This document shows positions 1 to 64,000 of a stretch of DNA of 64,000 nucleotides, piece after piece (the first letter of the stretch is position 1; the number at the start of each line of letters is the position of its first letter). Origin of the DNA: an uncultured delta proteobacterium (lineage in GTDB: Bacteria > Desulfobacterota > Binatia > UBA9968); contig CAVUVW010000020.1 of NCBI GenBank assembly GCA_963745035.1, positions 1-64,000 on the forward strand. Reading direction: 5' to 3'. Position numbers and translations under genes: made by a program. The notes under the pieces were generated by a model that worked only from the letters and a program-made list of their open reading frames with translations, did no database searches and was not told the DNA's origin.

Positions 1-48
1 TGCGTCAGCTAGGCTGAGAGTCAGAATAGCAACAACAAGGAGTTTTGC

Positions 49-2710
49 ATGGCCACCGATCCGATCTGCGGCATGACCGTGGATCTCAACAGCGCCGCCG
101 GCAAGCACGACTATCACGGGCAGACGTATTATTTTTGCAGCCGGCACTGCGTCGACAAGTTCAACGAAAACCCGGCAAAGTACGTGGGAGCGGCCGGCGT
201 CGGGCGCGCTCCGGCGGCAAGGGAGCGTGGCGACATAGGGAAGAGCGTTACCGACCCGGTCTGCGGCATGACCGTAGATCCGGTGCGCGCCGCCGGAAAA
301 CAAAAACACGGAGAAGAGACATATTACTTTTGCAGTCGGCGATGCATGGTGAAATTCATCGCGGACCCTGAAACGTTCCTCAAAGAGCCGCGACGGCATG
401 AGGCTCACAAGCATGAGACCGTGGCGAGTGCGGTAGATCGCGCAGCAGAAACTGATCAAGCTCCTAAATCGGACGAAGGCGCGGGCGCATACGTCTGCCC
501 GATGGACCCGGAGGTGCGCGAGTCCAAGCCCGGCGCTTGCCCGAAATGCGGCATGGCTCTCGAGCCTGAAACGCTTGCCGCGCCCGCAACACGGATCGAA
601 TACGTTTGCCCCATGCATCCGGAAATCGTCCGCGACGAGCCCGGCTCATGTCCGATCTGCGGCATGGCTTTGGAACCGAGAACGATAACTCTCGAAGACG
701 CGCCGAATCCCGAATTGGTCGACATGACCCGGCGGTTCTGGATCAGCGCGGCCCTTTCGCTTCCCCTTTTCATGCTGGCGATGTCGGACATGCTGCCGGG
801 CCAACCTTTGCAGCATTGGGTCTCACCGCGATTGCTCACGTGGATTCAGTTTGCCCTCGCCACGCCGGTCGTGCTGTGGGGCGGCTGGCCATTCTTGGAG
901 CGCGGCTGGCAATCCATCGTGAATCGCAGCTTGAACATGTTCACGCTCATCGCCATCGGCGTGGGCGCCGCTTACGTGTACAGCGTCGCAGCGACGATCT
1001 TCCCCAGTATCTTTCCGGAATCATTCTACGGGCACAGCGGCACCGTCGCTGTTTATTTCGAAGCGGCGGCCGTCATCACCACCTTGGTTCTGCTCGGACA
1101 GGTGCTCGAACTGCGCGCACGCAGTCAAACCAGCAGCGCTATCAAAGCGCTTCTCGGCTTGTCGCCGAAGACCGCCCGATTGCTGCACGACGACGGCAGA
1201 GAAGAAGACGTCCCGTTGGATCGGGTTCAGGCCGGCGATCGTTTGCGCATTCGTCCCGGTGAAAAAGTTCCGGTGGACGGCGTCGTCCTCGAGGGCGCGA
1301 CTTCGATCGATGAATCGATGGTCACCGGCGAGCCGATTCCTGTCGAAAAATCAAAAGGCCGCAAGGTGACGGGCGGCACGGTCAACACCACCGGCAGCGT
1401 CGTCATGCAGGCCCAGCGCGTCGGCAGCGAAACGTTGCTGGCGCAGATCGTGCGCATGGTCAGCGAAGCGCAGCGCACGCGCGCGCCGATACAGCGGCTG
1501 GCGGATATCGTCTCTGCCTATTTCGTTCTCGCTGTTCTCGCGGTCGCCGCGGCGACCTTCGTGATCTGGTCGCTCTTCGGGCCCGAGCCGCGCATGGCCT
1601 ATGCCATCGTCAACGCCGTCGCCGTGCTGATTATCGCTTGTCCCTGCGCGCTCGGGCTGGCAACCCCGATGTCGATCATGGTCGGCGTCGGCCGCGGCGC
1701 GACTGAGGGAGTGCTCATCAAAAATGCCGAAGCTTTGGAAATTCTCGAGAAAGTGAACACATTGGTTGTCGACAAGACCGGGACCTTGACGGAAGGAAAG
1801 CCGCAGCTCTCGGAAATTGCCGCTGGTGCGGACACGGATCGCAAAGAGATCCTGCGCCTGGCGGCGAGTATCGAGCGCGCCAGCGAGCATCCGCTCGCCG
1901 CCGCTATCGTCGGAGCAGCCGAGAAAGAAGGAGTGCGGCTTGCGAATACCGAGGAGTTCCGCTCGCTCACCGGCAGAGGAGTCACCGGCAAAGTGGATGG
2001 CCGCTCTGTCGCATTGGGCAATATCAAACTGCTCCAGGAGCTGTCGATTGACGCCGGACCTCTCCGCGCGCGCGCCGAGGAACTGCGCCGCGAAGGACAT
2101 ACCGTGATGTTTGTCGCCATCGACAACCGAGCGGCTGGACTGGTGGCGGTTTCCGATCCAATCAAGCAGTCGACCCATGAAGCAATCGAAATCTTGCATC
2201 GCGAGGGTATCCAAATCGTCATGCTGACAGGAGACAGCCGGACTACGGCTGAAGCCGTCGCCCGGCGGTTGGGCATCGATCAAGTGGAAGCCGAAGTGCT
2301 GCCCGAACAAAAAGCGGCGGTGATCAAGCGCCTGCAGGCAGAAGGACGGATCGTGGGGATGGCCGGAGACGGAGTCAACGACGCTCCGGCGCTCGCGCAA
2401 GCGCAAGTCGGCATCGCCATGGGCACCGGCACCGACGTGGCGATCGAAAGCGCGCACATTACACTCGTCAAAGGTGATCTGCGCGGCATCGCGAAAGCGC
2501 GCCGGCTGAGCCGCGCCACCATGCGCAACATCCGGCAGAATCTTTTTTTTGCATTCGTTTACAACGTGATGGGAGTGCCCATCGCAGCCGGTGCTTCTAT
2601 ATCCGTTCTTCGGTATTCTCTTGAGCCCGATCATCGCCAGCGCGGCCATGACGTTCAGCTCCGTCTCCGTGATTGCGAATGCGCTGCGCTTGCGGCGAAT
2701 CAGGCTTTGA
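49..2710 (+). CDS. copA: Cu(I)-translocating P1B-type ATPase with two N-terminal YHS domains and CPMH-type metal-binding domains; frameshift near 2593
   Basis: DPxCGM/YYFCSxxC YHS repeats, [35 protein letters not shown]. The shifted frame continues [31 protein letters not shown] to TGA at 2708-2710. Confidence 0.95.
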
Positions 2711-2930
2711 CCCCAGGCTTTCGATCACGGAATTTCCTGGACTTGCAGCTTCACCGCGTCTTTCTCACATAGTTCTCCGCATCTAGGTTCCGTTTTCTTC
2801 AGCTCGTGCGCCGAACGACAAGTTTGGCGTGAAAGGCATTGCCTTGCATTTTTTTGTACTTGGCGTGCTTTGCGTATTGGCGCTTATCTGGATCTCAGCA
2901 ATATTTGCATGTGAATAAGGAGCAACGACA

Positions 2931-3260
2931 ATGAAAACAATCATCATCATGGTAATTGGGCTTGTAGCGCTTGGCGGAACATGGGGAATCGCCCAGGAAC
3001 TGAAGAAGGACGGTCGTTCCGGAATGTCGGGGATGATGAAAGACATGATGCAGGAGTCTAAGCCGGATGACGGGTCCAGCCGCATGATGCACCACATGGG
3101 CGGGATGATGGGCATGATAAAGATGATGGAACAGTGCAACGAGATGATGAAGTCCGGGCACCATCACAACGAGAAAACCAAGGAACAGCAACCAGAAGTA
3201 ACGCCGGTCGGAGCAGGGGCTGAAGTTCCCCTGCTCCTTCGCAAGGGAGTACGAAGATGA
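2931..3260 (+). CDS. Small secreted Met/His-rich protein (probable copper-binding)
   Basis: AAGGAG RBS, signal peptide, MSGMMKDMM/MMHHMGGMMGM; directly after copA. The C-terminus may be frameshifted. Confidence 0.7.
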   Translation: MKTIIIMVIGLVALGGTWGIAQELKKDGRSGMSGMMKDMMQESKPDDGSSRMMHHMGGMMGMIKMMEQCNEMMKSGHHHNEKTKEQQPEVTPVGAGAEVPLLLRKGVRR

Positions 3261-3492
3261 TGATGGACGGCGGAAGCATGATGGGAATGATGATTTTCAT
3301 GTTTCTTTTTGGATTGCTGCTGATTTTCGCAGTTGTATTGATCGTTGTTGCCGTCGCGAAATGGCTATGGGGCTCGATGCCGTCCGCAATGCACACTCGA
3401 GAGAATCCTTGGAGGTTCTCAAAACACGGTACGCGAAAGGCGAGATCGGCCGAGAGGAATTCGAGACCATCAGACGAGATATCGAGAAATGA
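3257..3492 (+). CDS. SHOCT-domain membrane protein (frameshift near 3408)
   Basis: Met-rich N-terminus and one TM helix; shifted frame gives LEVLKTRYAKGEIGREEFETIRRDIEK*, a typical SHOCT motif. Confidence 0.85.
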
Positions 3493-3518
3493 CCTCGTTG
3501 TTTCAAGAAAGGATTTGT

Positions 3519-3812
3519 ATGTCGAATGAGGTTAGTTCAATAAAAGAAAAAGAGAGTTCGCAAAGTCCGTCAACCGTCATGGCGTCCGCTGAAAGCGGTT
3601 CGGGCTGCCATATGCACGCACGCGGCTGGCTCAAGGGCGGCCTCGCTATGGCGATCTGCTGCGCCGCCCCGCTTCTCCTTTTCTCCGCGATCGCCTTTTT
3701 TGGCTTGTCCTTAGGAGCGCTTGCGAGTGGCGCGCTGAGCCTTGCGGCGCTGCTGGCTTGTCCCGTCGGCATGTTTTTAATGATGCGCATGATAATCAAA
3801 GACAAACAGTAA
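3519..3812 (+). CDS. Small membrane protein with CC and ACP motifs (DUF2933/MerT-like, metal related)
   Basis: GCHMH, AICCAAP, LLACPVGMFLMM, two hydrophobic segments. Confidence 0.65.
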   Translation: MSNEVSSIKEKESSQSPSTVMASAESGSGCHMHARGWLKGGLAMAICCAAPLLLFSAIAFFGLSLGALASGALSLAALLACPVGMFLMMRMIIKDKQ

Positions 3813-3835
3813 AGCCGCTATCTTCAGGAGTTTAG

Positions 3836-4465
3836 ATGGCAATGGAATTTGCGTCACGGGAGATATCGGCAAAATACGATCGATTCGCTCCGTGGTACGA
3901 TTGGCTGGAAGGGATTCTGAATCTGCTCGGGCTGAGCAGGTTACGGCGGATACTTGTCCGCCAAGCCTCCGGCAAAGTCCTCGAAGTCGCCGTCGGGACA
4001 AGGAAGAACCTGAGTTATTATCCGCGGGATTGCCGGATCATTGCCCTGGACCTCAGCAGGCAAATGTTGAAAGTCGCTCGGGACCGAGCATCAAATCTAT
4101 CCATGTCTGTTTCGTTTTTGGTGGCGGACGCGGAGGCCCTGCCGTTTCGCGACAACACTTTCGACACAGTAGTCTCGTCGCTCTCGACGTGTACATTTCC
4201 GAATCCGGTCGCAGCGCTTCAGGAAACGGGGCGAGTTTGTGGCGCCACCGGAAAAGTCTTGCTGTTGGAGCATGGCCGAAGCGATCGCGAATGGCTTGCC
4301 GGCTGGCAGGACCGACATGCAGATCAATTTGCAAAGCCGCTCGGTTGTCATTGGAATCGTGAACCGTTGGAGCTTACTAAGGATGCCGGGTTGAAAGTCG
4401 TTCGAGCGCAACGAAATTTCTTTGGAATTTTTCACCGGATAGAAGCCAGACCCAGCGTGCCGTAA
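3836..4465 (+). CDS. Class I SAM-dependent methyltransferase
   Basis: VLEVAVGT, LDLS, DAEALPF..FDTVV, LEHG motifs. Confidence 0.9.
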   Translation: MAMEFASREISAKYDRFAPWYDWLEGILNLLGLSRLRRILVRQASGKVLEVAVGTRKNLSYYPRDCRIIALDLSRQMLKVARDRASNLSMSVSFLVADAEALPFRDNTFDTVVSSLSTCTFPNPVAALQETGRVCGATGKVLLLEHGRSDREWLAGWQDRHADQFAKPLGCHWNREPLELTKDAGLKVVRAQRNFFGIFHRIEARPSVP

Positions 4466-4525
4466 CGTTATGGGCTAGTCTCCAATCTGATGAGGCGGAT
4501 GATCGAACAAGAAAGGCGGAAGCTG

Positions 4526-4757
4526 ATGGCCGGAATAAGTTACGGTTTATAGCCAGCCGGGCTGACTATTCTGCGACAGGGCGAAGGAGTTTCTTTCGCA
4601 ACGGGGCGTTGTTTTTGAAGAGAAGGACATAACCAAAGATCCTTCCGCAGTCGAAGAGCTTGAGAGGCTAAGCGCGATGACGACACCGTGATTGTCATCG
4701 ACGGCGGGGTCAGTCATTGGCTTCAATCAAAAGCGGCTTGAAGAACTACTTGCCTGA
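4526..4757 (+). CDS. Glutaredoxin-like (NrdH/YruB-type) putative selenoprotein with a UxxC active site; absent from the ORF track
   Basis: Reads VTVYSQPG-TGA(4563-4565)-LFCDRAKEFLSQRGVVFEEKDITKDPSAVEELERLSAMTTP, then after indels VIVIDG..VIGFNQKRLEELLA*. One extra base lies between ATG 4526 and the main frame. Confidence 0.85.
4581..4599 (+). promoter_or_regulatory. Putative bacterial SECIS hairpin of the glutaredoxin-like gene
   Basis: GCGAAGGA-GTT-TCTTTCGC: 8-bp stem (one G-U pair) with a GU-starting loop; the stem begins 16 nt after the UGA. Confidence 0.7.
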
Positions 4758-4856
4758 ATCGAAAGCGCGCTCGCGCCATACTATTAGTGAGTCTTCAGGC
4801 GGGGCATACGGAAACCGATTCAACTATTAAATGTTTACCATAATGGAGCATAAGGA

Positions 4857-5310
4857 ATGAATAGACGGGATTTTTGCACCAGAGGATTCTTGGTACTCGG
4901 TACTATCGCGATTACCGGCTGCGGAGGATTTGAGGCGGCGGAGCATCGCTACAAGTTAGCTCCGGAAAATGTTCTGCCAACCGACATAGCGAAGGCCCCA
5001 GCCGAGGTCCGCGAGGCTTATCGCTTCGCTATCTTTAACCGCGATACCCTCCGCTACATCCCATGTTATTGCGGCTGCGGCTCCGACGGGCATACAAGTA
5101 ATGCTTCGTGTTATTTTAAAGACAGTTCGACACCCGCAAATCCGGTCTTCGATCGAATGAGCCTTGCTTGAGACATCTGCATAGGCATCACGCGTGACGT
5201 GATGAAAATGATGGATGAAGGCAAGAGTCTAAAAGAAATGCGGGCGCAGATCGAGAAGACTTACAGCAAGTACGGGCCGCCGACGCCAACCCTGCCCGAC
5301 ACCTTCTTGA
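4857..5310 (+). CDS. PCYCGC-motif Tat lipoprotein, putative selenoprotein (UxxC)
   Basis: MNRRDF Tat motif, ITGC lipobox, IPCYCGC. In-frame TGA at 5169-5171 is followed by DICIGITRDVMKMMDEGKSLKEMRAQIEKTYSKYGPPTPT. The true stop is probably near 5310; as sequenced the frame runs to 5453. Confidence 0.85.
5186..5204 (+). promoter_or_regulatory. Putative bacterial SECIS hairpin of the PCYCGC gene
   Basis: CATCACG-CGTGA-CGTGATG: perfect 7-bp stem with GU at loop positions 2-3; the stem begins 15 nt after the UGA. Confidence 0.7.
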
Positions 5311-5347
5311 TAAAAGCGCTTCTACCTCGTGATTCGGCTTGGTACGC

Positions 5348-5722
5348 TCAGAAAGGCTGGAACAACTCAATTGGGTTACCGGATGGGTCCTCGATCAAGA
5401 CTTGCTTGCCGCCGTTTCCCGTTACAATTGCATTGCGGAAGCGCGCTCCTTGACCTTTGAGCTTGTCGACCGTGGCCTCCAAATTCTCGACCTCAATCTG
5501 AATTCGGTTCCAGCCGCCCGGAGTAGGGACTTGGTTATCCGGCATCGCTTGTCCAGCGCCGCCGGCACCTGGTCGATTGAGCAACAACTGTACGTCGCCG
5601 CGCGACAAACTAGCGAAACCGGGCGCCGGGTGCATGTCGACTTTGAAGCCGAGCATATCGGTGTAGAAGGGAATGACTGCGTCCACGTCGTTAACGATGT
5701 ATCGAACGCTGACCTTGCTCAT
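5348..5722 (-). CDS. VOC/glyoxalase family protein
   Basis: VRYIVNDVDA..FY, GGWNRIQIEV, EDPSGNPIELFQP. Confidence 0.9.
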   Translation of the reverse strand: MSKVSVRYIVNDVDAVIPFYTDMLGFKVDMHPAPGFASLSRGDVQLLLNRPGAGGAGQAMPDNQVPTPGGWNRIQIEVENLEATVDKLKGQGARFRNAIVTGNGGKQVLIEDPSGNPIELFQPF

Positions 5723-6059
5723 GATTTTCACCTCCACAGGACGAATTTCGCTATCCCGCTATAGCTGCATACGTTGATACTTAATCACAGTTTCTGTTAT
5801 GTCGAAATACGATATCGAAAAACAGAATGCTTAAGCGAACCGACAGCAAAAATTTCATCAAGCAACTCCTTTCGGCCGTAAAGTGCTCTTGGCCGCCCGT
5901 CAAAACTCAGCGAGCCTTCCGGCGAATTGTTCGAGGAGTAATGAAAACCGCGCGTTTAGGCTGCTGCTCCACTAGCTCCATGATCAGCTGGACACTTTTA
6001 ATGATTCTTCTGAAGTCATTGGCAGGTCGCGAAACTGCCCGCACTGGTTGCTGAGCGCT

Positions 6060-7301
6060 ATGAATGAACACATCGAGACAACCGCGGATACAGCCGTCGC
6101 TACACACAGACGCGTTTCACTTTTTGAGATCCTTTGGGTCTCCACGCGGTTGGGCCTGACCTCTTTTGGCGGTCCGATCGCTCACCTCGGTTATTTTCAC
6201 GAGGAATACGTCAAGCGCAGAAAGTGGATCGACGAGCAAAGCTATGCCGATCTTGTCGCCCTGTGCCAGTCTTTACCCGGCCCGACTAGCAGCATGGTGG
6301 GAAGCGCAATAGGTTTTACCCGCGCCGGCGTGGCCGGCGGAATCGTACACTGGCTCGGCTTTACGCTACCGTCGGCGCTCGCATTGATCGCGTTCGCCTA
6401 CGGAGTCGAAGTCGTCGGTGCGGCAAGTGGTGCCGGGTGGTTGCATGGATTGAAACTGGTTGCCGTGCCGGTCGTTGCGCTGGCTCTCTGGGGAATGGCA
6501 CGCACCCTTTGTCCCGATCGAGAGCGCGCGACGATGGCCATTTGGACGGGCCTGGTCGCTTTGGTCTGGCCTACCGCGGGTGGGCAACTCCTCCCTATCA
6601 TTGCCGCAGGCCTTATCGGCTGGTACCTTTTTCCACCGGCAAACACTCCTCCGGCACTGCATATCCGGGTGCCGATCAGTCACTGGGTTGGCATTGTTTG
6701 TTGGGTGCTCTTCTTTGGATTTCTGGTCGGGCTCCCCTTGATCCGTCAACTGGTTTCCAGTCAATCGATAGCTGTTTTCGATAGTTTCTATCGCGCGGGT
6801 GCTTTGGTTTTCGGCGGCGGGCATGTCGTTCTGCCGCTTTTGCAGGCCGGAGTGGTGGCTCCCGGATGGGTCACCAACGAACAATTCGTCGCTGGCTACG
6901 GTGCCGCGCAAGCCGTTCCCGGCCCGCTTTTTACCTTTGCCGCTTATCTCGGATTCGTCATGCGGCCAGAGCCCAATGGCTTGGCCGGCGCAGGTCTCGC
7001 GCTCGTGGGGATTTTTCTCCCAGGCCTTCTGATGACAGCCGGCGCGCTGCCTTTTTGGGATTCGCTGCGCTCGCGCGCCGGTTTTCAATCCGCAGTCCGC
7101 GGCATCAACGCCGCCGTCGTAGGTCTTTTGCTTGCGGCCTTTTACAATCCGGTGTGGATCAGCGCGATTTTCACGCCGCTAGATTTCGGGCTCGCCATTG
7201 TCGCTTTCGGATTGCTCGCTTTTTGGAAGCTGCCGCCCTGGCTGGTGGTTGTTTTGACCGCTGCAGGGGCAGAACTGGTCGCTTGGACGTCTTCACTTTG
7301 A
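6060..7301 (+). CDS. chrA: Chromate efflux transporter (long-chain CHR)
   Basis: GLTSFGGPIAHLGY, LPGP, GALVFGGGHVVLPLL, AQAVPGP. Confidence 0.95.
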   Translation: MNEHIETTADTAVATHRRVSLFEILWVSTRLGLTSFGGPIAHLGYFHEEYVKRRKWIDEQSYADLVALCQSLPGPTSSMVGSAIGFTRAGVAGGIVHWLGFTLPSALALIAFAYGVEVVGAASGAGWLHGLKLVAVPVVALALWGMARTLCPDRERATMAIWTGLVALVWPTAGGQLLPIIAAGLIGWYLFPPANTPPALHIRVPISHWVGIVCWVLFFGFLVGLPLIRQLVSSQSIAVFDSFYRAGALVFGGGHVVLPLLQAGVVAPGWVTNEQFVAGYGAAQAVPGPLFTFAAYLGFVMRPEPNGLAGAGLALVGIFLPGLLMTAGALPFWDSLRSRAGFQSAVRGINAAVVGLLLAAFYNPVWISAIFTPLDFGLAIVAFGLLAFWKLPPWLVVVLTAAGAELVAWTSSL

Positions 7302-7547
7302 TTTGGCGATGATTAAACAAACCGAAACGCCACTGCGCGCGACCTAAGAAACCGCGCCCAACGAAAACGATCGTTCTGTTAGTAGCGCGTTCCCCTTCGC
7401 GTAAGGATTCGGCAGTGAAGCGTCGGCGCAGGCATCTAAGCAGAAGAGGACGCGATACCGGCCCGCATGTTAAAGATTTTGCTCTGAAACTCCGCGCAAT
7501 CTTGCATGCGAATTGATTGGGGTGAAAGTCAAATATACGCAAACTCT

Positions 7548-7780
7548 CTACCGGGCGATCTTCCTCATTGATTCGATGATCGCGACGGTCCCTACGCTCA
7601 CAGTCGTGACGCGCATCAGTAGGTCGATTACCTTTTCTTTGTAGTCGGCGAACCGGTAGGTGTTGAACTTTTCGCGGATAGTCGGGTCTTTCGGCTTCTT
7701 TTCTTGTATTGATCGAGAATCCATTCCAGCGCGGAGCGGTTGCCGAGTTTGTAGTCCCAGGCTTCGGTCGGGATGCCGCT
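7548..7780 (-). pseudogene. C-terminal remnant of a type ISP restriction-modification enzyme
   Basis: GIPTEAWDYKLGNRSALEWILDQY..KKPKDPTIREKFNTYRFADYKEKVIDLL; no upstream gene body. Confidence 0.7.
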
Positions 7781-7877
7781 TAAGATCATGAAGCGACGGT
7801 CGAGTAATTCGTCGCAATATAGCGCAAAGGCAGAAATTTAGCGAGGTGAAACGACGAGGCAGGGCTCTCGTGTGCTG

Positions 7878-8249
7878 CTAGTCCAACCCGAAAAAGAAAT
7901 AGCCGACCATCGCAATCCCAAACGTTGCGACAAGAAAATTTGTATAGGCTCCCATGTTGACCCAGTAGCCTTCCGGAATTTCTATCGGCCTTAGAGTCTT
8001 CAGAACTCCGCGGTATTGGATGACGGAAAGCGCAGCCACGACAGCACCAAACAGGATGAAGGAAACGCCAACCCAAAATGAGCCGTTTCTTCGCGCATCA
8101 TCGCCTTGACTTAAGAGGAACATGTGGAGAAAAAGCCCGAAACGCTCTATGGCGAATCCGAACGCCATCAAGGCAATCGCCGTGCGCGTCCAAGCCATTA
8201 AAGTGCGCTCGGCTGCGAAGAACACTCTCGGATCATTCAAATCTGACAT
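7878..8249 (-). CDS. YidH/DUF202 inner membrane protein (copy 1)
   Basis: DPRVFFAAERTLMAWTRT, three TM helices. Confidence 0.9.
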   Translation of the reverse strand: MSDLNDPRVFFAAERTLMAWTRTAIALMAFGFAIERFGLFLHMFLLSQGDDARRNGSFWVGVSFILFGAVVAALSVIQYRGVLKTLRPIEIPEGYWVNMGAYTNFLVATFGIAMVGYFFFGLD

Positions 8250-8406
8250 CGATTCACGACGGGTTCCGGAAAGCTTGCGTAGGTCCTGAAGCTGGTTGTA
8301 GCGCAAAACGGCAAATTTGGCGAGGCAGATTCCTGATTTGCAATAGTCGAATTCTATTTCTAAACCCATCTTCAACACCTCTATTTCATGATCTAACGGG
8401 CAACCA

Positions 8407-8715
8407 ATGGAATTCCGGAAACATCCGTTGATGAGCTACCGTCGCGTACGGAACTGGCCGCAGCTTTGGGTCCCTGTAGATCGGGCCGTGGTCAGGGTCA
8501 TATCGGGAGAAGTCGGCGTCTTGAGACATGTCGGGCACGATGCCCCCTATCCCAATCGGTGTCATTTGATCATGGAGCATGAACGGGAAGTCTTCAGGAG
8601 TACACTCTCGTTCGATGATATTGCCTTCTGCTGGCTGATCACGAACGTTCTGAAAAACCACATTAGCCGCCCGATTGCAGAGATCGGCAGCTTGGATTTG
8701 TCCTACACGCTCTAG
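8407..8715 (+). CDS. Hypothetical ~100-aa protein, LRxHP/WP/GEVG/EIGxLD family (copy 1)
   Basis: Shares motifs with ORFs at 22939, 50823 and 51147. Confidence 0.75.
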   Translation: MEFRKHPLMSYRRVRNWPQLWVPVDRAVVRVISGEVGVLRHVGHDAPYPNRCHLIMEHEREVFRSTLSFDDIAFCWLITNVLKNHISRPIAEIGSLDLSYTL

Positions 8716-8863
8716 CCTACATTCCCGAGAGCATGTCCTAGCCTTTCCCTCAGCCAGATGGAAGGCTCTTTTTATTTTTCTTGGCTCACCGAGTTGGCAG
8801 CAAGACTAACCAAAACCCATCGAAACCGCTTGATTGGGACTTTTATAGAAATACAATCAGGGC

Positions 8864-9053
8864 ATGATTTTAGTCTATCGCAAGCAGAACGATTCATTGG
8901 ATTCAGAGTGGCATTTCCACAGCGAGTGTGCGCGCTGGGCCGGAGACCAATTTCGTTCAAGTACGGTTTTTAGATTCGGGAGCGAATGAAAACGAACGCC
9001 TCTGCCGAGACTGCGTCAAACTCGAATCCGCGATGTTCCCGCCAAAAGAATAA
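8864..9053 (+). CDS. Small putative Zn-binding protein, WHFxxxCxxWP..CxxC family (one extra base near 8938)
   Basis: MILVYRKQNDSLDSEWHFHSECARW/PETNFVQVRFLDSGANENERLCRDCVKLESAMFPPKE*; paralog of 46956..47147. Confidence 0.7.
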
Positions 9054-9125
9054 CCCAACAATGCACCAAGGCCGCCTACCATCGAGGTTCTTCCCAGAGC
9101 GTGACAGATCCTGTATATCGGAGCC

Positions 9126-10340
9126 GTGCCGGGGACCGTAACAGCGCAGGATGATCGTCTAAAAGTAGCGCCGCTTGACCCGACGGTGCGGGCCTTGGGA
9201 GTGGTTTCGCTGCTCAACGATTTCTCCAGTGAAGTGGCTGTCCGCACATTGCCGCTTTTTCTGGCCAACGTTTTGGGTGTCAGGATCGGAATCATCGGGC
9301 TCATCGAGGGGATCGCTGAAAGCACCGCGACCCTTCTAAAGCTTGTCTCGGGACATCTTGCCGACCGCACCGGCCGTAAGAAATCGTTAGCCCTATGGGG
9401 TTATGGTTTTTCCAACCTGACCAAGCCGCTCCTCTTTTTCGCTACATCCTGGGGCCTCGTGCTTGCGGTTCGTTTTCTTGACCGAGTCGGCAAAGGCATC
9501 CGCTCTGCGCCCCGCGATGCTTTGATCGCCGATATCACGCCGCCGGAGTTGCGCGGTCGCGCGTTCGGCTTCAATAAAGCAATGGACAAGACGGGCGGGT
9601 TTCTCGGTCTTGTTGTCGCCGCCGCCGTGCTCCATTTGACGCAGCAAAACACACTTACCCTCACCCGGGAAAGCTATGAATGGCTCGTGCTCCTTGCGGT
9701 GTTGCCTGGTCTGGCGGCTATCGGCGTGATGGCGTGGTACGTGGAGGAGCGACCCAAAGCAGCCGTGAAAAACTCTCCGGCTTTGATCTGGTCTGAAATG
9801 GACCGCCGGTTCTGGGGTTTTATTGCGGTCCTGACGCTGTTCATGCTCGGCAACTCGAGCGACGCTTTTCTGATGCTCCGAGCCCAGACCGTGGGGTTTT
9901 CCACCATTGAAATATTTTTGGTCGTCGCTGCATTCAGCTTAGTCGTTGCTCTGACCTCGACAAAGGGCGGAACGCTTTCGGATACTTTTGGCAGGCGCGG
10001 ATTGATCATTACCGGCTGGCTGATCTATGCAGTGATTTATCTCGGGTTTGCCTTCGCATCGGAACGTTGGCACGTCTGGATTCTTTATGCGGGGTACGGC
10101 CTTTATTATGGAGCTTTTCTCGGCGCCTCCAGCGCAATAGTGGCCGACTTAGTACCCGAGCGCCTGCGCGGCACCGCCTATGGGATCTTCAATGCGGCAC
10201 TGGGTGTGGCCGCCTTGCCGGCAAGCGTGATCGCCGGCCTCTTATGGGACTGGTACGGTCCTCCGGCACCGTTTCTTTTCGGCGCCGCGCTTGCGATTCT
10301 GGCAACGATTGGTTTGTTGATGGTTCCGCTCCGCCGATAA
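9126..10340 (+). CDS. MFS transporter
   Basis: SGHLADRTGRKK, RFLDRVGKGIRSAPRDALIAD, about 12 TM helices. Confidence 0.92.
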   Translation: MPGTVTAQDDRLKVAPLDPTVRALGVVSLLNDFSSEVAVRTLPLFLANVLGVRIGIIGLIEGIAESTATLLKLVSGHLADRTGRKKSLALWGYGFSNLTKPLLFFATSWGLVLAVRFLDRVGKGIRSAPRDALIADITPPELRGRAFGFNKAMDKTGGFLGLVVAAAVLHLTQQNTLTLTRESYEWLVLLAVLPGLAAIGVMAWYVEERPKAAVKNSPALIWSEMDRRFWGFIAVLTLFMLGNSSDAFLMLRAQTVGFSTIEIFLVVAAFSLVVALTSTKGGTLSDTFGRRGLIITGWLIYAVIYLGFAFASERWHVWILYAGYGLYYGAFLGASSAIVADLVPERLRGTAYGIFNAALGVAALPASVIAGLLWDWYGPPAPFLFGAALAILATIGLLMVPLRR

Positions 10341-10540
10341 AGTCCCGCTCTTCGCAGAGATCGCTTCTCCCGCTCGCTTCGTTATTTGGCCGACGTGGGA
10401 TCAGGCATCGCAGCGCTATATGAAAGGCGAACCTGATTAGACCCCATGGTTGCTTTGTACCAGAGTATCCGTTAGCAAGTGAACGTGCAGTGGTTTCAAA
10501 CTTTGTCCTTCCGATAGGTCGATCAATTTCAGGCAAGTCA

Positions 10541-10828
10541 ATGATTATCTACAGTCTTTTGTCGATCATCTTCCTATGGGCTTTTCTAGGCACCATTGAT
10601 GGGCCTTCGAGAACTTTTGACCTACACTCCAGCCGCCTGGTTTACAGAATGGCGGAAGCTGTAGACGGCGACCATGAGGCGCCGCCTACGCCCTTCCGGA
10701 TCGGAATATTTCCGTCCGAGCCCCCGCCCGTTCATGCTTCCTTCCTGTTGTTCGACTTCAAACAGAATCTTCGTCGCTGGCCGAATGTCGCCGGCGATAT
10801 CAGCCGCTCTCCGCCTCTCGCAATATAA
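10541..10828 (+). CDS. Putative upstream leader protein ending in RSPP
   Basis: Hydrophobic N-terminus, Pro-rich, C-terminal DISRSPPLAI*; 138 nt upstream of the antiporter. Confidence 0.55.
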   Translation: MIIYSLLSIIFLWAFLGTIDGPSRTFDLHSSRLVYRMAEAVDGDHEAPPTPFRIGIFPSEPPPVHASFLLFDFKQNLRRWPNVAGDISRSPPLAI

Positions 10829-10966
10829 GACTCCGGTTATCAATCTATAATTTGAATCGTCCGACCGCGTCGGGCCTTTGACACTTAGGCGCTGCCCCGG
10901 ATACCCGGTCGGTCGATTGTATGAAGTCGCGGCCGGCGCGTCGCGGTTCAGCGCCGGAGTTGCTTT

Positions 10967-12136
10967 ATGAGACGAGTCATCATCTACAGCATTTTGCTGG
11001 TTGGCGGTATGGGACTATCCCAGCTGAGCGGGGTGCAATCGCACGCCGCGGCGATCTCGACGCTGACCATGATTTTCCTTGCCTACATCATGATCGAAGT
11101 CGGCATGGAATTCGACATCGACAAATCCCGCTTAGGCGCCTACGCCGTCGACTACGGCATCGCCATGGGCGCAGCGGCAATACCATGGCTGTGCGCCGCG
11201 GTCTATTTCTGGTGGTTTTTCAGCCTAGGCTTCAAAGAATCATTGTTGGTCGGACGCTTTGCCTCGCCGACTTCGGCCGGGATTCTATTCACCATGCTCG
11301 CCGCCGCCGGCCTGGCGGCAACCTGGCTTTACAAAAAAGCCCGCGTGCTGGCGATATTCGACGACCTCGACACCGTATTGCTTATGATACCGCTCAAGAT
11401 GATGTTGATCGGCTTCGAGCCCAAGCTGCTTGTGCTGGTGCTTGCCGTGTTTCTGTTTTTGGCCGCTGCCTATTTTTGCATTCACTGGCTGACTGTGCCG
11501 ACGAGCAACGGCTGGATCGCGCTCTACGCTCTGCTCGTCTGGGGTATGACTTACGCGTTCGACTACGCAACCGACCTGCACTTGGAAGTTCTGGTGCCGG
11601 CGTTCGCGCTCGGCTGCGTGATCAAGTCCGACCACTTACACGGTTCGGCGGAGTACGCCGCCGGGAGCATGAAGCCCGACCGGCAGGAACCAACCGGCCA
11701 AGCGGTTCTCGACTGGGGCATCAAAGGAAGTTTCATGCTGCTTGCCGGCATGGCTCTGCCGCCGATTCAATTGGGCGGCTTGGGAATAATCGCCGTCGCT
11801 GCGCATGTCGTTCTGATCACCATCGTGAGCAACATCGGAAAATGCTTACCGATGGCCGCCTACAAGAGCGAAGCGACTTTGCGTGAGCGCTTGGCACTCA
11901 GTATAGGCATGTTCCCGCGCGGTGAGGTCGGCATCGGCGTGCTGCTGGTTTCGCTCGAAATCTTTCGCCAGCAAAACATGCTCGACTCGCCCGCCGTGCA
12001 GCAAAGCATGACCATCGGCGCGCTCAGCTTGGCGCTCAATCTCGCCTTGACCGGAGTGTTCATCCTGATGGTGATACGCTTGTTGAAAAACCATGACCCC
12101 GTTAATGAGGACGATTTACGGACACCCCGGCGATGA
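10967..12136 (+). CDS. Cation:proton antiporter (CPA family)
   Basis: Multi-TM; ASPTSAG, LAIFDDLD, GMFPRGEVG. Confidence 0.88.
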   Translation: MRRVIIYSILLVGGMGLSQLSGVQSHAAAISTLTMIFLAYIMIEVGMEFDIDKSRLGAYAVDYGIAMGAAAIPWLCAAVYFWWFFSLGFKESLLVGRFASPTSAGILFTMLAAAGLAATWLYKKARVLAIFDDLDTVLLMIPLKMMLIGFEPKLLVLVLAVFLFLAAAYFCIHWLTVPTSNGWIALYALLVWGMTYAFDYATDLHLEVLVPAFALGCVIKSDHLHGSAEYAAGSMKPDRQEPTGQAVLDWGIKGSFMLLAGMALPPIQLGGLGIIAVAAHVVLITIVSNIGKCLPMAAYKSEATLRERLALSIGMFPRGEVGIGVLLVSLEIFRQQNMLDSPAVQQSMTIGALSLALNLALTGVFILMVIRLLKNHDPVNEDDLRTPRR

Positions 12137-12777
12137 GCCAACGGTTAAACATTGTTGCCATCGCGGCCCCGACCAACTGGCCGCCAACGAAAAGCGGGAC
12201 GCTCTGCGGTGAGATTCCGGCGAAGGTATCGGTCATCGCGCGGGCGAAGGTGACGGCGGGATTGGCGAAGGAGGTGGAGGAAGTAAACCAGTAGGCGCTG
12301 GTAATAAAGGCAGCGACAGCTACTGGAACCGCCTCCGGCTGAAATTTGGATGCGAGCGAAATCACCAGAACTAGCCCGAACGTCGCGATGACTTCGCCGA
12401 AACCCTCTCCGAGTGTCGGCCGGACGTGCGCGGAGACCTGCACAATCGGCAGTCCAAACATCGCATGCGCTGCCGCTACCCCAGCGAAAGCTCCACTGCA
12501 TTGCGCGATTGCGTAGACGAGCGCCACGGCGGCCGGACATGCGCTTGTCGTAAACGGCGACCGCTGAAACGACCGGGTTAAAGTGCGCTCCCGAAACTGG
12601 CCCGAAGATCACGATCAACACATAAAGTCCGGCGCCGGTAGCGATGGAATTCGCCAGCAATGCGACCGCCAGATTGCCTTGCGCAAGCCGCTCTCCCATG
12701 ATGCCGGAACCGACGACGATGGCGAGGAGCAATGCTGTGCCAACAGCCTCGGCGGCGGCTGTCCTACCACGCATCAA
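12102..12777 (-). CDS. MIP/aquaglyceroporin, ars-associated arsenite channel (frameshift near 12530)
   Basis: SGAHFNPVVS, AYWFTSSTSFANPAVT; last gene of the ars operon. Confidence 0.88.
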
Positions 12778-13268
12778 GCGCGTCCGATCTCGTCAAGTTT
12801 CTCCTTCAAGGCAAGCCTATTCAGCGTGTCGAAGGGCAGACAAGTGAATAAAGAGATGCGGCGATAGAGTTCCGTGTACGCTTTCAGAAAGGCCGCACGC
12901 TTAACGTCATCCGATCCTTCTACCGCCGCAGGATCAGAGACTCCCCAATGCGCGGTCATGGGTTGCCCCGGCCAGATCGGACAGGTTTCCGCCGCCGCTT
13001 GATCGCATACCGTGAAAACGAAGTGCATGACGGGCGCTCCGGGCTGGGAAAATTCGCCCCAGTCCTTGCTGCGCGCGCCCTGGCTGGAGAGACGGTTTCT
13101 CTCCAGCAACTCCAGGGCAAACGGATTTACCCGCCCGGTCGGACGGCTACCGGCGCTGAACGCGTTAAACCGATCCCTGCCCAGCGATTTTAGAATCGCT
13201 TCCGCCATGATGCTGCGCGCCGAATTGCCGGTGCACAAAAACAAAACATTGAACGGTTCCCTGTCCAT
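12774..13268 (-). CDS. arsC: Arsenate reductase (LMW-PTP fold)
   Basis: LFLCTGNSARSIMAE, TVCDQAAAETCPIWPG, HWGVSDP. Confidence 0.93.
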   Translation of the reverse strand: MDREPFNVLFLCTGNSARSIMAEAILKSLGRDRFNAFSAGSRPTGRVNPFALELLERNRLSSQGARSKDWGEFSQPGAPVMHFVFTVCDQAAAETCPIWPGQPMTAHWGVSDPAAVEGSDDVKRAAFLKAYTELYRRISLFTCLPFDTLNRLALKEKLDEIGRA

Positions 13269-13281
13269 GGCAGGTCTCCTT

Positions 13282-13743
13282 TTAAGAGCAGCAGGCGTTC
13301 GACTTTTCAGAAGAGGCTTCGACCGCAGGCTTAGCAGCGCAGCAGGCGCGCTCATCGGTCCGTTCCGTCTTTCCGTAAACCGGAATCGTGTCGAGCGTGT
13401 GAAAAGTTTCCCAGGGAATTCCCTGCGGATCGGTGGTCCAATATTTGTCCGAGCGCGCATAGCAGCATTCCGCTCCCGTCTGATCCAGCCGCGCAATCTC
13501 GGCCGCCGCCGCCTGCTCGCGCAGAGCCGTTAGCTCAGACTCCGAGTCTACCTGAATGCCGAGATGATCCACGCCGGGTTCAATGCCGCGACTGGAGATC
13601 GCGAAGTTAAGACGCGGGTCATCGAGCATCCATTTCGCGTAATCATGCTTCAATACCGACGGCGGCGCCCCAAACATCCCGGAATAGAAGCGCACACTGG
13701 CGTCGAGATCGGCCACGGACACGTGCACGTGAAATCGTTTCAT
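13282..13743 (-). CDS. arsI: ArsI/CadI family glyoxalase-fold metalloenzyme
   Basis: MKRFHVHVSV, DYAKW, ECCYARSDKYW..DPQGIPWETF. Confidence 0.85.
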   Translation of the reverse strand: MKRFHVHVSVADLDASVRFYSGMFGAPPSVLKHDYAKWMLDDPRLNFAISSRGIEPGVDHLGIQVDSESELTALREQAAAAEIARLDQTGAECCYARSDKYWTTDPQGIPWETFHTLDTIPVYGKTERTDERACCAAKPAVEASSEKSNACCS

Positions 13744-14123
13744 GAGCAACTCCTTTTCGATTTAGGTCTCTGGGATTTCTTTTGGGGTGGACAGCACCGC
13801 CCGAGCGCTGATTCGACGACGGTAAGACACTTCTCCGGCATGCCGTGACAGCAGTTCTGCGTGAGAAACGCCATCAACTCGGCCATGCGCTCGAAATCGA
13901 CGGAATGGTAGAAAAACTGCTTCTCCTGCCGCGCCGACACCAAACCGGAGCGAGCCAGCTCCTTGAGATGAAACGACAAGGTTGCACCCGGAACTTTAAG
14001 CTTCTCGCCGATGCGCCCGACCGATACGCCCTCGGGTCCCGCCTCGATCAGCATACGGAAAATCGCCAAGCGCGTTTCCTGCGCCAGCGCACCAAGCGCG
14101 CCAACTGCCTCTTTAATTTCCAT
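13740..14123 (-). CDS. arsR: ArsR/SmtB repressor
   Basis: ALAQETRLAIFR, TLSFHLKEL, FLTQNCCHG. Confidence 0.92.
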   Translation of the reverse strand: MEIKEAVGALGALAQETRLAIFRMLIEAGPEGVSVGRIGEKLKVPGATLSFHLKELARSGLVSARQEKQFFYHSVDFERMAELMAFLTQNCCHGMPEKCLTVVESALGRCCPPQKKSQRPKSKRSCS

Positions 14124-14261
14124 ATTTCTAGTATCATCGAAATAACGCGCAGGTCAAGACCTACTTGCTCCCGCCCAACCCGGTGGCTCTATCGAGGCGC
14201 CACTTAAACTTTGCCGCGACGCAACACTTTCCGGCGGCATAGCGGCACACGCTACTGAGGA

Positions 14262-14290
14262 GTTAACCGGGTGTTAATTCATACTTCACC
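14262..14290 (+). promoter_or_regulatory. Putative Pho box upstream of phoX
   Basis: GTTAACC, GTTAATT and CTTCACC at 14262, 14273 and 14284 (11-bp period). Confidence 0.55.
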
Positions 14291-14364
14291 GGTTCGTCGT
14301 GCAGGTGCAAAGTTGCTCGCGTACTAATCCTCGCCAAAATAACCCCGCAAAGGAGACAACAATA

Positions 14365-16335
14365 ATGGCGAAGATTGATGACGACGAGGGAAGTAACCCG
14401 TCCGGCAATCGGAGGTTCCAGGAAGTCGTGGAGGCGCGTCTTTCCCGGCGCGGGTTTCTCGGCGGAGGACTTGCTGCTGCGGCGACGTTTTCGCTTAGCG
14501 GACTTGATGCGCTGCTGCGATCGGTGCCTGCCGAGGCGCAAACCAAGGGTCCTCTACTCGGCTTTCAAGCGATCCCGGTGTCAACGGCCGACACCGTCGT
14601 TGTGCCACCCGGATATACCGCGCGCGTGCTCATCGCTTGGGGCGATCCGGTCTCTAATGGTCCTACGTTCAATCAGGACGCGAGCAACAGTGCGGCTGAG
14701 CAGGCGCAACAATGGGGCATGCACAATGATGGCGTAGTCTATTTTCCGATCAACGGCTCGAGGCGCGGCCTGCTCGTGCAGAACAACGAGTATACAGACG
14801 ACGGTTTGCTGTTCACCGACGGAATAGCCAACTGGAACGAAGAGAAAACCAACAAGTCTCTTAACGCTCACGGCGTGTCGATCATCGAAATCCGCAAGGA
14901 AGGGTTCAGGGGCGGAGGCGAGTGGCAGGTTGTGCGCCCATCGCGCTTCGCGCGGCGGATCACGGGCAACACGCCGATAGCGATCGGCGGCCCCGCTGCC
15001 GGCGATGAGCGTTTAAAGACCAGCGCAGATCCGACCGGCAAGCTGGTGCTCGGCACTCTGAACAATTGCGCCATGGGGCACACGCCATGGGGCACCTATC
15101 TGGCATGTGAAGAGAACTTCGACGGATACTTTTTCCGCACGACGACGTCCCCCGACGGCACCGACCCCCGCAGCGCTCTTGAGAAACGGTACGACATCTC
15201 TCCTTTCAATTCCGGCATGCGTTGGTACACCACTCATCCGAGATTCAACGCCGACGCCGAGCCCAACGAGCCCAATCGCTTCGGCTGGGTTGTGGAGATC
15301 GATCCATTCGACCCGAGCTCGACTCCGGTCAAGCGGACGGCGCTCGGTCGTCTGAAACACGAGGGTGCATGGGTGCAGGAGGCGAAAGACGGAAAGATCG
15401 TCGTTTACATGGGCGACGATGAGCGCAACGAATATATTTATCGCTATGTGTCGAATTTGCCATGGCGCAGTGCGCTGTTCCGGGGCATCAACCCGCTTGA
15501 CGACGGCATCCTCTACGTCGCCAAGTTCTACGAAGGCGGCTTCGGTGAGTGGCTGCCGCTCACTCCCGCCAATCCGGCGTTGGCACGCTGGTCGATCAAC
15601 GATATTTTGATCAATACGAGAGCCGCCGCCGACGCGGTTGGCGCCACCATGATGGATCGACCGGAATGGATCGATACATTTCCGCAGGCGCTTACCGCAA
15701 TTGCAACGCTCACAAACAACAATCGCCGCGGCACTGCGCCGGTTTCCGTCAACAACCCGGACGGCAGCACCGTCGCGGGCTCAGCTCGCCCGCCGGTAGA
15801 CGCGATCAATCCGCGGGTCAACAACGTGTATGGTCACATCATCACCTGGCAGTACCGCAGGGATTGGACGGAGCCGACGTTCGAGTGGGAAATCTTTGTG
15901 CTGGCAGGCGATCCGACGGTCGCCGCCCATGGATCGAACATCGACGGCGATAAGTTCGGTTCTCCGGACGGCATCTACGTGGCGCCGAGCGGCAGACTCT
16001 GGATTGAGACCGACGTGTCGACTTCGACGATCAACGCTGGCGACTACGCCGGCTTCGGTAATAATCAGATGCTTTGCGCCAATCCGGAGACTGGCGAAAT
16101 CCGCCGGTTCTTAGTAGGCCCCATTCAATGCGAAATCACCGGAGTGTTCGTTACGCCGGACGAGCGCGCTATGTTCGTCGGCATTCAGCACCCGGGAGAA
16201 ACAGCCGACGAATCACCCAACGATCCAGCCAATCCAAAGCGGTTCAGCTCGTGGCCGGACGGACCTGCCGGCGGGCGTCCGCGCTCATCGTTCATCGTGA
16301 TCACAAAGGATGACGGCGGGCCGATCGGCAGCTAG
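14365..16335 (+). CDS. phoX: PhoX family alkaline phosphatase, Tat-exported
   Basis: SRRGFL Tat motif, NNCAMGHTPWGTYLACEEN, KRTALGRLKHE, MDRPEW, CEITG, IQHPGE. Confidence 0.95.
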   Translation: MAKIDDDEGSNPSGNRRFQEVVEARLSRRGFLGGGLAAAATFSLSGLDALLRSVPAEAQTKGPLLGFQAIPVSTADTVVVPPGYTARVLIAWGDPVSNGPTFNQDASNSAAEQAQQWGMHNDGVVYFPINGSRRGLLVQNNEYTDDGLLFTDGIANWNEEKTNKSLNAHGVSIIEIRKEGFRGGGEWQVVRPSRFARRITGNTPIAIGGPAAGDERLKTSADPTGKLVLGTLNNCAMGHTPWGTYLACEENFDGYFFRTTTSPDGTDPRSALEKRYDISPFNSGMRWYTTHPRFNADAEPNEPNRFGWVVEIDPFDPSSTPVKRTALGRLKHEGAWVQEAKDGKIVVYMGDDERNEYIYRYVSNLPWRSALFRGINPLDDGILYVAKFYEGGFGEWLPLTPANPALARWSINDILINTRAAADAVGATMMDRPEWIDTFPQALTAIATLTNNNRRGTAPVSVNNPDGSTVAGSARPPVDAINPRVNNVYGHIITWQYRRDWTEPTFEWEIFVLAGDPTVAAHGSNIDGDKFGSPDGIYVAPSGRLWIETDVSTSTINAGDYAGFGNNQMLCANPETGEIRRFLVGPIQCEITGVFVTPDERAMFVGIQHPGETADESPNDPANPKRFSSWPDGPAGGRPRSSFIVITKDDGGPIGS

Positions 16336-16403
16336 CCCGCTCTGCCTATCGGAAAGTGAGAACCACCACGGAGGCACGAAGGACACGAGGGTTGCGCGCA
16401 TTC

Positions 16404-16432
16404 GTAGGGGCGGGTTTGAAACCCGCCCCTAC
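16404..16432. repeat. GTAG-type REP palindrome
   Basis: GTAGGGGCGGGTTT-G-AAACCCGCCCCTAC perfect inverted repeat. Confidence 0.8.
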
Positions 16433-16603
16433 ATTGTTCGTGAGGTTCATTCATAACATCGAGACAAATCCGACCACGATGCAAAATCCTAGCCCAGAGA
16501 TTGCCTGAGCTCTGCGGCTGATCCGAAAGTTTAATCCAGGGTTCATCACGCCGTAACTTCGTGCCCGGTAAAATCTCCGGCAAAATTTAAAAGGGAGGAA
16601 ACC

Positions 16604-17137
16604 ATGGAGCGAGTAAATCTAGGATCGGTGATCGAGCAGGCGATCACCCGAGTCACGCGCAACCGCATCGGCGAGAAACCGCCGGTGTTTGTCACCCTTT
16701 CACCGGCGCTCACTCAGGTGCCCTGGAAAGACGCGGCGCTCAAGCAGTTCTTGCAATTTTTCCTCTACGAGTCGCTCCTTACCAGCGACGCCCACAACGC
16801 CGTCGAGATCTCCCTGCGGCGGCGCGCGCTGCTGAAAGACTTGACTGCCTTCGTCGGCATTCATCCGTCTTACTGGGTGCAGCTTCGGATCGCCGGCCGC
16901 GGCTTGAAAATCGCCGAAAGACTGATCGAGGATCTGTTCGCGGAAGTGGGCTACCGCTGCGAAGAATGGGTGGGTATGGACGACTCGAACGCCCGCCTGG
17001 GAATCTTCGGCACCATCGATGCGCAAAAAAAAATGGTTTTCTGCCTGGAATCGACCCGGCAGCGGCTCAAGTGCGACTTGCTTTTGCCCGTGCACGACCA
17101 TCGTCCCGTCCCCTGCCTCGTCGACGGCGCCGCGTGA
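16604..17137 (+). CDS. Hypothetical protein, possibly a degenerate HATPase-like fold
   Basis: GGGAGG RBS; pattern resembles a histidine kinase C-terminus but lacks N/G boxes. Confidence 0.6.
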   Translation: MERVNLGSVIEQAITRVTRNRIGEKPPVFVTLSPALTQVPWKDAALKQFLQFFLYESLLTSDAHNAVEISLRRRALLKDLTAFVGIHPSYWVQLRIAGRGLKIAERLIEDLFAEVGYRCEEWVGMDDSNARLGIFGTIDAQKKMVFCLESTRQRLKCDLLLPVHDHRPVPCLVDGAA

Positions 17138-17238
17138 TGAAGGCCGGGCTCAGTAACGGACAAATCACTGCGCCGTCATCCTCTCCTAACACCCGGGCTC
17201 CAGAATGTTTGCAACTTTAGAAAACGAATGGAGGCCCG

Positions 17239-17781
17239 ATGAAATATTTAAACCGAATCCTGGTGCCCACCGATCTCTCCGAGCACTCGCGGCGCGCCCT
17301 GGCCTACGGCTCGTGGTTGTCCGGGGAGGAAAAGGCGGCATTGATGATTCTCCACGTGGCGAGCGATTTCCACGCCTGGGACTTTGCCGGCGAAGATCTG
17401 CCGTTGGCCAATCTTGCTCCCAAAGCCTGGACCGCGGATCGAGTTTTGGCGGAGGCGAGCCTCGATCTGAGCCGGTTTCTGGAATCGAGCATGCACGATC
17501 TTAAAAAAGCCGCCGACGCGAGCAAGCGGGTCGTCATCGGCCCGGTCCCCGAGCGCATCGCCGCGGTGGCCGAAGAAGAGAAAATCGATCTCATCATCAT
17601 GTCGCCGCGCCGGCGCCGCGGCCTGCGCCACTTTCTGTTTGGCTCGATTACCGACGCGCTGATGCGCATCAGCCCATGTCCCGTGCTGTCGATCGCTCCC
17701 GTGCTGCCGTCCGCGCCCTGGCGCGGCGACCTCGCGCCGTTGTTCTCCCCGTGGGCGCGCCGCCCCGCCGAAAGCATCTAA
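17239..17781 (+). CDS. Universal stress protein
   Basis: ILVPTDLSEHSRRAL, DLIIM, LFGSITD..CPVL. Confidence 0.9.
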   Translation: MKYLNRILVPTDLSEHSRRALAYGSWLSGEEKAALMILHVASDFHAWDFAGEDLPLANLAPKAWTADRVLAEASLDLSRFLESSMHDLKKAADASKRVVIGPVPERIAAVAEEEKIDLIIMSPRRRRGLRHFLFGSITDALMRISPCPVLSIAPVLPSAPWRGDLAPLFSPWARRPAESI

Positions 17782-18078
17782 GGCGCTCGGCCGCTCGATG
17801 GCGCCAACTTCGCTCCGGCGTCTGTAAAGCCGCCCGCGTCCATGTTCCCTGTCGGCGCGGAAAGTCAGGGCTGATGGCTCCTTCGAAGTTCTCCAACCTG
17901 GCCGCCGGTCGCCGTAATACCCGGCTGGCAGAAGGACGCTCGTCCGATACTCATTGCGTGGCGCGAAGTGAACTATAGGCCAAGAAGATCTCACTCGCGC
18001 AACACGATTCGGCATCGCGATAAAAAGCGAAATGGTGTAGTGTAGCACTCTTTTTCTCTTGGAAGGAGATCACTAAAG

Positions 18079-18107
18079 ATTTCATCTAGATTTAATAAAA
18101 TTGTAAC
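18079..18107 (+). promoter_or_regulatory. Putative Pho box upstream of the ppx operon
   Basis: ATTTCAT, ATTTAAT and TTGTAAC at 18079, 18090 and 18101. Confidence 0.6.
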
Positions 18108-18155
18108 GATCGCCGGATCATCTTCCCTGCCCTTTTGTGGTATGAAATCATTGCC

Positions 18156-19685
18156 ATGTCGGATCATTTCGCAGTCATTGACGTCGGCAGCAACGCAATC
18201 CGCTGGCAGATCGCCGCCGTCGATCATCCCAAGCACTACCGAATCATCGAGCAGGAGCGCCAACCGGTTCGTCTGGGGCACGAGGTGTTTCACACCGGCA
18301 AGCTCGACGCCCGCGCGGCGGATTCCGCATTGCGCGTGTTCCGCGACTTCAAGAGCGCCGCCGACCGCTACAAGGTTAAGGCGATTCGCGCCGCTGGCAC
18401 CAGCGCCTTGCGCGAGGCTTCCGACCGCCGGAAGTTCATCCATCGGGCAAGAGCCGCCGGAGTTCCCTTAGAGGCTTTATCCGAACAGGATGAAGCCCGG
18501 CTCATCAGCCTCGGCATCATGAGCGGTCTGCGCTTTCACCTGCCGCTCGGTTTGTTTCTCGATATCGGCGGCGGCAGCGTCGAAATCACCGTCGCCGACC
18601 AGGCCAATACGTTCTGTCTGTTCAGCTTGCCGCTGGGCGCGGTCCGCTTGACCGAGAAGTTTTTCACCACCGACCCGCCCCGCTACAAAGAAATCAAAAA
18701 TCTGCGCGAGCACGTGCGCGCGCGCGTCGCCGCCGTCGCGCGGCGCATCCAAAAAGAAAAGTTCACCATGGCCTTCGGCAGCGGCGGCACGATCACCGCG
18801 CTCGCCGAGACCGACAAAGGCAAGGAGCCTTCGCTCATCGTCCTGCGGCGCCAGCAGCTGAAAGCGCTGCTCGACCTCTTGCTCGAGCGTCCGGTGGCCG
18901 AGCGCGCTCGCATGATCAGCGGCGATCCCAAGCGCGCCGACATCATCATCGCCGGCGGCATCGTGCTGCACGAGGTCATGGCGGCCATCGACTTGGATTA
19001 TCTGTTCGTCTCACGTCGCGGCCTGCGCGACGGCTTGATGATCGATCTGCTGCAGCGCTCCTATCCGGGCTCCGGCGCGTGGCACCCGGACGCCGACCGC
19101 GCCGAGTCGCTCGAACAGGTTTGCCAGAAGTACTCTTACGATGTCAGCCACTCGCGCCAGGTGAGCCAGCTCGCCCTCAGTCTTTTCTATCAGCTTCAAC
19201 GACTGCACAAGCTGCCGGAAAAATACGCCGGAATTCTGCACGCGGCGGCCATGCTGCACGACATCGGCCTGTTCATCGGCGACGCCAAGCATCACAAGCA
19301 TTCCTACTATCTGATCAAAAGCTCGGGCATGAAATCGTTCAGCAAGCTCGACCTCGAGCTGGTCGCCAACATCGCCCGCTACCACCGCAAGGCCCACCCG
19401 AGCCCCAAGCACCTCGGCTTCAGCCAGCTTGCGCCGGTGGACCAGGATGCGGTACGCAAGCTGAGCTCCCTGGTCCGCGTCGCCGACGCGCTGGATTTCC
19501 GGCGCGAGCAGCGCGTCGAGTCGGTGAGCTGCGCGCTGAATAAGACCAAAGCTTTGACGATCTCAGTCGCCGCGACGGAAAGCGTGAAGGAAGAAATCGA
19601 CCGAGCGGCCAAGAAAGGCGGGCTGATTCAGGAAGTTTTCAATGTGGAGCTGGCGCTGCAAAGAGCCAAAAACAACCGATCGTGA
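18156..19685 (+). CDS. ppx: Exopolyphosphatase Ppx/GppA with HD domain
   Basis: IDVGSNAIR, GTSALREA, DIGGGSVE, GLRDG, LHDIG. Confidence 0.93.
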   Translation: MSDHFAVIDVGSNAIRWQIAAVDHPKHYRIIEQERQPVRLGHEVFHTGKLDARAADSALRVFRDFKSAADRYKVKAIRAAGTSALREASDRRKFIHRARAAGVPLEALSEQDEARLISLGIMSGLRFHLPLGLFLDIGGGSVEITVADQANTFCLFSLPLGAVRLTEKFFTTDPPRYKEIKNLREHVRARVAAVARRIQKEKFTMAFGSGGTITALAETDKGKEPSLIVLRRQQLKALLDLLLERPVAERARMISGDPKRADIIIAGGIVLHEVMAAIDLDYLFVSRRGLRDGLMIDLLQRSYPGSGAWHPDADRAESLEQVCQKYSYDVSHSRQVSQLALSLFYQLQRLHKLPEKYAGILHAAAMLHDIGLFIGDAKHHKHSYYLIKSSGMKSFSKLDLELVANIARYHRKAHPSPKHLGFSQLAPVDQDAVRKLSSLVRVADALDFRREQRVESVSCALNKTKALTISVAATESVKEEIDRAAKKGGLIQEVFNVELALQRAKNNRS

Positions 19686-19698
19686 GGGGGGGAAATTT

Positions 19699-20145
19699 AT
19701 GCGACGACAAAGTCTGGAACGAACCATCTTGTTTCTCTGCGACGACAACTCGTGTCTCAGCCAAATTGCCGAAGCCGCGGCCAGGCACCTCGCGCCGCCG
19801 CGCACGCGCGTCTTCAGCGCGGGCGTCAAGCCGAGCACGATTCCGGCCCCCGTGGTGCAAGCCATGCAGGAGCTCGGCATCAGCATGAGCGGCCAGCGAA
19901 GCAAGAGCCTCGCCGACGTGCCAATCCAGGACATCGACTTGGTGGTGAGCTTCGGCGACGCCGACAAGCGCTGCGATCGTCTTCCTCAACGGGTCAAGAT
20001 CGAGCGTTGGCCGATCGCCGATCCGGCGGCAAATCCCGAAAACCCATCCGCCCTCCCGGCCATCCGCGTGCGCCGCGACGAGATCGATAAGCGGGTCTTC
20101 GCGCTGTTTCTCGATCACTGGCGCAACATCCCGCGGCCGTCCTGA
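19699..20145 (+). CDS. ArsC/LMW-PTP-like protein with a degenerate P-loop
   Basis: LFLCDDNSCLSQIAE (Leu at the CX5R Arg position), FSAG, WPIADP. Confidence 0.85.
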   Translation: MRRQSLERTILFLCDDNSCLSQIAEAAARHLAPPRTRVFSAGVKPSTIPAPVVQAMQELGISMSGQRSKSLADVPIQDIDLVVSFGDADKRCDRLPQRVKIERWPIADPAANPENPSALPAIRVRRDEIDKRVFALFLDHWRNIPRPS

Positions 20146-20162
20146 CCGCGGCGCGTTTATCC

Positions 20163-20684
20163 ATGAAACTCTATTTCATGCGCCACGGCATCGCCCTGCC
20201 GGCGGACGATCCGGCCGCGACCGCGGACCATGATCGGCCGCTCACCGACAAAGGCGCAAGGCGGGTGCGCAAGGCCGCAAAAGGCATGCGGCGCCTCGGC
20301 CTATCCTTCGATCTGCTGCTCTCCAGCCCACTCGCGCGCGCGCGCCAGACCGCGGACATCGTCGCCGGCTTGTTGCACCATGAAGCGATTGAAGAACTGA
20401 CGAGCCTGGCACCGGAAAGCGCGATCGACGAGCTTATTCAGGATCTCGCGCGCTACCAGGATCGCAGCAGTCTGCTGCTCGTCGGCCACGAGCCTTCGCT
20501 AAGCGGAGCCGTCGCTCATTTGATTGGGACCAAAGGAGGGCGCGGCGTCAGCTTGGAATTCAAGAAAGGCGCCGTTTGCTGCGTCGACATCGACGCGCCC
20601 GCCCGGCCGAATACCGGCACGATTTGCTGGCTGCTCGCGCCCAAACAGCTACGGCTGCTTGGCGAACCGCCGGCGAAACGTTGA
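20163..20684 (+). CDS. sixA: Phosphohistidine phosphatase
   Basis: MRHG, RPLT..G, SSPLARARQTA, LVGHEP. Confidence 0.92.
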   Translation: MKLYFMRHGIALPADDPAATADHDRPLTDKGARRVRKAAKGMRRLGLSFDLLLSSPLARARQTADIVAGLLHHEAIEELTSLAPESAIDELIQDLARYQDRSSLLLVGHEPSLSGAVAHLIGTKGGRGVSLEFKKGAVCCVDIDAPARPNTGTICWLLAPKQLRLLGEPPAKR

Positions 20685-20690
20685 GCACGC

Positions 20691-21620
20691 ATGGCAGCCG
20701 TGGCGAAGGAACCGGGACCAAAAGCTTCCGCCCGGAAAAAACTCGTCCAGTTGACGCGCACGCGCCTCGAGCGCTTCGTCAGCATCGTCCCGAAGTTTTT
20801 AGTCAACGACGACCCCGCGCTGATTCACGATCTGCGCGTGCGGAGCCGGCGGCTGCAACAAACGCTGCGCGTGGTGTTGCCGCGCCCCAAGCCGCGCGGC
20901 GCGCGCAAGATCACCAAAGTCCTGCGCCGGGCGCGCCAGGCCCTCGGGCCATGCCGCAATCTCGACGTCAATTTAGAGCTGGTGCAAAAGCGCGGCGCCG
21001 AAGCGCAAGCGCCGGAGGCGCGCGACGCTTGGCAGACTCTCACCGAAGATTTGTCGAACCGGCGCCAAGGGCTGCTCGACGACGCCCGCCGCCGCATCGC
21101 CAAGCACGATTTAGCCGCATTCATCGCCCGTGCCCAGGCGGCAATCTCCCAACTCGACGCGCAAGCCGATCCGCTGCCGGACATGGAAGAGGCCTTGCGC
21201 GGCGCGCTGGCGGAGTGGGACGAAGCCTATACTCTGGCCGAACAAAGCCGTGGTCCGGAAGAGCTCCACACCCTGCGCCTCGCCGGCAAGCGGCTGCGCT
21301 ACCGCGCCGAGCTGTTGGCCGACGCCGGCATCGCATCCATCAAGCCGATGACCAAGGATTTGAAAAAAATCCAGGCGGCGCTGGGCGACTGGCACGATCG
21401 ATCCGTCCTGCTTGAGTTTATCGCGGAATTTATCCGCCGCCCGAAATTCATGGAGCATCATCCGGACCGCGCCAGCGCACTGCTCGCCCAAATGGAGGAA
21501 GAGCAGAAACGCAGCGCCGCGACGATTGAAGAGTTTATGACCCAGGCGCCCCAGCTCAGAAAGCGCTGGCACCGGGAAGCGCGCGCCGGAGCGCGCGCGG
21601 GCAAAGTCGAGACGCAATAA
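20691..21620 (+). CDS. CHAD-domain polyphosphate-binding protein
   Basis: IHDLRVRSRRL, RNLDV, LHTLRLAGKRLRY, LGDWHD. Confidence 0.92.
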   Translation: MAAVAKEPGPKASARKKLVQLTRTRLERFVSIVPKFLVNDDPALIHDLRVRSRRLQQTLRVVLPRPKPRGARKITKVLRRARQALGPCRNLDVNLELVQKRGAEAQAPEARDAWQTLTEDLSNRRQGLLDDARRRIAKHDLAAFIARAQAAISQLDAQADPLPDMEEALRGALAEWDEAYTLAEQSRGPEELHTLRLAGKRLRYRAELLADAGIASIKPMTKDLKKIQAALGDWHDRSVLLEFIAEFIRRPKFMEHHPDRASALLAQMEEEQKRSAATIEEFMTQAPQLRKRWHREARAGARAGKVETQ

Positions 21621-22175
21621 CCGTCGCTCTGCCGCTCGAATGAAAACCCGTTAAAAATCCATTACTCTTTCTGTCTACTCGAAATATCATAAAATCTTTC
21701 GCAAGCAAATTTTTGTGGTACGGCGGTTGCAAATCGTCAGCATGCCACCAAAACCAGCGGGTAGCAGACCTCTGCGATTGAATTCGTCCCTCCCAATATT
21801 CCTAGTCGGGGGATCAGCCATATCCGATTCGGCCAGAGCAATCGAACCGCGTCTTGACATGCGAAAATTACGAAATCTAGCTTGGCAATTTAATTAACCC
21901 AGAAACGCGAGGGACGAATCAATCAAAATATGACGCATGTGAAAGGACGGGCACGACGAACGGCATCTATGTCCCAAAAATGCAGTTTTTTAATGGAATG
22001 TCAGCTATCTGACAGACACTCCAAGGGATTTTGGATATGCCTCTGTCACACGGTTCCAAATGCGGGTTTCGTTTCCTGGAACGGCGCCGCGCGGGTGGCA
22101 ACGTGGAAATTTCGACTTTGCTCGCTCGGGAAGCAAGTTTAATAGCGGTTCACGCAAGCCGGAGCCAACAGCCCC

Positions 22176-22886
22176 ATGGTTAAAACTACGTCCATGCTAA
22201 AGGTCGATGCGAAAGCTCTTAAGCAGCTCAAAAATTTCTGCCGTTTATCGGCCGCTCAACTGGACAGGCTCGCCGGCAATCTGACCGTAAAGACTTTTAA
22301 TAAGGACGAAATCATTTGTGATCAGGACGAGCAGGCCAGGCTCGTGTACCTGCTCGTCTCCGGAGTCGTCAGAGTCTCGTATAATAGCTATGAGCGGCAG
22401 ACGATTGTTAGCCTGGTTCCGGCAGGAGAATTTTTCGGCCTCGACTCGCTCGTGCCCGAGTCGTGCCACCCTTTCAGGTGCGACGCCTTCGAGACCTCGA
22501 CCGTAGGTTCCATCAAACCCCAGGTTTTCGTCGAAACCCTGCTCGACACCTCCTATGAAAACTTTCTTTTGGGCTTCGCCACCACGCTGAATTTGAACCG
22601 ACGATCGTACGTGCACTGCATTCGCGGCATCGGCCTTGACGTGCGCCGGCGGATAGCCCTGGAGCTTGCGAATCTGGCGCACCATTTTGGCTCCGCCGAT
22701 TCGCGTGGAACCATGATCACCCTGCCCATCAGTCACGAGACGCTCGCCAGCTTCGTCGGCGCCTCGCGCCAGCAGGTCACGCAATATTTGAATGAATTCG
22801 ATCGCGCGAAGGTTATTTTGAGAGAGGGGCGACGGATCATCGTCAACCCTAAAAACCTGCGTAAAATCATCGAGAGCAGACCGTGA
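22176..22886 (+). CDS. Crp/Fnr family regulator
   Basis: GEFFG cNMP-type domain, ISHETLASFVGASRQQVT HTH. Confidence 0.9.
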   Translation: MVKTTSMLKVDAKALKQLKNFCRLSAAQLDRLAGNLTVKTFNKDEIICDQDEQARLVYLLVSGVVRVSYNSYERQTIVSLVPAGEFFGLDSLVPESCHPFRCDAFETSTVGSIKPQVFVETLLDTSYENFLLGFATTLNLNRRSYVHCIRGIGLDVRRRIALELANLAHHFGSADSRGTMITLPISHETLASFVGASRQQVTQYLNEFDRAKVILREGRRIIVNPKNLRKIIESRP

Positions 22887-22938
22887 TATTCATCGACGTT
22901 TCCCGACCAAGGTTTGAACTCTGGCGCGGTTCTTCGTT

Positions 22939-23244
22939 ATGGAGCTGAGAAAACACCCGCGTATGACGTGCCTCGGTCGTCCCAACTGGCCTCCCGAGTG
23001 GAACGGACCCTACGGCCCGGACAATCCCCTGCCGCGCGGCGAGGTCGGCATTCTCGTCCGGGTGGAGCCTTCCTCCAACATTGCGGAAAGCCCGTACTGC
23101 TTTCTAGTTATTCAGTGGAACCAGCAAGAATATGCAGGTTCTTTGTACCTCGACGACAAAAACTTTCTGCGGGAAATCGTCGAGCTTCTCCGCGGCTGTC
23201 GCGGCCAGTCGATCGCGGAAATCGGCAGCATAGACGTTCCCTGA
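22939..23244 (+). CDS. Hypothetical LRxHP/GEVG family protein (copy 2)
   Basis: MELRKHPRM..NWPPEW..GEVGIL..DD..F..SIAEIGSID. Confidence 0.75.
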   Translation: MELRKHPRMTCLGRPNWPPEWNGPYGPDNPLPRGEVGILVRVEPSSNIAESPYCFLVIQWNQQEYAGSLYLDDKNFLREIVELLRGCRGQSIAEIGSIDVP

Positions 23245-23269
23245 TCCGCCGATCCCTTCCTCATCTAAT

Positions 23270-23970
23270 CTATGGATGGAGTCCGTTGCGCGCGATCACC
23301 CGCTCCACCCGGGCGCGCAAGGTCTCGAAAACTTCCTCCACCGATCCCGAAGCGTCGATGATCTCAAAACCGTAGGTCTCGACCATCTTGTCGAATTCTG
23401 CGAGCAGCCATTTTTGATAGCGGACGAAGCTCTCGTACATGTCCTCGCCCATGTGCATGTCCATGCCGGATTCCCAGTAGTCGAAACCGGTGCTTTGCAG
23501 CACGCGGGTGACCAGATCGTCGATCTTGACGCGCAGATAAAAAATCGCGTCGGGCTGCAGCGCGAAGCCGTACACTTCGCGCAGCCATTCCGGATCGGCG
23601 CCGCGCACGATGGCGCGCGCCATCAGGGAATAAATATAGCGGTCGGTCAAAACGATAAATCCCGCGCGCAGCGCCGGGATGATTTCGTTTTCCAGGCGAT
23701 CGGCGAAGTCGGTGGCGTAAAACAGGCTCATGGTGATGCCGCCGAGAGTGTGCCCCTCCTTGGCCTGCTTGAGCCGCTTGCCGGCCAACGGCGAGCGCGT
23801 CATGCCGGTGTCGAGCACCGCGTGGCCGTGGTTTTCCAGCCATGGCGCAGCAAAGTAATGTGGGTCGAGCGCCCGACGCCGTCCGTGCCCTCCAAAACGA
23901 TCAGCTTGCCCTTGAGCTCCTCGAGGTCTATGCCCGGGAGCCCTTCGCCAAAGAAGTTAAATCGAGCCAT
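23270..23970 (-). CDS. Thymidylate-kinase-like protein B (frameshift near 23845)
   Basis: LIVLEGTDGVGRST (Arg at the Walker A Lys), YATDFADR, LTDRYIYS. Confidence 0.88.
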
Positions 23971-24662
23971 CTTCGAACCGTGGTTTTCTTTGTGCCGGTC
24001 AACGCATCCGAGACAATGCGCCGAACCTCCGCCTGTTGTTCTTCGATCGAGCGAGTCGCGTCGATGGCCACCAGATTGAATTCATCGACCATCTTTTCAT
24101 ATTCATCGACGATGCGGCTCTGAAAGATCCGAAAACTCTCCTCGATGTCATTGCTTAAATCGAGATCCATGCCCGCTTCGTAATATTTGATCGCGTCGCG
24201 GCCGCCGAGAATGCGCTTCATGGCGACGTCGAGCGGCGTGCGAAAATAGAAGGCGACCGTGGGCTTCACCGCGAACGCATAAAGCTCGCGCACCCATTTC
24301 GGACTCACGCCGCGCACGACGTCGCGCGCGAACGCCGTGTAAATGTAGCGGTCGGCGAGAACCACGGCGCCCGCCTTCATCGGCGGGATGATGTCGTGCT
24401 CGGTGCGGTCGGCGAAATCGGTCGCGTGGATCAGGCTGAACGTCATCGGCGTGAGCATCTGTTTCTTTTTGCCGCGCTTGGTCACGTCGCGCACCAGCGG
24501 CGAAGAATTCCACTCGCTGAAATAAACGACGTAGCCTTCGGCTTCGAGCCATTTCTGGAGCAGCGCGAGCTGCGTGCTCTTGCCCGAACCGTCGATGCCC
24601 TCGACGATAAACAAGCGTCCCGGAAAGCGGTGCTTTCCGTACATTTTCATTCCGCCTGCCAT
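23928..24662 (-). CDS. Thymidylate-kinase-like protein A
   Basis: FIVEGIDGSGKSTQ, HATDFADR, LADRYIYT. Confidence 0.9.
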   Translation of the reverse strand: MAGGMKMYGKHRFPGRLFIVEGIDGSGKSTQLALLQKWLEAEGYVVYFSEWNSSPLVRDVTKRGKKKQMLTPMTFSLIHATDFADRTEHDIIPPMKAGAVVLADRYIYTAFARDVVRGVSPKWVRELYAFAVKPTVAFYFRTPLDVAMKRILGGRDAIKYYEAGMDLDLSNDIEESFRIFQSRIVDEYEKMVDEFNLVAIDATRSIEEQQAEVRRIVSDALTGTKKTTVRRWLDLTSLAKGSRA

Positions 24663-24761
24663 GCTGGACCTTTCTTGCTTCACGAGTCCCGACCGGTAGA
24701 AAGTCGGCGACTTAGCAAACGACTCCGGAATGTTGCCTAGCCAGTCAAGCCGAACGAAATT

Positions 24762-24779
24762 GTTAAATCTCTGTTAAGC
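24762..24779 (-). promoter_or_regulatory. Putative Pho box for the TMK-like pair
   Basis: Minus strand GCTTAAC-AGAG-ATTTAAC, followed by TTGACT (24743-24748). Confidence 0.55.
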
Positions 24780-24966
24780 GAACCAGCCGGGACTGCCTGC
24801 CCGTGCTTCATTAACTCGTTCTTCATCGATGCTTAATGCTGCGTTCACCTACCGGAGCTACTGAGTACGGTCTAAAATAGACGATGAGAACAAGATTGCA
24901 CTCATCGAAGTCAAAATAGGTCGCGTTGCCGGAGCCCATGCGCCAATTCATACAACGTTCAACGAT

Positions 24967-24984
24967 CCGTAACAATTCCGTAAC
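24967..24984 (+). promoter_or_regulatory. Pho box upstream of pstS
   Basis: CCGTAAC-AATT-CCGTAAC. Confidence 0.75.
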
Positions 24985-25020
24985 ATTGTGTTCTTTACAA
25001 GACTGACAAAGGAGTCTAAC

Positions 25021-26009
25021 ATGAAAAATGTCATATTCTCAGTCGCCCTGGCCGCGCTCTTGGGATTGCTCCCTAACACTCGGCCACGGCCAGATCATTC
25101 AAATCGACGGCTCCAGCACGGTTTTCCCGTCACCGAAGCCGTCGCGGAGGAGTTTCAAAAGTCAAAGAAGGGCAAGATCAAAGTGACCGTCGGTATTGCC
25201 GGCACCGGCGGCGGCTTTAAAAAGTTTTGCCGCGGTGAGACGGACATCAGCAATGCCTCGCGGCCGATTTTGAAACAAGAAATGGAGGCGTGCAAAGGCG
25301 CCAACGTCGAGTACATCGAGCTGCCTATCGCTTTCGACGCCCTTACCGTAATCATCAATCCTAAAAACAACTGGGCGACGTCAATGACCGTGGCTGAGCT
25401 CAAGAAGATTTGGGAACCCGCAGCCCAGGGAAAAATCACCAACTGGAATCAGGTTCGGGATAAATGGCCCAACGCGCCATTGAAGCTTTTCGGTGCCGGC
25501 GCGGACTCCGGGACTTTTGACTACTTCACCGAAGCAATCATCGGAAAGGCGAAGTCCAGCCGTGGCGACTTCACCGCCAGCGAGGATGACAACGTGCTGG
25601 TTCAAGGCGTCGCCAACGATCGTCAACGCATTGGGTTTTTTCGGCTTCGCGTATTACGCTGAAAACAGCAAAAACTCAAAGCCGTGGCGAATTGACGCCG
25701 GCAAGGGCGCTGTGGTCCCATCGGAGAAGACCGTACTCGACGGCACCTACCAGCCGCTTTCCCGACCGATCTATATTTATGTGAGTAAGAAGGCGTTGGA
25801 GAAGCCGGAGGTCAGAGAGTTTGTGGAATTCTATCTCAAGAATGCTCCGCAAGCTTGTCAAGGAAGTCAAATACGTTCCGCTCCCTGACAAGGTTTATGC
25901 ACTGGGCACAGGCCGTGTAAAAAGCGCCAAATTGGGAACGGCGTTCGGCGGCCATGCCGACGTCGGAGTCACGATCGACGATCTGATGAAAAGAGAGCCG
26001 AAGCTGTAA
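25021..26009 (+). CDS. pstS: Phosphate ABC transporter substrate-binding protein (several indels)
   Basis: [53 protein letters not shown]. Confidence 0.93.
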
Positions 26010-26105
26010 CGGTCTTGGAAGCGTCTGATCGATGGCGCGGGGCAGTACCCGCCCCGTCGCCGCTTCGGTCCAGATGCTTTACTCCGATCAGAGGATAACA
26101 CGCCG

Positions 26106-27063
26106 TTGAAAACGAATCAAGCCGACGCCGTCTATCTCGCACATACAAAGCCAAGTCAGAGGCCGGGCTTCCGGCGCTAACACTCCAGAAAATTCGCGAG
26201 CGCACCATCGAGTTTGGCATGTTACTCTGCGCGCTTTTTTCGGTCGCGATTACCGGCGGTATCGTCTGGGTGCTGCTGGTCTACGAGTCCTGGCATTTTT
26301 TTGAGAATGTATCGATCATTGATTTTCTCACTGACACGCAATGGACGGTTCTGTTCGAGAACCCGCGCTATGGCATCATGCCGTTGGTCACCGGAACCCT
26401 TGTGACCTCGGGCATCGCTCTGCTTGTGGCGTTACCGCTGGGAACCACCATTGCGATCTATTTGAGCGAATACGCCAACACCACGGTTCGTGAAATCTTA
26501 AAGCCGATTCTGGAGTTATTGAGCGCCGTGCCGACAGTGGTTTTCGGCTACTTCGCGTTGCTGTTTATCACGCCCATGCTGCAAAATGTGCTGCCCGGCT
26601 CTGCCGGGGTTTAACATGTTAGGTCCCGGTATTGTCATCGGCATTATGATTGTTCCCTATATAAGTTCTCTCAGCGAAGACGCCATGAAGGCTGTGCCGG
26701 TGCATATTCGCGAAGGCTCCTACGCCATGGGCGCCACTCGTTTGCAAACCGCGCTTCGCGTGCTCATTCCCGCGGCATTCTCCGGTATCGCTTCCGCCTA
26801 CGTGCTGGGATTCTCGCGCGCCGTCGGCGAAACCATGGTGGTCGCCGTGGCCGCAGGCACTCAGCCCAATCTGACGTTGAACCCCATGGAAGGCGCCGCC
26901 ACGATCACGGCGTACATCGTGCAAGTGAGCCTGGGCGATCTGCCGCACGGCAGCATCGCTTATCAAAGCATCTTTGCGGCCGGCTTGACCCTGATGTGTG
27001 ATGACGTTGATTTTCAACATCGGCGGCTATCTGCTGCGGAAACGCTTCAGGGAGATTTACTGA
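26106..27063 (+). CDS. pstC: Phosphate ABC permease (indels; start uncertain)
   Basis: AIYLSEYA, ELLSAVPTVVFG, SEDAMKAVP, SRAVGETM. Confidence 0.92.
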
Positions 27064-27064
27064 T

Positions 27065-27990
27065 ATGCAAAAGCCGGCTCAATCCGAAGTTGAAAAGAGC
27101 GTTGCAGCGCAACAAGACTCGCGACAAGCTTTTTGTCGTGTTCGGCTTGCTCGCGACTTTCGTCGGAATGCTTACGTTGGCAGCCTTGCTCGCCGATCTA
27201 GCCATCGACGGATTGGCGCGTCTGAAGCCACACTTCTTTACTTCGTATCCCTCGCGCTTTGCCGGCCAAGCAGGGATTTTGTCCTCTTGGGTCGGCACCA
27301 TTCTCGTCATGATCGTCACGGCGGCAACGGCGATCCCGATGGGCGTCAGCTGCCGGTGTTTACCTGGAGGAATATGCGCCCAAAAACTGGTTCACGGCGC
27401 TGATCGAAATCAACATCGCCAACCTCGCCGGCGTGCCCTCGATCGTTTACGGCTTAATGGCGCTGGGGCTGTTCGTCTACCAGTTCGGCTTCGGGCAAAG
27501 CGTGCTCTCCGCCGGGCTCACCCTGGCGCTGTTGATCCTACCGATCGTCATCGTCGCGACCCGCGAATCCATCCGCGCAGTTCCGGCCAGCATGAGAGAA
27601 GCCGCCTATGCTCTCGGTGCGACAAAATGGCAAACGACAAGCGATCATGTCTTGCCCTATTCCATGGGCGGCATCTTGACCGGCGTCATTATCGGTCTTT
27701 CCCGCGCTATCGGCGAAACCGCGCCGCTGATCACCATCGGCGCCCTGACTTTTATCGCATTTCTTCCTGACTCGCCGATCAAAGCGGAGTTTCCCTTCAT
27801 CTCCTTCGATTGGATTTGGTCGCCCTACTCGGTTATGCCGATTCAAATGTTTAACTGGGTTTCCCGGCCGCAGGCCGAGTTCCATCTCAATGCGGCAGCC
27901 ACGGGTCTGGTGTTGATGGTCATGACCCTGGCGATGAACGGCATTGCGATTTATTTTCGTTACCGCTTCCGCAAGCGCATCAAATGGTAG
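27065..27990 (+). CDS. pstA: Phosphate ABC permease (indels)
   Basis: [35 protein letters not shown]. Confidence 0.92.
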
Positions 27991-28033
27991 AGCCACGGAC
28001 GTGAAAATGACAAATGCACCTGATGGAGGTAAG

Positions 28034-28889
28034 ATGAACTTGCAAGAAGCGGCAGAAACGCTCACTCCGGGCCGCCCCTCGATGAAAGCCATGGACACCT
28101 CTGTCATTACAGCGGTAAAAACCGACGAGCCGGCCAACAAGATTTTCAGCGTGGACAACGTCGAATTTCTACTATGGCGAGAAGCACGCGCTGAAATCCA
28201 TCAATTTGGAAATCGGCGAGAAGAAATCGACCGCCTTCATCGGCCCCTCCGGTTGCGGCAAGACCACCCTGCTGCGCTGCCTGAATCGGATGAACGATCT
28301 GGTGCTCAACACCAGGGTCACCGGCGAGATCAGGCTCGACGGCAAGAACATCTACGATCCATCCATGGACGTGATCAATTTGCGCCGCCGCGTCGGCATG
28401 ATCTTTCAGAAATGGAACCCGTTTCCGAAAAGCATCTACGAGAACATCGTTTACGGCCTGCGCATCGTCGGCGTGAATAATCGCGCCTATCTTGACGAAG
28501 TGGTCGAGAAGAGCCTGCGGCGCGCCGCCCTATGGGAAGAGGTCAAAGATAGTCTTCACAAGAGTGCAGCCGACATGTCCGGCGGCCAGCAGCAGCGCCT
28601 GTGCATCGCCCGCGCGCTCGCGGTCGAGCCCGACGTGCTGCTCATGGACGAGCCCTGCTCGGCCCTCGATCCGATCTCCACGGCGAAGATCGAAGAGCTG
28701 ATCCACGAGCTCAAGGAAACCTTCACCATCGTGATCGTCACCCACAACATGCAGCAGGCGGCGCGCGTGTCCGACTACACCGCTTTTTTCTATCTGGGCG
28801 AGTTGATAGAGTTCGGCGAGACCGGCAAGCTTTTCACCGCGCCCGAGAAGCGCCAGACCGAAGACTACATCACCGGTCGTTTCGGTTAA
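28034..28889 (+). CDS. pstB: Phosphate ABC ATPase (indel near 28168)
   Basis: [39 protein letters not shown]. Confidence 0.95.
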
Positions 28890-28903
28890 GACGGAGAAGC
28901 GTT

Positions 28904-29590
28904 ATGCCGACGGAACACACCGATAAAAAATACGAAGAACAGCTCAAGAAGCTGCGCGAGGAAATCCTCTACATGGGCGGGCTGGTGGAGGATCAGATTC
29001 AAAAGGCGGTGAAATCACTGGTGGACCGCGATTCCGAGATGGCGCCGGTGATCATCGAGCGCGACCGCGAGGTCAATCGACTCGACGTCGAGATCGACGA
29101 TTTGTGCATCAAGCTTTTGGCGCTGCACCAGCCGGCCGGCCGCGACCTGCGCTTTATCACCACCGGCCTCAAGATCACCACCGACCTCGAGCGCATCGGC
29201 GACATGGCCGTGAATATCTGCGAGCGCGCCCTGGAGCTCAATCAGGAGCCGCAGCTCAAGCCCTACATCGACATCCCGCGCATGGCGCGCATTTCCCAGC
29301 GCATGATCCGCGAAAGCCTCGACGCTTTCGTGCGCGAGGACACCGAGCTGGCGCTCAAAGTGTGCAAGGACGATGACGAAGTGGATCAGCTCAACGCGCA
29401 GATTTTCCGCGAGACCTTGACGTTCATGCTGGAAAACGCCCAGACCATCAGCCGCGCCACCAAGATCAGCTCGGTGTCGAAATATCTGGAGCGGATCGCC
29501 GACCATGCCACCAACATCGCGGAGATGGTGATCTTCATGGTCAAGGGAAAGAGCATTCGCCACATGAAGGACCTGCCTCCTTCGGTTTAA
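28904..29590 (+). CDS. phoU: Phosphate signalling protein
   Basis: LHQPAGRDLR, DLERIGD, LERIADHATNIAE. Confidence 0.95.
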   Translation: MPTEHTDKKYEEQLKKLREEILYMGGLVEDQIQKAVKSLVDRDSEMAPVIIERDREVNRLDVEIDDLCIKLLALHQPAGRDLRFITTGLKITTDLERIGDMAVNICERALELNQEPQLKPYIDIPRMARISQRMIRESLDAFVREDTELALKVCKDDDEVDQLNAQIFRETLTFMLENAQTISRATKISSVSKYLERIADHATNIAEMVIFMVKGKSIRHMKDLPPSV

Positions 29591-29600
29591 GACGCACTAT

Positions 29601-30320
29601 ATGGCCGCCAACGGACAAAAAATTCTAGTCGTCGAGGACGAGCCGGATATCTCCAAGCTCGTAAGCTACAACCTGACCCAGGAGCGCTTCCGCGTGCTCA
29701 CCGCCGAGGACGGCGAGCAGGCGCTCAAGGTCATTCAACGCGAAAAACCCAATCTGGTGGTGCTCGATTTGATGCTGCCCGGCCTCTCCGGCATGGAAGT
29801 GTGCAAGATCCTGCGCGACCGGCCCGAGACCGCCAAGCTGCCGATTCTCATGCTGACGGCCAAGGCCGGCGAAGCCGACCGCGTGGTCGGCTTGGAAATG
29901 GGCGCCGACGACTATCTGGCCAAGCCCTTCAGCCCGCGCGAGATGGTGGCGCGGGTGCGCGCGATCCTGCGGCGCGCGAACAACGCCGCCCATGCCGAGC
30001 CGCCGCCGGCGTACGACCGCGGCGGCCTGCACATCGACTTTTCCACCTACGAGGTGTTCGTGCACGGCAAGTCCGTCAAGCTGACGTTGAAAGAGTTTGA
30101 GCTGTTGCGCTTTTTGGTCCAAAATCCCAATCGTGTGCTCAGCCGCGATCAGCTTCTCGATCGGGTGTGGGGCGGCGAGACCTTCGTTACGCCGCGCACC
30201 GTCGACGTGCACATTCGCCGCCTGCGCAAAGCCATCGAGAAGGACGACAGCAAACCGCAATGGATTTTGACGCTTCGGGGGGTGGGCTACAAATTCGATG
30301 AAAAGGCTTTGGACCAGTAG
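29601..30320 (+). CDS. phoB: OmpR-family response regulator
   Basis: VVEDE, LDLMLP, GADDY.KPF, RTVDVHIRRLR; located between phoU and phoR. Confidence 0.92.
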   Translation: MAANGQKILVVEDEPDISKLVSYNLTQERFRVLTAEDGEQALKVIQREKPNLVVLDLMLPGLSGMEVCKILRDRPETAKLPILMLTAKAGEADRVVGLEMGADDYLAKPFSPREMVARVRAILRRANNAAHAEPPPAYDRGGLHIDFSTYEVFVHGKSVKLTLKEFELLRFLVQNPNRVLSRDQLLDRVWGGETFVTPRTVDVHIRRLRKAIEKDDSKPQWILTLRGVGYKFDEKALDQ

Positions 30321-32517
30321 CCTCGTCGCCAAGGTTTTTCTCTCCTATCTCGCCGTCGTCGTACTGCTCTTCGCCAGCTTCTATCTTTTTTCCAGCGCCG
30401 AGCTGAAAATGCGCCAGATCGCCGCCATCGGCGAGCGCATGGGCCAGGAAGCGCGCTTCCTGGCGACGGTGCTGCCGGCGGGCGCGGCCGGCGAGACGCT
30501 CGACGCGTTGTGCCGGCGGCTCGGCGCCGCTCTCGGCACCCGCATCACCGTGATCGACGCCGGACGGCAAAGTTCTCGGCGACTCCGCCGAGTCTTCGGC
30601 GAGCATGGAAAACCACATCGGCCGGCCGGAAGTCGTCGAAGCGCTCCAACGCGGCGACGGCAGCGCGACCCGCTACAGCACCACCGTGCGCCATGAAATG
30701 CTCTACCACGCCTTTTACGAAAAGAGCGCGGGCGAGGGGCGCATCGTCCGCGTCGCCAAGCCGCTGAAGGAGGTGGAAAGCGCGATCGAGTCGATTCGCT
30801 GGTCGATTTTGACCGGGCTGTTTGCTCGCCTCGGGCTTGGGACTGGCGCTGGCCTGGTTTTTTTCCCGCCACCTGTCGCGCCGTTTTCGGCGTTTGGAGC
30901 AATTTACCGATCAGGTCGCCCAGGGATCTTTCCCGCAGAATTTTTTCCCCGCGCGCACCCGTGACGAGATCTCGGTGCTCGAACAGCGCCTCACCGAGAT
31001 GAGCCTCAAGATCCGCGACAACTTACAGCTCGTCGTCGACGAAAAGGAAAAAGCCGACTCGATCCTGCGCTGCATGATCGAGGGCGTGCTGGTGCTCGAT
31101 CCCAAGGGCCAGGTGCTGGTCATGAACGATCAGGCCAAGGCGATGTTTCACATCGCGCCCGAGCGCGATGTAGCGGGCGCGTCGATGCTGGAGATCTCGC
31201 GCCACCCCGAAATGCATAAAATCCTCGCCGAAGTTCTGGCCTTCGACTTCTTTCAGCAGCGCTACTCCAAGGAAGTCGAGCTCGACGAGGAGCGCTGGTT
31301 TCGCGTGAACGCGGTGCGCCTGCGCGACTTTCGCGGCGCCTCCCTCGGCTCGATCCTGGTGTTCCACGACATCACCGACATCAAGCGCTTCGAGTCGATG
31401 CGCTCCGACTTCGTCGCCAACGTGTCCCACGAGCTGCGCACGCCGCTCACCGCGATCCGCGGCTACGTCGAAACTTTGCTGGACACTCCGCCGGCGGACC
31501 CCGAGGACGGCCGGCAGTTTCTGACCATCATCGACCGCCACTCCGAGCGCCTGAGCCGCCTCACCGAAGATTTGCTGACGCTCTCGGACCTCGAATCGGG
31601 CAATATCCGGCTGATGCTCCACGCTCTCGACGCCAACCAGTTGATCCAGCGCGTGCTGGAAATTTTCTGGGATCGCGCCGCCAAGAAAAACATCCGCCTC
31701 ACCCATCGCCCGGCGGACGATCTGCCGCGCCTGCAGGGCGACCTGGATCGTCTGCAGCAGCTCTTTATCAACCTGGTCGACAACGCGATCAAATACACTC
31801 CGCCCGGCGGCGAAGTGTCCTTGACCGCGGCGCGCACCGCCGGCAAGAACGGCGCGGCGCAGATCGAAATCGCCGTCACCGACACCGGCCCGGGGATTCC
31901 GGAAAAGGATTTGCCCCGGCTCACCGAGCGCTTTTACCGGGTCGATAAAGCGCGCTCGCGCGATCTCGGCGGCACCGGGCTCGGCCTGGCGATCGTCAAG
32001 CACATCGTCCAGGCGCACAAGGGCGAGTTGAAAATCGAAAGCGCGCTCAACAAAGGCACCACCGTGCGCGTGCTTATTGCCGGCCGCTCCTCCTCCCCAC
32101 CCCGACGGTATTTTGTTTCTATGCCGCGGCAACTCCTGCCGGAGCCAGATGGCCGAAGGCTTCGCCCGCCGGCTCGCCAACGGCACGCCCATCTACAGCG
32201 CCGGCACCAAGCCCGAAGAAATTCATCCGCTGGCGGCGCGCGTCATGAAGGAAGCCGGCGTCGACATCGCCGCGCAACGATCCAAAGGACTGGAAGCGAT
32301 TCCGCTGGAGCGCGTCGATATGCTGATCACCTTGTGCCATGACGACGGAGAATGCCCGGCGCTCGCCCATCCGGTCCGGCGCGCCCATTGGCCGCTCGCC
32401 GACCCGGCGCTGGCGCGCGGCAGCGACGAAGAGATCCTCGCGGCCTTTCGCGCGGTTCGGGACGAAATCCGCGCCCGCGTGGAAGAGCTGTTTTCACGTC
32501 CTCGCCCATCTTTGTAA
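30298..32517 (+). CDS. phoR: PhoR sensor kinase, probably fused to a C-terminal ArsC/LMW-PTP domain (indels near 30565, 30822 and 32075)
   Basis: TM-HAMP-PAS, DFVANVSHELRTPLT, NLVDNAIKY, ERFYRVDKARSR, GTGLGLAIVKH; then LPAAPPPHPDGILFLCRGNSCRSQMAE in a frame shifted by one base. Confidence 0.85.
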
Positions 32518-32551
32518 CCTTGCCGTAATATTTCCGTAACCTTTCTTGACA
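32512..32551 (+). promoter_or_regulatory. Triple Pho box next to a -35 element, upstream of DUF47-pit
   Basis: TTGTAAC, CCGTAAT and CCGTAAC at 32512, 32523 and 32534, then TTGACA at 32546. Confidence 0.75.
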
Positions 32552-32604
32552 ACCGCTTTCCCCGCCTGCTAACTAAAAGCTTTTATCCGGGAAGAGGCGG
32601 CTTC

Positions 32605-33219
32605 ATGTTTAACTTTGCTCCGCACAAAGAGAAATTCTTCGACTTGTTCAAGGAATCGGCGCAGAACGCGCTGGCCGGCGCCCGGGCGCTCAAGGACATG
32701 TTCGATCGCTACGAACATCCGCAGGAGTCCTGGAAGGTGCTCAAAGATCTCGAGCACGAGGGCGACCGGATCACCCACCGCACCATCCGCAGCCTGAATC
32801 AGACTTTCTTGACCCCCATCGACGCCGAAGATATCCACGCGCTGACCACCGCCCTCGATAACGTGATGGACGCCATTGAGGCCGCCGCCGCGCGCATGGT
32901 GCTCTTTCGCATCGAAACTCCGACCCCGGAGGCGAGAGAGCTGTGCGACACCATCGTGACCTCGACCGAACAACTGGTCAAAGCCGTGTCGCATATGCCG
33001 CGCCTGGACGACATCGACGAATACTGCATCGAAATCAACCGCCTCGAAAACACCGCCGATGACATCTACCGCAAGGCCATCGGCAGCCTGTTCGAAAACG
33101 GCACCTCGCCGATGGACGTGATCAAGTGGCTCGATATCTACGAAATTCTCGAATCGGCCACCGACCGGTGCGAGGACGTCGCCAATACCCTCGAAACCAT
33201 CGGCTTGAAAAATTCCTGA
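32605..33219 (+). CDS. DUF47 family Pit accessory (PhoU-like) protein
   Basis: LEHEGDRI, TFLTPIDAEDI, LESATDRCEDVAN. Confidence 0.92.
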   Translation: MFNFAPHKEKFFDLFKESAQNALAGARALKDMFDRYEHPQESWKVLKDLEHEGDRITHRTIRSLNQTFLTPIDAEDIHALTTALDNVMDAIEAAAARMVLFRIETPTPEARELCDTIVTSTEQLVKAVSHMPRLDDIDEYCIEINRLENTADDIYRKAIGSLFENGTSPMDVIKWLDIYEILESATDRCEDVANTLETIGLKNS

Positions 33220-33238
33220 ACCCTTCCTTCCCTTCTCC

Positions 33239-34237
33239 ATGTTCGAAGCCAATCTTCTCCTCTACGGCGTTCTTGCGCTGATCCTCGCCGCCGAATTCGT
33301 CAACGGCTGGACCGACTCGCCGAACGCCATCGCCACCGTGGTCTCGACCCGTGTCCTGTCGCCTTACCAGGCCTTGATCATGGCAACCGTGCTCAACGCC
33401 GTCGGCGCCATGTCGGGCACCGCCGTCGCCGCCACCATCGGCAAAGACATCGTGCGGCCCGAGGTGATCAATCTTACGACCGTCGCGGCGGCGATGATCG
33501 GCATCATTTTTTGGAGCACCTTGGCCTGGTATTGGGGTTTGCCGACGAGCGAGAGCCACGCTTTGATCGCGGGTCTCACCGGCGCCGGCCTGGCGACCGC
33601 CGGGCCGGAGAGTCTGCTCTGGACCGGTTGGAGCAAGGTGCTGATCGGCCTGGCGTTTTCGACTTTCTTGGGCTTCTTCGGCGGCTTATTGTTGATGGCG
33701 CTGCTTTACCGGATGCTGGCCAACAGCCGCCCCGGCACGGTGCGCCGCATCTTCGGCCGGCTCCAGATCGTCTCCGCCGGCTTCATGGCGTTCAGCCACG
33801 GCTCCAACGACGGCCAGAAGTTTATCGGCGTATTCACTCTGTCGCTTCTGCTCGGCGGAATTTTACCGAGCTTCCAGGTGCCGCTCTGGGTGATCCTGTT
33901 GTGCGCCGTGACCATGGGCCTGGGCACCGCGGTCGGCGGTTGGCGCATCGTCAAGACCATGGGCCTGCGACTCACCAAGCTCGAGCCGGTGCACGGCTTC
34001 GCCGCGGAGACCGCCGCAGCGCTCACCATCGAGCTCGCCACCCGCCTGGGCATTCCCTTGAGCACCACGCATACGATCAATACCGCCATCGTCGGCGTCG
34101 GCACCACCAGAAGATTTTCCGCCGTACGCTGGGGCGTCACCTTCGAGATCGTCACCGCCTGGATCCTCACCTTCCCCGTGTGCGGGGTCATCGGTTGGGG
34201 AGCGACGAAAATTCTTTTGCTGCTGAGCGGCGGTTAA
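33239..34237 (+). CDS. pit: Inorganic phosphate transporter (PiT family)
   Basis: NGWTDSPNAIAT, PTSESHAL, HGSNDGQK, PLSTTH. Confidence 0.93.
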   Translation: MFEANLLLYGVLALILAAEFVNGWTDSPNAIATVVSTRVLSPYQALIMATVLNAVGAMSGTAVAATIGKDIVRPEVINLTTVAAAMIGIIFWSTLAWYWGLPTSESHALIAGLTGAGLATAGPESLLWTGWSKVLIGLAFSTFLGFFGGLLLMALLYRMLANSRPGTVRRIFGRLQIVSAGFMAFSHGSNDGQKFIGVFTLSLLLGGILPSFQVPLWVILLCAVTMGLGTAVGGWRIVKTMGLRLTKLEPVHGFAAETAAALTIELATRLGIPLSTTHTINTAIVGVGTTRRFSAVRWGVTFEIVTAWILTFPVCGVIGWGATKILLLLSGG

Positions 34238-34278
34238 AATAACGTAACGGCGGGAAAAGGCGGCGCGGCGAAGGTTAG

Positions 34279-34424
34279 CAGGGTGTTGAAAACCCTGATT
34301 TTCAGGCTGTTCAAAAAGGTCTAGCGGCGCGGCGCGAGAAATCGACGAGCGGAGGCGTATTTACTGATACGTTGGAGCGAAGCGATCGAGGCAACGAAGC
34401 AGGTGGGCCTTTTTCAACAGCCTG
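34279..34424. mobile_element. 146-bp MITE-like element with a TTAG target-site duplication
   Basis: Terminal IRs CAGGGTGTTGAAAA / TTTTCAACAGCCTG (1 mismatch); TTAG at 34275-34278 and 34425-34428. Confidence 0.75.
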
Positions 34425-35045
34425 TTAGATCTCGCGCCGCCCCTCGAGCGCTTTCCCGAGAGTCACCGCGTCGGTGTATTCGAGATCGCCGCCCATCGGC
34501 AGGCCGCGCGCGATCCGGGTCACCGACACTCCCAAGGGTTTGATCACTTTCGAAAGATAGAGCGCGGTGGCTTCGCCTTCCATGGTCGGATTGGTCGCGA
34601 CGATCACTTCTTTGACCGCGCCGTCGCGCAGGCGCTCGAGCAGCTCGTTGATGCGCAGTGCGTCGGGGCCCACGCCGTCGAGCGGCGAAATCGTGCCGTG
34701 CAGCACGTGATACAAGCCGCGATACTCCCGCGACTTTTCCACCGCGATCAGATCGGCGGGTTCCTCGACCACGCAGATCTTGTCCCCCTCCCGCTCAACG
34801 CTGCGGCAGATGCCGCAGAGCATGCCGTCCTGATTTTCTACCGTGACTTCGCTGAAGCCGAAACAGCAGCGGCACAGCCCCATTTCCTGGCGCAATTTGC
34901 CGATGCTGTCGGCCAGCCGGAGCAGGTCGTCCTTGTCGCCCTTCAGCATGTGAAAGGCCAGACGCGCGGCGGACTTTTCTCCGATTCCCGGTAATCTTGA
35001 AAGTTCCTGGACCAGCCGGGCGAGGGGGGCGGGATAGAGGGTCAT
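34425..35045 (-). CDS. recR: Recombination mediator
   Basis: LPGIGEKSAARLA, C4 zinc finger, TOPRIM ATNPTMEGEATA. Confidence 0.96.
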   Translation of the reverse strand: MTLYPAPLARLVQELSRLPGIGEKSAARLAFHMLKGDKDDLLRLADSIGKLRQEMGLCRCCFGFSEVTVENQDGMLCGICRSVEREGDKICVVEEPADLIAVEKSREYRGLYHVLHGTISPLDGVGPDALRINELLERLRDGAVKEVIVATNPTMEGEATALYLSKVIKPLGVSVTRIARGLPMGGDLEYTDAVTLGKALEGRREI

Positions 35046-35365
35046 GGCATAAATCCGGGGATCTTCAATCCTCCGGTGAGCTTGCTCATCTCGCCCGACG
35101 CCAGCTCGCGCGCCTTGCGCACGCCGTCGTTCACTGCCGCCCGGACAAGATCTTCTAACATTTCCTTTTCCGTCGCGTTGATCACAGACGGCTCGATCTG
35201 CACGGCGGTGAGATTAAATTGACCGTTGATCGTGACCTGCACCATGCCGCCACCGGCGGAGCCTTGCACGGTTTTATTGGCCAGCTCCTCCTGAACCTTG
35301 GCCATCCGCGATTGCATCTCCTGCGCCTGCCTCAGCAGGTCGCCCATCGCGCCTATGCTCGCCAT
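35042..35365 (-). CDS. ybaB: YbaB/EbfC nucleoid-associated protein
   Basis: QAQEMQ, GSAGGGMV, EMLEDLV; dnaX-ybaB-recR synteny. Confidence 0.95.
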   Translation of the reverse strand: MASIGAMGDLLRQAQEMQSRMAKVQEELANKTVQGSAGGGMVQVTINGQFNLTAVQIEPSVINATEKEMLEDLVRAAVNDGVRKARELASGEMSKLTGGLKIPGFMP

Positions 35366-35407
35366 CGTAATTCCTCCTTTGAAACTGAAATCGCCCGCCC
35401 GTGGCTT

Positions 35408-37054
35408 TTAATCCCGCCGCACGTTGCGCACCGAGCCGCCGAAAATGCGCAGCGCTTCGTTGACCATGGGGCTTCGGTCCTCGGCGGGAGCCGGCGCGGC
35501 GGTGGGCTCGCGAGAGTCAGCGGCGTCGGCTGCCAGATTGACGATCTGCACGTTGACCTCCTGAGCGAAGAATTTTTTCGCCTCCTCTCTCAGCGAAGCA
35601 AGATTATCGCCGTCGAGCAAGAAGGCCAGGTGATGGCGCTCGCCGACGCCGATGCGCAGCCGCCCAGGAGGCAGCTCCAGGGGCTGCGCGCTGTCAAGAT
35701 GCAACGCAAGGAGTTTCTTTTCTCTTCCGAGCGCGGCGACAAATCCGTGCCACGCGTCGGCACCGTGCGCGGGCGGCGGCGCTTCGACCGCCGCCGCGGC
35801 GCGCGGCGTCGGCGCGGCTTTTTCTTTGACCGGCGCGCCTACCCCTTCGCCGCGCGATGGAGACGGATAACCCTCGAGGCGCTCCAGCCGCTCGATCAGT
35901 TGGCTCACCGGCAAGCTCTGCGGCAGCGCGGCCAAACGAACCAAGACGCTTTCAAGCGCGAAACGCGGCGTAGGCGAGCGGCTGATCTCCTCGTCGCCGG
36001 CGGCCATAAAATCGAAGTAATCGAGCATAGTCTCGATCGATACCGGCCGCGATTGCGCGGCAAGATCGGCGATCTCCTGGTCCGGCAAGTCCAACAGCCG
36101 TGCCGTCGAACCGCTGCTCGGTTCCGCGCCGCGCGCGCCATCGCCGCCCGCCAAGCGCGCGACCAATAAGTTTCTGAAGTGCTCGACGAGGTCGCGCGCG
36201 AGGCGATTCACGTCGCGACCGCCATGGACCACTTCGGCGACGAGCTCAAGGCAGCGATGGGCGTTGCCCGCCAGCACGGCGGCGGAGATCTCGTAGAGCA
36301 CGCGCCGCCCGGCAAGACCGAGAACCTCCTGCAGCAAGGCTTCATCGACTTTTCCCGCGCCCGGCGCGGCCATCGCCAGCACCTGCTCCAGCAACGACTG
36401 AGCGTCGCGCATGCTGCCGTCCGCCTCGCGCGCCAGCAAGATCAGCGCGCCTTCGGAAAGCTCGAGCCCTTCGCTTTTGGCGATCGCGCCCAGCCGCCGC
36501 ACGATCTCGCGGAGCTGGATGCGGCGAAAATCGTAGCGCTGGCAGCGCGAAAGAATGGTCGCCGGCAAACGATGCGGCTCGGTGGTCGCGAGAATGAACT
36601 TCACCGACGGCGGCGGCTCCTCCAGGGTTTTCAACAGTGCGTTGAAGGCGTCTTTGGTGACCTGATGGACTTCGTCGATGATGTAGATCTTGAACCGGCT
36701 GTTGGCCGGATGGTAGCGCACATTGTCGATGATCTGGCGAATCTCGTCGATACCGCGATTGGACGCGCCGTCGATTTCGAGCACGTCCACCGAGCTCCCT
36801 TGAGCGATTTCCCGGCAGTGGCTGCACTCATTGCAAGGAGACGCCGTGGGACCCCCGTCACAATTGAGCGCCTTGGCGAGAATCCGCGCGGCGGTGGTCT
36901 TGCCGACACCGCGCACTCCGGTAAACAGATAGGCGTGGGCGATCCGGCCGGCGCCGATGGCATTTTCCAAAGTAGCGGTAATGTGCTCTTGCCCGGCGAC
37001 GTCGGCAAATTTTTGCGGACGCCATTTCCGCGCGATGACCAGATAATCGGACAT
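35408..37054 (-). CDS. dnaX: DNA polymerase III gamma/tau subunit
   Basis: ARKWRPQ, GVRGVGKTT, EIDGASN, IIDEVH, SRCQR. Confidence 0.96.
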   Translation of the reverse strand: MSDYLVIARKWRPQKFADVAGQEHITATLENAIGAGRIAHAYLFTGVRGVGKTTAARILAKALNCDGGPTASPCNECSHCREIAQGSSVDVLEIDGASNRGIDEIRQIIDNVRYHPANSRFKIYIIDEVHQVTKDAFNALLKTLEEPPPSVKFILATTEPHRLPATILSRCQRYDFRRIQLREIVRRLGAIAKSEGLELSEGALILLAREADGSMRDAQSLLEQVLAMAAPGAGKVDEALLQEVLGLAGRRVLYEISAAVLAGNAHRCLELVAEVVHGGRDVNRLARDLVEHFRNLLVARLAGGDGARGAEPSSGSTARLLDLPDQEIADLAAQSRPVSIETMLDYFDFMAAGDEEISRSPTPRFALESVLVRLAALPQSLPVSQLIERLERLEGYPSPSRGEGVGAPVKEKAAPTPRAAAAVEAPPPAHGADAWHGFVAALGREKKLLALHLDSAQPLELPPGRLRIGVGERHHLAFLLDGDNLASLREEAKKFFAQEVNVQIVNLAADAADSREPTAAPAPAEDRSPMVNEALRIFGGSVRNVRRD

Positions 37055-37145
37055 AAATTTATCGTAGGCTGGAAGAACCGCGGGATCGAGCAAAATATCG
37101 CTTTGCCGGCGCGCGCGGCTACTGTTCCGGGGTGTCCATTGCTGA

Positions 37146-37245
<100 letters not shown>

Positions 37246-37305
37246 AGCAATCGACATCCCATTCATAGAAGCCGGCGGCGCGAACTGTTTTCCGCCGCGC
37301 TCAAG

Positions 37306-37397
<92 letters not shown>

Positions 37398-37692
37398 CGC
37401 TAGAAAAATCAAGACACTTGCGGACTCTACCAATCCTTCACGGCGGGCAATGTCTCCAAAATGTCTCCACGCGAGATTTTTGCGCCGTTTTAGCTGCCGA
37501 TTCGCGGACTTCAACAAGCTATCACAGGAAATTTTCAGGGGCAAAGACTAAACGGAAAATTGATCGAGCGATGCACGATTGAGAATCGTGCTGCCGTTTC
37601 CAAGTATGCCGAAGAACGAAAGTTTTTGCAGATGTCTCCACAATGTCTCCACGTAGTGAGCGCACGTTGAACGGGCTTGGGATCGAGACAGC

Positions 37693-38168
37693 ATGAACGA
37701 GAACGGCAATTCCCGAGGGACAAAGCCACCGCCAGTGCCCGAACACGGCGAACGGCGAGCCTTGAAGCATGGGCTTACCACGATGAAGAAAGCGCTTTCC
37801 GTACTCGGTAACAGGGCGTTAGACGGTAGATTCAAGGTCAGCAAGGAATTGGCGAAATGGCGCCGTGATTTGATCGAAGACTTGGGCGGTGAGGAAAACA
37901 TCAGCGTGCAGCAACGGACGTTCGCCGACCTATGCGTCAAAAACAAGCTGCTGCTCGACTCGATTGACAGTTGGCTCTTAACGCAGAAATCGCTGGTAGT
38001 CGCTAGGAGAAAAACCCTGCTCCCGGCTGTCCTGCAAAGACAACACTAGCCGATGGACTCGCCAAGTATCTCAACATGCTCGGCCTTGAGCGCCGGCAGA
38101 AAGTAAAAACCATCACCGACCTGCTCAACGGCCAAGACGTGGAGCCGGAGGCCGAGACCCGCCAATGA
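37693..38168 (+). CDS. Phage/satellite-type hypothetical protein, possibly small-terminase-like (indel near 38045)
   Basis: LKHGL..LDGR..DLGG..SVQQR..LGLERR; function is inferred. Confidence 0.55.
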
Positions 38169-38611
38169 GCGCGTTAACGGAGAAAACGCATCCTGGGCAG
38201 ATTGGGACGGGAGCTGTATGGAACGGTTACATGTGGCAAAACGGAGAGCTTTTCCAAGTAGATAGTTCCGCTCCGGCACCTCACGTACACCGCCTGGCAG
38301 GTTGCACACACAAGCGCACTTTCAAGCGCTCTTTTCCGGAGAAATATGAGTGCTCCTTGGGTGTGGCTGGAAAGTCGAGAATATTCCGATCTTTCAAGCG
38401 GCCTTTGGATTCCGTCTTTACAATTGCTCGGGCATCTACTTTTCATATCGGCCTTCAGTTTTTGTACGCTCGTACTTTCTCCGCAATCGCGGGGGCAATC
38501 CTTTCTCATAAAGCCGGTGACGAATCAAGCCCACGTTGGAGCACACACGAATGGACAGCGTTAACGGCTAGCACGCTGAAACTGAGCATTGACCCATGCC
38601 GAGCCCGCAGA

Positions 38612-38827
38612 ATGCGCCACGACTGCGTTAACGCAGTTAAATGGACACTCTCAGCCGTGCGGTAATCCGTTCTGTTCAGTGCTCGTCAACATCAAGTCAC
38701 CGCGCGGCAAGCATGGGCGGTATTGCTCCGACCACTGCCGGATGACGGCTACGCTTTGAAGCGGGCCAAGGCGCTACTCAACCGCGTGGGCATCATCCGC
38801 TTTCACGAGCTGTTGGACAGGCTATGA
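38612..38827 (+). pseudogene. Small Cys-rich mobile-element ORF (CGNPFC..RYCSDHCR..NRVGIIRFH), with indels
   Basis: Homologous copies at 55706-55870 and 57024-57080. Confidence 0.55.
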
Positions 38828-39031
38828 GACGCTTGAGTCACACTGACACAGGCCTTCGCGGTGCAGGCACAGGCATTCGAACCAAGGAACACCTGGCGCA
38901 TGGAGCTGTTTCTCCACTACTTCAAAACCCTTGCAAACTCCGCTGGCGCGAGAGTACAAGAAGCCACATCCCATGCCGGTTCAATGAACCCGTGAGTTAT
39001 CGTCAATTGACTTAGTCAAACGAGATTCCGC

Positions 39032-42000
39032 ATGAAGTGTCCTCGCTGCCAGCATGAAAACCCTGTCGGTATGAAGTTCTGCGGCGAGTGCGGGGCGCGT
39101 CTCGAGACGGCGTGCTCTGCTTGCGGAGCTGTGAATCCTCCCGGAAACAAATTCTGCGGCCGGTGCGGCGCCGCGCTTGTCCAAGCAATCGCGCCGACGA
39201 AATTCGCATCGCCTGACGCCTATACTCCCAAGCATCTCGCCGAAAAGATTCTCACTTCTAAAAGTGCGCTCGAAGGCGAGCGCAAGCAAGTTACAGTGCT
39301 GTTTGCCGACATGAAGGGCTCCATGGAGCTGCTCGCCGACCGCGACCCTGAAGAGGCGCGCAAATTTCTCGATCCGGTCATCGAGCACATGATGGAGGCG
39401 GTGCACCGATTCGAAGGTACGGTGAACAAGGTGATGGGTGACGGGATAATGGCTTTGTTCGGAGCGCCGTTGGCGCATGAGGATCATGCCGTGCGCGCCT
39501 GCTATGCGGCGCTAAGAATGCAGGAGTCGGTGCGGCGGCATGCGGCGGAAGTCAGACGAACCGAGGGCGTTTCGATTCATATTCGTATCGGTTTGAACTC
39601 CGGCGCGGTGGTGATGCGCTCGATTGGCAACGATCTCCAGATGGACTATTCCGCGATCGGCCAAACGGTTCATCTTGCTTCGCGGCTAGAACAGATGGCG
39701 ACACCGGGAACGACCATGCTAGCGGCGGACAGCCTGCGTTTGGCCGAAGGCTACGTTCAGGTAAAGCCGATCGGTCCGGTGCATGTGAAGGGAATGGCGG
39801 AACCCGTCGAAGCGTATGAGCTCGCCGGCGCGGGGGCGGCGCGGACACGCTTACAAGCGGCGGCCACGCGCGGCCTCACACGTTTTGTCGGGCGCGATGC
39901 CGAGATCGAAACCCTGCGTCAAGCTCTGGAACATTCTCGAGCCGGCCACGGCCAAGTGGTCGCCGTCGTCGGCGAGGCCGGCGTGGGAAAGTCTCGGCTG
40001 TTCTATGAGTTCACGCATTCGCATCGGGCCGTCGACTGGCTGATCGTTGAAAGCGGGTCAGTTTCATACGGCAAGGCCACTCCCTACCTGCCGCTGATCG
40101 ACCTACTCAAGGCGTACTTCAAAATCCAAGATCGCGACAATCAGCGCGAAATCCGCGAAAAAGTTACCGGCAAACTGCTCACGCTCGATGAGACGCTCAA
40201 GTCCACGTTGCCAGCGTTATTGAGCTTGCTCGACGTCGCGGTCGATGACGACGCTTGGCAAGGACTCGACCCCGCCGAGCGTCGCCGGCGCACGCTTGAA
40301 GCGATCAAACGCATTCTCCTTAGAGAAAGTCAGGTGCAGCCGTTGCTAATGGTCTTCGAAGACCTGCACTGGATCGACTCGGAGACCCAGGCGTTTCTCG
40401 ATAACTTGATTGAGAGCGTGCCGACCGCTCGGTTTCTTCTGTTAGTGAACTATCGGCCTGAGTACCAGCATGGTTGGGGTAGCAAGACTTACTACTCGCA
40501 AATTCGCATCGACCCGCTGCCGCCCGCGAGCGCCATGGAAGTGCTGGCCGCCCTGCTCGGCAGACGACCGCGCACTTTTGCCGCTTAAAGATACTTTTGA
40601 TTGCGCGCACCGAAGGAACTCCTTTCTTTCTGAAAGAGAGCGTGCGGACGCTGGTCGAGATGAACGTTCTTGGCGGCGAGCGGGGCAATTATCGGCTTGC
40701 CAAGCCCATCGAGAGCATCCAAGTTCCCGTCTCAGTGCAGGCCGTGCTCGCCGCCCGCATTGACCGGCTCACGCTCGAAGCGAAGCAGTTGCTTCAGTGC
40801 GCTTCGGTCATCGGCAAGGATTTTCCGTTTGCGTTGCTCCAGGCCGTCGCCGAACTTCCGGAGGAAGATCTCAGACGGGAGCTGGCGCACCTTCAAGCGG
40901 CGGAATTTATTTACGAGACGCGCCTGTTTCCCGACCTCGAATACACTTTCAAGCACGCGCTTACGCATGAGGTTGCTTATGGAAGGTTTCTCCAGGATCG
41001 CCGGCGGACACTGCATGCGCAGATCGTAGAGGCGATTGAGAAGCTGTATCCAGACCGCCTGATCGAACAGGTTGAGCGGCTTGCGCAGCACGCTGCCGTG
41101 GCCGGGCTTTGGGAAAAGGCCGCGGAACTATCTTCATCAGGCCGGCAAAAAAGCCGCAAGCCGTTCTGCGAGTCAGGAAGCTATAAGCGTACTTCGAGCA
41201 GGGGTTCGAGGTTCTCAAGAATTTCCTAAGGTCACGAGGCGATTGAGAAAGAGATCGACATCCGCGTCGATCTGGGTCCTATATTGATTGCCATTAAGGG
41301 GGTTTGTTGCGGCTGAGGTCGAAGAAAACTACTCACGCGCGCGCGATCTGTGTGAGCGGTTGGGAGGTGATCGCCTCAACTGTTTCCCGTGCTGTGGGGA
41401 TTGGCGAGGATGCACGATGTTCGCGGGGAGCTGAAGGTGGGAAGAGGATTTAGGTGAGCGGTTACTCGACGCTAGCAGAGCGAGCACAAGAACCCGCGTT
41501 ACTGCTTGGAGGCGCACCACAGAACTTTGGGCCAATTTGTTGGCGTTGGGTGAATTGACTTCTGCTTGAATTGCACATGGAGCAAGGATTTAGGCTTTAC
41601 GATTCACAGAAGTACAAACACCATGCTTTTCGTTACGGCGGCCATGACCCTGGAGTTTGCTCGGCATACCATGCGGCGGAAGTCTTGTGGCTTTTGGGCT
41701 ATCCGGATCACGCTCTTCGGCGAAGCCGGGAATCTTTGGCCCTGGCTCGCGGACTAGCTCACCCATCTACTTTAGCTATCGCTATGTTCTTTGCTGCTTC
41801 GTTCCATCAGCTCGTGGTGAGAAGGAAGACGGTTGGGCCCAGGCGGAAGAATGCATGACGATTGCGAACTGAACATGGATTTCCCCGTTGGCGGCGCGGC
41901 TGGTTAAATTTCTTCAGGGATGGTTTCTCGGTGAAACAGGGTCAAAGTGGCGCCGGTATAATCGCAGATGGCTGAAATGTTTTGGCATAAGAGGACGTTC

Positions 42001-42428
42001 TCCGTTAGGGAATGGCGATGGTTTACCGCGATTGCGCCGCCTCACTGGCAGATGCTCATAAAAAGATCGGGCAGACCGTCGAAGGGCTCAAGTGTGGTGA
42101 CCGAAGAATTGGTCACGGTAAAAAGCACTGAATGTCGTTGCTACGAAGCTGAACTGCATCGAATTAAAGGGGAATTGCTGTTGACACAGACTGCCACGGA
42201 CGAGAACCAGGCCGAAGCATGCTTCCGAGACGCGTTGGAAGTTGCGCGCGGCAAAGCGCCAAGTCGTTGGAACTGCGCGCAGCGATGAGCCTGGGCCGGC
42301 TATGGCAGAGACAGGAAAAAAAGGCCGAAGCGCAAGAATTACTCGCTGAGGTTTATGGCTGGTTCACCGAAGGGTTCGACACCGCCGATTTGCGAGAGGC
42401 AAAGGTGTTACTCGATGAGTTGGCATAA
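39032..42428 (+). CDS. Double zinc ribbon + class III nucleotide cyclase + AAA ATPase + TPR-like protein (many indels in the 3' half)
   Basis: CPRC..FCGEC, GERKQVTVLFAD, GDGIMALFGAP, GEAGVGKSRL, FEDLHW, FKHALTHEVAY, WFTEGFDT. Confidence 0.88.
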
Positions 42429-42481
42429 CCAATTGCGGGTGCGGCAAAACAACAACGTAAGACTTTTCAAAGGAGGTACTT

Positions 42482-43222
42482 ATGGCTTTATCTAAACGGC
42501 TGACAGCGGAGTTTCTTGGAACCTTGTGGTTAGTGCTCGGAGGGTGCGGAAGCGCGGTCTTAGCGGCTGCTTTCCCGAACCTTGGAATTGGCCTCCACGG
42601 AGTCTCAGTTGCCTTCGGTCTGACTGTCCTAACGATGGCATACGCCGTCGGCCACATCTCCGGTTGCCATCTCAACCCGGCCGTTTCCTTCGGCTTGTGG
42701 GCAGGTAAGCGCTTCTCCAGCGCCGACTTGATTCCATACATCATAGCGCAAGTCCTCGGCGCGATTGCCGGCGCGTTTGTAATCTATCTCATCGCCACGG
42801 GTAAACCCGGCTTCGATGTCGTTCAAAGCGGATTTGCTGCCAACGGCTATGAAGCCCATTCTCCGGGTGGGTATTCCCTCTTTGCCGCGCTCGTTTGCGA
42901 GATTGTAATGACGTATATGTTTTTGATTATTATCCTGGGTGCCACTCACGGGCGAGCGCCGGTGGGGTTTGCGGGGATTGCCATTGGTCTTGCGTTGACT
43001 CTCATCCATTTGATCAGCATTCCTGTCACCAACACCTCGGTTAATCCGGCCAGGAGTACGGGCCCGGCAATTTTCGTCGGTGGCTGGGCGCTATCTCAGC
43101 TTTGGCTCTTCTGGGTGGCACCGATTATCGGCGCTCTCCTCGCAGGGTGGACATACCTTTGGCTCAGTGAAGAGGAGCCATCAAAGAGAGTTCCAGTTGA
43201 AGGAGATCCACCACGGGGCTAA
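42482..43222 (+). CDS. aqpZ: Aquaporin Z
   Basis: [19 protein letters not shown]. Confidence 0.95.
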
Positions 43223-43329
43223 GAGACCTGCTAAATCGAGATGACGGATCACGTCGAAGAAAACTTGATGTGATCGTTTCAAATGTCTCAGGAAGTTCGG
43301 TAGTGTGAGTTCCGCCGTGACTGCAAATA

Positions 43330-43600
43330 CGTGTGGTAATTGAACGCCGGCACAGCCGTTCCCTTGATTCGAGCCATCATAAAAGCAATGCCCACTCCGC
43401 CGAAAAAAATAGTCTCCCACACGGTTTGAGGCATCCTTTGCGAGTCTGTTACTGGCTGACGGCGTTCCGGTGGCGGAGGTCTCTGCTCTACTTGGCCACA
43501 AAGATGCGTACGTAACGTGGAAGGTGTACACGCATTTCGCGAAAAAAGAGAGCACCGCGAGTCAGGAGTTGGAGTTGAACGTCTCCAGCGATGTCTCCAT
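43330..43600 (+). pseudogene. Tyrosine integrase C-terminal remnant
   Basis: PHGLRH..ASLLLADGVPVAEVSALLGHKDAYVTWKVYTH. Confidence 0.8.
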
Positions 43601-44368
43601 CGCGTCAGATTGTGTGAGCTTATGTGAGATGGGCGGAAGCGAAAAAGGCTTGATTTGTTAGCTTATTGAAACGAGACAAGCCTAAAAAAGACGTAGCCCC
43701 AGAATTTCCAGTCGTGCACCTTCAACCGCTCGGTCACCTCTCCCGCTCCGGCAATCTTTTGGACTATCGCCCGTGGTTTTGAACCTAACATGCGGCGAGT
43801 GATTTTCTACAAATTGAACCCGAAATCCGAAGCTGTCTGTGATTTGTCCGAGCGGAACGCGATCGCTGATGATCCACGAAAATCGTTGCCAGGTGGCGCC
43901 GGTTGCCGGCTGCGCGCGAACTTGTAGCCGCACACCGGGACTTCACGTTCACGACTCCTGGATCGTGCCCCACGTGTGCCGAGCCAAGCCGCGACCGTGA
44001 AATCCGTGTTGAAACGAAGAATCGCAATGCCGAAGAACTGTCCAAACCGAGGGAATTCTTCCCGCGCGTGTAATTGTTTTTTACGCTTTCGGATAAAAGC
44101 CCGCAGCCTTCACCCGATCTCAATAAAGCGCTGATTAATCGGCGCATTTCGTGGAGCAAACTGGAGCGCACTCTCCTTACCCGATTCTTTTGTCAATAAA
44201 CTTTACGGATGCGGAGCCGGGATGACCAGCATTTCCCTCGTAACTCCATAATTAAGCGGTGATTACATTTCGTGGCACTTTGATTGCTGCGTTTGTCCAC
44301 CGAAGCTTTCTCGGTAAACTCTTTTGTAAACCGCAGATTGTTCAAACTACATCGCAAAGCGAGTTTAC

Positions 44369-44656
44369 TTGATGCGCTACATCGACCTCCATCGCGCCAA
44401 GGGCGTTAACGACAACTCCGAATCGCCCGCCCATACCGGCGATGCCCCGGCCAGAAATCTGAGCGCGACCGGAGCGCTGACTCGCAACGGCGAAACCATG
44501 ACGTTGATTCCATGGGAGGACATCTGGACGTCGCTGCGAGTGGCCCATATCCGCGGCCACGGCGAGATGATCGACGTCTTCTACGATACGCTTTTTAAAG
44601 AAGCCGTCTTCGACGACGACGGCGCCTGGTCGTCCGATCCAAAAGCCCGCTACTAG
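44369..44656 (+). CDS. Hypothetical protein
   Basis: ORF with genome-like codon usage; no recognisable motif. Confidence 0.5.
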   Translation: MMRYIDLHRAKGVNDNSESPAHTGDAPARNLSATGALTRNGETMTLIPWEDIWTSLRVAHIRGHGEMIDVFYDTLFKEAVFDDDGAWSSDPKARY

Positions 44657-45900
44657 TCTGCGCGTTTCTCACGCGTTTCGTTCATCGCAAAATTCTTCGC
44701 CGACGAATCTCCGCGAACCCGGCAGCAGCGCCGACCGCGGTCGTAAACTCGCCCGTTGCTTCCGAGGAGGCTCGCGACATGAAAACTTCATCGAATGAGA
44801 TATTGTCGAGATCCAGTTCCTTTGAAATGATTAGCCTCATCATAGGGATGGGATCAATGAACGTGCTGATTACGATGGCAATCGAACTCCAAGCGAGTCT
44901 CTTAGGGATTTGTGACGTCAAAGCAGGCAGTTTGATCTGTTGACAAACGGCCTTATGGAAGTGCCGGCCACGGCCGAAGAGTTGTGAGTGAAATGTCTCT
45001 GCGATTTGGCCGATGCAAAAGCATTCGTCAATTGGGCTTCGACGATTAACCGCCGACTAACGATGACCAACTTGCAATTACATTGCTTAGACGAGATGAG
45101 TTCTCGCAAAATCAAATCAAATTGAGAAGCCCTTGCAGCCTTCGCAGCCTACAATTCCCTGAGAGAGGCGCATGAATTTTTCCTGAATATTTCCGGGTCT
45201 CGTTTATCAGAACCCTTTAAAATGGTCTCGGGCTCGGAGTCGGCTACACAAATGCTTGACGAACAGGGTTAGCAGTGTCTCCGTGGATGCGATCACCGTG
45301 TTACGTACTAAGGAAGAAGCGCGTGAGATTTTGGATCTGGCGTGGCAGCTCGATGTGACGATTCACGACAGAATCAGTGTTTCCTCATCTCCCGACGATC
45401 CACCGTCATTTTTGCATTAGGACGGTTTCCTTTTATCCAGGCTTTCGGCACGTCACCGCTGTAAGTCAAAAAGCCATAGGTGGGCCGGATCCTCAAAAAT
45501 CTTGAGCTGCGCTCGACAACGCGGCGGTGTGACGGAAAATTCACATGAAAGCGGTTGATCTTTTACACCGCTAATGGTTTTAGATTGCTACCAGTGGAGC
45601 CGTTTCCGCCAGCAGTTGAGCTCGCATGCTGGCGCATTGAGAGGGCGAGCATGAAATTTCAAACGCGCTTGTTAAAAATTACAGTGTAAAAGCTTGGGTC
45701 TCATTTCTTTCCACAACTTATCCACAGGTGTTAATAACCGTATTTTCAATGTTAGTTTTCGGTCGTTTGTTTGGGGTTTTTCTGTTTTTTAATGCTATAT
45801 GTTTTTAGTTTCATGTAAAAAGCATGTTTTTGACATTTAGGTTTTTGTTCAGAGATAACGCATCCCGCGTTTTCGCTCGAAGAACTGCGTGAGGTGAATT

Positions 45901-46116
45901 TTGGCAAAGGGTAAAGACCGGGAAATTACGATTATTGATCGGAACTCGCCGAGGGTCGCAATCCAGATTACAGAAATTGTGATTGATCCAAAGACGAAAA
46001 CTCGACGCCGCGAATCCGTAGCACACTTGACTGTCACCAATCTTTCAGGCCAAGAGGCGAAGCGCATCATCATTAAAGCGATCGGAAAGCAAGCGGGATT
46101 AAAAAAGTCCGACTGA
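45901..46116 (+). CDS. Small basic hypothetical protein
   Basis: GAGGTG RBS before a TTG start; Lys/Arg-rich. Confidence 0.55.
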   Translation: MAKGKDREITIIDRNSPRVAIQITEIVIDPKTKTRRRESVAHLTVTNLSGQEAKRIIIKAIGKQAGLKKSD

Positions 46117-46955
46117 AACACGATGCAGCGGCTCGAATGCTGGCCTTTTTAATCGCGAGGGCAAGAACAAACACCGCATGCGAAACCTACAATGCTTTCG
46201 CAATCTAATAATTAGCTGCAGTCTTTATTCATTCGCCACGACTCCAAGGTCGTGCGCAGGTCTGGCCTCTGACATACGGAGAGGAGGTTGCTCTGTCTCT
46301 TGTAGAGGAGAACTGCGAGACTTCAGTCTCTGCTTTATGTTTAGTTAAATAATAAGATCCGCGTTCCTTGCGGTCGCGATCCCTGCGTGTCGCAAAATGT
46401 CGTGCTTCCCAGACTTCTTTTTTGTGCGGCTTTCGACCATAGAATTGTGCTCATCTGGGGTGCAATCGTCAAATCCACAATAGTTGTCGATAACCTGTTT
46501 ATAAGCGAGGCTTTGCGCATCGTTTCCTAGAATGAAATCACCAAAATGCTTATTTTTTGAACGGGAAAAGCGATGCTTTATAGACGACTTCAGACCGGAG
46601 GTGCCTCCAGCGGTGTAGCGATCACAAGACGTAATGGTGGCGAAATCGGCACCTGAGCTGCCAGAATCTATTCGACAATACCTGGACAGCTACGCGCCAG
46701 AATGGCGTCAATCGATCCTGCGACACGGTTAGCTAAAGGCGTGAAGAGTTGTTCGTCCGTGTAGTCTTTGTAAAGATCGGCAAGCCGCTTGGATTCTTCA
46801 GTTGTGGCCATAGCCGCGCGTTATGGGCACTGACGAACAAATCAAGCCCGCGAATGCGTGTTGCTGCGCGTGCTTTTCACCTTCCGGATTTCGACTCGCC
46901 GGCTCCTCCTGTAAAAAAACTTTGGACCGGTCTTCAAGCGAGATAAAATTAAAAG

Positions 46956-47147
46956 ATGATCGTCGTTTACCGCAAGCGCAAAGACGGTTCCCGCTGGCAC
47001 TTCCATACTCTCCATACTCAATGCCCGAATTGGCCGGAGACTAATTATATTCAGGTCCAGTTTGGACAACTCGCCGAAGGTGGGCGCGTTTGTGAAGACT
47101 GCGCTAGGCTCGAATCCCAAATGTTCCCAGGGAAGTGGCGTTGCTAG
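46956..47147 (+). CDS. Small putative Zn-binding protein, WHF..C..WP..CxxC family
   Basis: YRKRKDGSRWHFH..QCPNWPETNY..VCEDC. Confidence 0.7.
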   Translation: MIVVYRKRKDGSRWHFHTLHTQCPNWPETNYIQVQFGQLAEGGRVCEDCARLESQMFPGKWRC

Positions 47148-47278
47148 GATTCAAACTGAAGAGCGTTAGCACGACACTGGTGGTCTGCAAGTCGGGTGAC
47201 GTGAGGCACGCGTTTACGGTCGCCTTACGCGCGGCGCTTCAGGCTGCTACTCTATCAGCATAGAACAACGCAACTGTC

Positions 47279-48442
47279 TCAAAGCGGGAATGATATCCTA
47301 AATGTCGTTCCTTTGCCTACGTCGCTGACGTAGTCCACGGTCCCACGATGATCGCTAATAATCTGTTGTACAATTGGCAGTCCTAAGCCTGTACCTTCGG
47401 GCTTGCTACTTTTAAAAAGATGAAAAGCATCAAAATCTTCGGGTATGCCCTCCCCAGTGTCACTAACCTCAAGGACGAAGCGATCGTTTGTCCGATAACC
47501 TTTCAGAGTTAGAGCACCGCCGTTCGGCATAGCCTCAACCGCATTTTTGCAGAGATTTAAAATGACCTGTTTGATTTTTGCCGCATCGAGAGGCACAAGG
47601 GGCAGAATCTCATCAAAATGAATCCCAACGGCCACGCCGACGGCTTCATAACTTTTTAGATTGGGAGCGAGAACTTCTTCGATTATCTGCCGCAAATTGA
47701 TTTCTTCGATTTTAAGCGCCTGCGGTCGCGCGAGCGACCGATAGTCACCGAGCAGCATAGTCAATCGCTGGATTTCTTGGTGGGCTCCCTCGAGAGTCTC
47801 TCTGAGGAGCGGATTCTCATAGCTCGACTCGTTTACAAGATCGGTCATGATTTGTAGCGAGGTCGAGAGACCGTTTAGCGGATTAGCGATCTCATGAGCA
47901 AACACGGCGGCTGTGGTTCCCAGAGTCGCTAGACGTTCGGTCTCGTTCACCCGTTGCTCGGATGCTTTACGCTCCGTAATATCGCGCACCACCTTCGCGA
48001 AACCCGTCAGGTTTCCAGAAGGATCGTGAATAGCCGTGATCACCACATTGGCCCAAAAGACCGAGCCATCCTTGCGCAGGCGCAGGCTTTCGTCTTCATA
48101 TCTTCCCTTTGTCGCAGCAATTTCCAAATTTCGTTTCGGTATATTGTTCCGAAGATCATCGGGCGGGTAAAAGCGCGAGAAGTGCTTGCCGACAATTTCG
48201 TTCGCTTGATAGCCTTTGATGCGCTCGGCACCCGTGTTCCAGCTGACTACGTATCCATTGGGGTCCAGTATGTAGATCGCGTAATCTTGTATACTCTCAA
48301 CGAGTACGTGGAATCGCTCCTCGCTTTGACGAAGTTTCTCAGTTGTCGGATCATGATCCGGGTTATGCGCCTGCAATTTGTGAGTGACTTGTTTTGGCTG
48401 GGAAGAGAAAAGCCAACGCTTTACTGTTTGCAAGATGCCCAT
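47279..48442 (-). CDS. Cytoplasmic PAS-domain histidine kinase
   Basis: PAS/PAC (SWNTGAERIKGY, RKDGS.FWA), FAHEIANPL, NLCKNAVEAM, GTGLGL. Confidence 0.93.
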   Translation of the reverse strand: MGILQTVKRWLFSSQPKQVTHKLQAHNPDHDPTTEKLRQSEERFHVLVESIQDYAIYILDPNGYVVSWNTGAERIKGYQANEIVGKHFSRFYPPDDLRNNIPKRNLEIAATKGRYEDESLRLRKDGSVFWANVVITAIHDPSGNLTGFAKVVRDITERKASEQRVNETERLATLGTTAAVFAHEIANPLNGLSTSLQIMTDLVNESSYENPLLRETLEGAHQEIQRLTMLLGDYRSLARPQALKIEEINLRQIIEEVLAPNLKSYEAVGVAVGIHFDEILPLVPLDAAKIKQVILNLCKNAVEAMPNGGALTLKGYRTNDRFVLEVSDTGEGIPEDFDAFHLFKSSKPEGTGLGLPIVQQIISDHRGTVDYVSDVGKGTTFRISFPL

Positions 48443-48445
48443 CGC

Positions 48446-48820
48446 CTATGGTGCATTGCGGGGCGTCACACTCGTTACTTTGCTCAGCAACTCAGCGAGG
48501 GAGATAGGCTTTTCGAGGTACATTACATTGAGGTCGTGAGCGCGTTTCTGGAGCTGATTCGAGCCAAATGCTGTCACAAGAATACAGAGCGTATCAGGAT
48601 CGATTTTTTGCTGATACGAGATCACATCCATTCCGTCAGCCACGCCCGCCATGCGGAGATCGGAAACGACAATGTCGTATCGGTCTATTTGAGTAATTAG
48701 CCGAATAGCTTCTTCGCCGTTGGCGGCTTCATCGACTTCGATCTGGGCGCGTCGAAGATATAAAGCCGTATTTCTTCGGGTGAGCGTGTCGTCTTCGACC
48801 AGGAGAACACGGGTTGGCAT
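48446..48820 (-). CDS. Single-domain response regulator
   Basis: LLVEDD, SDLRM, VTAFG, EKP. Confidence 0.9.
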   Translation of the reverse strand: MPTRVLLVEDDTLTRRNTALYLRRAQIEVDEAANGEEAIRLITQIDRYDIVVSDLRMAGVADGMDVISYQQKIDPDTLCILVTAFGSNQLQKRAHDLNVMYLEKPISLAELLSKVTSVTPRNAP

Positions 48821-48879
48821 GGTGGGTGTGGCTCGAAGTCGAACAAATTTAACATTAATAACTTTGATGGCTCAAATCA

Positions 48880-49150
48880 AGAACGCATTTGACAGGAACG
48901 CGCCGACCGCCTTGGCAACCGGGCATGGACGGCTGGTCCCGCATGACACGAGGCGGTCGGCGGTGTGTAACTTCCGGCGGGCGGACCTAACCGAAAAGAA
49001 GGAATGAAGCGCAGCGGCCGGGAGACGGACTCGATTTATCGCCGGTACGACATCATCAGCGACGACGACCTAACCGAGTCAATGAATCGCGTTCAGGAGC
49101 ATTTGAAGAAAGAGGCGGAGAACCGGAAGGTTCTGCCGCTACAATGGCTT
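48880..49150 (+). pseudogene. Tyrosine integrase C-terminal remnant on the 3' side of tRNA-Ser(CGA)
   Basis: PHDTRRSAVCNFRRA..MKRSGRETDSIYRRYDI. Confidence 0.75.
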
Positions 49151-49290
49151 AACGTGGGTCCAAAGAACTTCACAAAACATGCACAAAAGGGCACTTTTCG
49201 AGGGTTGGGATAACTTGATTTTTCCTGCACAGACGTTTACCTGGGCATCAAGAAACGGGGGTAACTCTTTGCTGATTCAGCAGAAAGAAT

Positions 49291-49382
49291 TGGCGGAGAG
49301 GGAGGGATTCGAACCCCCGTTACCCTTCCGGGTAAACTTGATTTCGAGTCAAGCGCCTTCAACCGGGCTCGGCCACCTCTCC
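49291..49382 (-). tRNA. tRNA-Ser(CGA)
   Basis: GGAGAGG acceptor stem, CTCGAAA anticodon loop, long variable arm, encoded CCA. Confidence 0.96.
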
Positions 49383-49449
49383 GTAAGTGTGTCACTATTG
49401 CTGAATTATCTTTTTCTTTCAAGGCGTTGCTCATGGCATAGCGCGCGAT

Positions 49450-49720
49450 TTCTTTGCGGAAGTCGTACGCAACGGATTTGTGCCGCGTGTCCGGCGCGAA
49501 GTCTATGCCGCGCTCACTCCGCTGCACACTGACAAGTGCCCCTTCGTCAACTTACCCGAGAAACGCCGGACGGCGTGGTCGCTCACGGCGAAAAAAATGA
49601 AAGACTGCCGCTGGGTCAACCCGAGCTGCGTTGCTCAAATCGAATTTACCGAGTGGACGCCCGACGGCCATCTAAGACATTCAAGCTTTGCAGGATTACG
49701 GGAAGATAAAGATGCTCAGT
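49450..49720 (+). pseudogene. ATP-dependent DNA ligase (LigD-type) C-terminal fragment
   Basis: CPFVNLP, CRWVNP..VAQIEFTEWTPDGHLRHSSFAGLREDK. Confidence 0.75.
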
Positions 49721-50030
49721 ACAGCACGTTGAACGGGAATAGGGGTGGTCTGCTGCGTCGCGGCCCGAATGGATACTGGGCGCTGCGCATCACCGCCGCA
49801 TGATCTAAGCGAGTTCCTGCTGCCGGTTGCAGGTGGCGAGCGGGCCGAGCTACGGGTTTGCCTTCCGCCGGCCGGCCTGATATCTGACGCGGGCGTGCTC
49901 TACACCATCAAGCTTTACGCCTACTTCTTTCACGCCAACGTGCCTACCGTAGTCGTCGCCAACCGCTGGCTGACCGGCTTCGCGCTGCCGCTGCTGCTGA
50001 TCGCCCTCACGCTCGTGTACTCTTACGCCG

Positions 50031-50421
50031 TCATTCGCTTTGGTCGCTGGCTCTTCGGTCGAAAGAATTTGTGATCGGCGTACTGCTCCCGACCTTCTCG
50101 AGCACGCGGCGAAGCCAGTCGATCTTTGGTTTATTCTCGCGGTAGCTGGCCGCGAGCTCGTTCATCTCCCCGACGATCTTCTCAGCACAGGCCAGCGCGA
50201 TGCCGCGCGCCGTGACGCGGAGCTTCTCGCGCTTCCGTAGCTCCTCCCGGCCGTTTCGGGTGTCGCCCTGAAGCGTGCGGCGATAGCGGCGCACCAGCCA
50301 CGCCCTATCGTCGAGCGACTTTTCCAGATACTCCATCGCATCGTAGAGTTTCACCAGCCGGAGCTCGCCCACGTCGAGCGCCCCGTGGCGGAGCAGATCG
50401 ACCGCCCACGCCGGATTCATC
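50031..50421 (-). CDS. Hypothetical protein
   Basis: ORF from MNPAWAVDLL; island cargo. Confidence 0.45.
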
Positions 50422-50822
50422 GCAGTCAAGTAATAACCACCGTCGGCACCAGGTGATGCACCGCAATCTCCGCCAGTGCGAGCCCGAACCACGCTGCCAG
50501 CTCCTCGTCCTCGTAGGCCAATGAAGGGTCCGAGTAGTCGTCGACGCCATAGAGTGAGTTATCCGGCATGTCGAGGTAAACCCACCCGACCGCAAACCAC
50601 GTCCGAGTCGTTGTGTACCCTGAGCGCTCTGCCGCAGAGGCGAAAGCCTTTGTAGCGCTCAATGGATGTTTCGTGGCCGTACATCGAAAGATATTTCGAT
50701 ACGCGGGGAAAACCGCGGTGCAACAGATAAAAACCCGACCGACGGGGGACACCGGGAAGCCGCTTCAAATTATTTTTTTGCCCACCTTACTAGACCCGCT
50801 CATTTGTGTCTAAGCTAGTTCA

Positions 50823-51131
50823 GTGGAACTGCGTGATCACCCGCTGCTGCATTACTACGGCCTTCGTTGCTGGCCTCCGACCTGGAGTCCAATCAAAGAG
50901 CCTAAGAATAAATGCATCACGGGGGAAGTCGGCGTACTAAAACGGGGATCCTATTCGTCAATGGCGGGCTATGTCTGCCACTTGTACACCGAATATGAAG
51001 GCCGAAATTACATAGGCACACTTCTCATAGATGATGCCGCGTTTTGTCGGCAGCTCTTCTTTGCGCTGCATCACCATACGAACCTCTCAATGGAAGAGAT
51101 CGGCTCCTTAGATATGTCCTATACGCTCTAG
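50823..51131 (+). CDS. Hypothetical LRxHP/GEVG family protein (copy 3)
   Basis: ELRDHPLL..WPPTW..GEVGVL..DDAAFC..EEIGSLDMSYTL. Confidence 0.75.
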   Translation: MELRDHPLLHYYGLRCWPPTWSPIKEPKNKCITGEVGVLKRGSYSSMAGYVCHLYTEYEGRNYIGTLLIDDAAFCRQLFFALHHHTNLSMEEIGSLDMSYTL

Positions 51132-51146
51132 GCCACCTTACACACC

Positions 51147-51479
51147 ATGTCTATTCGGGTTGTGCAGCTCCGTGACCACCCGCTAATGACACGCAAAAGC
51201 GGTGTCCCGACGTGGCCGCCGAAATGGACGACGACCCGCACAGACGCCAACGATAGGCCCATTGGCGAAGTTGGAACGCTTCAGCAACCATTGATGAACG
51301 AGTTAATGGAAACCAAGATTTTCTTGTTTATAGACTATAACGGCTCTCGCTATATGGGTATGCTGGTTTTTGATGACCAAATATTCTGCTCAAAAATCTT
51401 CGCTCTATTAAAAGTAAAAGCCAATGTAGGCCGTTCGATCAAAGAAATCGGCGACTTGGATTTGTCGCATACGTTTTGA
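51147..51479 (+). CDS. Hypothetical LRxHP/GEVG family protein (copy 4, tandem)
   Basis: QLRDHPLM..WPPKW..GEVGTL..DDQIFC..KEIGDLDLSHTF. Confidence 0.75.
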   Translation: MSIRVVQLRDHPLMTRKSGVPTWPPKWTTTRTDANDRPIGEVGTLQQPLMNELMETKIFLFIDYNGSRYMGMLVFDDQIFCSKIFALLKVKANVGRSIKEIGDLDLSHTF

Positions 51480-51914
51480 TTTCCAGGACAACACGCCATT
51501 ACCCCACCACCCGGAGCTTGGGCAGCTAAAAGATCAACCCGCCCGACGCGCAGCAGATCAGCGACCTCAGCCGATTGTGCCGAGCGATCAAGATTGGCGA
51601 AGACTCATCGTTTGAAGATCGTTAATCACGCCGACAGCAAATCACTCGCAAGCTCCAGCTCGTACCCATCGGCGCCTTCCAAAACGGCCTGAAGTCTCGC
51701 CGCGCTGAGGGCGCCTTCACCTTGCTTGCCGTCGCTTTTGGGTAGTGTCCTAATTTGATTTGGCTATTTTTGTTTTGTCGGGTTTTGGCAAAAGGCAGGT
51801 TCAAGGGGTTTGCCCAACGCTCCCCCGCAGCGATCCAAGAAAGGTGAAGAGCACGCAGAGAACACGCATCCGAGACATAGCTGGTTTTGAAGATCAGCGG
51901 CACCAGCAGGCGGT

Positions 51915-52808
51915 TTACTTTTGGGCGACCACGAACACGCCGCCGCAGAGCAAGTCGTCAATGGCGTAGTTCTGGAAGCTCTGATGCGGGCGGATGTTGG
52001 GGTGCTTCCGGATGCGGTTCCGCTCGGCTTGGAGAATCCTGAATCCGGCCTCTTTTATGATCTTCAAGTGATCGCTCACGCGAAGCCGGTTTTGGTAGTG
52101 CAGGGGCGGGTTCATGAGTGCCCATGTTTGCGGCGAGTAGCGCAGAAAATTGCAATGGGAAATCGAGCGGTCGAAGCGCGAGTAGTGATCGGCGGGGTCG
52201 ATGGCAGCGCAGAACAAGCCGCCGGGACGGAGCAGTTCCCGGCAATGCTTGACCAGAGCGGGAAGCACGTTTGCCGAGATATGCTCCATGACCGACGTGC
52301 TGGAAATCAAGTCCAGGCCGGTGGGGCTCTCCATTTTCAGCAAATCGCCCACGCGATACTTAATACCCATCGCGCTCAAATCGGTGACGCCATTGATGCG
52401 GTTGGGCAGAGCAAAAACATTTGCGCCAGGTGCGCGCTCCGCGACCTTATCTGCTAGCCTGTGCGCTTGATCCAGCGTCTCGTTAATCAGGTCGTAATGA
52501 AGTTTCGCGTTGATGTCGATCAGCGTTTGATCGCGCATGCCAAGCGCGCAGAGCGCCACGGCGATGGCGCAATCCCAGCCCGCGCCAAACTCCAAGCAGC
52601 GTGCATCGCTTACCGTCGTGTCCGTGTACTGCTTGAGCGCCGCGACGTAGAGCCCGGCAAATTCGCAATGAGCCAAAAACGTTGCGTCGGAGTGCGGCAG
52701 GCCGTGCGTTACGTGGCGTTGGAGAAAGTAGTTAAGGCTGTTGCCGCCTGGCAGGCGGGAGAGGACTTGCTGGCCCAGGGCTTTGGCGATCCAGGCGCCT
52801 TACAGCAT
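51915..52808 (-). CDS. Class I SAM-dependent methyltransferase (5' end disrupted)
   Basis: CLEFGAGWD, DLISSTSVMEHI, LRPGG, DHYS..YQNRLR. Confidence 0.75.
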
Positions 52809-53120
52809 AGGGAACGATTTCTAAGCCGACGCCAAAGGATGTCAAGCCGAAAATTGTCCGATTTTGCCGGCGCCCGCTCCGGCGTAACCTCACCGCACCC
52901 GCCGGACATCGTAGCCATTGAATGCAGGCTGACCGCGCGAACTTACCCGTAAGGCTTTAAACGGCTCTCGCGGTGGCGGCGCGCCGGGGGTCGATCCTAT
53001 CGATACAGAGTTAAAACGCGTTTGCCACTTACTGCCAGACCGTGCGCTTGCTGCGCCGGTCCCGTTCAATAGCTTGCGAGATGAGGAAACGGAAGAAGGT
53101 AGTCGGTGCAGTTAGCGTTG

Positions 53121-53492
53121 CTAGTCCAAGCCGAAAACGAAATAAATAATTACTGCAATCCCGAACGCAGCTAAAAGCAGATTTGTATAGACGCCCATAT
53201 TGACCCAGTAGCTTTCTGGAATTTCTATCGGCCTTAGAGTTTTAAGGACGCCCCGGTATTGAACTACGGACAGCACGGAAACAATGGCCCCAAAGAGAAT
53301 GAACGATATTCCAACCCAAAATGATCCATTTCGTCGCGCATGATCGCCCTGGCTCATCAAGAACATATGAAGGAAAAGCCCGAAGCGCTCTATGGCGAAT
53401 CCGAACGCCATTAAGGCCACCGTCGTGCGCGTCCATGCCATTAGGGTGCGCTCTGCCGCAAAAAATACCCTTGGGTCATTCAGGTCTGACAT
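53121..53492 (-). CDS. YidH/DUF202 inner membrane protein (copy 2)
   Basis: Close paralog of 7878..8249. Confidence 0.9.
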   Translation of the reverse strand: MSDLNDPRVFFAAERTLMAWTRTTVALMAFGFAIERFGLFLHMFLMSQGDHARRNGSFWVGISFILFGAIVSVLSVVQYRGVLKTLRPIEIPESYWVNMGVYTNLLLAAFGIAVIIYFVFGLD

Positions 53493-53626
53493 GGCGTGGT
53501 AGCGTATATCTTTTTACTGCGGGCGTGAATCTCAAGTAGTTTTTCCGAAATTGTTCAATCGTGCATACGGGTTTGCGCCACGGGCAGAGCTAGATTATTA
53601 TCCGGTCCGACAAAGGGTGTAGCCCC

Positions 53627-53822
53627 GTGGAATACCGTCGAGATTCAATGGAGAAGACTTGGCACTTCTGTCGGAATTGCTCCAAGTGGCCATACGAAAG
53701 TTTCAACATAATGCGACTGCAAGACTTCCCCGCCACAACTTGAACTCTGCGCGGAATGCGTCGAACTGAAGCGCGATGACCAGTGTCGCGTAACTAGCCT
53801 CTCTATTGAGTTTGAACCCTAG
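53627..53822 (+). CDS. Small WHFCxxCxxWP..CxxC protein (indel near 53725)
   Basis: EYRRDSMEKTWHFCRNCSKWPYESF..ELCAECVELKRDD. Confidence 0.6.
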
Positions 53823-54364
53823 CAAGGGACGTACTCGACACGATAATCCGGCTGGAAGGATGGGAGTGGTCGAGCAGAGATGGCAGTCGATCCTCAATGA
53901 GTCGCGCGCGTTCGGCGCAGATCGACTAAAATCGGTAGACAACGGTGATCCGCCGCAATCCTCATGGCGACGACGGATGCCAGGTAGGAGATTGATGTGA
54001 AAACAGTTTAGCATGCTGGCCATTTGCGTTTGGCCACTCTTGGAACCGCCGTACAAGAACAATGCTCCAATTCTCGACGCGCCGTTCAAGCAATGGACTG
54101 TTGCCACATATAATCGGGATGGGATTAGCCTTCCATATTATTTTGATACGCGCAAAGAATGTGAGGACCGGCGAAGGGCCTACTGTACAGCGCTCATAAG
54201 GCATGTTTGGCCATGAACGTGCCGTCATGAAAGAGGCATGACCGACTCCGAAATACGATCAAAAAATTTTTAAATAAAGAAGGATGGGAGCCCTCGACAA
54301 TGCCCCCGACCACTTAAAAGAAATTTTAACCAATCCGAATTAATGAACCAATCTCCTCCAGTTT

Positions 54365-54577
54365 TTATCTCTCTGCATCAATCCATTTCTTTCCGCACCG
54401 AACTCCCCAGGCTTCGGCTTCGGCTACCGAATCGAAGATCTCTTCCGGTTTCAAAGGTTGAAAAGTTTCGCGGCCCTCCTCACCCCAGGAGACCATTACG
54501 CTTGCAATCCATTTTTGGCTGTCTGGCGTCTGATGGCCTACTGATTCAATTCTACGGCTAGCGTACAGGCGTCTCAT
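54365..54577 (-). CDS. Small hypothetical protein
   Basis: GGGAGG RBS; KWIASVMVSW..FDSVAEAEAWG..KKWID. Confidence 0.6.
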   Translation of the reverse strand: MRRLYASRRIESVGHQTPDSQKWIASVMVSWGEEGRETFQPLKPEEIFDSVAEAEAWGVRCGKKWIDAER

Positions 54578-54940
54578 GGTTTCCTCCCGGCTGGAGCGAT
54601 TAAAACATCCTTGGCTGGATATAAGTCCTGCCGTCCCAGCCGTTCTTCTTCCTAAATTCCTGAAGGTACTGCTCTACCAAAAACTGCGCTTCCTGCTCCG
54701 AAATAATCCCATGCGTCCGCGCAGACGCAATAGTTTTCCCCCAAATACGCCCTTCGACTTCCGTCCGATTCACATGGCCTCCGAGCTTGAAAATCCAGAA
54801 CGTCTACCATGTTCCATTCGCAAAGCCAACCGACAAACTTCCTCATGCTATCAGCGTATTGCTAGGGTCATCCGGCAATTCAAGTTCGCCAACCTCACCT
54901 TTTTCGTTCGGTGCTTCCTGCGTGAGCGCCCAGGCCAGGG

Positions 54941-55147
54941 TCAAGGCCGCTTTGATCGCGTCGGCTTCCCCGACTTCTTAACACAGGAATATAGAATCGT
55001 ATCCCATGGCCGCCGGCCGTCTTGGTCGAAGTCGAAGGCAAGCCGCAGGATTTCCCGTTGGTGATCCATCAGGCTGAAGGTGTCGCCGCGCTCGTTCTTC
55101 TTGATCAGCTTGTCTATGAACGTGATGGTGGGAATCAGCTTTGCCAT
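54941..55147 (-). pseudogene. Phage terminase large subunit N-terminal remnant
   Basis: FSLMDHQREIL..WDTILYSCVKKSGK (Q motif plus Walker A start); a shorter copy MTKLIHPITFIDKLVKKNEQ lies at 56720-56780. Confidence 0.65.
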
Positions 55148-56034
55148 GGTGCTTGACTTAGTATCTCCCTTTTCAGTATAAGCGTACGCCTACTAGCGAG
55201 GTGCTTGCTATGCAACGGGAAATGATGATCGTGATCTCCATCGAGGCGTACACAGCAATATTGACGAAATGCGATGCCCGCCAGGAGTATGCTCTGTTAA
55301 TAAACGGTATCATCGCCTGCGATAGCGAAGCAATTGGCTTTTGCGCTTGCTAATAGCGAGATGCCTTTTTCCTCTGCACGCGCCTTGATCTTGGCCATGA
55401 ACTGCGCCGGCAAGGCCAGCCAATGCCTCACAACTTGGCCGCCGATCGTCACCCTCGGGAAAGTCGATATAAGCGGGCGCGTCACGATCCCGCCAGTTGC
55501 ATGTCTCGACGACGTTGTCACGGACGCGCGATCGGTGAGCCCTAACACTATTACTCTTGATCTCCTTAACCGCGAACGCGAGGAGTACAAGATCAGCCTG
55601 CCCCTTGCCCCATCTCTCCAAGCCAAAGTGCTCGTCCAAATTGCTAAGCAGCGACGCATTAGCCTCCGAGAAGTCGGAGAATTGCGGATATGACGTTCGG
55701 GTCTGTCATAATTCGTCCAGCAAGGCAATGAAACTGGAGGATGCCGACGCGATTGAGCAACGCCTTTGCCCGCCTGAGCGCGTAACCATTCCGGCAGCGA
55801 TCAGAGCAGTAGCGTTTGCCGCGCTGTGCCTTAACGGTGATAGGTGCCTTGCAGAAGGGATTAGCGCACCGCTCAGAATCCCTGCTAGTAGCCGTTAACG
55901 GCTCAACAGCGCTTTCTTGCGTTCTGTTGGGGTCCGTGCCTCTGTGTCACGGTTGCCGGCCGGCCTCCATTGATCGACCCACGCCTGGATGGGCATCCTT
56001 GACAAAGGCTCTCACTACAGAGGATATTGCCGAC

Positions 56035-56340
56035 ATGTCGCGAAAGTTTTGGGCCGTTCTTCTTATCTTCGGCTGGGTCAGTCTTTCAGGCTTTGATGTC
56101 CTCGACGATCTCGACGAAGTTCCCGGTCAAGCGGCTGTTTCTCGCAGCTCGCATGAAGGTTCCAGCTCGAAGCGGGCGATGGGAGCGCTCCCGAACAACA
56201 TTATCGAGTCGGCAAGTCCCATACCCGAGGTGCAGGGGCTGATCGTCAATCTCGTCCAGGGTATTTTGCCCGTTTATTCAACCCCCGATTTTCACCGTCA
56301 TTCCCAACTCCACAAGCTCTACCACGTCTTTCTGATTTGA
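56035..56340 (+). CDS. Leader-like small protein with N-terminal TM/signal, ending LHKLYHVFLI
   Basis: Followed by a 34-aa hydrophobic ORF at 56460-56564. Confidence 0.5.
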   Translation: MSRKFWAVLLIFGWVSLSGFDVLDDLDEVPGQAAVSRSSHEGSSSKRAMGALPNNIIESASPIPEVQGLIVNLVQGILPVYSTPDFHRHSQLHKLYHVFLI

Positions 56341-56818
56341 CCTCCCGGTTTCTTTTCCATTACTGAATTTGTTGCGTTGGGCGGGGCTGACACTGCCAAC
56401 GTAGATTGTATTGGATTCAGTTTGGCAGTCGCCACCCTGAAGGGGAAAGGAAACTAGTCGTGGAAGATTTTCCTATTTTGTTAAAGGTTATTGTTTGGCT
56501 GGTTGTCGGCGGCACCGTTGCTTATGCTATCGGCGCTGCGATCTATAGCGGGATGATGGGATAAAGCTCAGGTCCAGGCACGTCGGGCTCCAACGTGCGA
56601 AAAAACCTTCGGGATATTGTGCTGGTCGCCATCATGGTTGTCATTTTTTACTTGGCTCTTCAACTGCTGTTGGGAAGCTAGACGTCACCATCGCGCAACT
56701 TGGACATAAGCCGTATGGTGTTGCTCGTTTTTCTTGACCAGCTTGTCGATGAAGGTGATAGGGTGAATCAGTTTGGTCATGGTCCATGGATCCCGTGATT
56801 TAGTCGGCGGTCACTGCG

Positions 56819-57013
56819 TTGGATTCATGCCCGCATTGCGGCAGTCATAGCTTCGAGCGCTCTCATCGCAGCCGCTGGGAACGTTTGTTGAGCAGCCCCA
56901 TAAATGCACGCCTGTTTCGCTGCCGTGATTGCAACTCCCGCTATTGGGTAACTCCAAACGGCATTTGGGGACGTGGCTTTTTTCATCTTCTTTGGTTGCT
57001 GATTCGACGATAA
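56819..57013 (+). CDS. Small zinc-ribbon protein
   Basis: CPHCGS..RSHR..FRCRDCNSRYW. Confidence 0.55.
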   Translation: MDSCPHCGSHSFERSHRSRWERLLSSPINARLFRCRDCNSRYWVTPNGIWGRGFFHLLWLLIRR

Positions 57014-57687
57014 ATTCGCTGTTTCATACTTCGTCGAGCAGAGTGTGAAATTGGACGATGCCGACTCGGTTGATGGCTGTGCGTCGGCAACTTCGTTGTT
57101 GAGCGCTTGCAACAGCAGAGTATCGAGCGCCCCGTCTAGCAACGAGCATGCGCTCTACGGTGGAAAGATCGCGGCCAAGATTGGCCTCAAGCTGGCGCGC
57201 CGTTTCGAGCACCATTTTCCCGATGATCGTCCGCTTATCCAGTCCGCCACCCGGCTCTTAACCGGCCTACCAGGGAATAATATGAGAGTGAGGGGTCCTC
57301 CACGAGCGTGTCGCCCCTTCCCTGCTCCGCCCCGCTGCCACAACCTTGCTCGACACTGGTTCGATTTCTATGCCTAACCCTACTCTAAACATTCAGATAA
57401 AATCAGACAGCGGCTAAAAACGCCTGTATCTCGAATATTTACAAAGCGCCGCTCGACTACCACTTCAGTGCGTCTCGGCAAATTTCCACACCCCGGCGTT
57501 CGCTGCGCATAGCTCAATAAGGGCACCGCAGGCGCATCAGGACTGCGCGAATGTTGTCGGAATCTTTTTAGCTGTCGGTGGTGGTCGATGCTTGTCGATT
57601 CCGCACAAGCACGAGGATTATTCTGTCTGTGGCTGACGGTGGTATAGCGGAGAGGTGGGTCGGTGCTGACTTTCGAGTCAAGCGCCT

Positions 57688-58200
57688 TCAACCGGGCTCG
57701 GCCACCTCTCCGTGTGTTTGGCGTTTTTGCTGCCGCAGACGCGCAAAAAAATCGGCGAGCAAAGCCGCCGACTGCTCGGCAAGCACGCCGCCGATGGCGG
57801 GCAATTGGTGATTCAGCCGTTGATCCTCACATAAACGATAAAGCGATTCAACCGCGCCGGCCTTGGGATCGAGACAGCCAAACACCAACCGGCGCATACG
57901 TGCCTGAAGGATCGCGCCGGCGCACATCAGACAAGGCTCCAAAGTAACGTACATGTCGCATTCTTCGAGACGCCAGGTGCGCAGGTGGCCCGCCGCGGCG
58001 GCGAGCGCGATCATCTCGGCGTGGGCCAGAGGACTCTGCCGCTCCTCGCGCCGGTTAAACCCGGCGCCCACGACCTCTGCGCCAAGAACGACCACCGCGC
58101 CCACCGGCACTTCTCCCTTGGCCGCCGCTTGGCGCGCCTCGGACAGCGCCAGATTCATGTAGCGGATGTCTTGGTTTTCCATTTCGGGACGGAATTCCAA
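57688..58200 (-). CDS. tadA: tRNA adenosine(34) deaminase
   Basis: EVPVGAVV, AHAE, YVTLEPCLMCAGA, DPKAGA. Confidence 0.95.
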   Translation of the reverse strand: MEFRPEMENQDIRYMNLALSEARQAAAKGEVPVGAVVVLGAEVVGAGFNRREERQSPLAHAEMIALAAAAGHLRTWRLEECDMYVTLEPCLMCAGAILQARMRRLVFGCLDPKAGAVESLYRLCEDQRLNHQLPAIGGVLAEQSAALLADFFARLRQQKRQTHGEVAEPG

Positions 58201-58367
58201 TGTACCACGCGCGGCGCGGTGACGGAACGCACGCGGGGCGACGTGGCGGTTGGTTTTCCTGGATTACCGGTTCACAGGCAGCAAAGCATTGTCTACCAGC
58301 GGAAGGATTACCCCCGCCGGGAAAATTGTTCTCGGCCGCGGATTTCGCGTTGAGCGAAAGCTTACGC

Positions 58368-59186
58368 TCACGGGTGCATGTATTCGATTGGCGGGGGCTC
58401 GATGTCGGTGACCACCTCGGTGACGCCCTTGACGGTCTGGGCGATGCGCACGATCTCCTTTTCCAACTCGGGGTCGGCCAGAATACCGGAAATGTTGACC
58501 CGCCCGCTGTCGCTTTTTACGTTCAGTACCACGTTGCGCGTTTTCGGCGAAGTGATGAGCGCGGCCTGAACCCGCGCGGTGGTCGCGAGATCCTGAAACG
58601 CCTTGATCGACTCGGCGGTCGGCTGAAACTCCGGCCGGCGTACGGTATCGGCGATCAGCGCCGCGCCGGAATCGGCGTTGAACCTGGAGCCGTTCAAAAC
58701 CAGATCCTGCCCCACCGGGTCCTGCCAATCCTCGTTGAACAGCGCGCGAAAGCGACGGCTGCGCACCCGGTCGAGCTCGCGCAGATATTGCCGCGCGTTG
58801 TCGACGGCCATGCCTTTCTGCGCGCGCACCTGCTCGATGCGATACTCGATGGGCGCGACGACGAGCACCTTCAGCACGTGGCCGATGGCCGGCAGCAGTT
58901 GCCTGCCTGCGCGGCCGTAGTACACCACCCGGTCTTCCTCCACCACTTCGCACATGGCGGCCTGCAAGGTGATTCGGTAGAGCCGGAGGCTCTCGCGCCA
59001 GCGTTCCCACCAGTGCCCTTCGGCCTCGAGCACCTCGGTGTACTTTGCCTCCGGGATACCGTAGCGCTTGCTCGCTTCGATCAACACTTCCCGATCGATG
59101 GAGCGGTAGTCCAGAGTCACCGCCACTTTTTCGGCTATCGCACTGCCGCCGCTGTAGGCCGCGTGCGCTATCGTTACGATCGACAT
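58368..59186 (-). CDS. Cytidylate-kinase-like protein with a C-terminal BON domain
   Basis: IVTIAHAAYSGG, VYYGRAG, DLVLN; C-terminal ARVQAAL..VKGVTEV. Confidence 0.8.
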   Translation of the reverse strand: MSIVTIAHAAYSGGSAIAEKVAVTLDYRSIDREVLIEASKRYGIPEAKYTEVLEAEGHWWERWRESLRLYRITLQAAMCEVVEEDRVVYYGRAGRQLLPAIGHVLKVLVVAPIEYRIEQVRAQKGMAVDNARQYLRELDRVRSRRFRALFNEDWQDPVGQDLVLNGSRFNADSGAALIADTVRRPEFQPTAESIKAFQDLATTARVQAALITSPKTRNVVLNVKSDSGRVNISGILADPELEKEIVRIAQTVKGVTEVVTDIEPPPIEYMHP

Positions 59187-59448
59187 GACCGGATCTCCTT
59201 TCCTGACCGAAGTCGCATCACCGTTAGAAACTGTCTTCGCCCCCCTACTACATCTTTCGCAAGGGCGCGACAAGCCCTGATTTAACAAAGAAGCTTCGGC
59301 GCGCGAGCGCAGGAGGGCAATCCATCATCGCATGGCGCTCGATCTCAAGAAACAGATGATCGAAGGTATGGCCGGAATAGTGCGGCGCCGATTCGGCGCG
59401 GCGCGAGAAATTGTTCGAGCAGGAGTCTTGGCGGCGGCGAGGGTTGAA

Positions 59449-59883
59449 TCAGGCTCTGGAGTGCGCCGTAGGCGTCGGCGGAGCAGTCGCGATTGCTGCC
59501 TCGCTGCGGCGCAGATAGCGCCGGATATGCGCCATGAGGTCGATCATCTTCACCGGCTTTTTGAGAAAATCTTCGCAGCCGCCGTAGAGAGCGGCGCTTC
59601 TCAGATAGGAAAAGATGCTCATGGCGACGATCGGAATCTTCTGCAGGCGCGGGTCTTCTTTCATGAGCGCCACGAACTCCAAGCCGTTCATGTCGGTAAG
59701 ATCGAGCTCGAGCAGGACCAAATCCGGATGAAACTCCAGTGCCTTTCGCAGCCCTCCCTCGCCGGTCACGGCAACCAGCGGCCGGAACCCGGCAAACATC
59801 ACCTGCTTGACGAGTAGCTGGGTATAATTAGGCTGCTTTTCGACGATGAGGATGATCTTGGAAGTTTCTACGGCGGTCTTCAT
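59449..59883 (-). CDS. Atypical receiver-domain protein
   Basis: ILIVEK, PDLVLLELDL (Glu at the phospho-Asp position), MNGLE, KKP. Confidence 0.8.
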   Translation of the reverse strand: MKTAVETSKIILIVEKQPNYTQLLVKQVMFAGFRPLVAVTGEGGLRKALEFHPDLVLLELDLTDMNGLEFVALMKEDPRLQKIPIVAMSIFSYLRSAALYGGCEDFLKKPVKMIDLMAHIRRYLRRSEAAIATAPPTPTAHSRA

Positions 59884-60086
59884 ACTTGCGACCAACACTG
59901 CGAGCAACCCCCGTGCCCGCGGCCAGGTCGCCGGCTATCCTTGTGGCCCTGGCTTTGAGGGTGATGGCTTCCTTCAATGCGTCATGGATTCGCAAAAGCG
60001 GGCAAGCGGTGACCCGCGCGAAATTGTCCGCGGCGCCGATCTTGTACACCCGAGGCGCCTGTTAACGAGGATTGTTCAACACCGCG

Positions 60087-60350
60087 TCATTTGATGGTGC
60101 GGCCCCGGAGCACGATGCCGCGTGGATCAGTGCATTCGCATGGCTCGCCGGCGGGTCCCAAACCATACGGACAAGTAAACCGCACGACGTTGCATTCCCG
60201 CTCGGTGAGATTATCGGCGATGCGCTCGAAAAAGCCGCGCGGCGGCTCGGACCGGAGCTTGGCATCAGCGGGACTGCCCCCCGAGCATGCCCAGAGCGAG
60301 CTTGTGGCGGCCAAGGCGAAAAAGATCGCCGCGAAATCCTTGAGCGACAT
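60087..60350 (-). CDS. Small Cys-rich putative lipoprotein
   Basis: LWAC lipobox; ECNVVRFTCP..GEPCEC. Confidence 0.6.
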   Translation of the reverse strand: MSLKDFAAIFFALAATSSLWACSGGSPADAKLRSEPPRGFFERIADNLTERECNVVRFTCPYGLGPAGEPCECTDPRGIVLRGRTIK

Positions 60351-60530
60351 AACGTCCGGCTACGTTCTGCCGATTGTACGCCTCAAAAGCGGCCTTGAAA
60401 ACTGTAAGTTTTGGGCAGCCTGTCGCCGGGGTGGCGAGATGGGTAAGCGCCGCAGGGCATCGTGCGCTGCTCCGCTACCAATTGGCGCTCGCCGCCTCGA
60501 AAGAGCGGCGAGCCGAACCCGCTGCGGCGC

Positions 60531-62463
60531 TCACGAAGGGCTGTCGTTCCACGCCCGCGGCTTATCGCGAAATGGATTTCTGTCCTTGTCCTTGCTTCCG
60601 TCGATTCTCCGGATCTTGAGAGCCGCCAATAGCTCCGGGCGCTCGACCACTTCCTTTTCCAGCAGCAGCTTGGCCACTTCTTCGAGCGCCGGGCGATGGG
60701 CCGCCAGAATCTCGCGAACCTTCTTCTGCGCTTCGATCAGAAGATTTTTGATCTCTTCATCGACCATGCGCGCGGTCTCGTCGCTGTACACTCTATTCCC
60801 GGCGGCTCCGGGAATCGGCAAAAATGGCGTAGTCCGCGGCGCCTCCAAAGCGACGATGCCTAACTTTTCGCTCATGCCGAACTGGGTCACCATGGTGCGG
60901 GCAATCTCCGTCGCCCTCTGCAGGTCATTCTGTGCCCCGGTGGACACGTCGCCAAAAACGATCTCCTCGGCGACCCTTCCGCCCAGCAGAGTGTAGATGC
61001 GCGCCAGCAGCTCCGTGCGGGTCATCAAGTAGCGGTCCTCGGTGGGCAGTTGCTGCGTGTAGCCGAGCGCGGACAAGCCGCGCGGGATGATCGAGATCTT
61101 GTTCACCGGATCGGCGCCGGGAACCAGCTCCGCGACCAGCGCGTGGCCGGTTTCGTGATAGGCCACGGTTTTTTTTTCGCGCGGGTTCATGACCCGATTC
61201 TTTTTCTGCAATCCAGCGACGACTCTCTCGATGGCCTCGTCGAAATCGCCGGTTTCCACCGCTTGCTTACCCTGACGCGCTGCCAGCAGCGCCGCTTCGT
61301 TGACGATGTTGGCCAAGTCCGCGCCGACGAATCCCGGCGTCTTGGCCGCGATGTGGGCGAGGTCAACCGAGCGCGCGACTTTGATTTTTTTCGCGTGCAG
61401 CCTGAGGATGCGCTCGCGCCCTTTGATGTCCGGTCTGATCGACCAGCACCTGGCGGTCGAATCGTCCCGGTCGCAGCAGTGCGGCGTCGAGAATCTCCGG
61501 GCGGTTGGTGGCGGCCATGATGATCACGCCCTGGTTCGGATCGAAGCCGTCCATTTCCGCGAGCAGCTGGTTGAGAGTTTGCTCCCGTTCGTCATGGCTC
61601 GACATGACGTTGATGCCGCGCGACTTGCCGAGGGCGTCGAGCTCATCGATGAAGACAATGCTCGGCGCATGCTGCACCGCCTGAGCGAAGAGATCGCGCA
61701 CCCGCGCGGCTCCCACGCCGACGAACATCTCGACGAAATCGGAACCGGAAATGCTGAAAAACGGCACCCCGGCCTCTCCCGCCACGGCGCGGGCCAGCAG
61801 GGTTTTCCCCGTGCCGGGTGGGCCGACCAGCAACACGCCTTTGGGAATGCGGCCGCCAAGCCGCTGATACTTCTGGGGTGTGCGCAGAAACTCAACGACC
61901 TCGGCGAGCTCCTCCTCCGCCTCATCGATGCCTTCGACGTCGGCGAATGTGACGCCGGTTTTCTTCTCGATATAAACCTTAGCTTTGCTTTTTCCGAGCT
62001 GCATCAAGCCGCCGCCCGAGCTCACACGGCGAAATAGATAAGTCCATAGCAAAAAGAACAAGACCACCGGCACGACCCACGAGAGCAGCGTCGGCAGCCA
62101 CTGGCTCACCATCTCGCCGCGAAACGGAATACCGGCGGCCTCCAACTCCGCGACCAGATCGTCCTCGCTTACCCGTACGGTCATGAACGGCAGCGGCGCC
62201 TTCGCCGCCTCGGCATCGCCGCGCCGCGCCTTGGCCCGCTTGGGCGGCAGCACTTCGGCCACGCCCTCCGGCTTAATCTGCCCGCGGATCGTGTCGTCGG
62301 TCACCACCAGATCGGTGACCAGTTTTTTTCTGACGAGATTTTTAAATTCGCTGTAGGAAATCGTTTCCGGCTGCGGCGATGCAAAATAGTATTGCAACAC
62401 AAACAGCATGAACAAGGCCACCACAAAGTAGCCGATCGAAAGCCGCTGTTTTCTCTTGTCCAA
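60531..62463 (-). CDS. ftsH: ATP-dependent zinc metalloprotease (indel near 61435)
   Basis: Two TM helices, [33 protein letters not shown]. Confidence 0.95.
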
Positions 62464-62815
62464 TTGGTCCTCGCTGTTCTACGCTTCGGCAGCTCATCGG
62501 CGCGCGCCGCGATGGCGGCGAGTCGAAGCGATTATCTGGAGCGGCAAAGCCGCACAAGCCGCATTGGTGGGCGACGACTCCTTCGCGGAACTGAACACGG
62601 CTACGCCTACTGCGCGGCCACATTCTTGTCGGTGATCTAGCTCAACGCGCTCATTTTCGAATGTGCGACATGGGGTTGATTTCAGCTTCGCGCCGATTTG
62701 ATGGGAAGCTGCTTGATGACAACGCACCTTCCGTGCCACAACGGCCTCGCGAAAAATCGCCGGAACGGCGCTATGTGACGGGAGTTTAACGACAAGTCCG
62801 ATCAGGCGAACGAGC

Positions 62816-63274
62816 TCATGGGCGCGCCCCGGCTGACGAGATCGAAACGCGCAGAACGGCCTTACCGGCACCGCCGCGGCGTCGCTGCTTGCTCAAGCTT
62901 TTCCGCTGCGCAGCCGGGAAGCGGAGAGCTTCGCTCTGCTTGATGTTGCGCTCGCGCCACATTTTCAGGCCGGCGCGAATGTAGGCGGGTTCGAGATTGA
63001 GAATCTCACATAGATTTATAAACGAGAAATCCCATTTATGATCATTTTCCAAAAACCATTGATCGAGCTCTTTAAAGAGACGTCTTTCACGCCTCGTCCG
63101 GCAGTCGGCAAATTTCTGGTATTCACGGATCGCCTGCCAGAGAACGGCTTCAACCAACACATACTCGCCCATCTGGTGGCGCCACTGCCCGCCTGGCTCT
63201 TGCGCCGACAATGGAACTCGCGAACCGCCGTTGCCATCAAAGCTCGATTCCGCCGCGTACCTGTAAGCTCTCAT
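62816..63274 (-). CDS. Hypothetical protein
   Basis: AVLWQAI..W..WDFSFINLCEILNLEPAYIRAGL; start uncertain. Confidence 0.6.
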   Translation of the reverse strand: MRAYRYAAESSFDGNGGSRVPLSAQEPGGQWRHQMGEYVLVEAVLWQAIREYQKFADCRTRRERRLFKELDQWFLENDHKWDFSFINLCEILNLEPAYIRAGLKMWRERNIKQSEALRFPAAQRKSLSKQRRRGGAGKAVLRVSISSAGARP

Positions 63275-63674
63275 GCTGATTCTCTCCGAGAAATTTGAGC
63301 TGCGCCTCCGCAACGATCATGCCACGATCGCCTCGCGCGGATTTCTAGAACAACCGCTCTCTCGCAAGAAAACTTCATTCCAAATTCTTCGTACACAACG
63401 GCTAATCTAGCAGCGGGTACGCCAGTCCTCCTCCGCGAAACAGCACGCGCGGCAGCCTCAGGTGCCGTTTTTTAGCCCGATAAAAACCGTCTCGATTTCG
63501 GGAATAATACCTTTCCTCTGTCGCTAACGTGGGACAATCGACTATCTAACAGCAAGGTTTGGGCTGAAAACTACTGAATTATTTTTCAATGAGAAAAATT
63601 TCCTTCATGGTACATATTTTGCCAATACGACCGATCGCAATCTTACCCCCTGCGAAGCAGATCGGAACTCGCAA

Positions 63675-64000
63675 ATGGATCACTCACATACATGGGCAGT
63701 GGTGCTGGCCGGAGGAGAAGGGACCCGCGTGCGGAGTTTCCTCCAGCAGTTTTGTGGCGGCAGCGGACTGAAGCAGTTTTCGACGATCATCGGACAACGC
63801 TCGATGCTCCGTTGCACCCTGGATCGGGTGGTTCAGCTCATTCCGCCGGAACGCGTCTTGATCGTCGTCAGCGCGCACCATCGCGAGGAGGTAGAGGACC
63901 AACTCGCTCATTGGCCGCGCGAGAACATCATTTACCAGCCTGCCAATCGCGACACCGCTCCGGGAATCCTTTTGCCGCTGGCGCACATTACCAATCGGGA
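63675..64000 (+). CDS. Sugar-phosphate nucleotidyltransferase (mannose-1-phosphate guanylyltransferase-like), runs off the window
   Basis: WAVVLAGGEGTR, KQF, QPANRDTAPGILL. Confidence 0.88.
   Translation, partial: MDHSHTWAVVLAGGEGTRVRSFLQQFCGGSGLKQFSTIIGQRSMLRCTLDRVVQLIPPERVLIVVSAHHREEVEDQLAHWPRENIIYQPANRDTAPGILLPLAHITNR

Follow-up and report, generated by a model that had tools for sequence, protein, structure and literature searches.

Bacterial insertion of selenocysteine (Sec) uses a UGA codon and a SECIS element immediately downstream of it, which is bound by SelB. Among the proteins tabled as selenoproteins in a 2026 review (PMC13188914) are the family PF13798 "OS_HP4" and the glutaredoxins (Grx, PF00462), both with a UxxC motif; for the selenoprotein Grx of Clostridium oremlandii the review cites Kim et al. 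(2011). NCBIfam already catalogues both kinds, with the CYCXC (seleno)protein model NF041379 and the Uxx-star models NF041212, NF041211 and NF041114.

The two genes described here, gene 1 (4526..4757) and gene 2 (4857..5310), are fresh members of these catalogued families and do not constitute a new kind of system. Both are located on the + strand of the window, by which we mean the whole stretch of 64,000 nucleotides that was analysed, and each contains an in-frame TGA. From sequence comparisons we estimate at about 0.87 the probability that both TGAs are Sec codons in two real genes of a metal-resistance island and that the frame breaks around them are assembly errors.

Conservation of the in-frame TGA codons

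A single substitution turns TGC or TGT into TGA, and the assembly is error-prone. The two TGAs could be ordinary stops, or Cys codons altered by a nonsense mutation or a base-call error, with the hairpins found downstream as mere by-products of the encoded peptides. We observed that the distribution of TGA among related loci argues against this explanation for both genes.

Gene 1 encodes a glutaredoxin-fold (YruB/NrdH-like) selenoprotein of about 72 aa with the active site U-L-F-C. Its frame is broken by 1-nt indels, and the translation nonetheless passed the PF00462 gathering threshold of 22.9 with 53.3 bits. The TGA at 4563..4565 (+ strand) lies in the frame reading ...VYSQPG-U-LFC, exactly where a preceding sequence-only reading of this DNA had seen it (PG-U-LFC). 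All seven close Grx loci that cover the Sec site (L072-L076, L078 and L080) have TGA in the same column, the intact orthologues being 70-78% identical to gene 1 and sharing the motif PGU[LI]FC; forms with Cys at this column were found in L079, L083 and L085. We gathered 31 more distinct Sec-Grx-like sequences. Coding conservation persists 3' of the TGA, as it does in gene 2. The protein has no signal peptide and is predicted to be cytoplasmic, in agreement with the earlier proposal of a cytoplasmic Sec-glutaredoxin.

Gene 2 encodes a PCYCGC-family (PF13798) selenoprotein of about 150 aa with the pair U105-x-x-C108. It passed the PF13798 gathering threshold of 25 with 87.3 bits, and the PCYCGC motif is present. 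Here too the codon had been correctly placed (LA-U-DIC): the TGA at 5169..5171 (+ strand) is in the frame reading ...MSLA-U-DIC. The motif turned up in 24 loci (20 distinct sequences, 33-84% identity), and every one of them has TGA at this column; two of these loci, L023 and L025, belong to genomes that are unpublished (G035 and G005). The search of 61 relatives gave 12 strong rows for gene 2, all of them containing TGA, and U was aligned at this column in 11 of 11 loci. In the PCYCGC family at large, 126 of the 133 full-length representatives have Cys at the Sec column, and 13 representatives stop just short. The columns C70, C72, G73, C74, H79 and C85 are invariant.

One artefact of a shared pipeline is an unlikely source of these TGAs, which occur across GTDB genomes as well as JGI and ENA contigs. 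A genetic code with TGA as a sense codon was considered as well and rejected: TGA ends gene 1 and several homologs of gene 2, and the genome contains the full Sec system.

Gene calling had been expected to miss the first gene and to split the second. This is what the ORF listing shows, with no + strand ORF of at least 40 aa in 4526-4757 and with two ORFs, 4857-5171 and 5199-5453, at the place of gene 2. Standard annotation would thus miss or split two real genes here and in many relatives among Binatia-type soil MAGs.

Hairpins and the Sec machinery

Hairpins of 7-8 bp downstream of the two codons had been noted before, and we found both. In gene 1 the SECIS-type hairpin (4581..4599, + strand) has 8 bp and a GUU loop, is located within the codons for A-K-E-F-L-S-Q and begins 15 nt past the TGA. 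In gene 2 it has 7 bp and a CGUGA loop (5186..5204, + strand), is located within I-T-R-D-V-M and begins 14 nt past the TGA. For the 63-nt fold after the TGA, comparison with shuffled sequences gave z = -2.98 in gene 2; the fold after the UGA of gene 1 was no more stable than the shuffles (z = 0.17). An Rfam scan of 4400-5500 at E <= 10 produced three rows at chance level and no SECIS family.

The pattern of conservation differed between the two hairpins. In 16 sequences of gene 1, 98.4% of the hairpin cells were paired, compared to 42-80% when the 3' arm was slid, and one pair (20/36) was compensatory, being A-U in 10 of them and C-G in the other 6. A third Grx sub-family has an equivalent hairpin with a U-A pair, its register shifted by one. 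For gene 2, 136 of 140 pair cells were formed in 20 sequences; the hairpin is nearly invariant and, therefore, has no compensatory changes. The third codon positions of I, T, D and V within it are invariant in 20 of 20 sequences, while those of conserved flanking codons vary. Covariation, suggested earlier as a check on the SECIS elements, was thus seen in gene 1 in the form of one compensated pair, while gene 2 showed frozen synonymous sites instead.

The lack of compensatory change in the gene 2 hairpin could be counted in favor of ordinary stops or errors at Cys codons. Conversely, the freezing of synonymous sites is confined to that hairpin, one pair is compensated in gene 1, and both the recurrence of TGA and the coding conservation beyond it hold for the two genes alike. 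We regard this explanation as extremely improbable.

The genome contains the components of Sec decoding that the sequence-only reading had proposed to look for. We found selA (523.2 bits), selB (346.9 bits, with 76.3 bits for the SelB winged-helix domain), selD (384.6 bits, with one TGA within selD itself) and a tRNA-SeC with the anticodon tca. In the assembly selB is split over two frames, and rpoB is intact. If decoding follows the usual bacterial route, SelB loaded with Sec-tRNA(Sec) would bind the hairpin located 14-15 nt past each UGA and deliver Sec, so that selenium is probably inserted at both codons.

Frame breaks in the window

The window was compared for indels with near-identical Logan contigs of three runs, X1, X2 and X6, which belong to three other metagenome studies. 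Single-base differences between these contigs and the window were observed at 2597, 3184, 3406, 4685, 4710 and 5299, which are the places of the frame breaks.

Three of these positions are in genes upstream of gene 1. The sequence-only reading had listed copA, a Met-rich protein, SHOCT, a CC membrane protein and a methyltransferase on the same strand, and all of them were found (+ strand throughout). The first, copA (49..2710), encodes a P1B-type ATPase for copper translocation whose N-terminal part carries two YHS and two HMBD domains (TIGR01511, 560.9 bits with a cut-off of 397; Pfam matches to E1-E2_ATPase, YHS and HMBD). Its frame is broken at 2597 by a surplus base that the X2 and X6 contigs do not have; with this base skipped, the frame runs to the stop at 2708-2710. 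The gene at 2931..3201 was recognized from its ORF translation as that of a small Met/His-rich protein with an N-terminal hydrophobic segment and no Pfam match. Its extra base at 3184 is absent in the same two contigs, and skipping it leads to the stop at 3199-3201. A small membrane protein with a SHOCT domain at its end (3257..3492; PF09851, 33.9 bits on 3361-3492) is split in two frames; X1, X2 and X6 have an additional G behind 3406, and the stop is at 3490-3492. The CC-motif membrane protein (3525..3812, 95 aa, with CC in the first predicted helix) had no Pfam or NCBIfam match. It belongs to an unnamed, mostly Binatota family: its nearest Atlas clusters are unnamed Binatota clusters (0.91 and 0.90), with DUF2933 as a weak lead (0.82). 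The class I SAM-dependent methyltransferase (3836..4465, UbiE/Methyltransf_11 type) matched PF08241 with 69.1 bits and no NCBIfam model at its cut-off.

Because of such 1-nt indels the assembled sequence shows a misplaced start of gene 1, a second TGA within it and an overrun of gene 2. The start proposed earlier for gene 1, the ATG at 4526, is out of frame with the Sec codon, whose own frame is closed ahead of it by TAA 4536-4538; that the frame breaks a third time, somewhere from 4529 to 4538, we only infer. Around this start the X2 contig differs, with 138 other letters where the window has positions 4395-4536. Compared to the X1, X2 and X6 contigs, a C is missing from the window behind 4685 and one base too many is present at 4710. 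The frame is wrong between these two positions, which gives rise to the second, spurious in-frame TGA at 4689..4691 (+ strand), where all orthologues read TTPVI..., stop-free. The end proposed earlier for gene 2 also failed as assembled: its reading frame misses the stop at 5308-5310 and continues to 5453. When the extra base at 5299, absent in the X1 and X6 contigs, is skipped, the frame closes at TGA 5308-5310, followed by TAA. The homologs have the C-terminus ...PTPTPPVP-stop.

Pfam matches on overlapping ORFs of the pst region may hint at further breaks.

The indels could also be genuine. The Sec codons would then be ancestral and real in a cluster that is decaying here, with gene 1 turned into a pseudogene and possibly copA, the SHOCT gene and the C-terminal part of gene 2 affected likewise. 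The roughly 230 nt of gene 1 contain three frame disruptions, which fits such a history, and so does the L070 genome, where a decayed Grx remnant is present at the same relative place with TAA at the Sec codon and a truncated frame. Also, only the indel at 4685 is located in a homopolymer run. On the other hand, single-base indels hit five of seven genes in 5.3 kb, yet the amino acid sequences stay well conserved. The selB gene, needed for the Sec-containing SelD, is likewise split; a genuine break there would abolish Sec decoding. The cluster occupies the first 5 kb of its contig in an assembly of 28 contigs and 7.4 Mb, and consensus quality is usually poorest in such a contig-start region. 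Finally, four of the indels in or just after the two selenoprotein genes are absent from the near-identical contigs. Since these contigs come from three independent studies, the indels in the window are most likely long-read assembly errors, and decay of the cluster appears improbable.

With assembly errors as the preferred reading, the locus shows that Sec codons are separable from assembly errors in a long-read MAG that is prone to them. In gene 1 a true Sec TGA and an error-made TGA would stand within 130 nt of each other.

Possible role and comparison with known systems

Both selenoprotein genes recur in Binatia-type contigs near genes for the methyltransferase, the CC-motif protein, the SHOCT protein, a CDF transporter and CopA, and are seldom adjacent to each other. 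The most constant neighbor of both is the methyltransferase: a homolog with 64-77% identity is present at 9 of 15 PCYCGC loci from genome contigs, where it is the commonest neighbor, and also in L072-L075. Homologs of the CC-motif protein were found beside the methyltransferase or Grx gene in L059, L061, L065, L070, L072, L074, L075 and L076. In L059, L061, L063 and L075 the PCYCGC gene is directly behind a CDF transporter gene. Two expectations of the sequence-only reading found little support. The survey of co-occurrence with copA found this gene in the examined flank of only 2 of 15 PCYCGC loci, and the supposed pairing of the two Sec proteins came down to one PCYCGC locus of 15 with a Grx gene, a decayed remnant at that. 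Among the close Grx loci, L075 has a PCYCGC gene 3.6 kb off and L073 a weak 42% match. We rejected an obligatory adjacent pair, with a Grx remnant at 1 of 15 PCYCGC loci and few PCYCGC genes by Grx. The arrangement is better described as a shuffled metal-resistance island of Binatia-type genomes, which contains CopA, CDF, the SHOCT protein, the CC-motif membrane protein, the SAM methyltransferase and both Sec genes. This conserved context, a metal-efflux island with a constant methyltransferase, is what the locus adds to the biology of the two selenoprotein families.

The functional role of both proteins is deduced from the neighboring genes only. Most likely, it is the handling of thiophilic metals (copper first) or the repair of metal-damaged thiols, with the two proteins on opposite sides of the membrane. 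The product of gene 1 would act in the cytoplasm, where its Sec would make the attack in a center for selenol/thiol-disulfide exchange. For gene 2 the earlier proposal of an exported Sec-lipoprotein agrees with what we read from the translation: a predicted signal with the twin-arginine motif N-R-R-D-F, a hydrophobic stretch and the lipobox I-T-G-C. The protein is probably exported by Tat and, in this copy, lipid-anchored, with a helical mature domain. RRxF occurs in most homologs of gene 2, the lipobox Cys in just some of them. The invariant Cys3-His-Cys cluster may bind a metal or cofactor before export. A simple pattern found the RR motif in 19 of the 133 family representatives; its absence in most members weakens the argument for cofactor loading before export. 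In the AF2 model (pLDDT 89.5) the helix 106-120 begins right after U105, and the U-x-x-C pair at the N-terminus of this helix could be the reactive or metal-ligating center.

The position of this pair has a parallel in the periplasmic domain of CcmH (PDB 2hl7 and 2kw0), likewise small and helical with C/UxxC at a helix N-terminus. Gene 2 may encode a periplasmic thiol/selenol-disulfide oxidoreductase of CcmH type, e.g. one that matures the di-haem cytochromes c of the islands, and not a metal-handling protein. CcmH was the top structural row, and related islands hold genes for di-haem cytochrome c, TlpA/AhpC-like, DsbA-like and SCO1 proteins. However, the structural scores are weak and there is no sequence similarity. 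The VIA-align search against 48,161 chains gave at best Z 5.0 (rmsd 3.3 Å, 74 of 82 residues), under the level at which the tool is informative for helical proteins. Foldseek found no match in the PDB at E <= 0.001; the TM scores of 0.51-0.53, target-normalised, came with E 2.8. Also, CcmH has no counterpart of the invariant cluster C70, C72, C74, H79 and C85, and the placement directly behind a CDF gene in four loci speaks for metals. We consider a CcmH-type function a tentative alternative with a sizeable minority chance of being right.

A wider reading of the islands sees in them a dedicated selenium-dependent system for thiophilic metals in Binatia-type soil bacteria. It would comprise up to three selenoproteins in two compartments, i.e. 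the cytoplasmic ULFC glutaredoxin, a membrane-anchored TlpA/AhpC-like protein with U-P-E-C and the Tat-exported PCYCGC protein, together with the methyltransferase and the CC-motif protein, and PCYCGC would contain a Met/Sec/Cys soft-metal site. We regard this combination as rather doubtful. If true, a Met/Sec/Cys site tuned to Cu(I) or another soft metal like it would be an uncharacterised type of selenoprotein metal site. Within the PCYCGC family there is a testable residue correlation of Met with Sec and of His with Cys: the residue four before Sec or Cys is Met in 9 of 12 Sec-type representatives, compared to 5 of 126 of the Cys type.

With the selenoprotein Grx (PF00462), gene 1 shares the fold, Sec in place of the first Cys of an N-terminal CxxC and a SECIS element immediately downstream. 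With the Uxx-star family it shares the small size (about 70 aa) and the glutaredoxin likeness; the Uxx-star profile aligns to residues 1-62. Scores for NF041212 were below the cut-off of 66 for the window protein (52.7), L072 (61.0) and, just under it, L073 (65.0), and gene 1 was far under the cut-offs of the Uxx-star sub-family models. The cut-off of 88.55 for TIGR02196 (YruB-family glutaredoxin-like) was likewise not reached (63.4 for the window protein, 75.5 for L073 and 70.6 for L072). Gene 1 is 37-47% identical to the housekeeping Sec-Grx-like gene with PGUGPC or PGUPPC, which is present in each of 61 related genomes. What sets it apart from the described selenoprotein Grx is its short length (about 72 aa), its YruB/NrdH-like form, the ULFC motif and its place in a metal-resistance island.

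The closest described relative of gene 2 is the CYCXC/OS_HP4 family (NF041379), with which it shares PF13798, the CYCGC motif and Sec as the first residue of UxxC, replaced by Cys in most homologs. Against the NF041379 cut-off of 90, the window protein scored 50.3 bits, its residues 49-136 matching the 90-position model, and L018 scored 56.2. Beyond the features of this family, the clade of gene 2 has a twin-arginine signal and a tail rich in Pro and Thr, and in many cases a lipobox. At the position four before Sec this clade has Met, where the PCYCGC family has a near-invariant His.

Two recoded genes and probable single-base errors in the assembly

Two adjacent genes of the window, which forms the first 64 kb of contig C20 (assembly of 7.43 Mb in 28 contigs, completeness 92.6%, contamination 5.8%), carry an in-frame TGA. 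Gene 1 (4526-4757, forward strand) reads from 4539 as VTVYSQPG-U-LFCDRAKEFLSQRG..., with the TGA at 4563-4565, and its product matches Glutaredoxin, PF00462, at 53.3 bits (cut-off 22.9). Gene 2 (4857-5310, forward strand) encodes, from the ATG at 4857, 104 residues up to ...FDRMSLA, then the TGA at 5169-5171 and DICIGITRDVMKMMDEG...; its product matches PCYCGC, PF13798, at 87.3 bits (cut-off 25). Five genes precede gene 1 on the same strand. The first is copA, a copper P1B-ATPase gene whose product contains YHS and HMBD domains; then come a Met/His-rich ORF, a gene for a small membrane protein whose C-terminal end is SHOCT, one for a CC-motif membrane protein of 95 aa to which no family was assigned, and one for a class I methyltransferase (Pfam). 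Downstream, a glyoxalase-fold gene convergent to gene 2 (5348-5737) is followed by a chromate transporter gene (6048-7301). As the sequence-only reading had anticipated, standard gene calling fails here: the ORF listing holds nothing for gene 1 and gives gene 2 in pieces.

The gene layout of that reading had overlooked frame errors in the assembly. As assembled, gene 1 has no in-frame start: ATG 4526 belongs to a different frame, and the Sec frame meets TAA 4536-4538 on its upstream side; an additional in-frame TGA occurs at 4689-4691. The frame of gene 2 passes 5308-5310 and reaches 5453, antisense to the glyoxalase gene. The conserved C-terminus of copA is lost near 2600, and the SHOCT protein is spread over two frames.

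Window positions 1-6000 were compared with Logan contigs from four metagenome runs, each of a different study. Contigs covering the region, 95-99% alike to the window, were found in three runs (X1, X2 and X6). At 2597, 3184, 3406, 4685, 4710, 5299 and 5344 two or more runs showed a one-base difference; further differences lay at 26, in two runs, and at 2849, in one. Six of these coincide with sites of frame breaks. Skipping or adding these bases led to stops at 2708-2710 (copA), 3199-3201, 3490-3492 and 5308-5310, the last being the end already proposed for gene 2. Intact gene 1 orthologues read ...TTPVIVIDGEAVIGFNQKRLEELL... across the site of the spurious TGA. The break near the start of gene 1 we can only infer, because in the X2 contig 138 different letters replace 4395-4536.

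The broken frames could also be real decay in this strain, which we consider unlikely. The selB gene of the same genome (contig C17, 316680-318567) is likewise split over two frames, changing from one to the other somewhere between about 317,873 and 318,124, probably by another single-base assembly error; a real break there would mean that Sec decoding was lost, although selD itself contains a TGA. The rpoB gene is unbroken over 1375 codons, and the affected region lies at the end of a contig in an assembly that resembles a long-read MAG. Given the contigs of X1, X2 and X6, the restored stops, the intact orthologues, the split selB, the intact rpoB and the contig-end position, we read the frame-breaking indels as consensus errors and not as strain biology.

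More indels along the window are suggested by the pstC/pstA/pstB/phoU region (26586-29590), where the ORFs overlap one another, lie in different frames and match Pfam models in part only. One 394-aa ORF, for instance, aligns with BPD_transp_1 profile positions 49-135 through just its residues 7-93.

Evidence for Sec at both TGA codons

The Sec machinery was sought in the genome and found: selA (523 bits), selB, selD with its own in-frame TGA, and tRNA-SeC with anticodon tca. Searching 61 related genomes in six frames gave 12 strong matches to gene 2, the one in the window's own genome among them, with TGA in all 12. In the translations, U fell in one common column, ...M-S-[LI]-x-U-x-I-C, at 11/11 loci. 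With 15 named contigs added, U occupied that column at 24/24 loci in which a CYCGC motif was recognised, including L023 and L025 from two unpublished genomes (G035 and G005); the 24 loci gave 20 distinct sequences of 33-84% identity.

A search of 1.84 billion representative proteins produced 1106 gene 2 matches at E <= 0.001. Among the best 150 of these, 133 span the region, and 126 of the 133 have Cys in the Sec column (C-x-x-C). In addition, 13 called proteins stop immediately ahead of that column, which is what truncation of a gene at UGA would produce. For gene 1, metagenome contigs contained intact orthologues (L072-L076, 70-78% identity, PGU[LI]FC), along with remoter forms that carry U (L078, L080) and forms that carry Cys (L079, L083, L085). 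A second Sec-Grx-like gene, 37-47% identical to gene 1 and with the motif PGUGPC or PGUPPC at the loci read, was present in this genome and in 61/61 relatives searched. The column-conserved U, the Cys in homologues and the full machinery bear out the proposal that both TGAs are Sec codons.

With the extra base 5299 skipped, gene 2 ends in a tandem stop, TGA and TAA (5308-5313), and several of its homologues likewise terminate at TGA. The same codon thus stands for Sec at one site and for a stop 46 codons later.

The proposed SECIS hairpins also hold, in gene 1 by a compensated pair and in gene 2 by invariant synonymous sites. The gene 1 hairpin (4581-4599, positions 19-37 from the U of UGA) has 8 bp and a GUU loop. 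Across 16 sequences from two sub-families 98.4% of its pair cells were standard, compared to 42-80% with the 3' arm slid by 1-3 columns. Pair 20/36 was A-U in 10 sequences and C-G in 6, with a covariation score reached by no shuffle; the change corresponds to an Ala-or-Glu codon choice together with a Ser codon choice, within A/E-K-E-F-L-S. In a third Grx sub-family (T-U-P-W-C), Ser AGC and Ala GCT yield an equivalent hairpin with a U-A pair, its register shifted by one.

The gene 2 hairpin (5186-5204, positions 18-36) has 7 bp and a CGUGA loop, and the z-score of the 63-nt fold was -2.98. Among 20 distinct sequences 136/140 pair cells were formed and no compensatory changes were seen. Within the hairpin, the Ile, Thr, Asp and Val codons kept the same third base in 20/20 sequences, whereas equally conserved residues outside the hairpin varied at the codon level (Ile 7/10/3, Lys 9/10, Asp 12/8). 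In L034, the remotest Sec homologue, the peptide differs (ITLDAY) and the computed minimum-energy fold pairs differently; by reading of the sequence, a 5-bp hairpin could form at the same distance from UGA. An Rfam scan of the region found nothing, which is unsurprising for short bacterial SECIS elements. By the standard bacterial pathway, SelB bound at each hairpin would bring Sec-tRNA(Sec) to the UGA.

A shuffled metal/redox island

The surroundings of the PCYCGC gene were surveyed on 15 named contigs with flanks of up to 7 kb, labelled as Candidatus Binatia, 'Deltaproteobacteria', Syntrophobacteraceae and one Udaeobacter-labelled MAG. The neighbours included a methyltransferase (9/15), SHOCT (5/15), a CC-motif membrane protein (4/15), copA (2/15) and Grx (1/15). 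The last is a remnant, a decayed ULFC-Grx (L070, 4438-4560) that has TAA in place of the Sec codon, shifts frame and ends early, located between a CC-motif membrane protein gene and a Met-rich ORF. A CDF transporter gene lay immediately 5' of the PCYCGC gene at four loci (L059, L061, L063, L075). Further island genes encode a CusCBA-type RND system, di-haem cytochromes c, TlpA/AhpC-like, DsbA-like, SCO1 and MFS proteins and a MerR-type regulator. The ULFC-Grx orthologues adjoin CC-motif protein and methyltransferase genes in L072, L074, L075 and L076, and in L075 a PCYCGC gene follows 3.6 kb downstream.

These recurring neighbours place both selenoprotein genes in one recurrent, shuffled metal/redox island. 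The two are not an obligatory pair, and the association is not specific to copA. The paired copper/redox module proposed from the sequence is supported only in part.

Directly 3' of the Sec-Grx orthologue, L074 (1956-2540) and L075 (2342-2926) carry a gene for a membrane-anchored, TlpA/AhpC-TSA-like protein of thioredoxin fold. A TGA interrupts its frame at S-S-Y-U-P-E-C, and gene calling gives it as two ORFs; this makes it a third selenoprotein gene of the island. A contig labelled Candidatus Udaeobacter (Verrucomicrobiota; L058, DASQUN010000182.1) has the methyltransferase together with a Sec-PCYCGC gene of 81% identity, which points to either horizontal island transfer or a binning error. 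Near-identical pieces of window positions 1-6000 were present in runs of seven studies (share of sampled words 0.18-0.48), with soil, rhizosphere, winery and outdoor samples among the recorded sources, so that the island or its host is widespread in such samples.

The two proteins and known selenoproteins

The gene 1 product, of about 72 aa and without a signal peptide, has a YruB/NrdH-like glutaredoxin fold. Together with its intact orthologues it scored below the curated cut-offs of TIGR02196 (63.4-75.5 vs 88.55) and NF041212 'Uxx-star' (52.7-65.0 vs 66). Judging from the fold and the UxxC motif, it would act in the cytoplasm in selenol/thiol-disulfide exchange, with attack by the Sec residue.

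The translated N-terminus of gene 2 (M-N-R-R-D-F, a hydrophobic stretch, I-T-G-C) combines a twin-arginine motif with a lipobox; RRxF is retained in most homologues and the lipobox Cys in some only. Columns C70, C72, G73, C74, H79, C85, C105 (the Sec) and C108 were invariant in a 97-sequence alignment. The AlphaFold model made from it (pLDDT 89.5) is helical from residue 42, with a helix (106-120) beginning directly after the Sec. A Foldseek search gave no convincing solved relative (best E-value 2.5). The top VIA-align row was the CcmH periplasmic domain (Z 5.0, rmsd 3.3 A, 74 residues), possibly just a common helical arrangement. We regard a CcmH-like oxidoreductase role as a less likely but serious alternative. 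Less firmly than for gene 1, the gene 2 product may be exported folded by Tat, its Cys3-His-Cys cluster may carry a metal or cofactor, and once in the periplasm its U-x-x-C at the helix start may serve as a centre that reacts or that binds a soft metal.

Four positions before the Sec/Cys, His was present in 120/126 Cys-type PCYCGC representatives, while Met was present in gene 2 (M101, 5157-5159) and in 9/12 truncated, presumably Sec-type, representatives covering the site; because the sequences are related to each other, this pattern is a lead and not a statistic. Joint change of the Met/His and Sec/Cys states could account for it, as could a clade effect.

A literature search that did not take in Haft and Tolstoy 2025, the most relevant paper, found the island context, the Tat signal and the Met/His correlation nowhere in print. 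A PCYCGC lipoprotein of unknown function is described in Parageobacillus (PMC13068155, 2026). A table of a 2026 review (PMC13188914) has two relevant entries as selenoprotein families, one being 'Glutaredoxin (Grx), PF00462, UxxC' and the other OS_HP4 under PF13798, also with UxxC; a 2022 review (PMC9312934) lists OS_HP4 with UxxC. In the 2007 paper on the Olavius symbionts to which OS_HP4 is traced, the names OS_HP1-3 occur, but OS_HP4 was not found in the main text. NCBIfam holds a 'CYCXC family (seleno)protein' model and several models of glutaredoxin-like selenoproteins. The novelty assigned to the two genes by the sequence-only reading was thus too high: by the review tables and the NCBIfam models, both belong to selenoprotein kinds already known.

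Follow-up and report, generated by a model that had tools for sequence, protein, structure and literature searches.

A two-gene, thymidylate-kinase-like unit in a phosphate-starvation cluster of an uncultured bacterium is probably a bacterial PPK3 polyphosphate kinase

Bacteria with PPK1 have Pho-regulated ppk-ppx loci, in which a polyphosphate (polyP) kinase gene sits beside ppx under phosphate-starvation control, an arrangement that the gene pair described here resembles; PPK1 itself has an unrelated fold and consists of one polypeptide. Closer in kind are the PPK2 enzymes (classes I-III), which are, as we propose for the pair, P-loop kinases shuttling phosphate between polyP and nucleotides. 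The closest described system is PPK3 of Sulfolobus acidocaldarius (SaPPK3; JBC 2026, PMC12995831, with a preprint dated 2024), a heteromeric enzyme made of Saci_2019 (cPPK3) and Saci_2020 (rPPK3) in an alpha2beta2 oligomer. cPPK3 both synthesises polyP using ATP and generates ATP out of ADP plus polyP, while rPPK3 is inactive, yet activity is approximately ten-fold higher in its presence; SaPPK3 prefers ADP, uses GDP more poorly and does not use GTP as a donor, and neither Saci_2019 nor Saci_2020 has dTMP kinase activity (PMC12995831). In the same source a lysine/arginine-rich patch of the catalytic subunit is assigned to polyP binding, STK_15430 of S. tokodaii (PDB 2plr/5h70) is given as a homolog of Saci_2019, and the DRX arginine is described as lost in Saci_2020 and STK_15420, a statement based on these two Sulfolobaceae proteins (Fig. 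S14 legend). Its discussion also recalls that two-domain class II PPK2 has an inactive N-terminal domain, that is, an active module beside a degenerate one, and the pair described here would likewise join an active to a degenerate module. PPK3 neighbourhoods are reported to be similar to those of PPK1, and bacterial PPK3 to be so far rare, confined to 'few bacteria' (PMC12995831). Our full-text literature search found this one archaeal PPK3 study and no characterised bacterial PPK3, and the searched part of its supplement holds no mention of Binatia or Desulfobacterota.

The window, by which we mean the whole 64,000-nt stretch of DNA analysed here, contains two adjacent paralogs of the dTMPK fold on its minus strand, one with the features of a catalytic and the other of a non-catalytic subunit, as in SaPPK3. 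Gene 1 (23928..24662; ATG 24662, stop 23928-23930, 244 aa), the cPPK3-like candidate, carries a GSGKS Walker A motif (K28), ATDFADR and DRYIY (DRY, with R105 as the DRX arginine), together with the positive residues R58, R63, K66, K67, R155 and K159; Walker A lysine, DRX arginine and positive patch are all features of the SaPPK3 catalytic subunit. Gene 2 (23270..23970; ATG 23970), the rPPK3-like partner, also has ATDFADR and DRYIY, and its Walker A motif is GVGRS, with arginine replacing lysine and DRY retained. The ATG of gene 2 lies 43 nt inside the end of gene 1, giving a 40-nt overlap plus the stop codon, a difference from SaPPK3. A preliminary description of this DNA had seen two overlapping paralogs sharing ATDFADR and DRYIY, with GSGKS in one and GVGRS in the other; the motifs and the overlap hold up, as does the paralogy, which by alignment of gene 1 with the intact gene 2 ortholog of the relative L003 is well above chance (43% identity, E 1e-59), while the ORF of gene 2 proves to be split by a deletion at about 23847 (see more below).

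Like SaPPK3, the pair goes under the label of thymidylate kinase in public databases, and the reading behind that label, namely that these are ordinary ATP:dTMP kinases encoded by duplicated housekeeping tmk genes, can draw on the Pfam Thymidylate_kin matches (E 2.3e-21 for gene 1), on the source name 'dTMP kinase' carried by close relatives, and on the TIGR00041 'dTMP kinase' equivalog, which gene 1 matches at 86.5 bits. The cutoff of that model is 83.25, however, so the margin is slight, and the two pieces of gene 2 score 47.0 and 17.6, under the cutoff; the NCBI model just passes these proteins, hence the public name. Against 2plr/5h70 (STK_15430), gene 1 scored 211.9 bits (E 8.7e-62, residues 15–221), whereas the best true Tmk chain in the PDB scored four-fold lower, at 56.9 bits, and the C-terminal part of gene 2 likewise gave 117.3 bits (E 6.9e-33) with 2plr but at most 33.8 bits with true Tmks. 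The PPK2 Pfam model had no match in the pair at E values up to 0.001, the pair matching Thymidylate_kin only, plus dNK under the cutoff. What gene 1 shares with canonical Tmk (TIGR00041/PF02223) is the fold, a P-loop plus DRX and lid motifs, as well as a predicted dimerisation via the same helices; the dTMP-site segments, on the other hand, are not conserved. In the HMMER alignment with true Tmk, EWNSSP stands at the canonical TREPGG region and LIHATDF opposite LLFSADR, and the conserved dTMP-binding segments (TREPGG; the aromatic residue and Arg in LLFxADR) are thus absent from gene 1; His and Phe occupy the positions of the Phe and Arg of LLFSADR, which we take to be thymine contacts in Tmk. 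At the same time, the nucleotide-site motifs are common to gene 1 and STK_15430, and the lysines at 65–67, R155 and K159 of gene 1 align opposite K/R in 2plr. Adding that Saci_2019 and Saci_2020 lack dTMP kinase activity (PMC12995831), that related loci preserve the linkage with ppx, sixA and CHAD, that the Walker A lysine is arginine in every partner surveyed, and that the window offers a context of phosphate and polyP genes rather than of DNA-replication genes, we find it barely credible that the pair are ordinary dTMP kinases. Judged from these alignments, gene 1 is instead a clear ortholog of the PPK3 catalytic subunit, grouping with cPPK3 rather than with canonical dTMPKs. The preliminary description had proposed a heteromeric polyP/nucleotide phosphotransferase in place of a housekeeping Tmk, a proposal now supported by the homology to Saci_2019/Saci_2020, which are PPK3, and by the 211.9 versus at most 56.9 bits of gene 1.

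We surveyed the best 80 loci of at least 466 confirmed relatives, and among these 80 at least 14 named phyla of bacteria are represented, in addition to Nitrososphaerota. A second paralog was present at 78 of the 80 loci, the remaining two ending at a contig edge; the partner lies directly downstream of the catalytic gene in 75 loci and, in three, about 3 kb upstream with ppx in between. Walker A reads GxGK[ST] in every one of the 80 catalytic genes; all 78 partners have GxGR[ST] there, and the DR of DRX is kept in 77 of the 78. K28, R105, R58, R63, K66, K67, R155 and K159 of gene 1 are conserved across the 80 catalytic copies, and the last six of these (columns 58, 63, 66, 67, 155 and 159) mark the columns in which K or R occurs in at least 80% of catalytic copies and in under 30% of partners. 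Partner copies therefore come without the positive patch, as the SaPPK3 partner is without a positive polyP cleft; their TRSP motif, with its invariant Arg, is a difference from SaPPK3. One of the alignments has 76 rows, L008 being left out as a reference with stops.

In a quick LG+G4 tree of 83 rows, which covered 34 of the 80 loci, both genes of the window and 13 representatives, unrooted as it was made without a canonical Tmk outgroup, the partners formed one side of a branch with an SH-aLRT of 99, and the window's two genes grouped with the relatives L001–L004 in both halves. Two of the representatives, P0222 and P0261, have NKY and an intact Walker lysine and fell outside the partner clade, with a support of 30 in this unrooted tree; from their motifs, these two and P0236 would be rPPK3/cPPK3 of the Sulfolobaceae type. 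Because the NKY-type P0222 and P0261 stand outside the partner clade at that support, we term gene 2 rPPK3-like and claim no orthology with Saci_2020. The partner of the window retains the DRX arginine (DRYIY) and has exchanged the Walker A lysine for arginine instead, unlike the Sulfolobaceae rPPK3. It is tempting, though doubtful, to go further and see in the Arg-Walker-A partner a different kind of dead subunit from Sulfolobus rPPK3, an ancient lineage conserved across phyla that suffered a Lys-to-Arg lesion, kept the DRX arginine and gained the invariant TRSP Arg, and that may still bind nucleotide or phosphate as a sensor of energy charge or phosphate gating the catalytic subunit. The invariant Lys/Arg split between the subunits offers a clean handle for mutagenesis.

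A 1:1 complex modelled from gene 1 and the unbroken partner of L003 scored 0.62, compared with 0.01 for the best of three controls, passing a mark that 116 of 157 solved complexes and two of 215 mismatched pairs reach. The model runs had at least 87% of contacts in common, with a partner pLDDT of at least 79, and the predicted interface uses the helices of the ordinary Tmk homodimer (gene 1 residues 71–89 and 118–130). Similarity to Tmk dimers of known structure may account for the pass, which indicates no preference for a heterodimer over a homodimer.

The genes around the pair are mostly of phosphate and polyP metabolism. An operon on the plus strand (18135..21620) converges on the pair and consists of ppx (18135–19685, Ppx/GppA family), an ArsC/LMWPc-like gene (19642–20145), sixA (20163–20684) and, as its last gene, CHAD (20691–21620); ppx, sixA and CHAD are neighbours of SaPPK3 as well. 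The pair had been described as lying beside ppx, sixA and CHAD, and it does belong to the same cluster, but a Crp-family gene (22176–22886) and a 101-aa ORF separate CHAD from gene 2. On the other side, as had also been noted, the pair is divergent from pstS, gene 1 starting on the minus strand at ATG 24662 and pstS on the plus strand at ATG 25021. All on the plus strand, pstS, pstC, pstA and pstB (25021..28889) are followed by phoU, phoB (29601–30320) and phoR (30822 onward; 28904..32505 for the three), the C-terminal LMWPc domain of phoR being in a different frame from about 32100, then by a PhoU_div/DUF47 gene (32605–33219) and a PHO4/Pit phosphate transporter gene (33239–34237). The outer edge of the Pho cluster is marked by phoX (alkaline phosphatase, 14299..16335, plus strand, E 6.4e-152), which is syntenic in L003. 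A Pfam scan of the 84 ORFs of the window found no polyP kinase family, PPK1 and PPK2 included, which bears out the earlier remark that the cluster has no ppk1 or ppk2, and no further Thymidylate_kin. Unlike that of SaPPK3, the host is a bacterium, and its nearest relatives are MAGs labelled Binatia or Thermodesulfobacteriota; L001–L003 share the full window order (PstS, pair, CHAD, SixA, ArsC-like, Ppx), and L004 keeps it until its contig ends after the ArsC-like gene, short of ppx.

The link of the pair to polyP genes proved to be conserved when profiled across the family. By tblastn, Ppx was found within 3 kb in 51 of the 80 loci, the figures for SixA and CHAD being 31 and 19, and one or more polyP or Pst genes occur within 10 kb in 59 of the 80; since only window proteins served as queries, divergent CHAD, SixA and PstS are undercounted in these figures, and many loci end at contig edges.

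The Pho-box-like repeat noticed earlier ahead of the pair is a direct repeat, TTAACAGAGATTTAACA (TTAACA-N5-TTAACA), at 24761–24777 on the minus strand, 95 nt upstream of the gene 1 ATG. It is kept in L001, L002, L003 and L004 on the same strand, 83–119 nt upstream of the ortholog and with at most two mismatches. For pstS the Pho box is perfect, with two copies of TCCGTAACA at a spacing of 11 nt (24966–24985, plus strand), and ends 36 nt before ATG 25021; all four relatives have a counterpart on the strand of pstS, and both boxes thus keep position and strand in five of five genomes though the spacer diverges. Searching for GTAACA-N5-GTAACA with up to two mismatches gave four sites in the window, where 1.07 were expected; three of 100 shuffles also reached four, and all four sites are directly upstream of Pho genes. 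A triple Pho-box-like repeat (32514–32541, plus strand) precedes the PhoU_div/DUF47 gene. With three mismatches there was no enrichment (23 sites against 16.15 expected, 23 being reached by six of 100 shuffles), and we make no claim for the weak sites that lie upstream of the phoX and ppx genes. A sigma-70 promoter scan showed none that was convincing for the pair. The pair is a separate transcription unit with a Pho-box-like site of its own, outside the ppx operon, which is a further difference from SaPPK3.

The observed placement in the family, the pairing, the pattern of motifs, the gene context and the conservation of the boxes are the basis of our main reading, held with a probability of roughly three in four, that the pair is a bacterial PPK3, a polyP kinase whose two subunits are exapted thymidylate-kinase paralogs. 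The enzyme family is already published, and our results support the pair as a bacterial PPK3 copy in a phosphate-starvation cluster; beyond published PPK3 are the DRX arginine kept in the partner, the presence of the family across many soil bacterial phyla, and a pair with a Pho box of its own. By homology to SaPPK3, gene 1 would be the catalytic subunit, having kept the lysine of Walker A, the arginines of DRX and lid, and the K/R-rich patch, and gene 2 a non-catalytic partner, with arginine for the Walker A lysine and the positive patch gone; the two would build a hetero-oligomer in which the partner activates the catalytic subunit, and which would transfer terminal phosphates reversibly (ADP + polyPn <-> ATP + polyPn-1). 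Given a Pho-box-like site of its own and a place between pstSCAB-phoU-phoBR and the ppx-sixA-CHAD operon, the pair is most likely induced by PhoB, which under phosphate limitation would turn it on alongside phosphate uptake and polyP turnover.

Alternatively, the pair may be a polyP-dependent kinase whose main acceptor or role is other than ADP/ATP, converting NMP to NDP like class II PPK2 or acting on guanosine polyphosphates together with its Ppx/GppA-family neighbour. That adjoining gene, the fusion of one relative with NUDIX and of others with HD/Ppx-GppA_III, and a substrate range known for the archaeal SaPPK3 only are what lend this alternative some weight, but SaPPK3 favours ADP over GDP and does not take GTP as donor (PMC12995831), and the nucleotide-site motifs of gene 1 match those of STK_15430, and so we think it improbable. 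Should the doubtful reading of the Arg-Walker-A partner as a different, sensing subunit be right, large uncultured groups of soil and sediment (Acidobacteriota, Nitrospirota, Chloroflexota, Binatia-like bacteria and Nitrososphaerota) would have this Pho-controlled form of PPK3 as a main polyP kinase in place of PPK1 or PPK2, far past 'few bacteria'. The two-gene unit, though defined in 2024–2026 from one archaeon, is common among uncultured bacteria of soil and sediment and, to go by Pho boxes and context, wired into the Pho regulon in the lineage of the window. Genomes with PPK3 may at present be scored as free of polyP kinase, which bears on the inference of phosphorus cycling from metagenomes.

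Gene 2 is frameshifted in the window, and the heteromer may therefore not form in this organism. Its first 56 codons (23803–23970) and last 192 codons (23273–23848) are in different frames, one base being missing at about 23847, where the window has CA-TGG and four close relatives have CAGTGG. A programmed frameshift was ruled out, as L001–L004 have a continuous 233-aa gene 2 ORF, unbroken at that point and with the same 40-nt overlap with gene 1. The damage extends to the neighbouring genes: relative to the intact L003 orthologs there is one frame change in gene 2, two in pstS and one each in pstC, pstA and pstB, and approximately 13 single-base indels, predominantly insertions and outside homopolymers, fall within 23842–28163. 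We regard it as clustered because PhoX, Ppx, PhoU, PhoB, Pit and gene 1 align to their L003 orthologs in a single frame. Such clustering of non-homopolymer indels could mean that PPK3 is decaying here, with gene 2, pstS, pstC, pstA and pstB as true pseudogenes and the catalytic subunit left by itself with low or no activity, cPPK3 alone being about ten-fold less active (PMC12995831). The broken pieces, however, are 85–98% identical in protein sequence to L003 (98% for the C-terminal part of PstA, 95% for PstB), level with or above the intact gene 1 at 88%, so the relaxed constraint expected of pseudogenes is not seen, and we noticed no in-frame stops apart from those caused by the shifts; decay is thus an unlikely account. 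The frameshift in gene 2 is probably a sequence-quality artefact that it has in common with the neighbouring pst genes, and the ORFs of pstS, pstC and pstA are fragmented in L002 too, which would fit a technical problem in such regions.

Gene 1, the catalytic-type paralog, runs on the minus strand from an ATG at 24662 to a stop codon at 23928-23930 and encodes a 244-aa protein with the motifs GSGKS, ATDFADR and DRYIY. Its partner, gene 2 (23270-23970, minus strand), carries GVGRS, ATDFADR and DRYIY and starts at an ATG at 23970, within the 3' end of gene 1, with an overlap of 43 nt (stop codon included). The motifs and the overlap are as the preliminary description had them, but gene 2 has a frameshift that went unnoticed there and is split over two frames of 56 codons (23803-23970) and 192 codons (23273-23848). 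Aligning the DNA with that of the four closest relatives (loci L001-L004) shows that gene 2 is short of one base at about 23847 (CA-TGG vs CAGTGG); in all four, its ortholog is an unbroken 233-codon ORF with an identical 40-nt overlap.

The Pfam family Thymidylate_kin matches gene 1 (E 2.3e-21) and the C-terminal part of gene 2 (5.7e-13), and gene 1 is 43% identical (E 1e-59) to the intact L003 partner. When all PDB chains were searched, gene 1 matched 2plr/4nzy/4rzx/5h70 over residues 15-221 with an E of 8.7e-62 and 211.9 bits, compared with 56.9 bits for the best true thymidylate kinase (Tmk); the C-terminal part of gene 2 scored 117.3 bits against the 2plr chain and at most 33.8 bits against true Tmks. 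A full-text literature search returned one study of the PPK3 family (PMC12995831, J Biol Chem 2026) and no second. The available text of that study names STK_15430 (PDB 5h70) as a homolog of the catalytic subunit, cPPK3, and reports that Saci_2019 (cPPK3) and Saci_2020 (the partner, rPPK3) of S. acidocaldarius, both previously annotated as thymidylate kinases and encoded in an operon that also includes ppx, sixA and a CHAD gene, act together as a polyphosphate kinase that is heteromeric and reversible and whose favoured direction is from ADP and polyP to ATP. Activity falls about ten-fold when Saci_2019 acts without its partner, Saci_2020 by itself shows none, and neither protein phosphorylates dTMP; predicted bacterial and archaeal PPK3 operons hold both subunits beside PPX, SixA, CHAD, PstS and PstC. 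Homology thus supports assigning our gene pair to the PPK3 family as a bacterial member, of an already published kind. The earlier suggestion that the pair would encode a heteromeric polyP/nucleotide phosphotransferase rather than a housekeeping Tmk gains support from the PDB scores, and matches the published enzyme family because the study describes a homologous pair. At the same time, gene 1 barely passes the NCBI dTMP-kinase equivalog TIGR00041 (86.5 against a cutoff of 83.25), which fits the names of its relatives (among the best 120, which are 80-97% identical, those named are 'dTMP kinase', some of them from 'Candidatus Binatia bacterium') and points to systematic misannotation of PPK3 catalytic subunits.

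The two subunits were compared by aligning 80 catalytic copies with 78 partners from the best 80 of at least 466 stretches confirmed as relatives in a scan of GTDB species genomes. Walker A was GxGK[ST] in 80/80 catalytic copies and GxGR[ST] in 78/78 partners, and the DRX arginine was present in 80/80 and 77/78, respectively, the exception being DCY in locus L050. Six positions of gene 1 (58, 63, 66, 67, 155 and 159) are Lys/Arg in at least 80% of catalytic copies and in fewer than 30% of partners; at several of them, the STK_15430 structure likewise has Lys/Arg. These catalytic-only columns fit the statement in the available text of PMC12995831 that the polyP cleft is kept in cPPK3 and not in rPPK3. 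Further fixed differences (catalytic/partner) are E50/G56, S53/R59 and H79/Y85, R59 of the partner being part of a TRSP motif. The same text has rPPK3 losing the DRX arginine, on the basis of the Sulfolobaceae proteins Saci_2020 and STK_15420 (Fig. S14 legend), whereas the partners here keep it. Two representatives of 50%-identity library clusters, P0222 and P0261, fit the Sulfolobaceae description, with an intact Walker lysine and NKY replacing DRY. In a quickly built 83-row tree, a branch with SH-aLRT 99 set apart the arginine-type partners, whose branching order mirrored that of the catalytic copies; P0222 and P0261 fell outside this group, in a weakly supported position (support 30). The partners' invariant Walker A arginine and retained DRX arginine do not appear in the available text of PMC12995831, which holds no relevant passage on Walker A or its lysine.

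Modelling of the heterodimer, proposed in the preliminary description, was performed with gene 1 (76-row alignment) and, in place of the window's broken partner gene product, the intact L003 partner (72-row alignment). The complex scored 0.62, whereas none of three controls exceeded 0.01, and so passed a mark reached by 116/157 solved complexes and 2/215 mismatched pairs, counts that hold only roughly for this model, which used its own alignments. Between runs, at least 87% of contacts were common, and partner pLDDT was at least 79. The modelled interface joins gene 1 residues 71-89 and 118-130 to partner residues 77-94 and 126-136, i.e. the shared ATDFADR helix region, together with partner-specific N-terminal residues 8-12. 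True Tmk homodimers use these helices, and Tmk dimer structures have been solved, so the pass may reflect likeness to them. The model does not show a preference for a heterodimer over homodimers.

Gene 1 has at least 8000 candidate relatives at E <=1e-10, and as a query it retrieved 389 clusters at E <=1e-30 and 1721 at <=1e-10 from the 50%-identity library. Judging by record titles, the best 80 loci belong to Acidobacteriota (29), Chloroflexota (10), Nitrospirota (9), Planctomycetota and Nitrososphaerota (5 each), Armatimonadota and Verrucomicrobiota (3 each), Binatota, Thermodesulfobacteriota and Bacteroidota (2 each), and Eiseniibacteriota, Pseudomonadota, Actinomycetota, Gemmatimonadota and Sumerlaeota (1 each), with no phylum given for 5. 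The second paralog is found in 78 of them, the other two (L028 and L036) stopping at a contig edge; it lies immediately downstream of the catalytic gene in 75, and about 3 kb upstream, with ppx in between, in L047, L048 and L052. Such breadth among bacteria is absent from the available text of PMC12995831 and goes beyond the published account, which speaks of 'a few bacteria' in the abstract and of 'only few bacterial homologues' in the preprint (10.1101/2024.08.28.610084).

In the library representatives P0001 (427 aa) and P0121 (460 aa), catalytic and partner modules are joined in a single polypeptide, the partner P-loop of P0121 having degenerated further; either genuine fusion or a frameshift error where the two genes overlap could account for them. 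PPK3-like domains are also fused to HD/Ppx-GppA_III, to SPX and DUF2252, to MFS transporters and APH/DUF2252, to NUDIX, or to InPase, with or without ART-PolyVal, in giant polyvalent-type proteins (P0127, P0137, P0139, P0254, P0163, P0178, P0194, P0197, P0198, P0212, P0253, P0157, P0208, P0262 and P0239).

The pair is embedded in a cluster of phosphate genes. On its ppx side lie phoX (14299-16335), a conserved 177-aa ORF, a Usp gene (17239-17781), ppx (18135-19685), an ArsC/LMWPc-like gene (19642-20145), sixA and CHAD (ending at 21620). The pair does cluster with ppx, sixA and CHAD as described earlier, but CHAD is separated from gene 2 by a regulator of the Crp family (Crp/cNMP-binding; 22176-22886) and an ORF of 101 aa that belongs to no family. 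On the other side, pstS (ATG at 25021) is divergent from the pair, in agreement with the earlier reading, and is followed by pstC, pstA, pstB, phoU, phoB, phoR, a PhoU_div/DUF47 gene (32605-33219) and a PHO4/Pit transporter gene (33239-34237). Among 84 window ORFs (non-overlapping, at least 80 aa, so that small fragments could be missed), Pfam showed neither a polyphosphate kinase family nor any Thymidylate_kin match beyond the pair, bearing out the reported absence of ppk1 and ppk2 from the cluster; nor was PPK1 or PPK2 found among 35 ORFs of L003 and L002, whose gene order the same search confirmed. Identity to gene 1 is 87-89% in L001-L004, and the order PstS, pair, CHAD, SixA, ArsC-like gene, Ppx is common to the window, L001, L002 and L003, with L004 keeping it to its contig end at the ArsC-like gene. 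The Crp insert is peculiar to the window: its Crp gene and 101-aa ORF are missing from all four relatives, where about 60-100 nt separate the partner gene from CHAD. The ArsC/LMWPc-like gene between ppx and sixA is kept in L001-L004 at 37-59% identity (tblastn). Profiling against polyP genes, another earlier proposal, bore out the association: in tblastn with the window's own proteins, 51 of the best 80 loci have Ppx, 31 SixA and 19 CHAD no more than 3 kb from the pair, and 59 have one or more of Ppx, SixA, CHAD, PstS, PstB and PhoU in the fetched flanks.

Compared with the intact L003 proteins, pstS changes frame twice and pstC, pstA, pstB and gene 2 once each, and one more change, at about 32100, puts the LMWPc domain at the C-terminus of phoR out of frame. 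Measured against L003/L002, about 13 single-base indels, mostly insertions outside homopolymers, fall within 23842-28163; no frame change affects PhoX, Ppx, PhoU, PhoB, Pit or gene 1. Such breaks could mark real recent decay of gene 2 and the pst genes, but the broken pieces are still 85-98% identical in protein to L003, which favours a local sequence-quality problem as the probable cause. In L002 (2152-4380, minus strand) and L003 (1135-3450, minus strand), PhoR (743-772 aa; window counterpart at 30822-32505) has the LMWPc domain fused at its C-terminus, a layout that is unusual for a Pho-sensing histidine kinase.

The Pho box of pstS (24966-24985) consists of TCCGTAACA twice at 11-nt spacing and ends 36 nt before the pstS ATG. 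The Pho-box-like repeat previously noted before the pair was recovered at 24761-24777 on the gene 1 strand (TTAACAGAGATTTAACA), 95 nt upstream of the ATG, and two overlapping Pho-box-like sites (32514-32541) lie just 5' of the DUF47-Pit genes. Searching for GTAACA-N5-GTAACA with at most two mismatches gave four window sites (the pstS box, the repeat before the pair and the two overlapping sites) against 1.07 expected, and 3/100 shuffles reached four. L001-L004 each have a counterpart (at most two mismatches) on the catalytic-gene strand, 83-119 nt upstream of the ATG, and a second box on the pstS strand, 283-297 nt away, in a spacer otherwise full of indels. Two boxes conserved in such a spacer support the view that PhoB-type control acts on the pair and on pstS separately, with PhoB the presumed ligand. 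A dedicated Pho box of the pair does not feature in the available text of PMC12995831.

Elsewhere in the window, a stretch at about 41000-57000 has lower G+C (0.49-0.55), many short ORFs without Pfam match and an isolated DNA-ligase C-terminal fragment (49480-49803), and may be degraded or foreign DNA or contain more frameshifts. Upstream of the Pho cluster, 49-14123 holds a metal/oxyanion gene set comprising a copper-type P-type ATPase with YHS/HMBD domains, a chromate transporter, MFS and Na/H exchanger genes, a MIP channel fragment, an LMWPc (ArsC-like) gene and an ArsR-type regulator.

Follow-up and report, generated by a model that had tools for sequence, protein, structure and literature searches.

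A PhoR-type histidine kinase with a predicted C-terminal arsenate reductase domain in uncultured Candidatus Binatia

How PhoR-type histidine kinases perceive their signal is still debated, phosphate being thought to be sensed only indirectly, and arsenate is a classic phosphate mimic that uses the same transporters. The two subjects meet at one locus in the window analysed here, a stretch of 64,000 nucleotides from an uncultured delta proteobacterium, where a histidine kinase frame (ORF 30822-32342) continues beyond the end of its HATPase_c domain (nt 32075) into out-of-frame text and an LMWPc/ArsC-like frame, as written, starts with TTG at 32077. The locus raises the question of whether these frames are two genes, the remains of one, or a single protein, and what an arsenate reductase domain might do at the end of a phosphate sensor. 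An initial annotation had proposed that PhoR is fused to an ArsC/LMW-PTP domain and that removal of one base near 32075 restores the common frame.

To locate the gene (30298..32517, + strand) we aligned five full-length relatives by tblastn, which gave four colinear pieces in frames 1, 2, 3 and 1 and hence three +1 shifts. The extra base spotted initially is the third, at 32072..32073 within GTGCTTATTG (frame 3 to 1); its placement was right, but two more +1 shifts had been missed, one at 30560 inside the periplasmic sCache-like part (frame 1 to 2, bracketed by 30555 and 30563) and one at 30824 near the second membrane helix (frame 2 to 3). We compared the window with contigs from four further public runs, one from each of four studies (X1, X3, X4 and X5). 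At 32072/32073 the spanning contig of every run has one base fewer (32072 in X4; 32073 in X1, X3 and X5), although X1 is mixed at 32073, with the omission in 7.22 of 13.7 depth and other sequence in the rest. Base 30824 is absent from the X1, X3 and X5 contigs, and base 30560 from X1 (7.27 of 12.6 depth) and X5 (4.16 of 4.16); X3 shows the omission at 30560 in 0 of 6.34 depth and has no long contig bridging the site, its records ending at 30536 and beginning at 30572, and the X4 contigs cover neither 30560 nor 30824. Dropping 30560, 30824 and 32073 leaves 2217 nt that encode 738 residues and a stop with zero internal stops, and the corrected protein is identical to an intact relative (P0001, 736 residues) in 511 of 742 aligned columns.

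The literal sequence would make phoR a pseudogene broken three times, with arsC either translated from TTG 32077 or dead. In favour of the window as written, other species of the genus do show genuine decay of the domain, and the window's own sample may be among the four runs. Against this stand near-identical contigs from four studies that lack the extra bases (differing, for example, at 4 of 609 and at 7 of 622 bases), and the facts that all shifts run in one direction and that no stops or deletions interrupt the pieces. The same breakage occurs upstream, where pstS, pstC, pstA, pstB and phoU lie (24973..29590, + strand): the four pst genes are also +1-shifted, with relatives' proteins matching in successive frames, and other contigs read them without bases 26998, 27109, 27348, 27990, 27995 and 28162, a pattern that implies an insertion-prone assembly rather than decay. 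We thus consider it very improbable that the window is correct here and conclude that the three frame breaks are, as the compared contigs read, base insertions made by assembly. A separate arsC start at TTG 32077 was also dropped as a candidate, because relatives read through it and contigs of other runs omit the extra base; as had been pointed out, this frame has only a TTG start and no ribosome-binding site, and we saw no purine-rich, Shine-Dalgarno-like stretch in the 17 bases 5' of it.

Relatives gave the same picture. Kinase and ArsC-type domain lie in one frame at 17 of 17 relatives' loci read, and full-length ORFs in five relatives span 736-738 residues. Rather than a stop after the HATPase domain followed by a separately translated arsC, which would have spoken for two genes, all 12 same-genus loci holding the motif read straight through a short linker into the P-loop motif. 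A protein search of 746 candidates returned 385 long proteins (404-1288 residues) matching the domain at E <= 0.001, and the HisKA-HATPase_c-LMWPc architecture that the initial annotation suggested looking for (PF00512, PF02518 and PF01451) is present in all 120 of those listed. Among 89 other genomes of the family, 35 hold matches in open frames of 546 residues or more, 36 matches in all, judged on frame length only. In a phylum-wide draw of 300 other genomes, none of the 150 listed matches (40 more were found) had an open frame exceeding 443 residues, and a search with the full-length alignment, which returned at least 601 stretches dominated by unfused PhoR-like kinases, gave 0 fusions among the 80 loci kept but did yield three loci with a neighbouring ArsC-like gene. 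Read from sequence, phoR::arsC is one protein and the fusion is real; it is conserved in a family of uncultured soil bacteria that are widespread and that the sources label Candidatus Binatia. Some same-genus species retain only decayed remnants of the ArsC-type domain, and same-genus PhoR orthologues have lost it through deletion or a stop with the remaining cluster intact, which suggests that PhoR signalling is independent of it.

The fusion protein comprises a transmembrane (TM) segment, a sCache-like periplasmic domain, a second TM segment, HAMP, PAS, HisKA (DHp), HATPase_c (CA) and LMWPc. The kinase core maps, on the + strand, to HAMP at 30858..31016 (PF00672, residues 13-65 of ORF 30822-32342), PAS at 31059..31373 (PF00989, residues 80-184, E 1.1e-08), HisKA at 31398..31601 (PF00512, residues 193-260, E 1e-23) and HATPase_c at 31737..32075 (PF02518, residues 306-418, E 4.4e-31). 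The phospho-accepting His codon, read from the sequence within HisKA, is 31428-31430, and this H-box His is invariant across 32 aligned relatives. The best NCBIfam models for the fusion kinases are PnpS (378-383 bits) and phoR_proteo (about 306-317 bits). P0001 falls below the equivalog cut-offs (PnpS, 378 against 400; phoR_proteo, 305.9 against 334.2; PRK11006, 192.5 against 390), and the PhoR-type label is taken from the top model rank together with gene context, although the scores lie just under the cut-offs. By these measures the kinase is a membrane histidine kinase of PhoR/PnpS type, sharing with that group the HAMP-PAS-HisKA-HATPase_c core and a place directly after phoB, with pstSCAB-phoU genes. 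Unlike PhoR/PnpS kinases, it has an enzyme domain past CA, whereas the unfused orthologues read in the same family stop within about 40 residues of the CA domain. E. coli PhoR is not known to have a periplasmic sCache-like domain; the fusion kinase has one.

The gene order pstB-phoU-phoB-phoR::arsC-DUF47-pit is kept in five of five relatives. The phoB-type response regulator gene (29601..30320, + strand), whose end overlaps the phoR start, shares 78-89% identity with its positional counterparts in these five. A DUF47 (PhoU_div) protein is encoded 87 nt 3' of the fusion gene (32605..33219, + strand; PF01865, E 2.4e-25) and a PiT/PHO4-family phosphate transporter beyond it (33239..34237, + strand; PF01384, E 8.4e-91), each in the same place in all five relatives. 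E. coli Pit carries arsenate, and the PiT/PHO4-family transporter is a likely entry route for arsenate here. A separate ars operon, arsR-glyoxalase-arsC-MIP, lies 18 kb upstream of the fusion (12105-14153). Scanning 24500-34600 for promoters and terminators gave counts no higher than in shuffles, which speaks neither for nor against co-transcription of the fusion with DUF47-pit, and none of the runs listed as holding the stretch is on record as RNA.

To establish what kind of domain follows the kinase we examined its residues and family membership. The LMWPc/thioredoxin-type ArsC domain (32110..32493, + strand; PF01451, E 1.5e-20) scores 74.3 bits on the Pfam LMWPc model against a cut-off of 23.2. 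From the sequence and from residue counts, the P-loop nucleophile Cys16 is encoded at 32122-32124, Arg22 at 32140-32142, the distal Cys87 and Cys93 at 32335-32337 and 32353-32355, and Asp109 at 32401-32403, all on the + strand. The signature proposed initially, CX5R plus two distal cysteines, held up, its residues being kept in 119-121 of 121 sequences: the CX5R(S/T) P-loop is invariant (Cys16, Arg22 and Ser23, each 121/121), Cys87 is present in 119 and Cys93 in 120, and the Asp-Pro acid is nearly as constant (Asp109, 120/121; Pro110, 121/121; His104 and Trp105, both 121/121). Asn19 (120/121), Glu27 and Ser41 (both 121/121) and Asp63 (119/121) are what we take to be the cation-site residues of pI258 ArsC, and the two distal cysteines presumably correspond to Cys82 and Cys89 in pI258 numbering.

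The best solved relative is 1jl3 (E 1.2e-30, residues 12-138), with which the P-loop, distal cysteines, Asp-Pro and presumed cation-site residues all align; the distal Cys spacing is usually one residue shorter in fused domains. Both 1jl3 and 1jf8, presumably B. subtilis and S. aureus pI258 ArsC, are named arsenate reductase in the PDB. On TIGR02691 (arsC_pI258_fam, cut-off 174.3) the window domain falls short at 131.6 bits and its relatives at 150.3-156.4, but four of five stand-alone representatives miss it too (121-157 bits) and one passes (194.1), which implies that the cut-off is narrower than a definition by fold and residues. We conclude that the domain is, on its residues, a complete thioredoxin-type ArsC domain with an intact catalytic set. 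It shares with free thioredoxin-coupled ArsC the fold, the CX5R-S P-loop, the two distal cysteines and the Asp-Pro; it differs in being the C-terminal part of a 738-residue membrane kinase encoded in a pst-pho cluster, whereas free ArsC is a 130-140-residue ars-operon protein. Conservation is alike in the two groups: only four domain positions are at least 90% conserved in fused domains yet below 40% in 96 stand-alone representatives.

Kinase and reductase are joined by a Pro/Ala-rich linker (32080..32109, + strand) whose sequence varies among relatives at almost fixed length. Of 120 proteins, 108 fit our own motif definition, on which these lengths depend: 87 have a linker of 11 residues, 20 have one of 12 and a single protein has one of 6; the other 12 proteins fall outside the motif. 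A near-constant length with free sequence suggests that geometry relative to the kinase matters. In a full-length AlphaFold2 model of a relative (mean pLDDT 80.7, pTM 0.37) pLDDT drops below 50 at linker residues 600-602, and this low-confidence linker together with the low pTM means that no fixed domain orientation is predicted. A complex prediction with two DHp-CA copies and the ArsC domain scored 0.00, no answer, and bears neither way. An ESM Atlas search with residues 540-736 returned only generic HATPase_c clusters.

The reading we favour, at about an even chance, is that the domain is an active arsenate reductase tethered to PhoR and handling arsenate that arrives through the phosphate transporters. 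The last kinase strand would run through a short, flexible linker of near-fixed length into a complete thioredoxin-type ArsC of LMW-PTP fold, in which the P-loop Cys would attack arsenate, the two distal cysteines would resolve the adduct with formation of a surface disulfide, and thioredoxin would reduce that disulfide. As a part of PhoR, encoded in the pst-phoU-phoBR-pit cluster, the domain would be present in one copy per Pho sensor and kept at the membrane next to Pst and Pit, so that arsenate taken up alongside phosphate or in its place would be reduced at the point and moment of entry. Arsenite could then exit by way of the ars operon 18 kb upstream, which is under ArsR control and encodes an ArsC of its own as well as a MIP channel. 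That the domain is catalytically active, that it serves detoxification and that the Pho response times it are our inferences. The kept catalytic residues and the gene context, including the ArsC-like genes beside phoBR in other lineages, fit this reading. The computed evidence tends to favour an enzyme that has been retained but that PhoR can do without, because conservation resembles that of free ArsC, the modelled linker is flexible and the domain decays beside an otherwise intact PhoR. Several points count against a tethered reductase: simple co-expression would need no constancy of linker length, a second reductase for plain detoxification looks redundant since the ars operon already has an ArsC, the domain scores below the TIGR02691 cut-off, its distal cysteines usually lie one residue closer than in 1jl3, and the catalytically dead paralogue described below points to another use of the fold.

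Alternatively, much as the initial annotation had suggested, the ArsC domain may act as an input module, in which arsenate turnover, or the binding of arsenate or phosphate in the P-loop, would switch the Cys87-Cys93 region between dithiol and disulfide and alter the kinase/phosphatase balance of the adjoining CA/DHp core, so that the Pho response would be tuned by arsenate load, cytoplasmic oxyanion level or thioredoxin redox state. The direct join to CA through a linker of 11-12 residues in 107 of 108 motif-fitting proteins, its sequence drifting, would suit such a module, as would the retention of cysteines fit for a redox switch; the Cys82-Cys89 loop of pI258 ArsC moves far on oxidation. 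The lineage also has a catalytically dead ArsC-like paralogue, placed near the fused clade, whose gene lies in a polyphosphate operon with ppx, a His_Phos_1 protein and CHAD; this implies that the fold serves something besides arsenate reduction there, probably a non-catalytic role in phosphate metabolism. Against an input module stand the near absence of fusion-specific conserved surface positions, a model in which no fixed orientation is predicted and same-genus PhoR orthologues that do without the domain in an otherwise intact cluster, and we regard it as possible but on the unlikely side. Its catalytic form, in which each arsenate turnover would leave a disulfide by the ATP-binding domain and reset the kinase/phosphatase balance of PhoR, we rate as unlikely. 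A phosphatase would be in line with the LMWPc fold and with a P-loop that comes with an Asp-Pro acid; as an LMW-PTP-like hydrolase it might act on PhoB~P, PhoR His~P, a Tyr- or Arg-phosphorylated partner or a small phosphate ester, and pI258 ArsC does have a weak phosphatase side activity. A hydrolase would not need the distal cysteines, though, and 119 and 120 of the 121 sequences retain them; the closest families and structures are arsenate reductases, and the nearest stand-alone relatives are ArsC-like proteins of 140-150 residues. Models of tyrosine phosphatases reach about 20 bits, with cut-offs near 247 (PRK11391, 20.4 against 247, for the window domain), and no Wzb-type model reached E 0.001 with this domain. 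A phosphatase in place of a reductase is thus improbable.

A fusion of a Pho sensor and an arsenate reductase would be a natural 'Rosetta stone', indicating that the two functions belong together. At minimum, a tethered reductase would detoxify arsenate at the very place and time at which phosphate is taken up, and at most the domain would represent a new kind of kinase input. If the catalytic sensor were true, the Pho system could distinguish arsenate from phosphate and turn down its own genes for uptake by Pst and Pit, and PhoR would have an enzyme-coupled input placed after the histidine kinase core, giving a Pho sensor a direct cytoplasmic input. Recombinant protein from the intact relatives makes the fusion directly testable.

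Cross-talk between aio and pho is known in Agrobacterium. Arsenic islands hold phosphate-metabolism genes, according to a preprint (bioRxiv 10.1101/870428). In both cases arsenic and phosphate are linked by neighbourhood or shared regulation of separate proteins, whereas the reductase of the fusion would be covalently part of the Pho sensor. Full-text searches of the literature outside subscription journals gave no description of a kinase-ArsC fusion. The same partners also occur side by side as separate genes without fusion: an ArsC-like gene lies directly upstream of phoB-phoR on the same strand in a 'Deltaproteobacteria' MAG (L094) and a Thermodesulfobacteriota MAG (L047), and convergent to phoR in RIFCSPLOWO2_12_FULL_60_19 (L028). 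The P-loop, the two distal cysteines and the Asp-Pro are kept in two of these three proteins, the first distal Cys of the L047 protein being shifted within its loop, and all three fall outside the fused clade in a weakly resolved tree. As to the fusion proteins themselves, their public annotation ('ATP-binding protein', 'PhoR') hides the ArsC domain.

The gene that encodes the PhoR-type kinase starts at 30298, directly after a phoB-type regulator (29601-30320), and is not written in the window as a single ORF, running instead through 30298-30696, 30605-30964, 30822-32342 and 32077-32517 in frames 1, 2, 3 and 1. By Pfam, the third piece has HAMP, PAS, HisKA and HATPase_c domains and the fourth has LMWPc (E = 1.5e-20). 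Among NCBIfam models, the kinase matches PnpS and PhoR best and the last piece matches arsC_pI258_fam best (131.6 bits versus a cut-off of 174.3). Because the pieces change frame between the kinase domains and LMWPc, the shift near 32075 reported in the initial annotation is genuine in the window; it is not the sole one, as two other +1 shifts precede it in the gene.

Insertion errors in the assembly best account for the frame breaks in phoR::arsC. When full-length proteins from five relatives in the same genus are aligned to the window, they match it colinearly as four segments, approximately residues 1-86, 89-220, 186-600 and 605-737 of those proteins. Over 24900-34300 we compared the window with contigs from four public sequencing runs (X1, X3, X4 and X5) of four different studies, consisting of metagenomes from winery, soil and rhizosphere plus one run without a label; as the window's own sample may be among the four, no more than three are independent. 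These contigs are near-identical to the window (4 differing letters over 609 bases in one case, 7 over 622 in another). A single base at 32072 or 32073 is omitted in a spanning contig of all four runs, one at 30824 in all three runs with coverage there, and one at 30560 in X1 and X5; at this last site the X3 depth does not show the omission, although none of the long X3 contigs spans it, and X4 gives no cover. The adjoining pstS (two shifts), pstC, pstA and pstB (24973-28889) are likewise split by +1 shifts, at 26998, 27109, 27348, 27990, 27995 and 28162, and there too bases are omitted in other-run contigs. Excess bases in the window make up 11 of the 12 indel differences listed, with 31 further differences beyond those. 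Omission of 30560, 30824 and 32073 yields a single 738-residue frame ending in a stop, with zero internal stops, and 511 of the 742 columns in an alignment of its product with that of an intact relative are identical. A literal reading of the window, as a phoR pseudogene followed by a separate arsC, is contradicted by the contigs that omit the extra bases and is scarcely credible. The assembly seems prone to single-base insertions, and other apparently broken genes in the window are therefore suspect. A MIP channel gene (12105-12792) is also split by a +1 shift, and in a relative with few contigs the fused domain lies over two frames (G003:C6:127045-127450; open frames of 696 and 155 residues), possibly through the same kind of insertion error.

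The union of kinase and ArsC in one protein, as first suggested from the window, is borne out by relatives. When the last piece was compared with 40 relatives' genomes, the best matches (56-68% identity) lay inside open frames of 546-807 residues, and at 12 motif-bearing loci, one of them truncated by a contig end, the frame is continuous from the kinase G2 box via the last strand and a short linker into the P-loop motif. Five widened loci carry full-length ORFs of 736-738 residues with starts like that of the window's gene; in P0001, an intact protein of 736 residues, the layout is sCache_like (39-145), HAMP (188-240), PAS (254-360), HisKA (367-434), HATPase_c (480-596) and LMWPc (606-735). 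In a large protein collection, 385 proteins (404-1288 residues) among 746 candidates match the domain at E <= 0.001, and all 120 proteins listed of the 385 have HisKA, HATPase_c and LMWPc (PF00512, PF02518 and PF01451) together, the architecture that the initial annotation proposed to look for in relatives. Source names for the fused proteins are 'ATP-binding protein', 'PAS domain-containing protein' or 'PhoR', and organism labels, where given, are Candidatus Binatia or older ones such as Deltaproteobacteria. Of the 89 other genomes (23 genera) in the window's family, 43 hold a match at E <= 1e-35; at 36 places in 35 genomes of 16 genera the match lies within an open frame of at least 546 residues, fusion in these genomes (the unpublished G376 included) being judged by frame length alone. 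Two other families of the order, represented by 16 genomes, gave no fusion, and none was found among the 150 matches listed (a further 40 lie outside that listing) from a draw of 300 genomes elsewhere in the phylum; the open frames around the listed matches reach 443 residues at most. The same kind of fusion, more distantly related, is seen in P0172, a fragment of 327 residues from elsewhere (41% identity over CA and LMWPc). The distribution is thus family-wide yet patchy.

Both halves of the fusion are of well-known kinds. The kinase resembles PhoR/PnpS kinases by rank and context, yet scores just under the curated cut-offs, and the fused domain is ArsC-like by fold and residues. No description of a histidine kinase carrying an arsenate reductase was found in searches of the accessible full-text literature, a coverage outside which subscription journals and domain-architecture databases fall; a search on Binatota and phosphate likewise yielded nothing relevant to the fusion, and a passage of PMC8436480 proved irrelevant to it. 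The abstract of bioRxiv 10.1101/870428 goes no further than to note phosphate genes in arsenic islands.

The best solved relative of the fused domain is 1jl3, named arsenate reductase (E = 1.2e-30), which we take to be the B. subtilis enzyme, and the next ones are also arsenate reductases. Among 121 sequences (120 fused proteins and the window, numbered by the 146-residue ORF that starts at the TTG at 32077), the P-loop nucleophile Cys16, Arg22, Ser23 and Pro110 are kept in all, the distal Cys87 and Cys93 in 119 and 120, respectively, and Asp109 in 120; Asn19, Glu27, Ser41 and Asp63, presumably the cation-site positions of pI258 ArsC, are kept in 120, 121, 121 and 119. In most members the spacing between the distal cysteines is one residue shorter than in 1jl3. 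TIGR02691 scores of the domain and its relatives (131-156 bits) fall below the 174.3 cut-off, as do those of four of the five stand-alone representatives tested. A search of 1.84 billion representatives returned stand-alone ArsC-like proteins of 140-150 residues with up to 56% identity, and a tree of 184 domains, weakly resolved, places 35 of the 37 fused rows within a single 43-row set (support 88) that nests among such proteins. Only four in-domain positions combine conservation of at least 90% among fused copies with less than 40% among 96 stand-alone ones. Judged by residue conservation, the constraints on the fused domain are much the same as on the free enzyme.

The order pstB, phoU, phoB, fusion gene, DUF47, PiT transporter and convergent recR is found in the window and in all five widened relatives, within each locus's reach. 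Apart from this cluster, the minus strand carries an ars operon (12105-14153) that comprises an ArsR-type HTH (HTH_20) regulator (13743-14153), a glyoxalase-fold protein, possibly ArsI-like (13285-13761), an LMWPc ArsC with intact P-loop, both cysteines and Asp-Pro (12852-13262), and, in place of ArsB or Acr3, the frameshifted MIP channel; given this ArsC, the fused domain would be a second reductase and not the sole one. A PhoX alkaline phosphatase (14278-16332, plus strand; E = 6.6e-152) and a Usp gene (17221-17778) also lie here, and the phosphate and arsenic island spans ~25 kb. Within 18099-21617, a further ArsC-like gene (19726-20112, plus strand) is flanked by ppx/gppA on one side and by a His_Phos_1 (SixA-like) gene and then a CHAD gene on the other. 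In its product the P-loop Arg is replaced and the first distal Cys lost; its nearest representative, P0198, lacks Arg, Cys and Asp under the source name 'arsenate reductase ArsC', and both group with the kinase-fused clade in the weakly resolved tree. The product probably has an ArsC fold that is catalytically dead and has been co-opted for polyphosphate metabolism.

The fusion is thus one protein with an intact catalytic set in a conserved Pho and Pit context. From sequence, we give an even chance to the proposal that its C-terminal domain is an active thioredoxin-dependent arsenate reductase, which as part of PhoR would be produced together with the Pho machinery and tethered to the membrane beside the transporters that admit arsenate, the resulting arsenite passing to the ArsR-controlled operon. 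The main alternative, feedback on the kinase from turnover or from the binding of oxyanions in the domain, we consider rather unlikely. Some non-enzymatic use of the fold is favored by the dead paralogue in the polyphosphate operon and by the fixed linker length, which by our own motif definition (unmatched by 12 of the 120 proteins) is 11 residues (87 proteins), 12 (20 proteins) or 6 (one protein). Linker sequence is almost free, and the AlphaFold2 model of P0001 (mean pLDDT 80.7, pTM 0.37) falls under pLDDT 50 at residues 600-602. An essential input role is opposed by the lack of fusion-specific conservation and by losses of the domain. A phosphatase role is distinctly improbable, fitting poorly with the retained distal cysteines.

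Such losses have occurred repeatedly. In four family genomes (G018, G014, G008 and G331) the PhoR orthologues match P0001 only to about residues 599-624. In the first two, which are same-genus species, an otherwise intact phoR precedes a decayed remnant: two domain scraps joined by deletion in the 160 bases after phoR in G018 (L108 3272-3433), and in G014 a recognizable P-loop region with a stop and substitutions (L109, about 1400-1560). No trace of the ArsC domain was found at the phoR loci of G008 and G331. Within each locus's reach, phoU and phoB are present in all four and DUF47-pit in all except G331; with the rest of the cluster in place, the ArsC domain is therefore dispensable for PhoR. 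In MAGs outside the family, ArsC-like genes lie directly upstream of phoB-phoR (L094 6001-6420; L047 5659-5979) or convergent to phoR (L028 7901-8308), and the pairing of ArsC with PhoR thus recurs without fusion.
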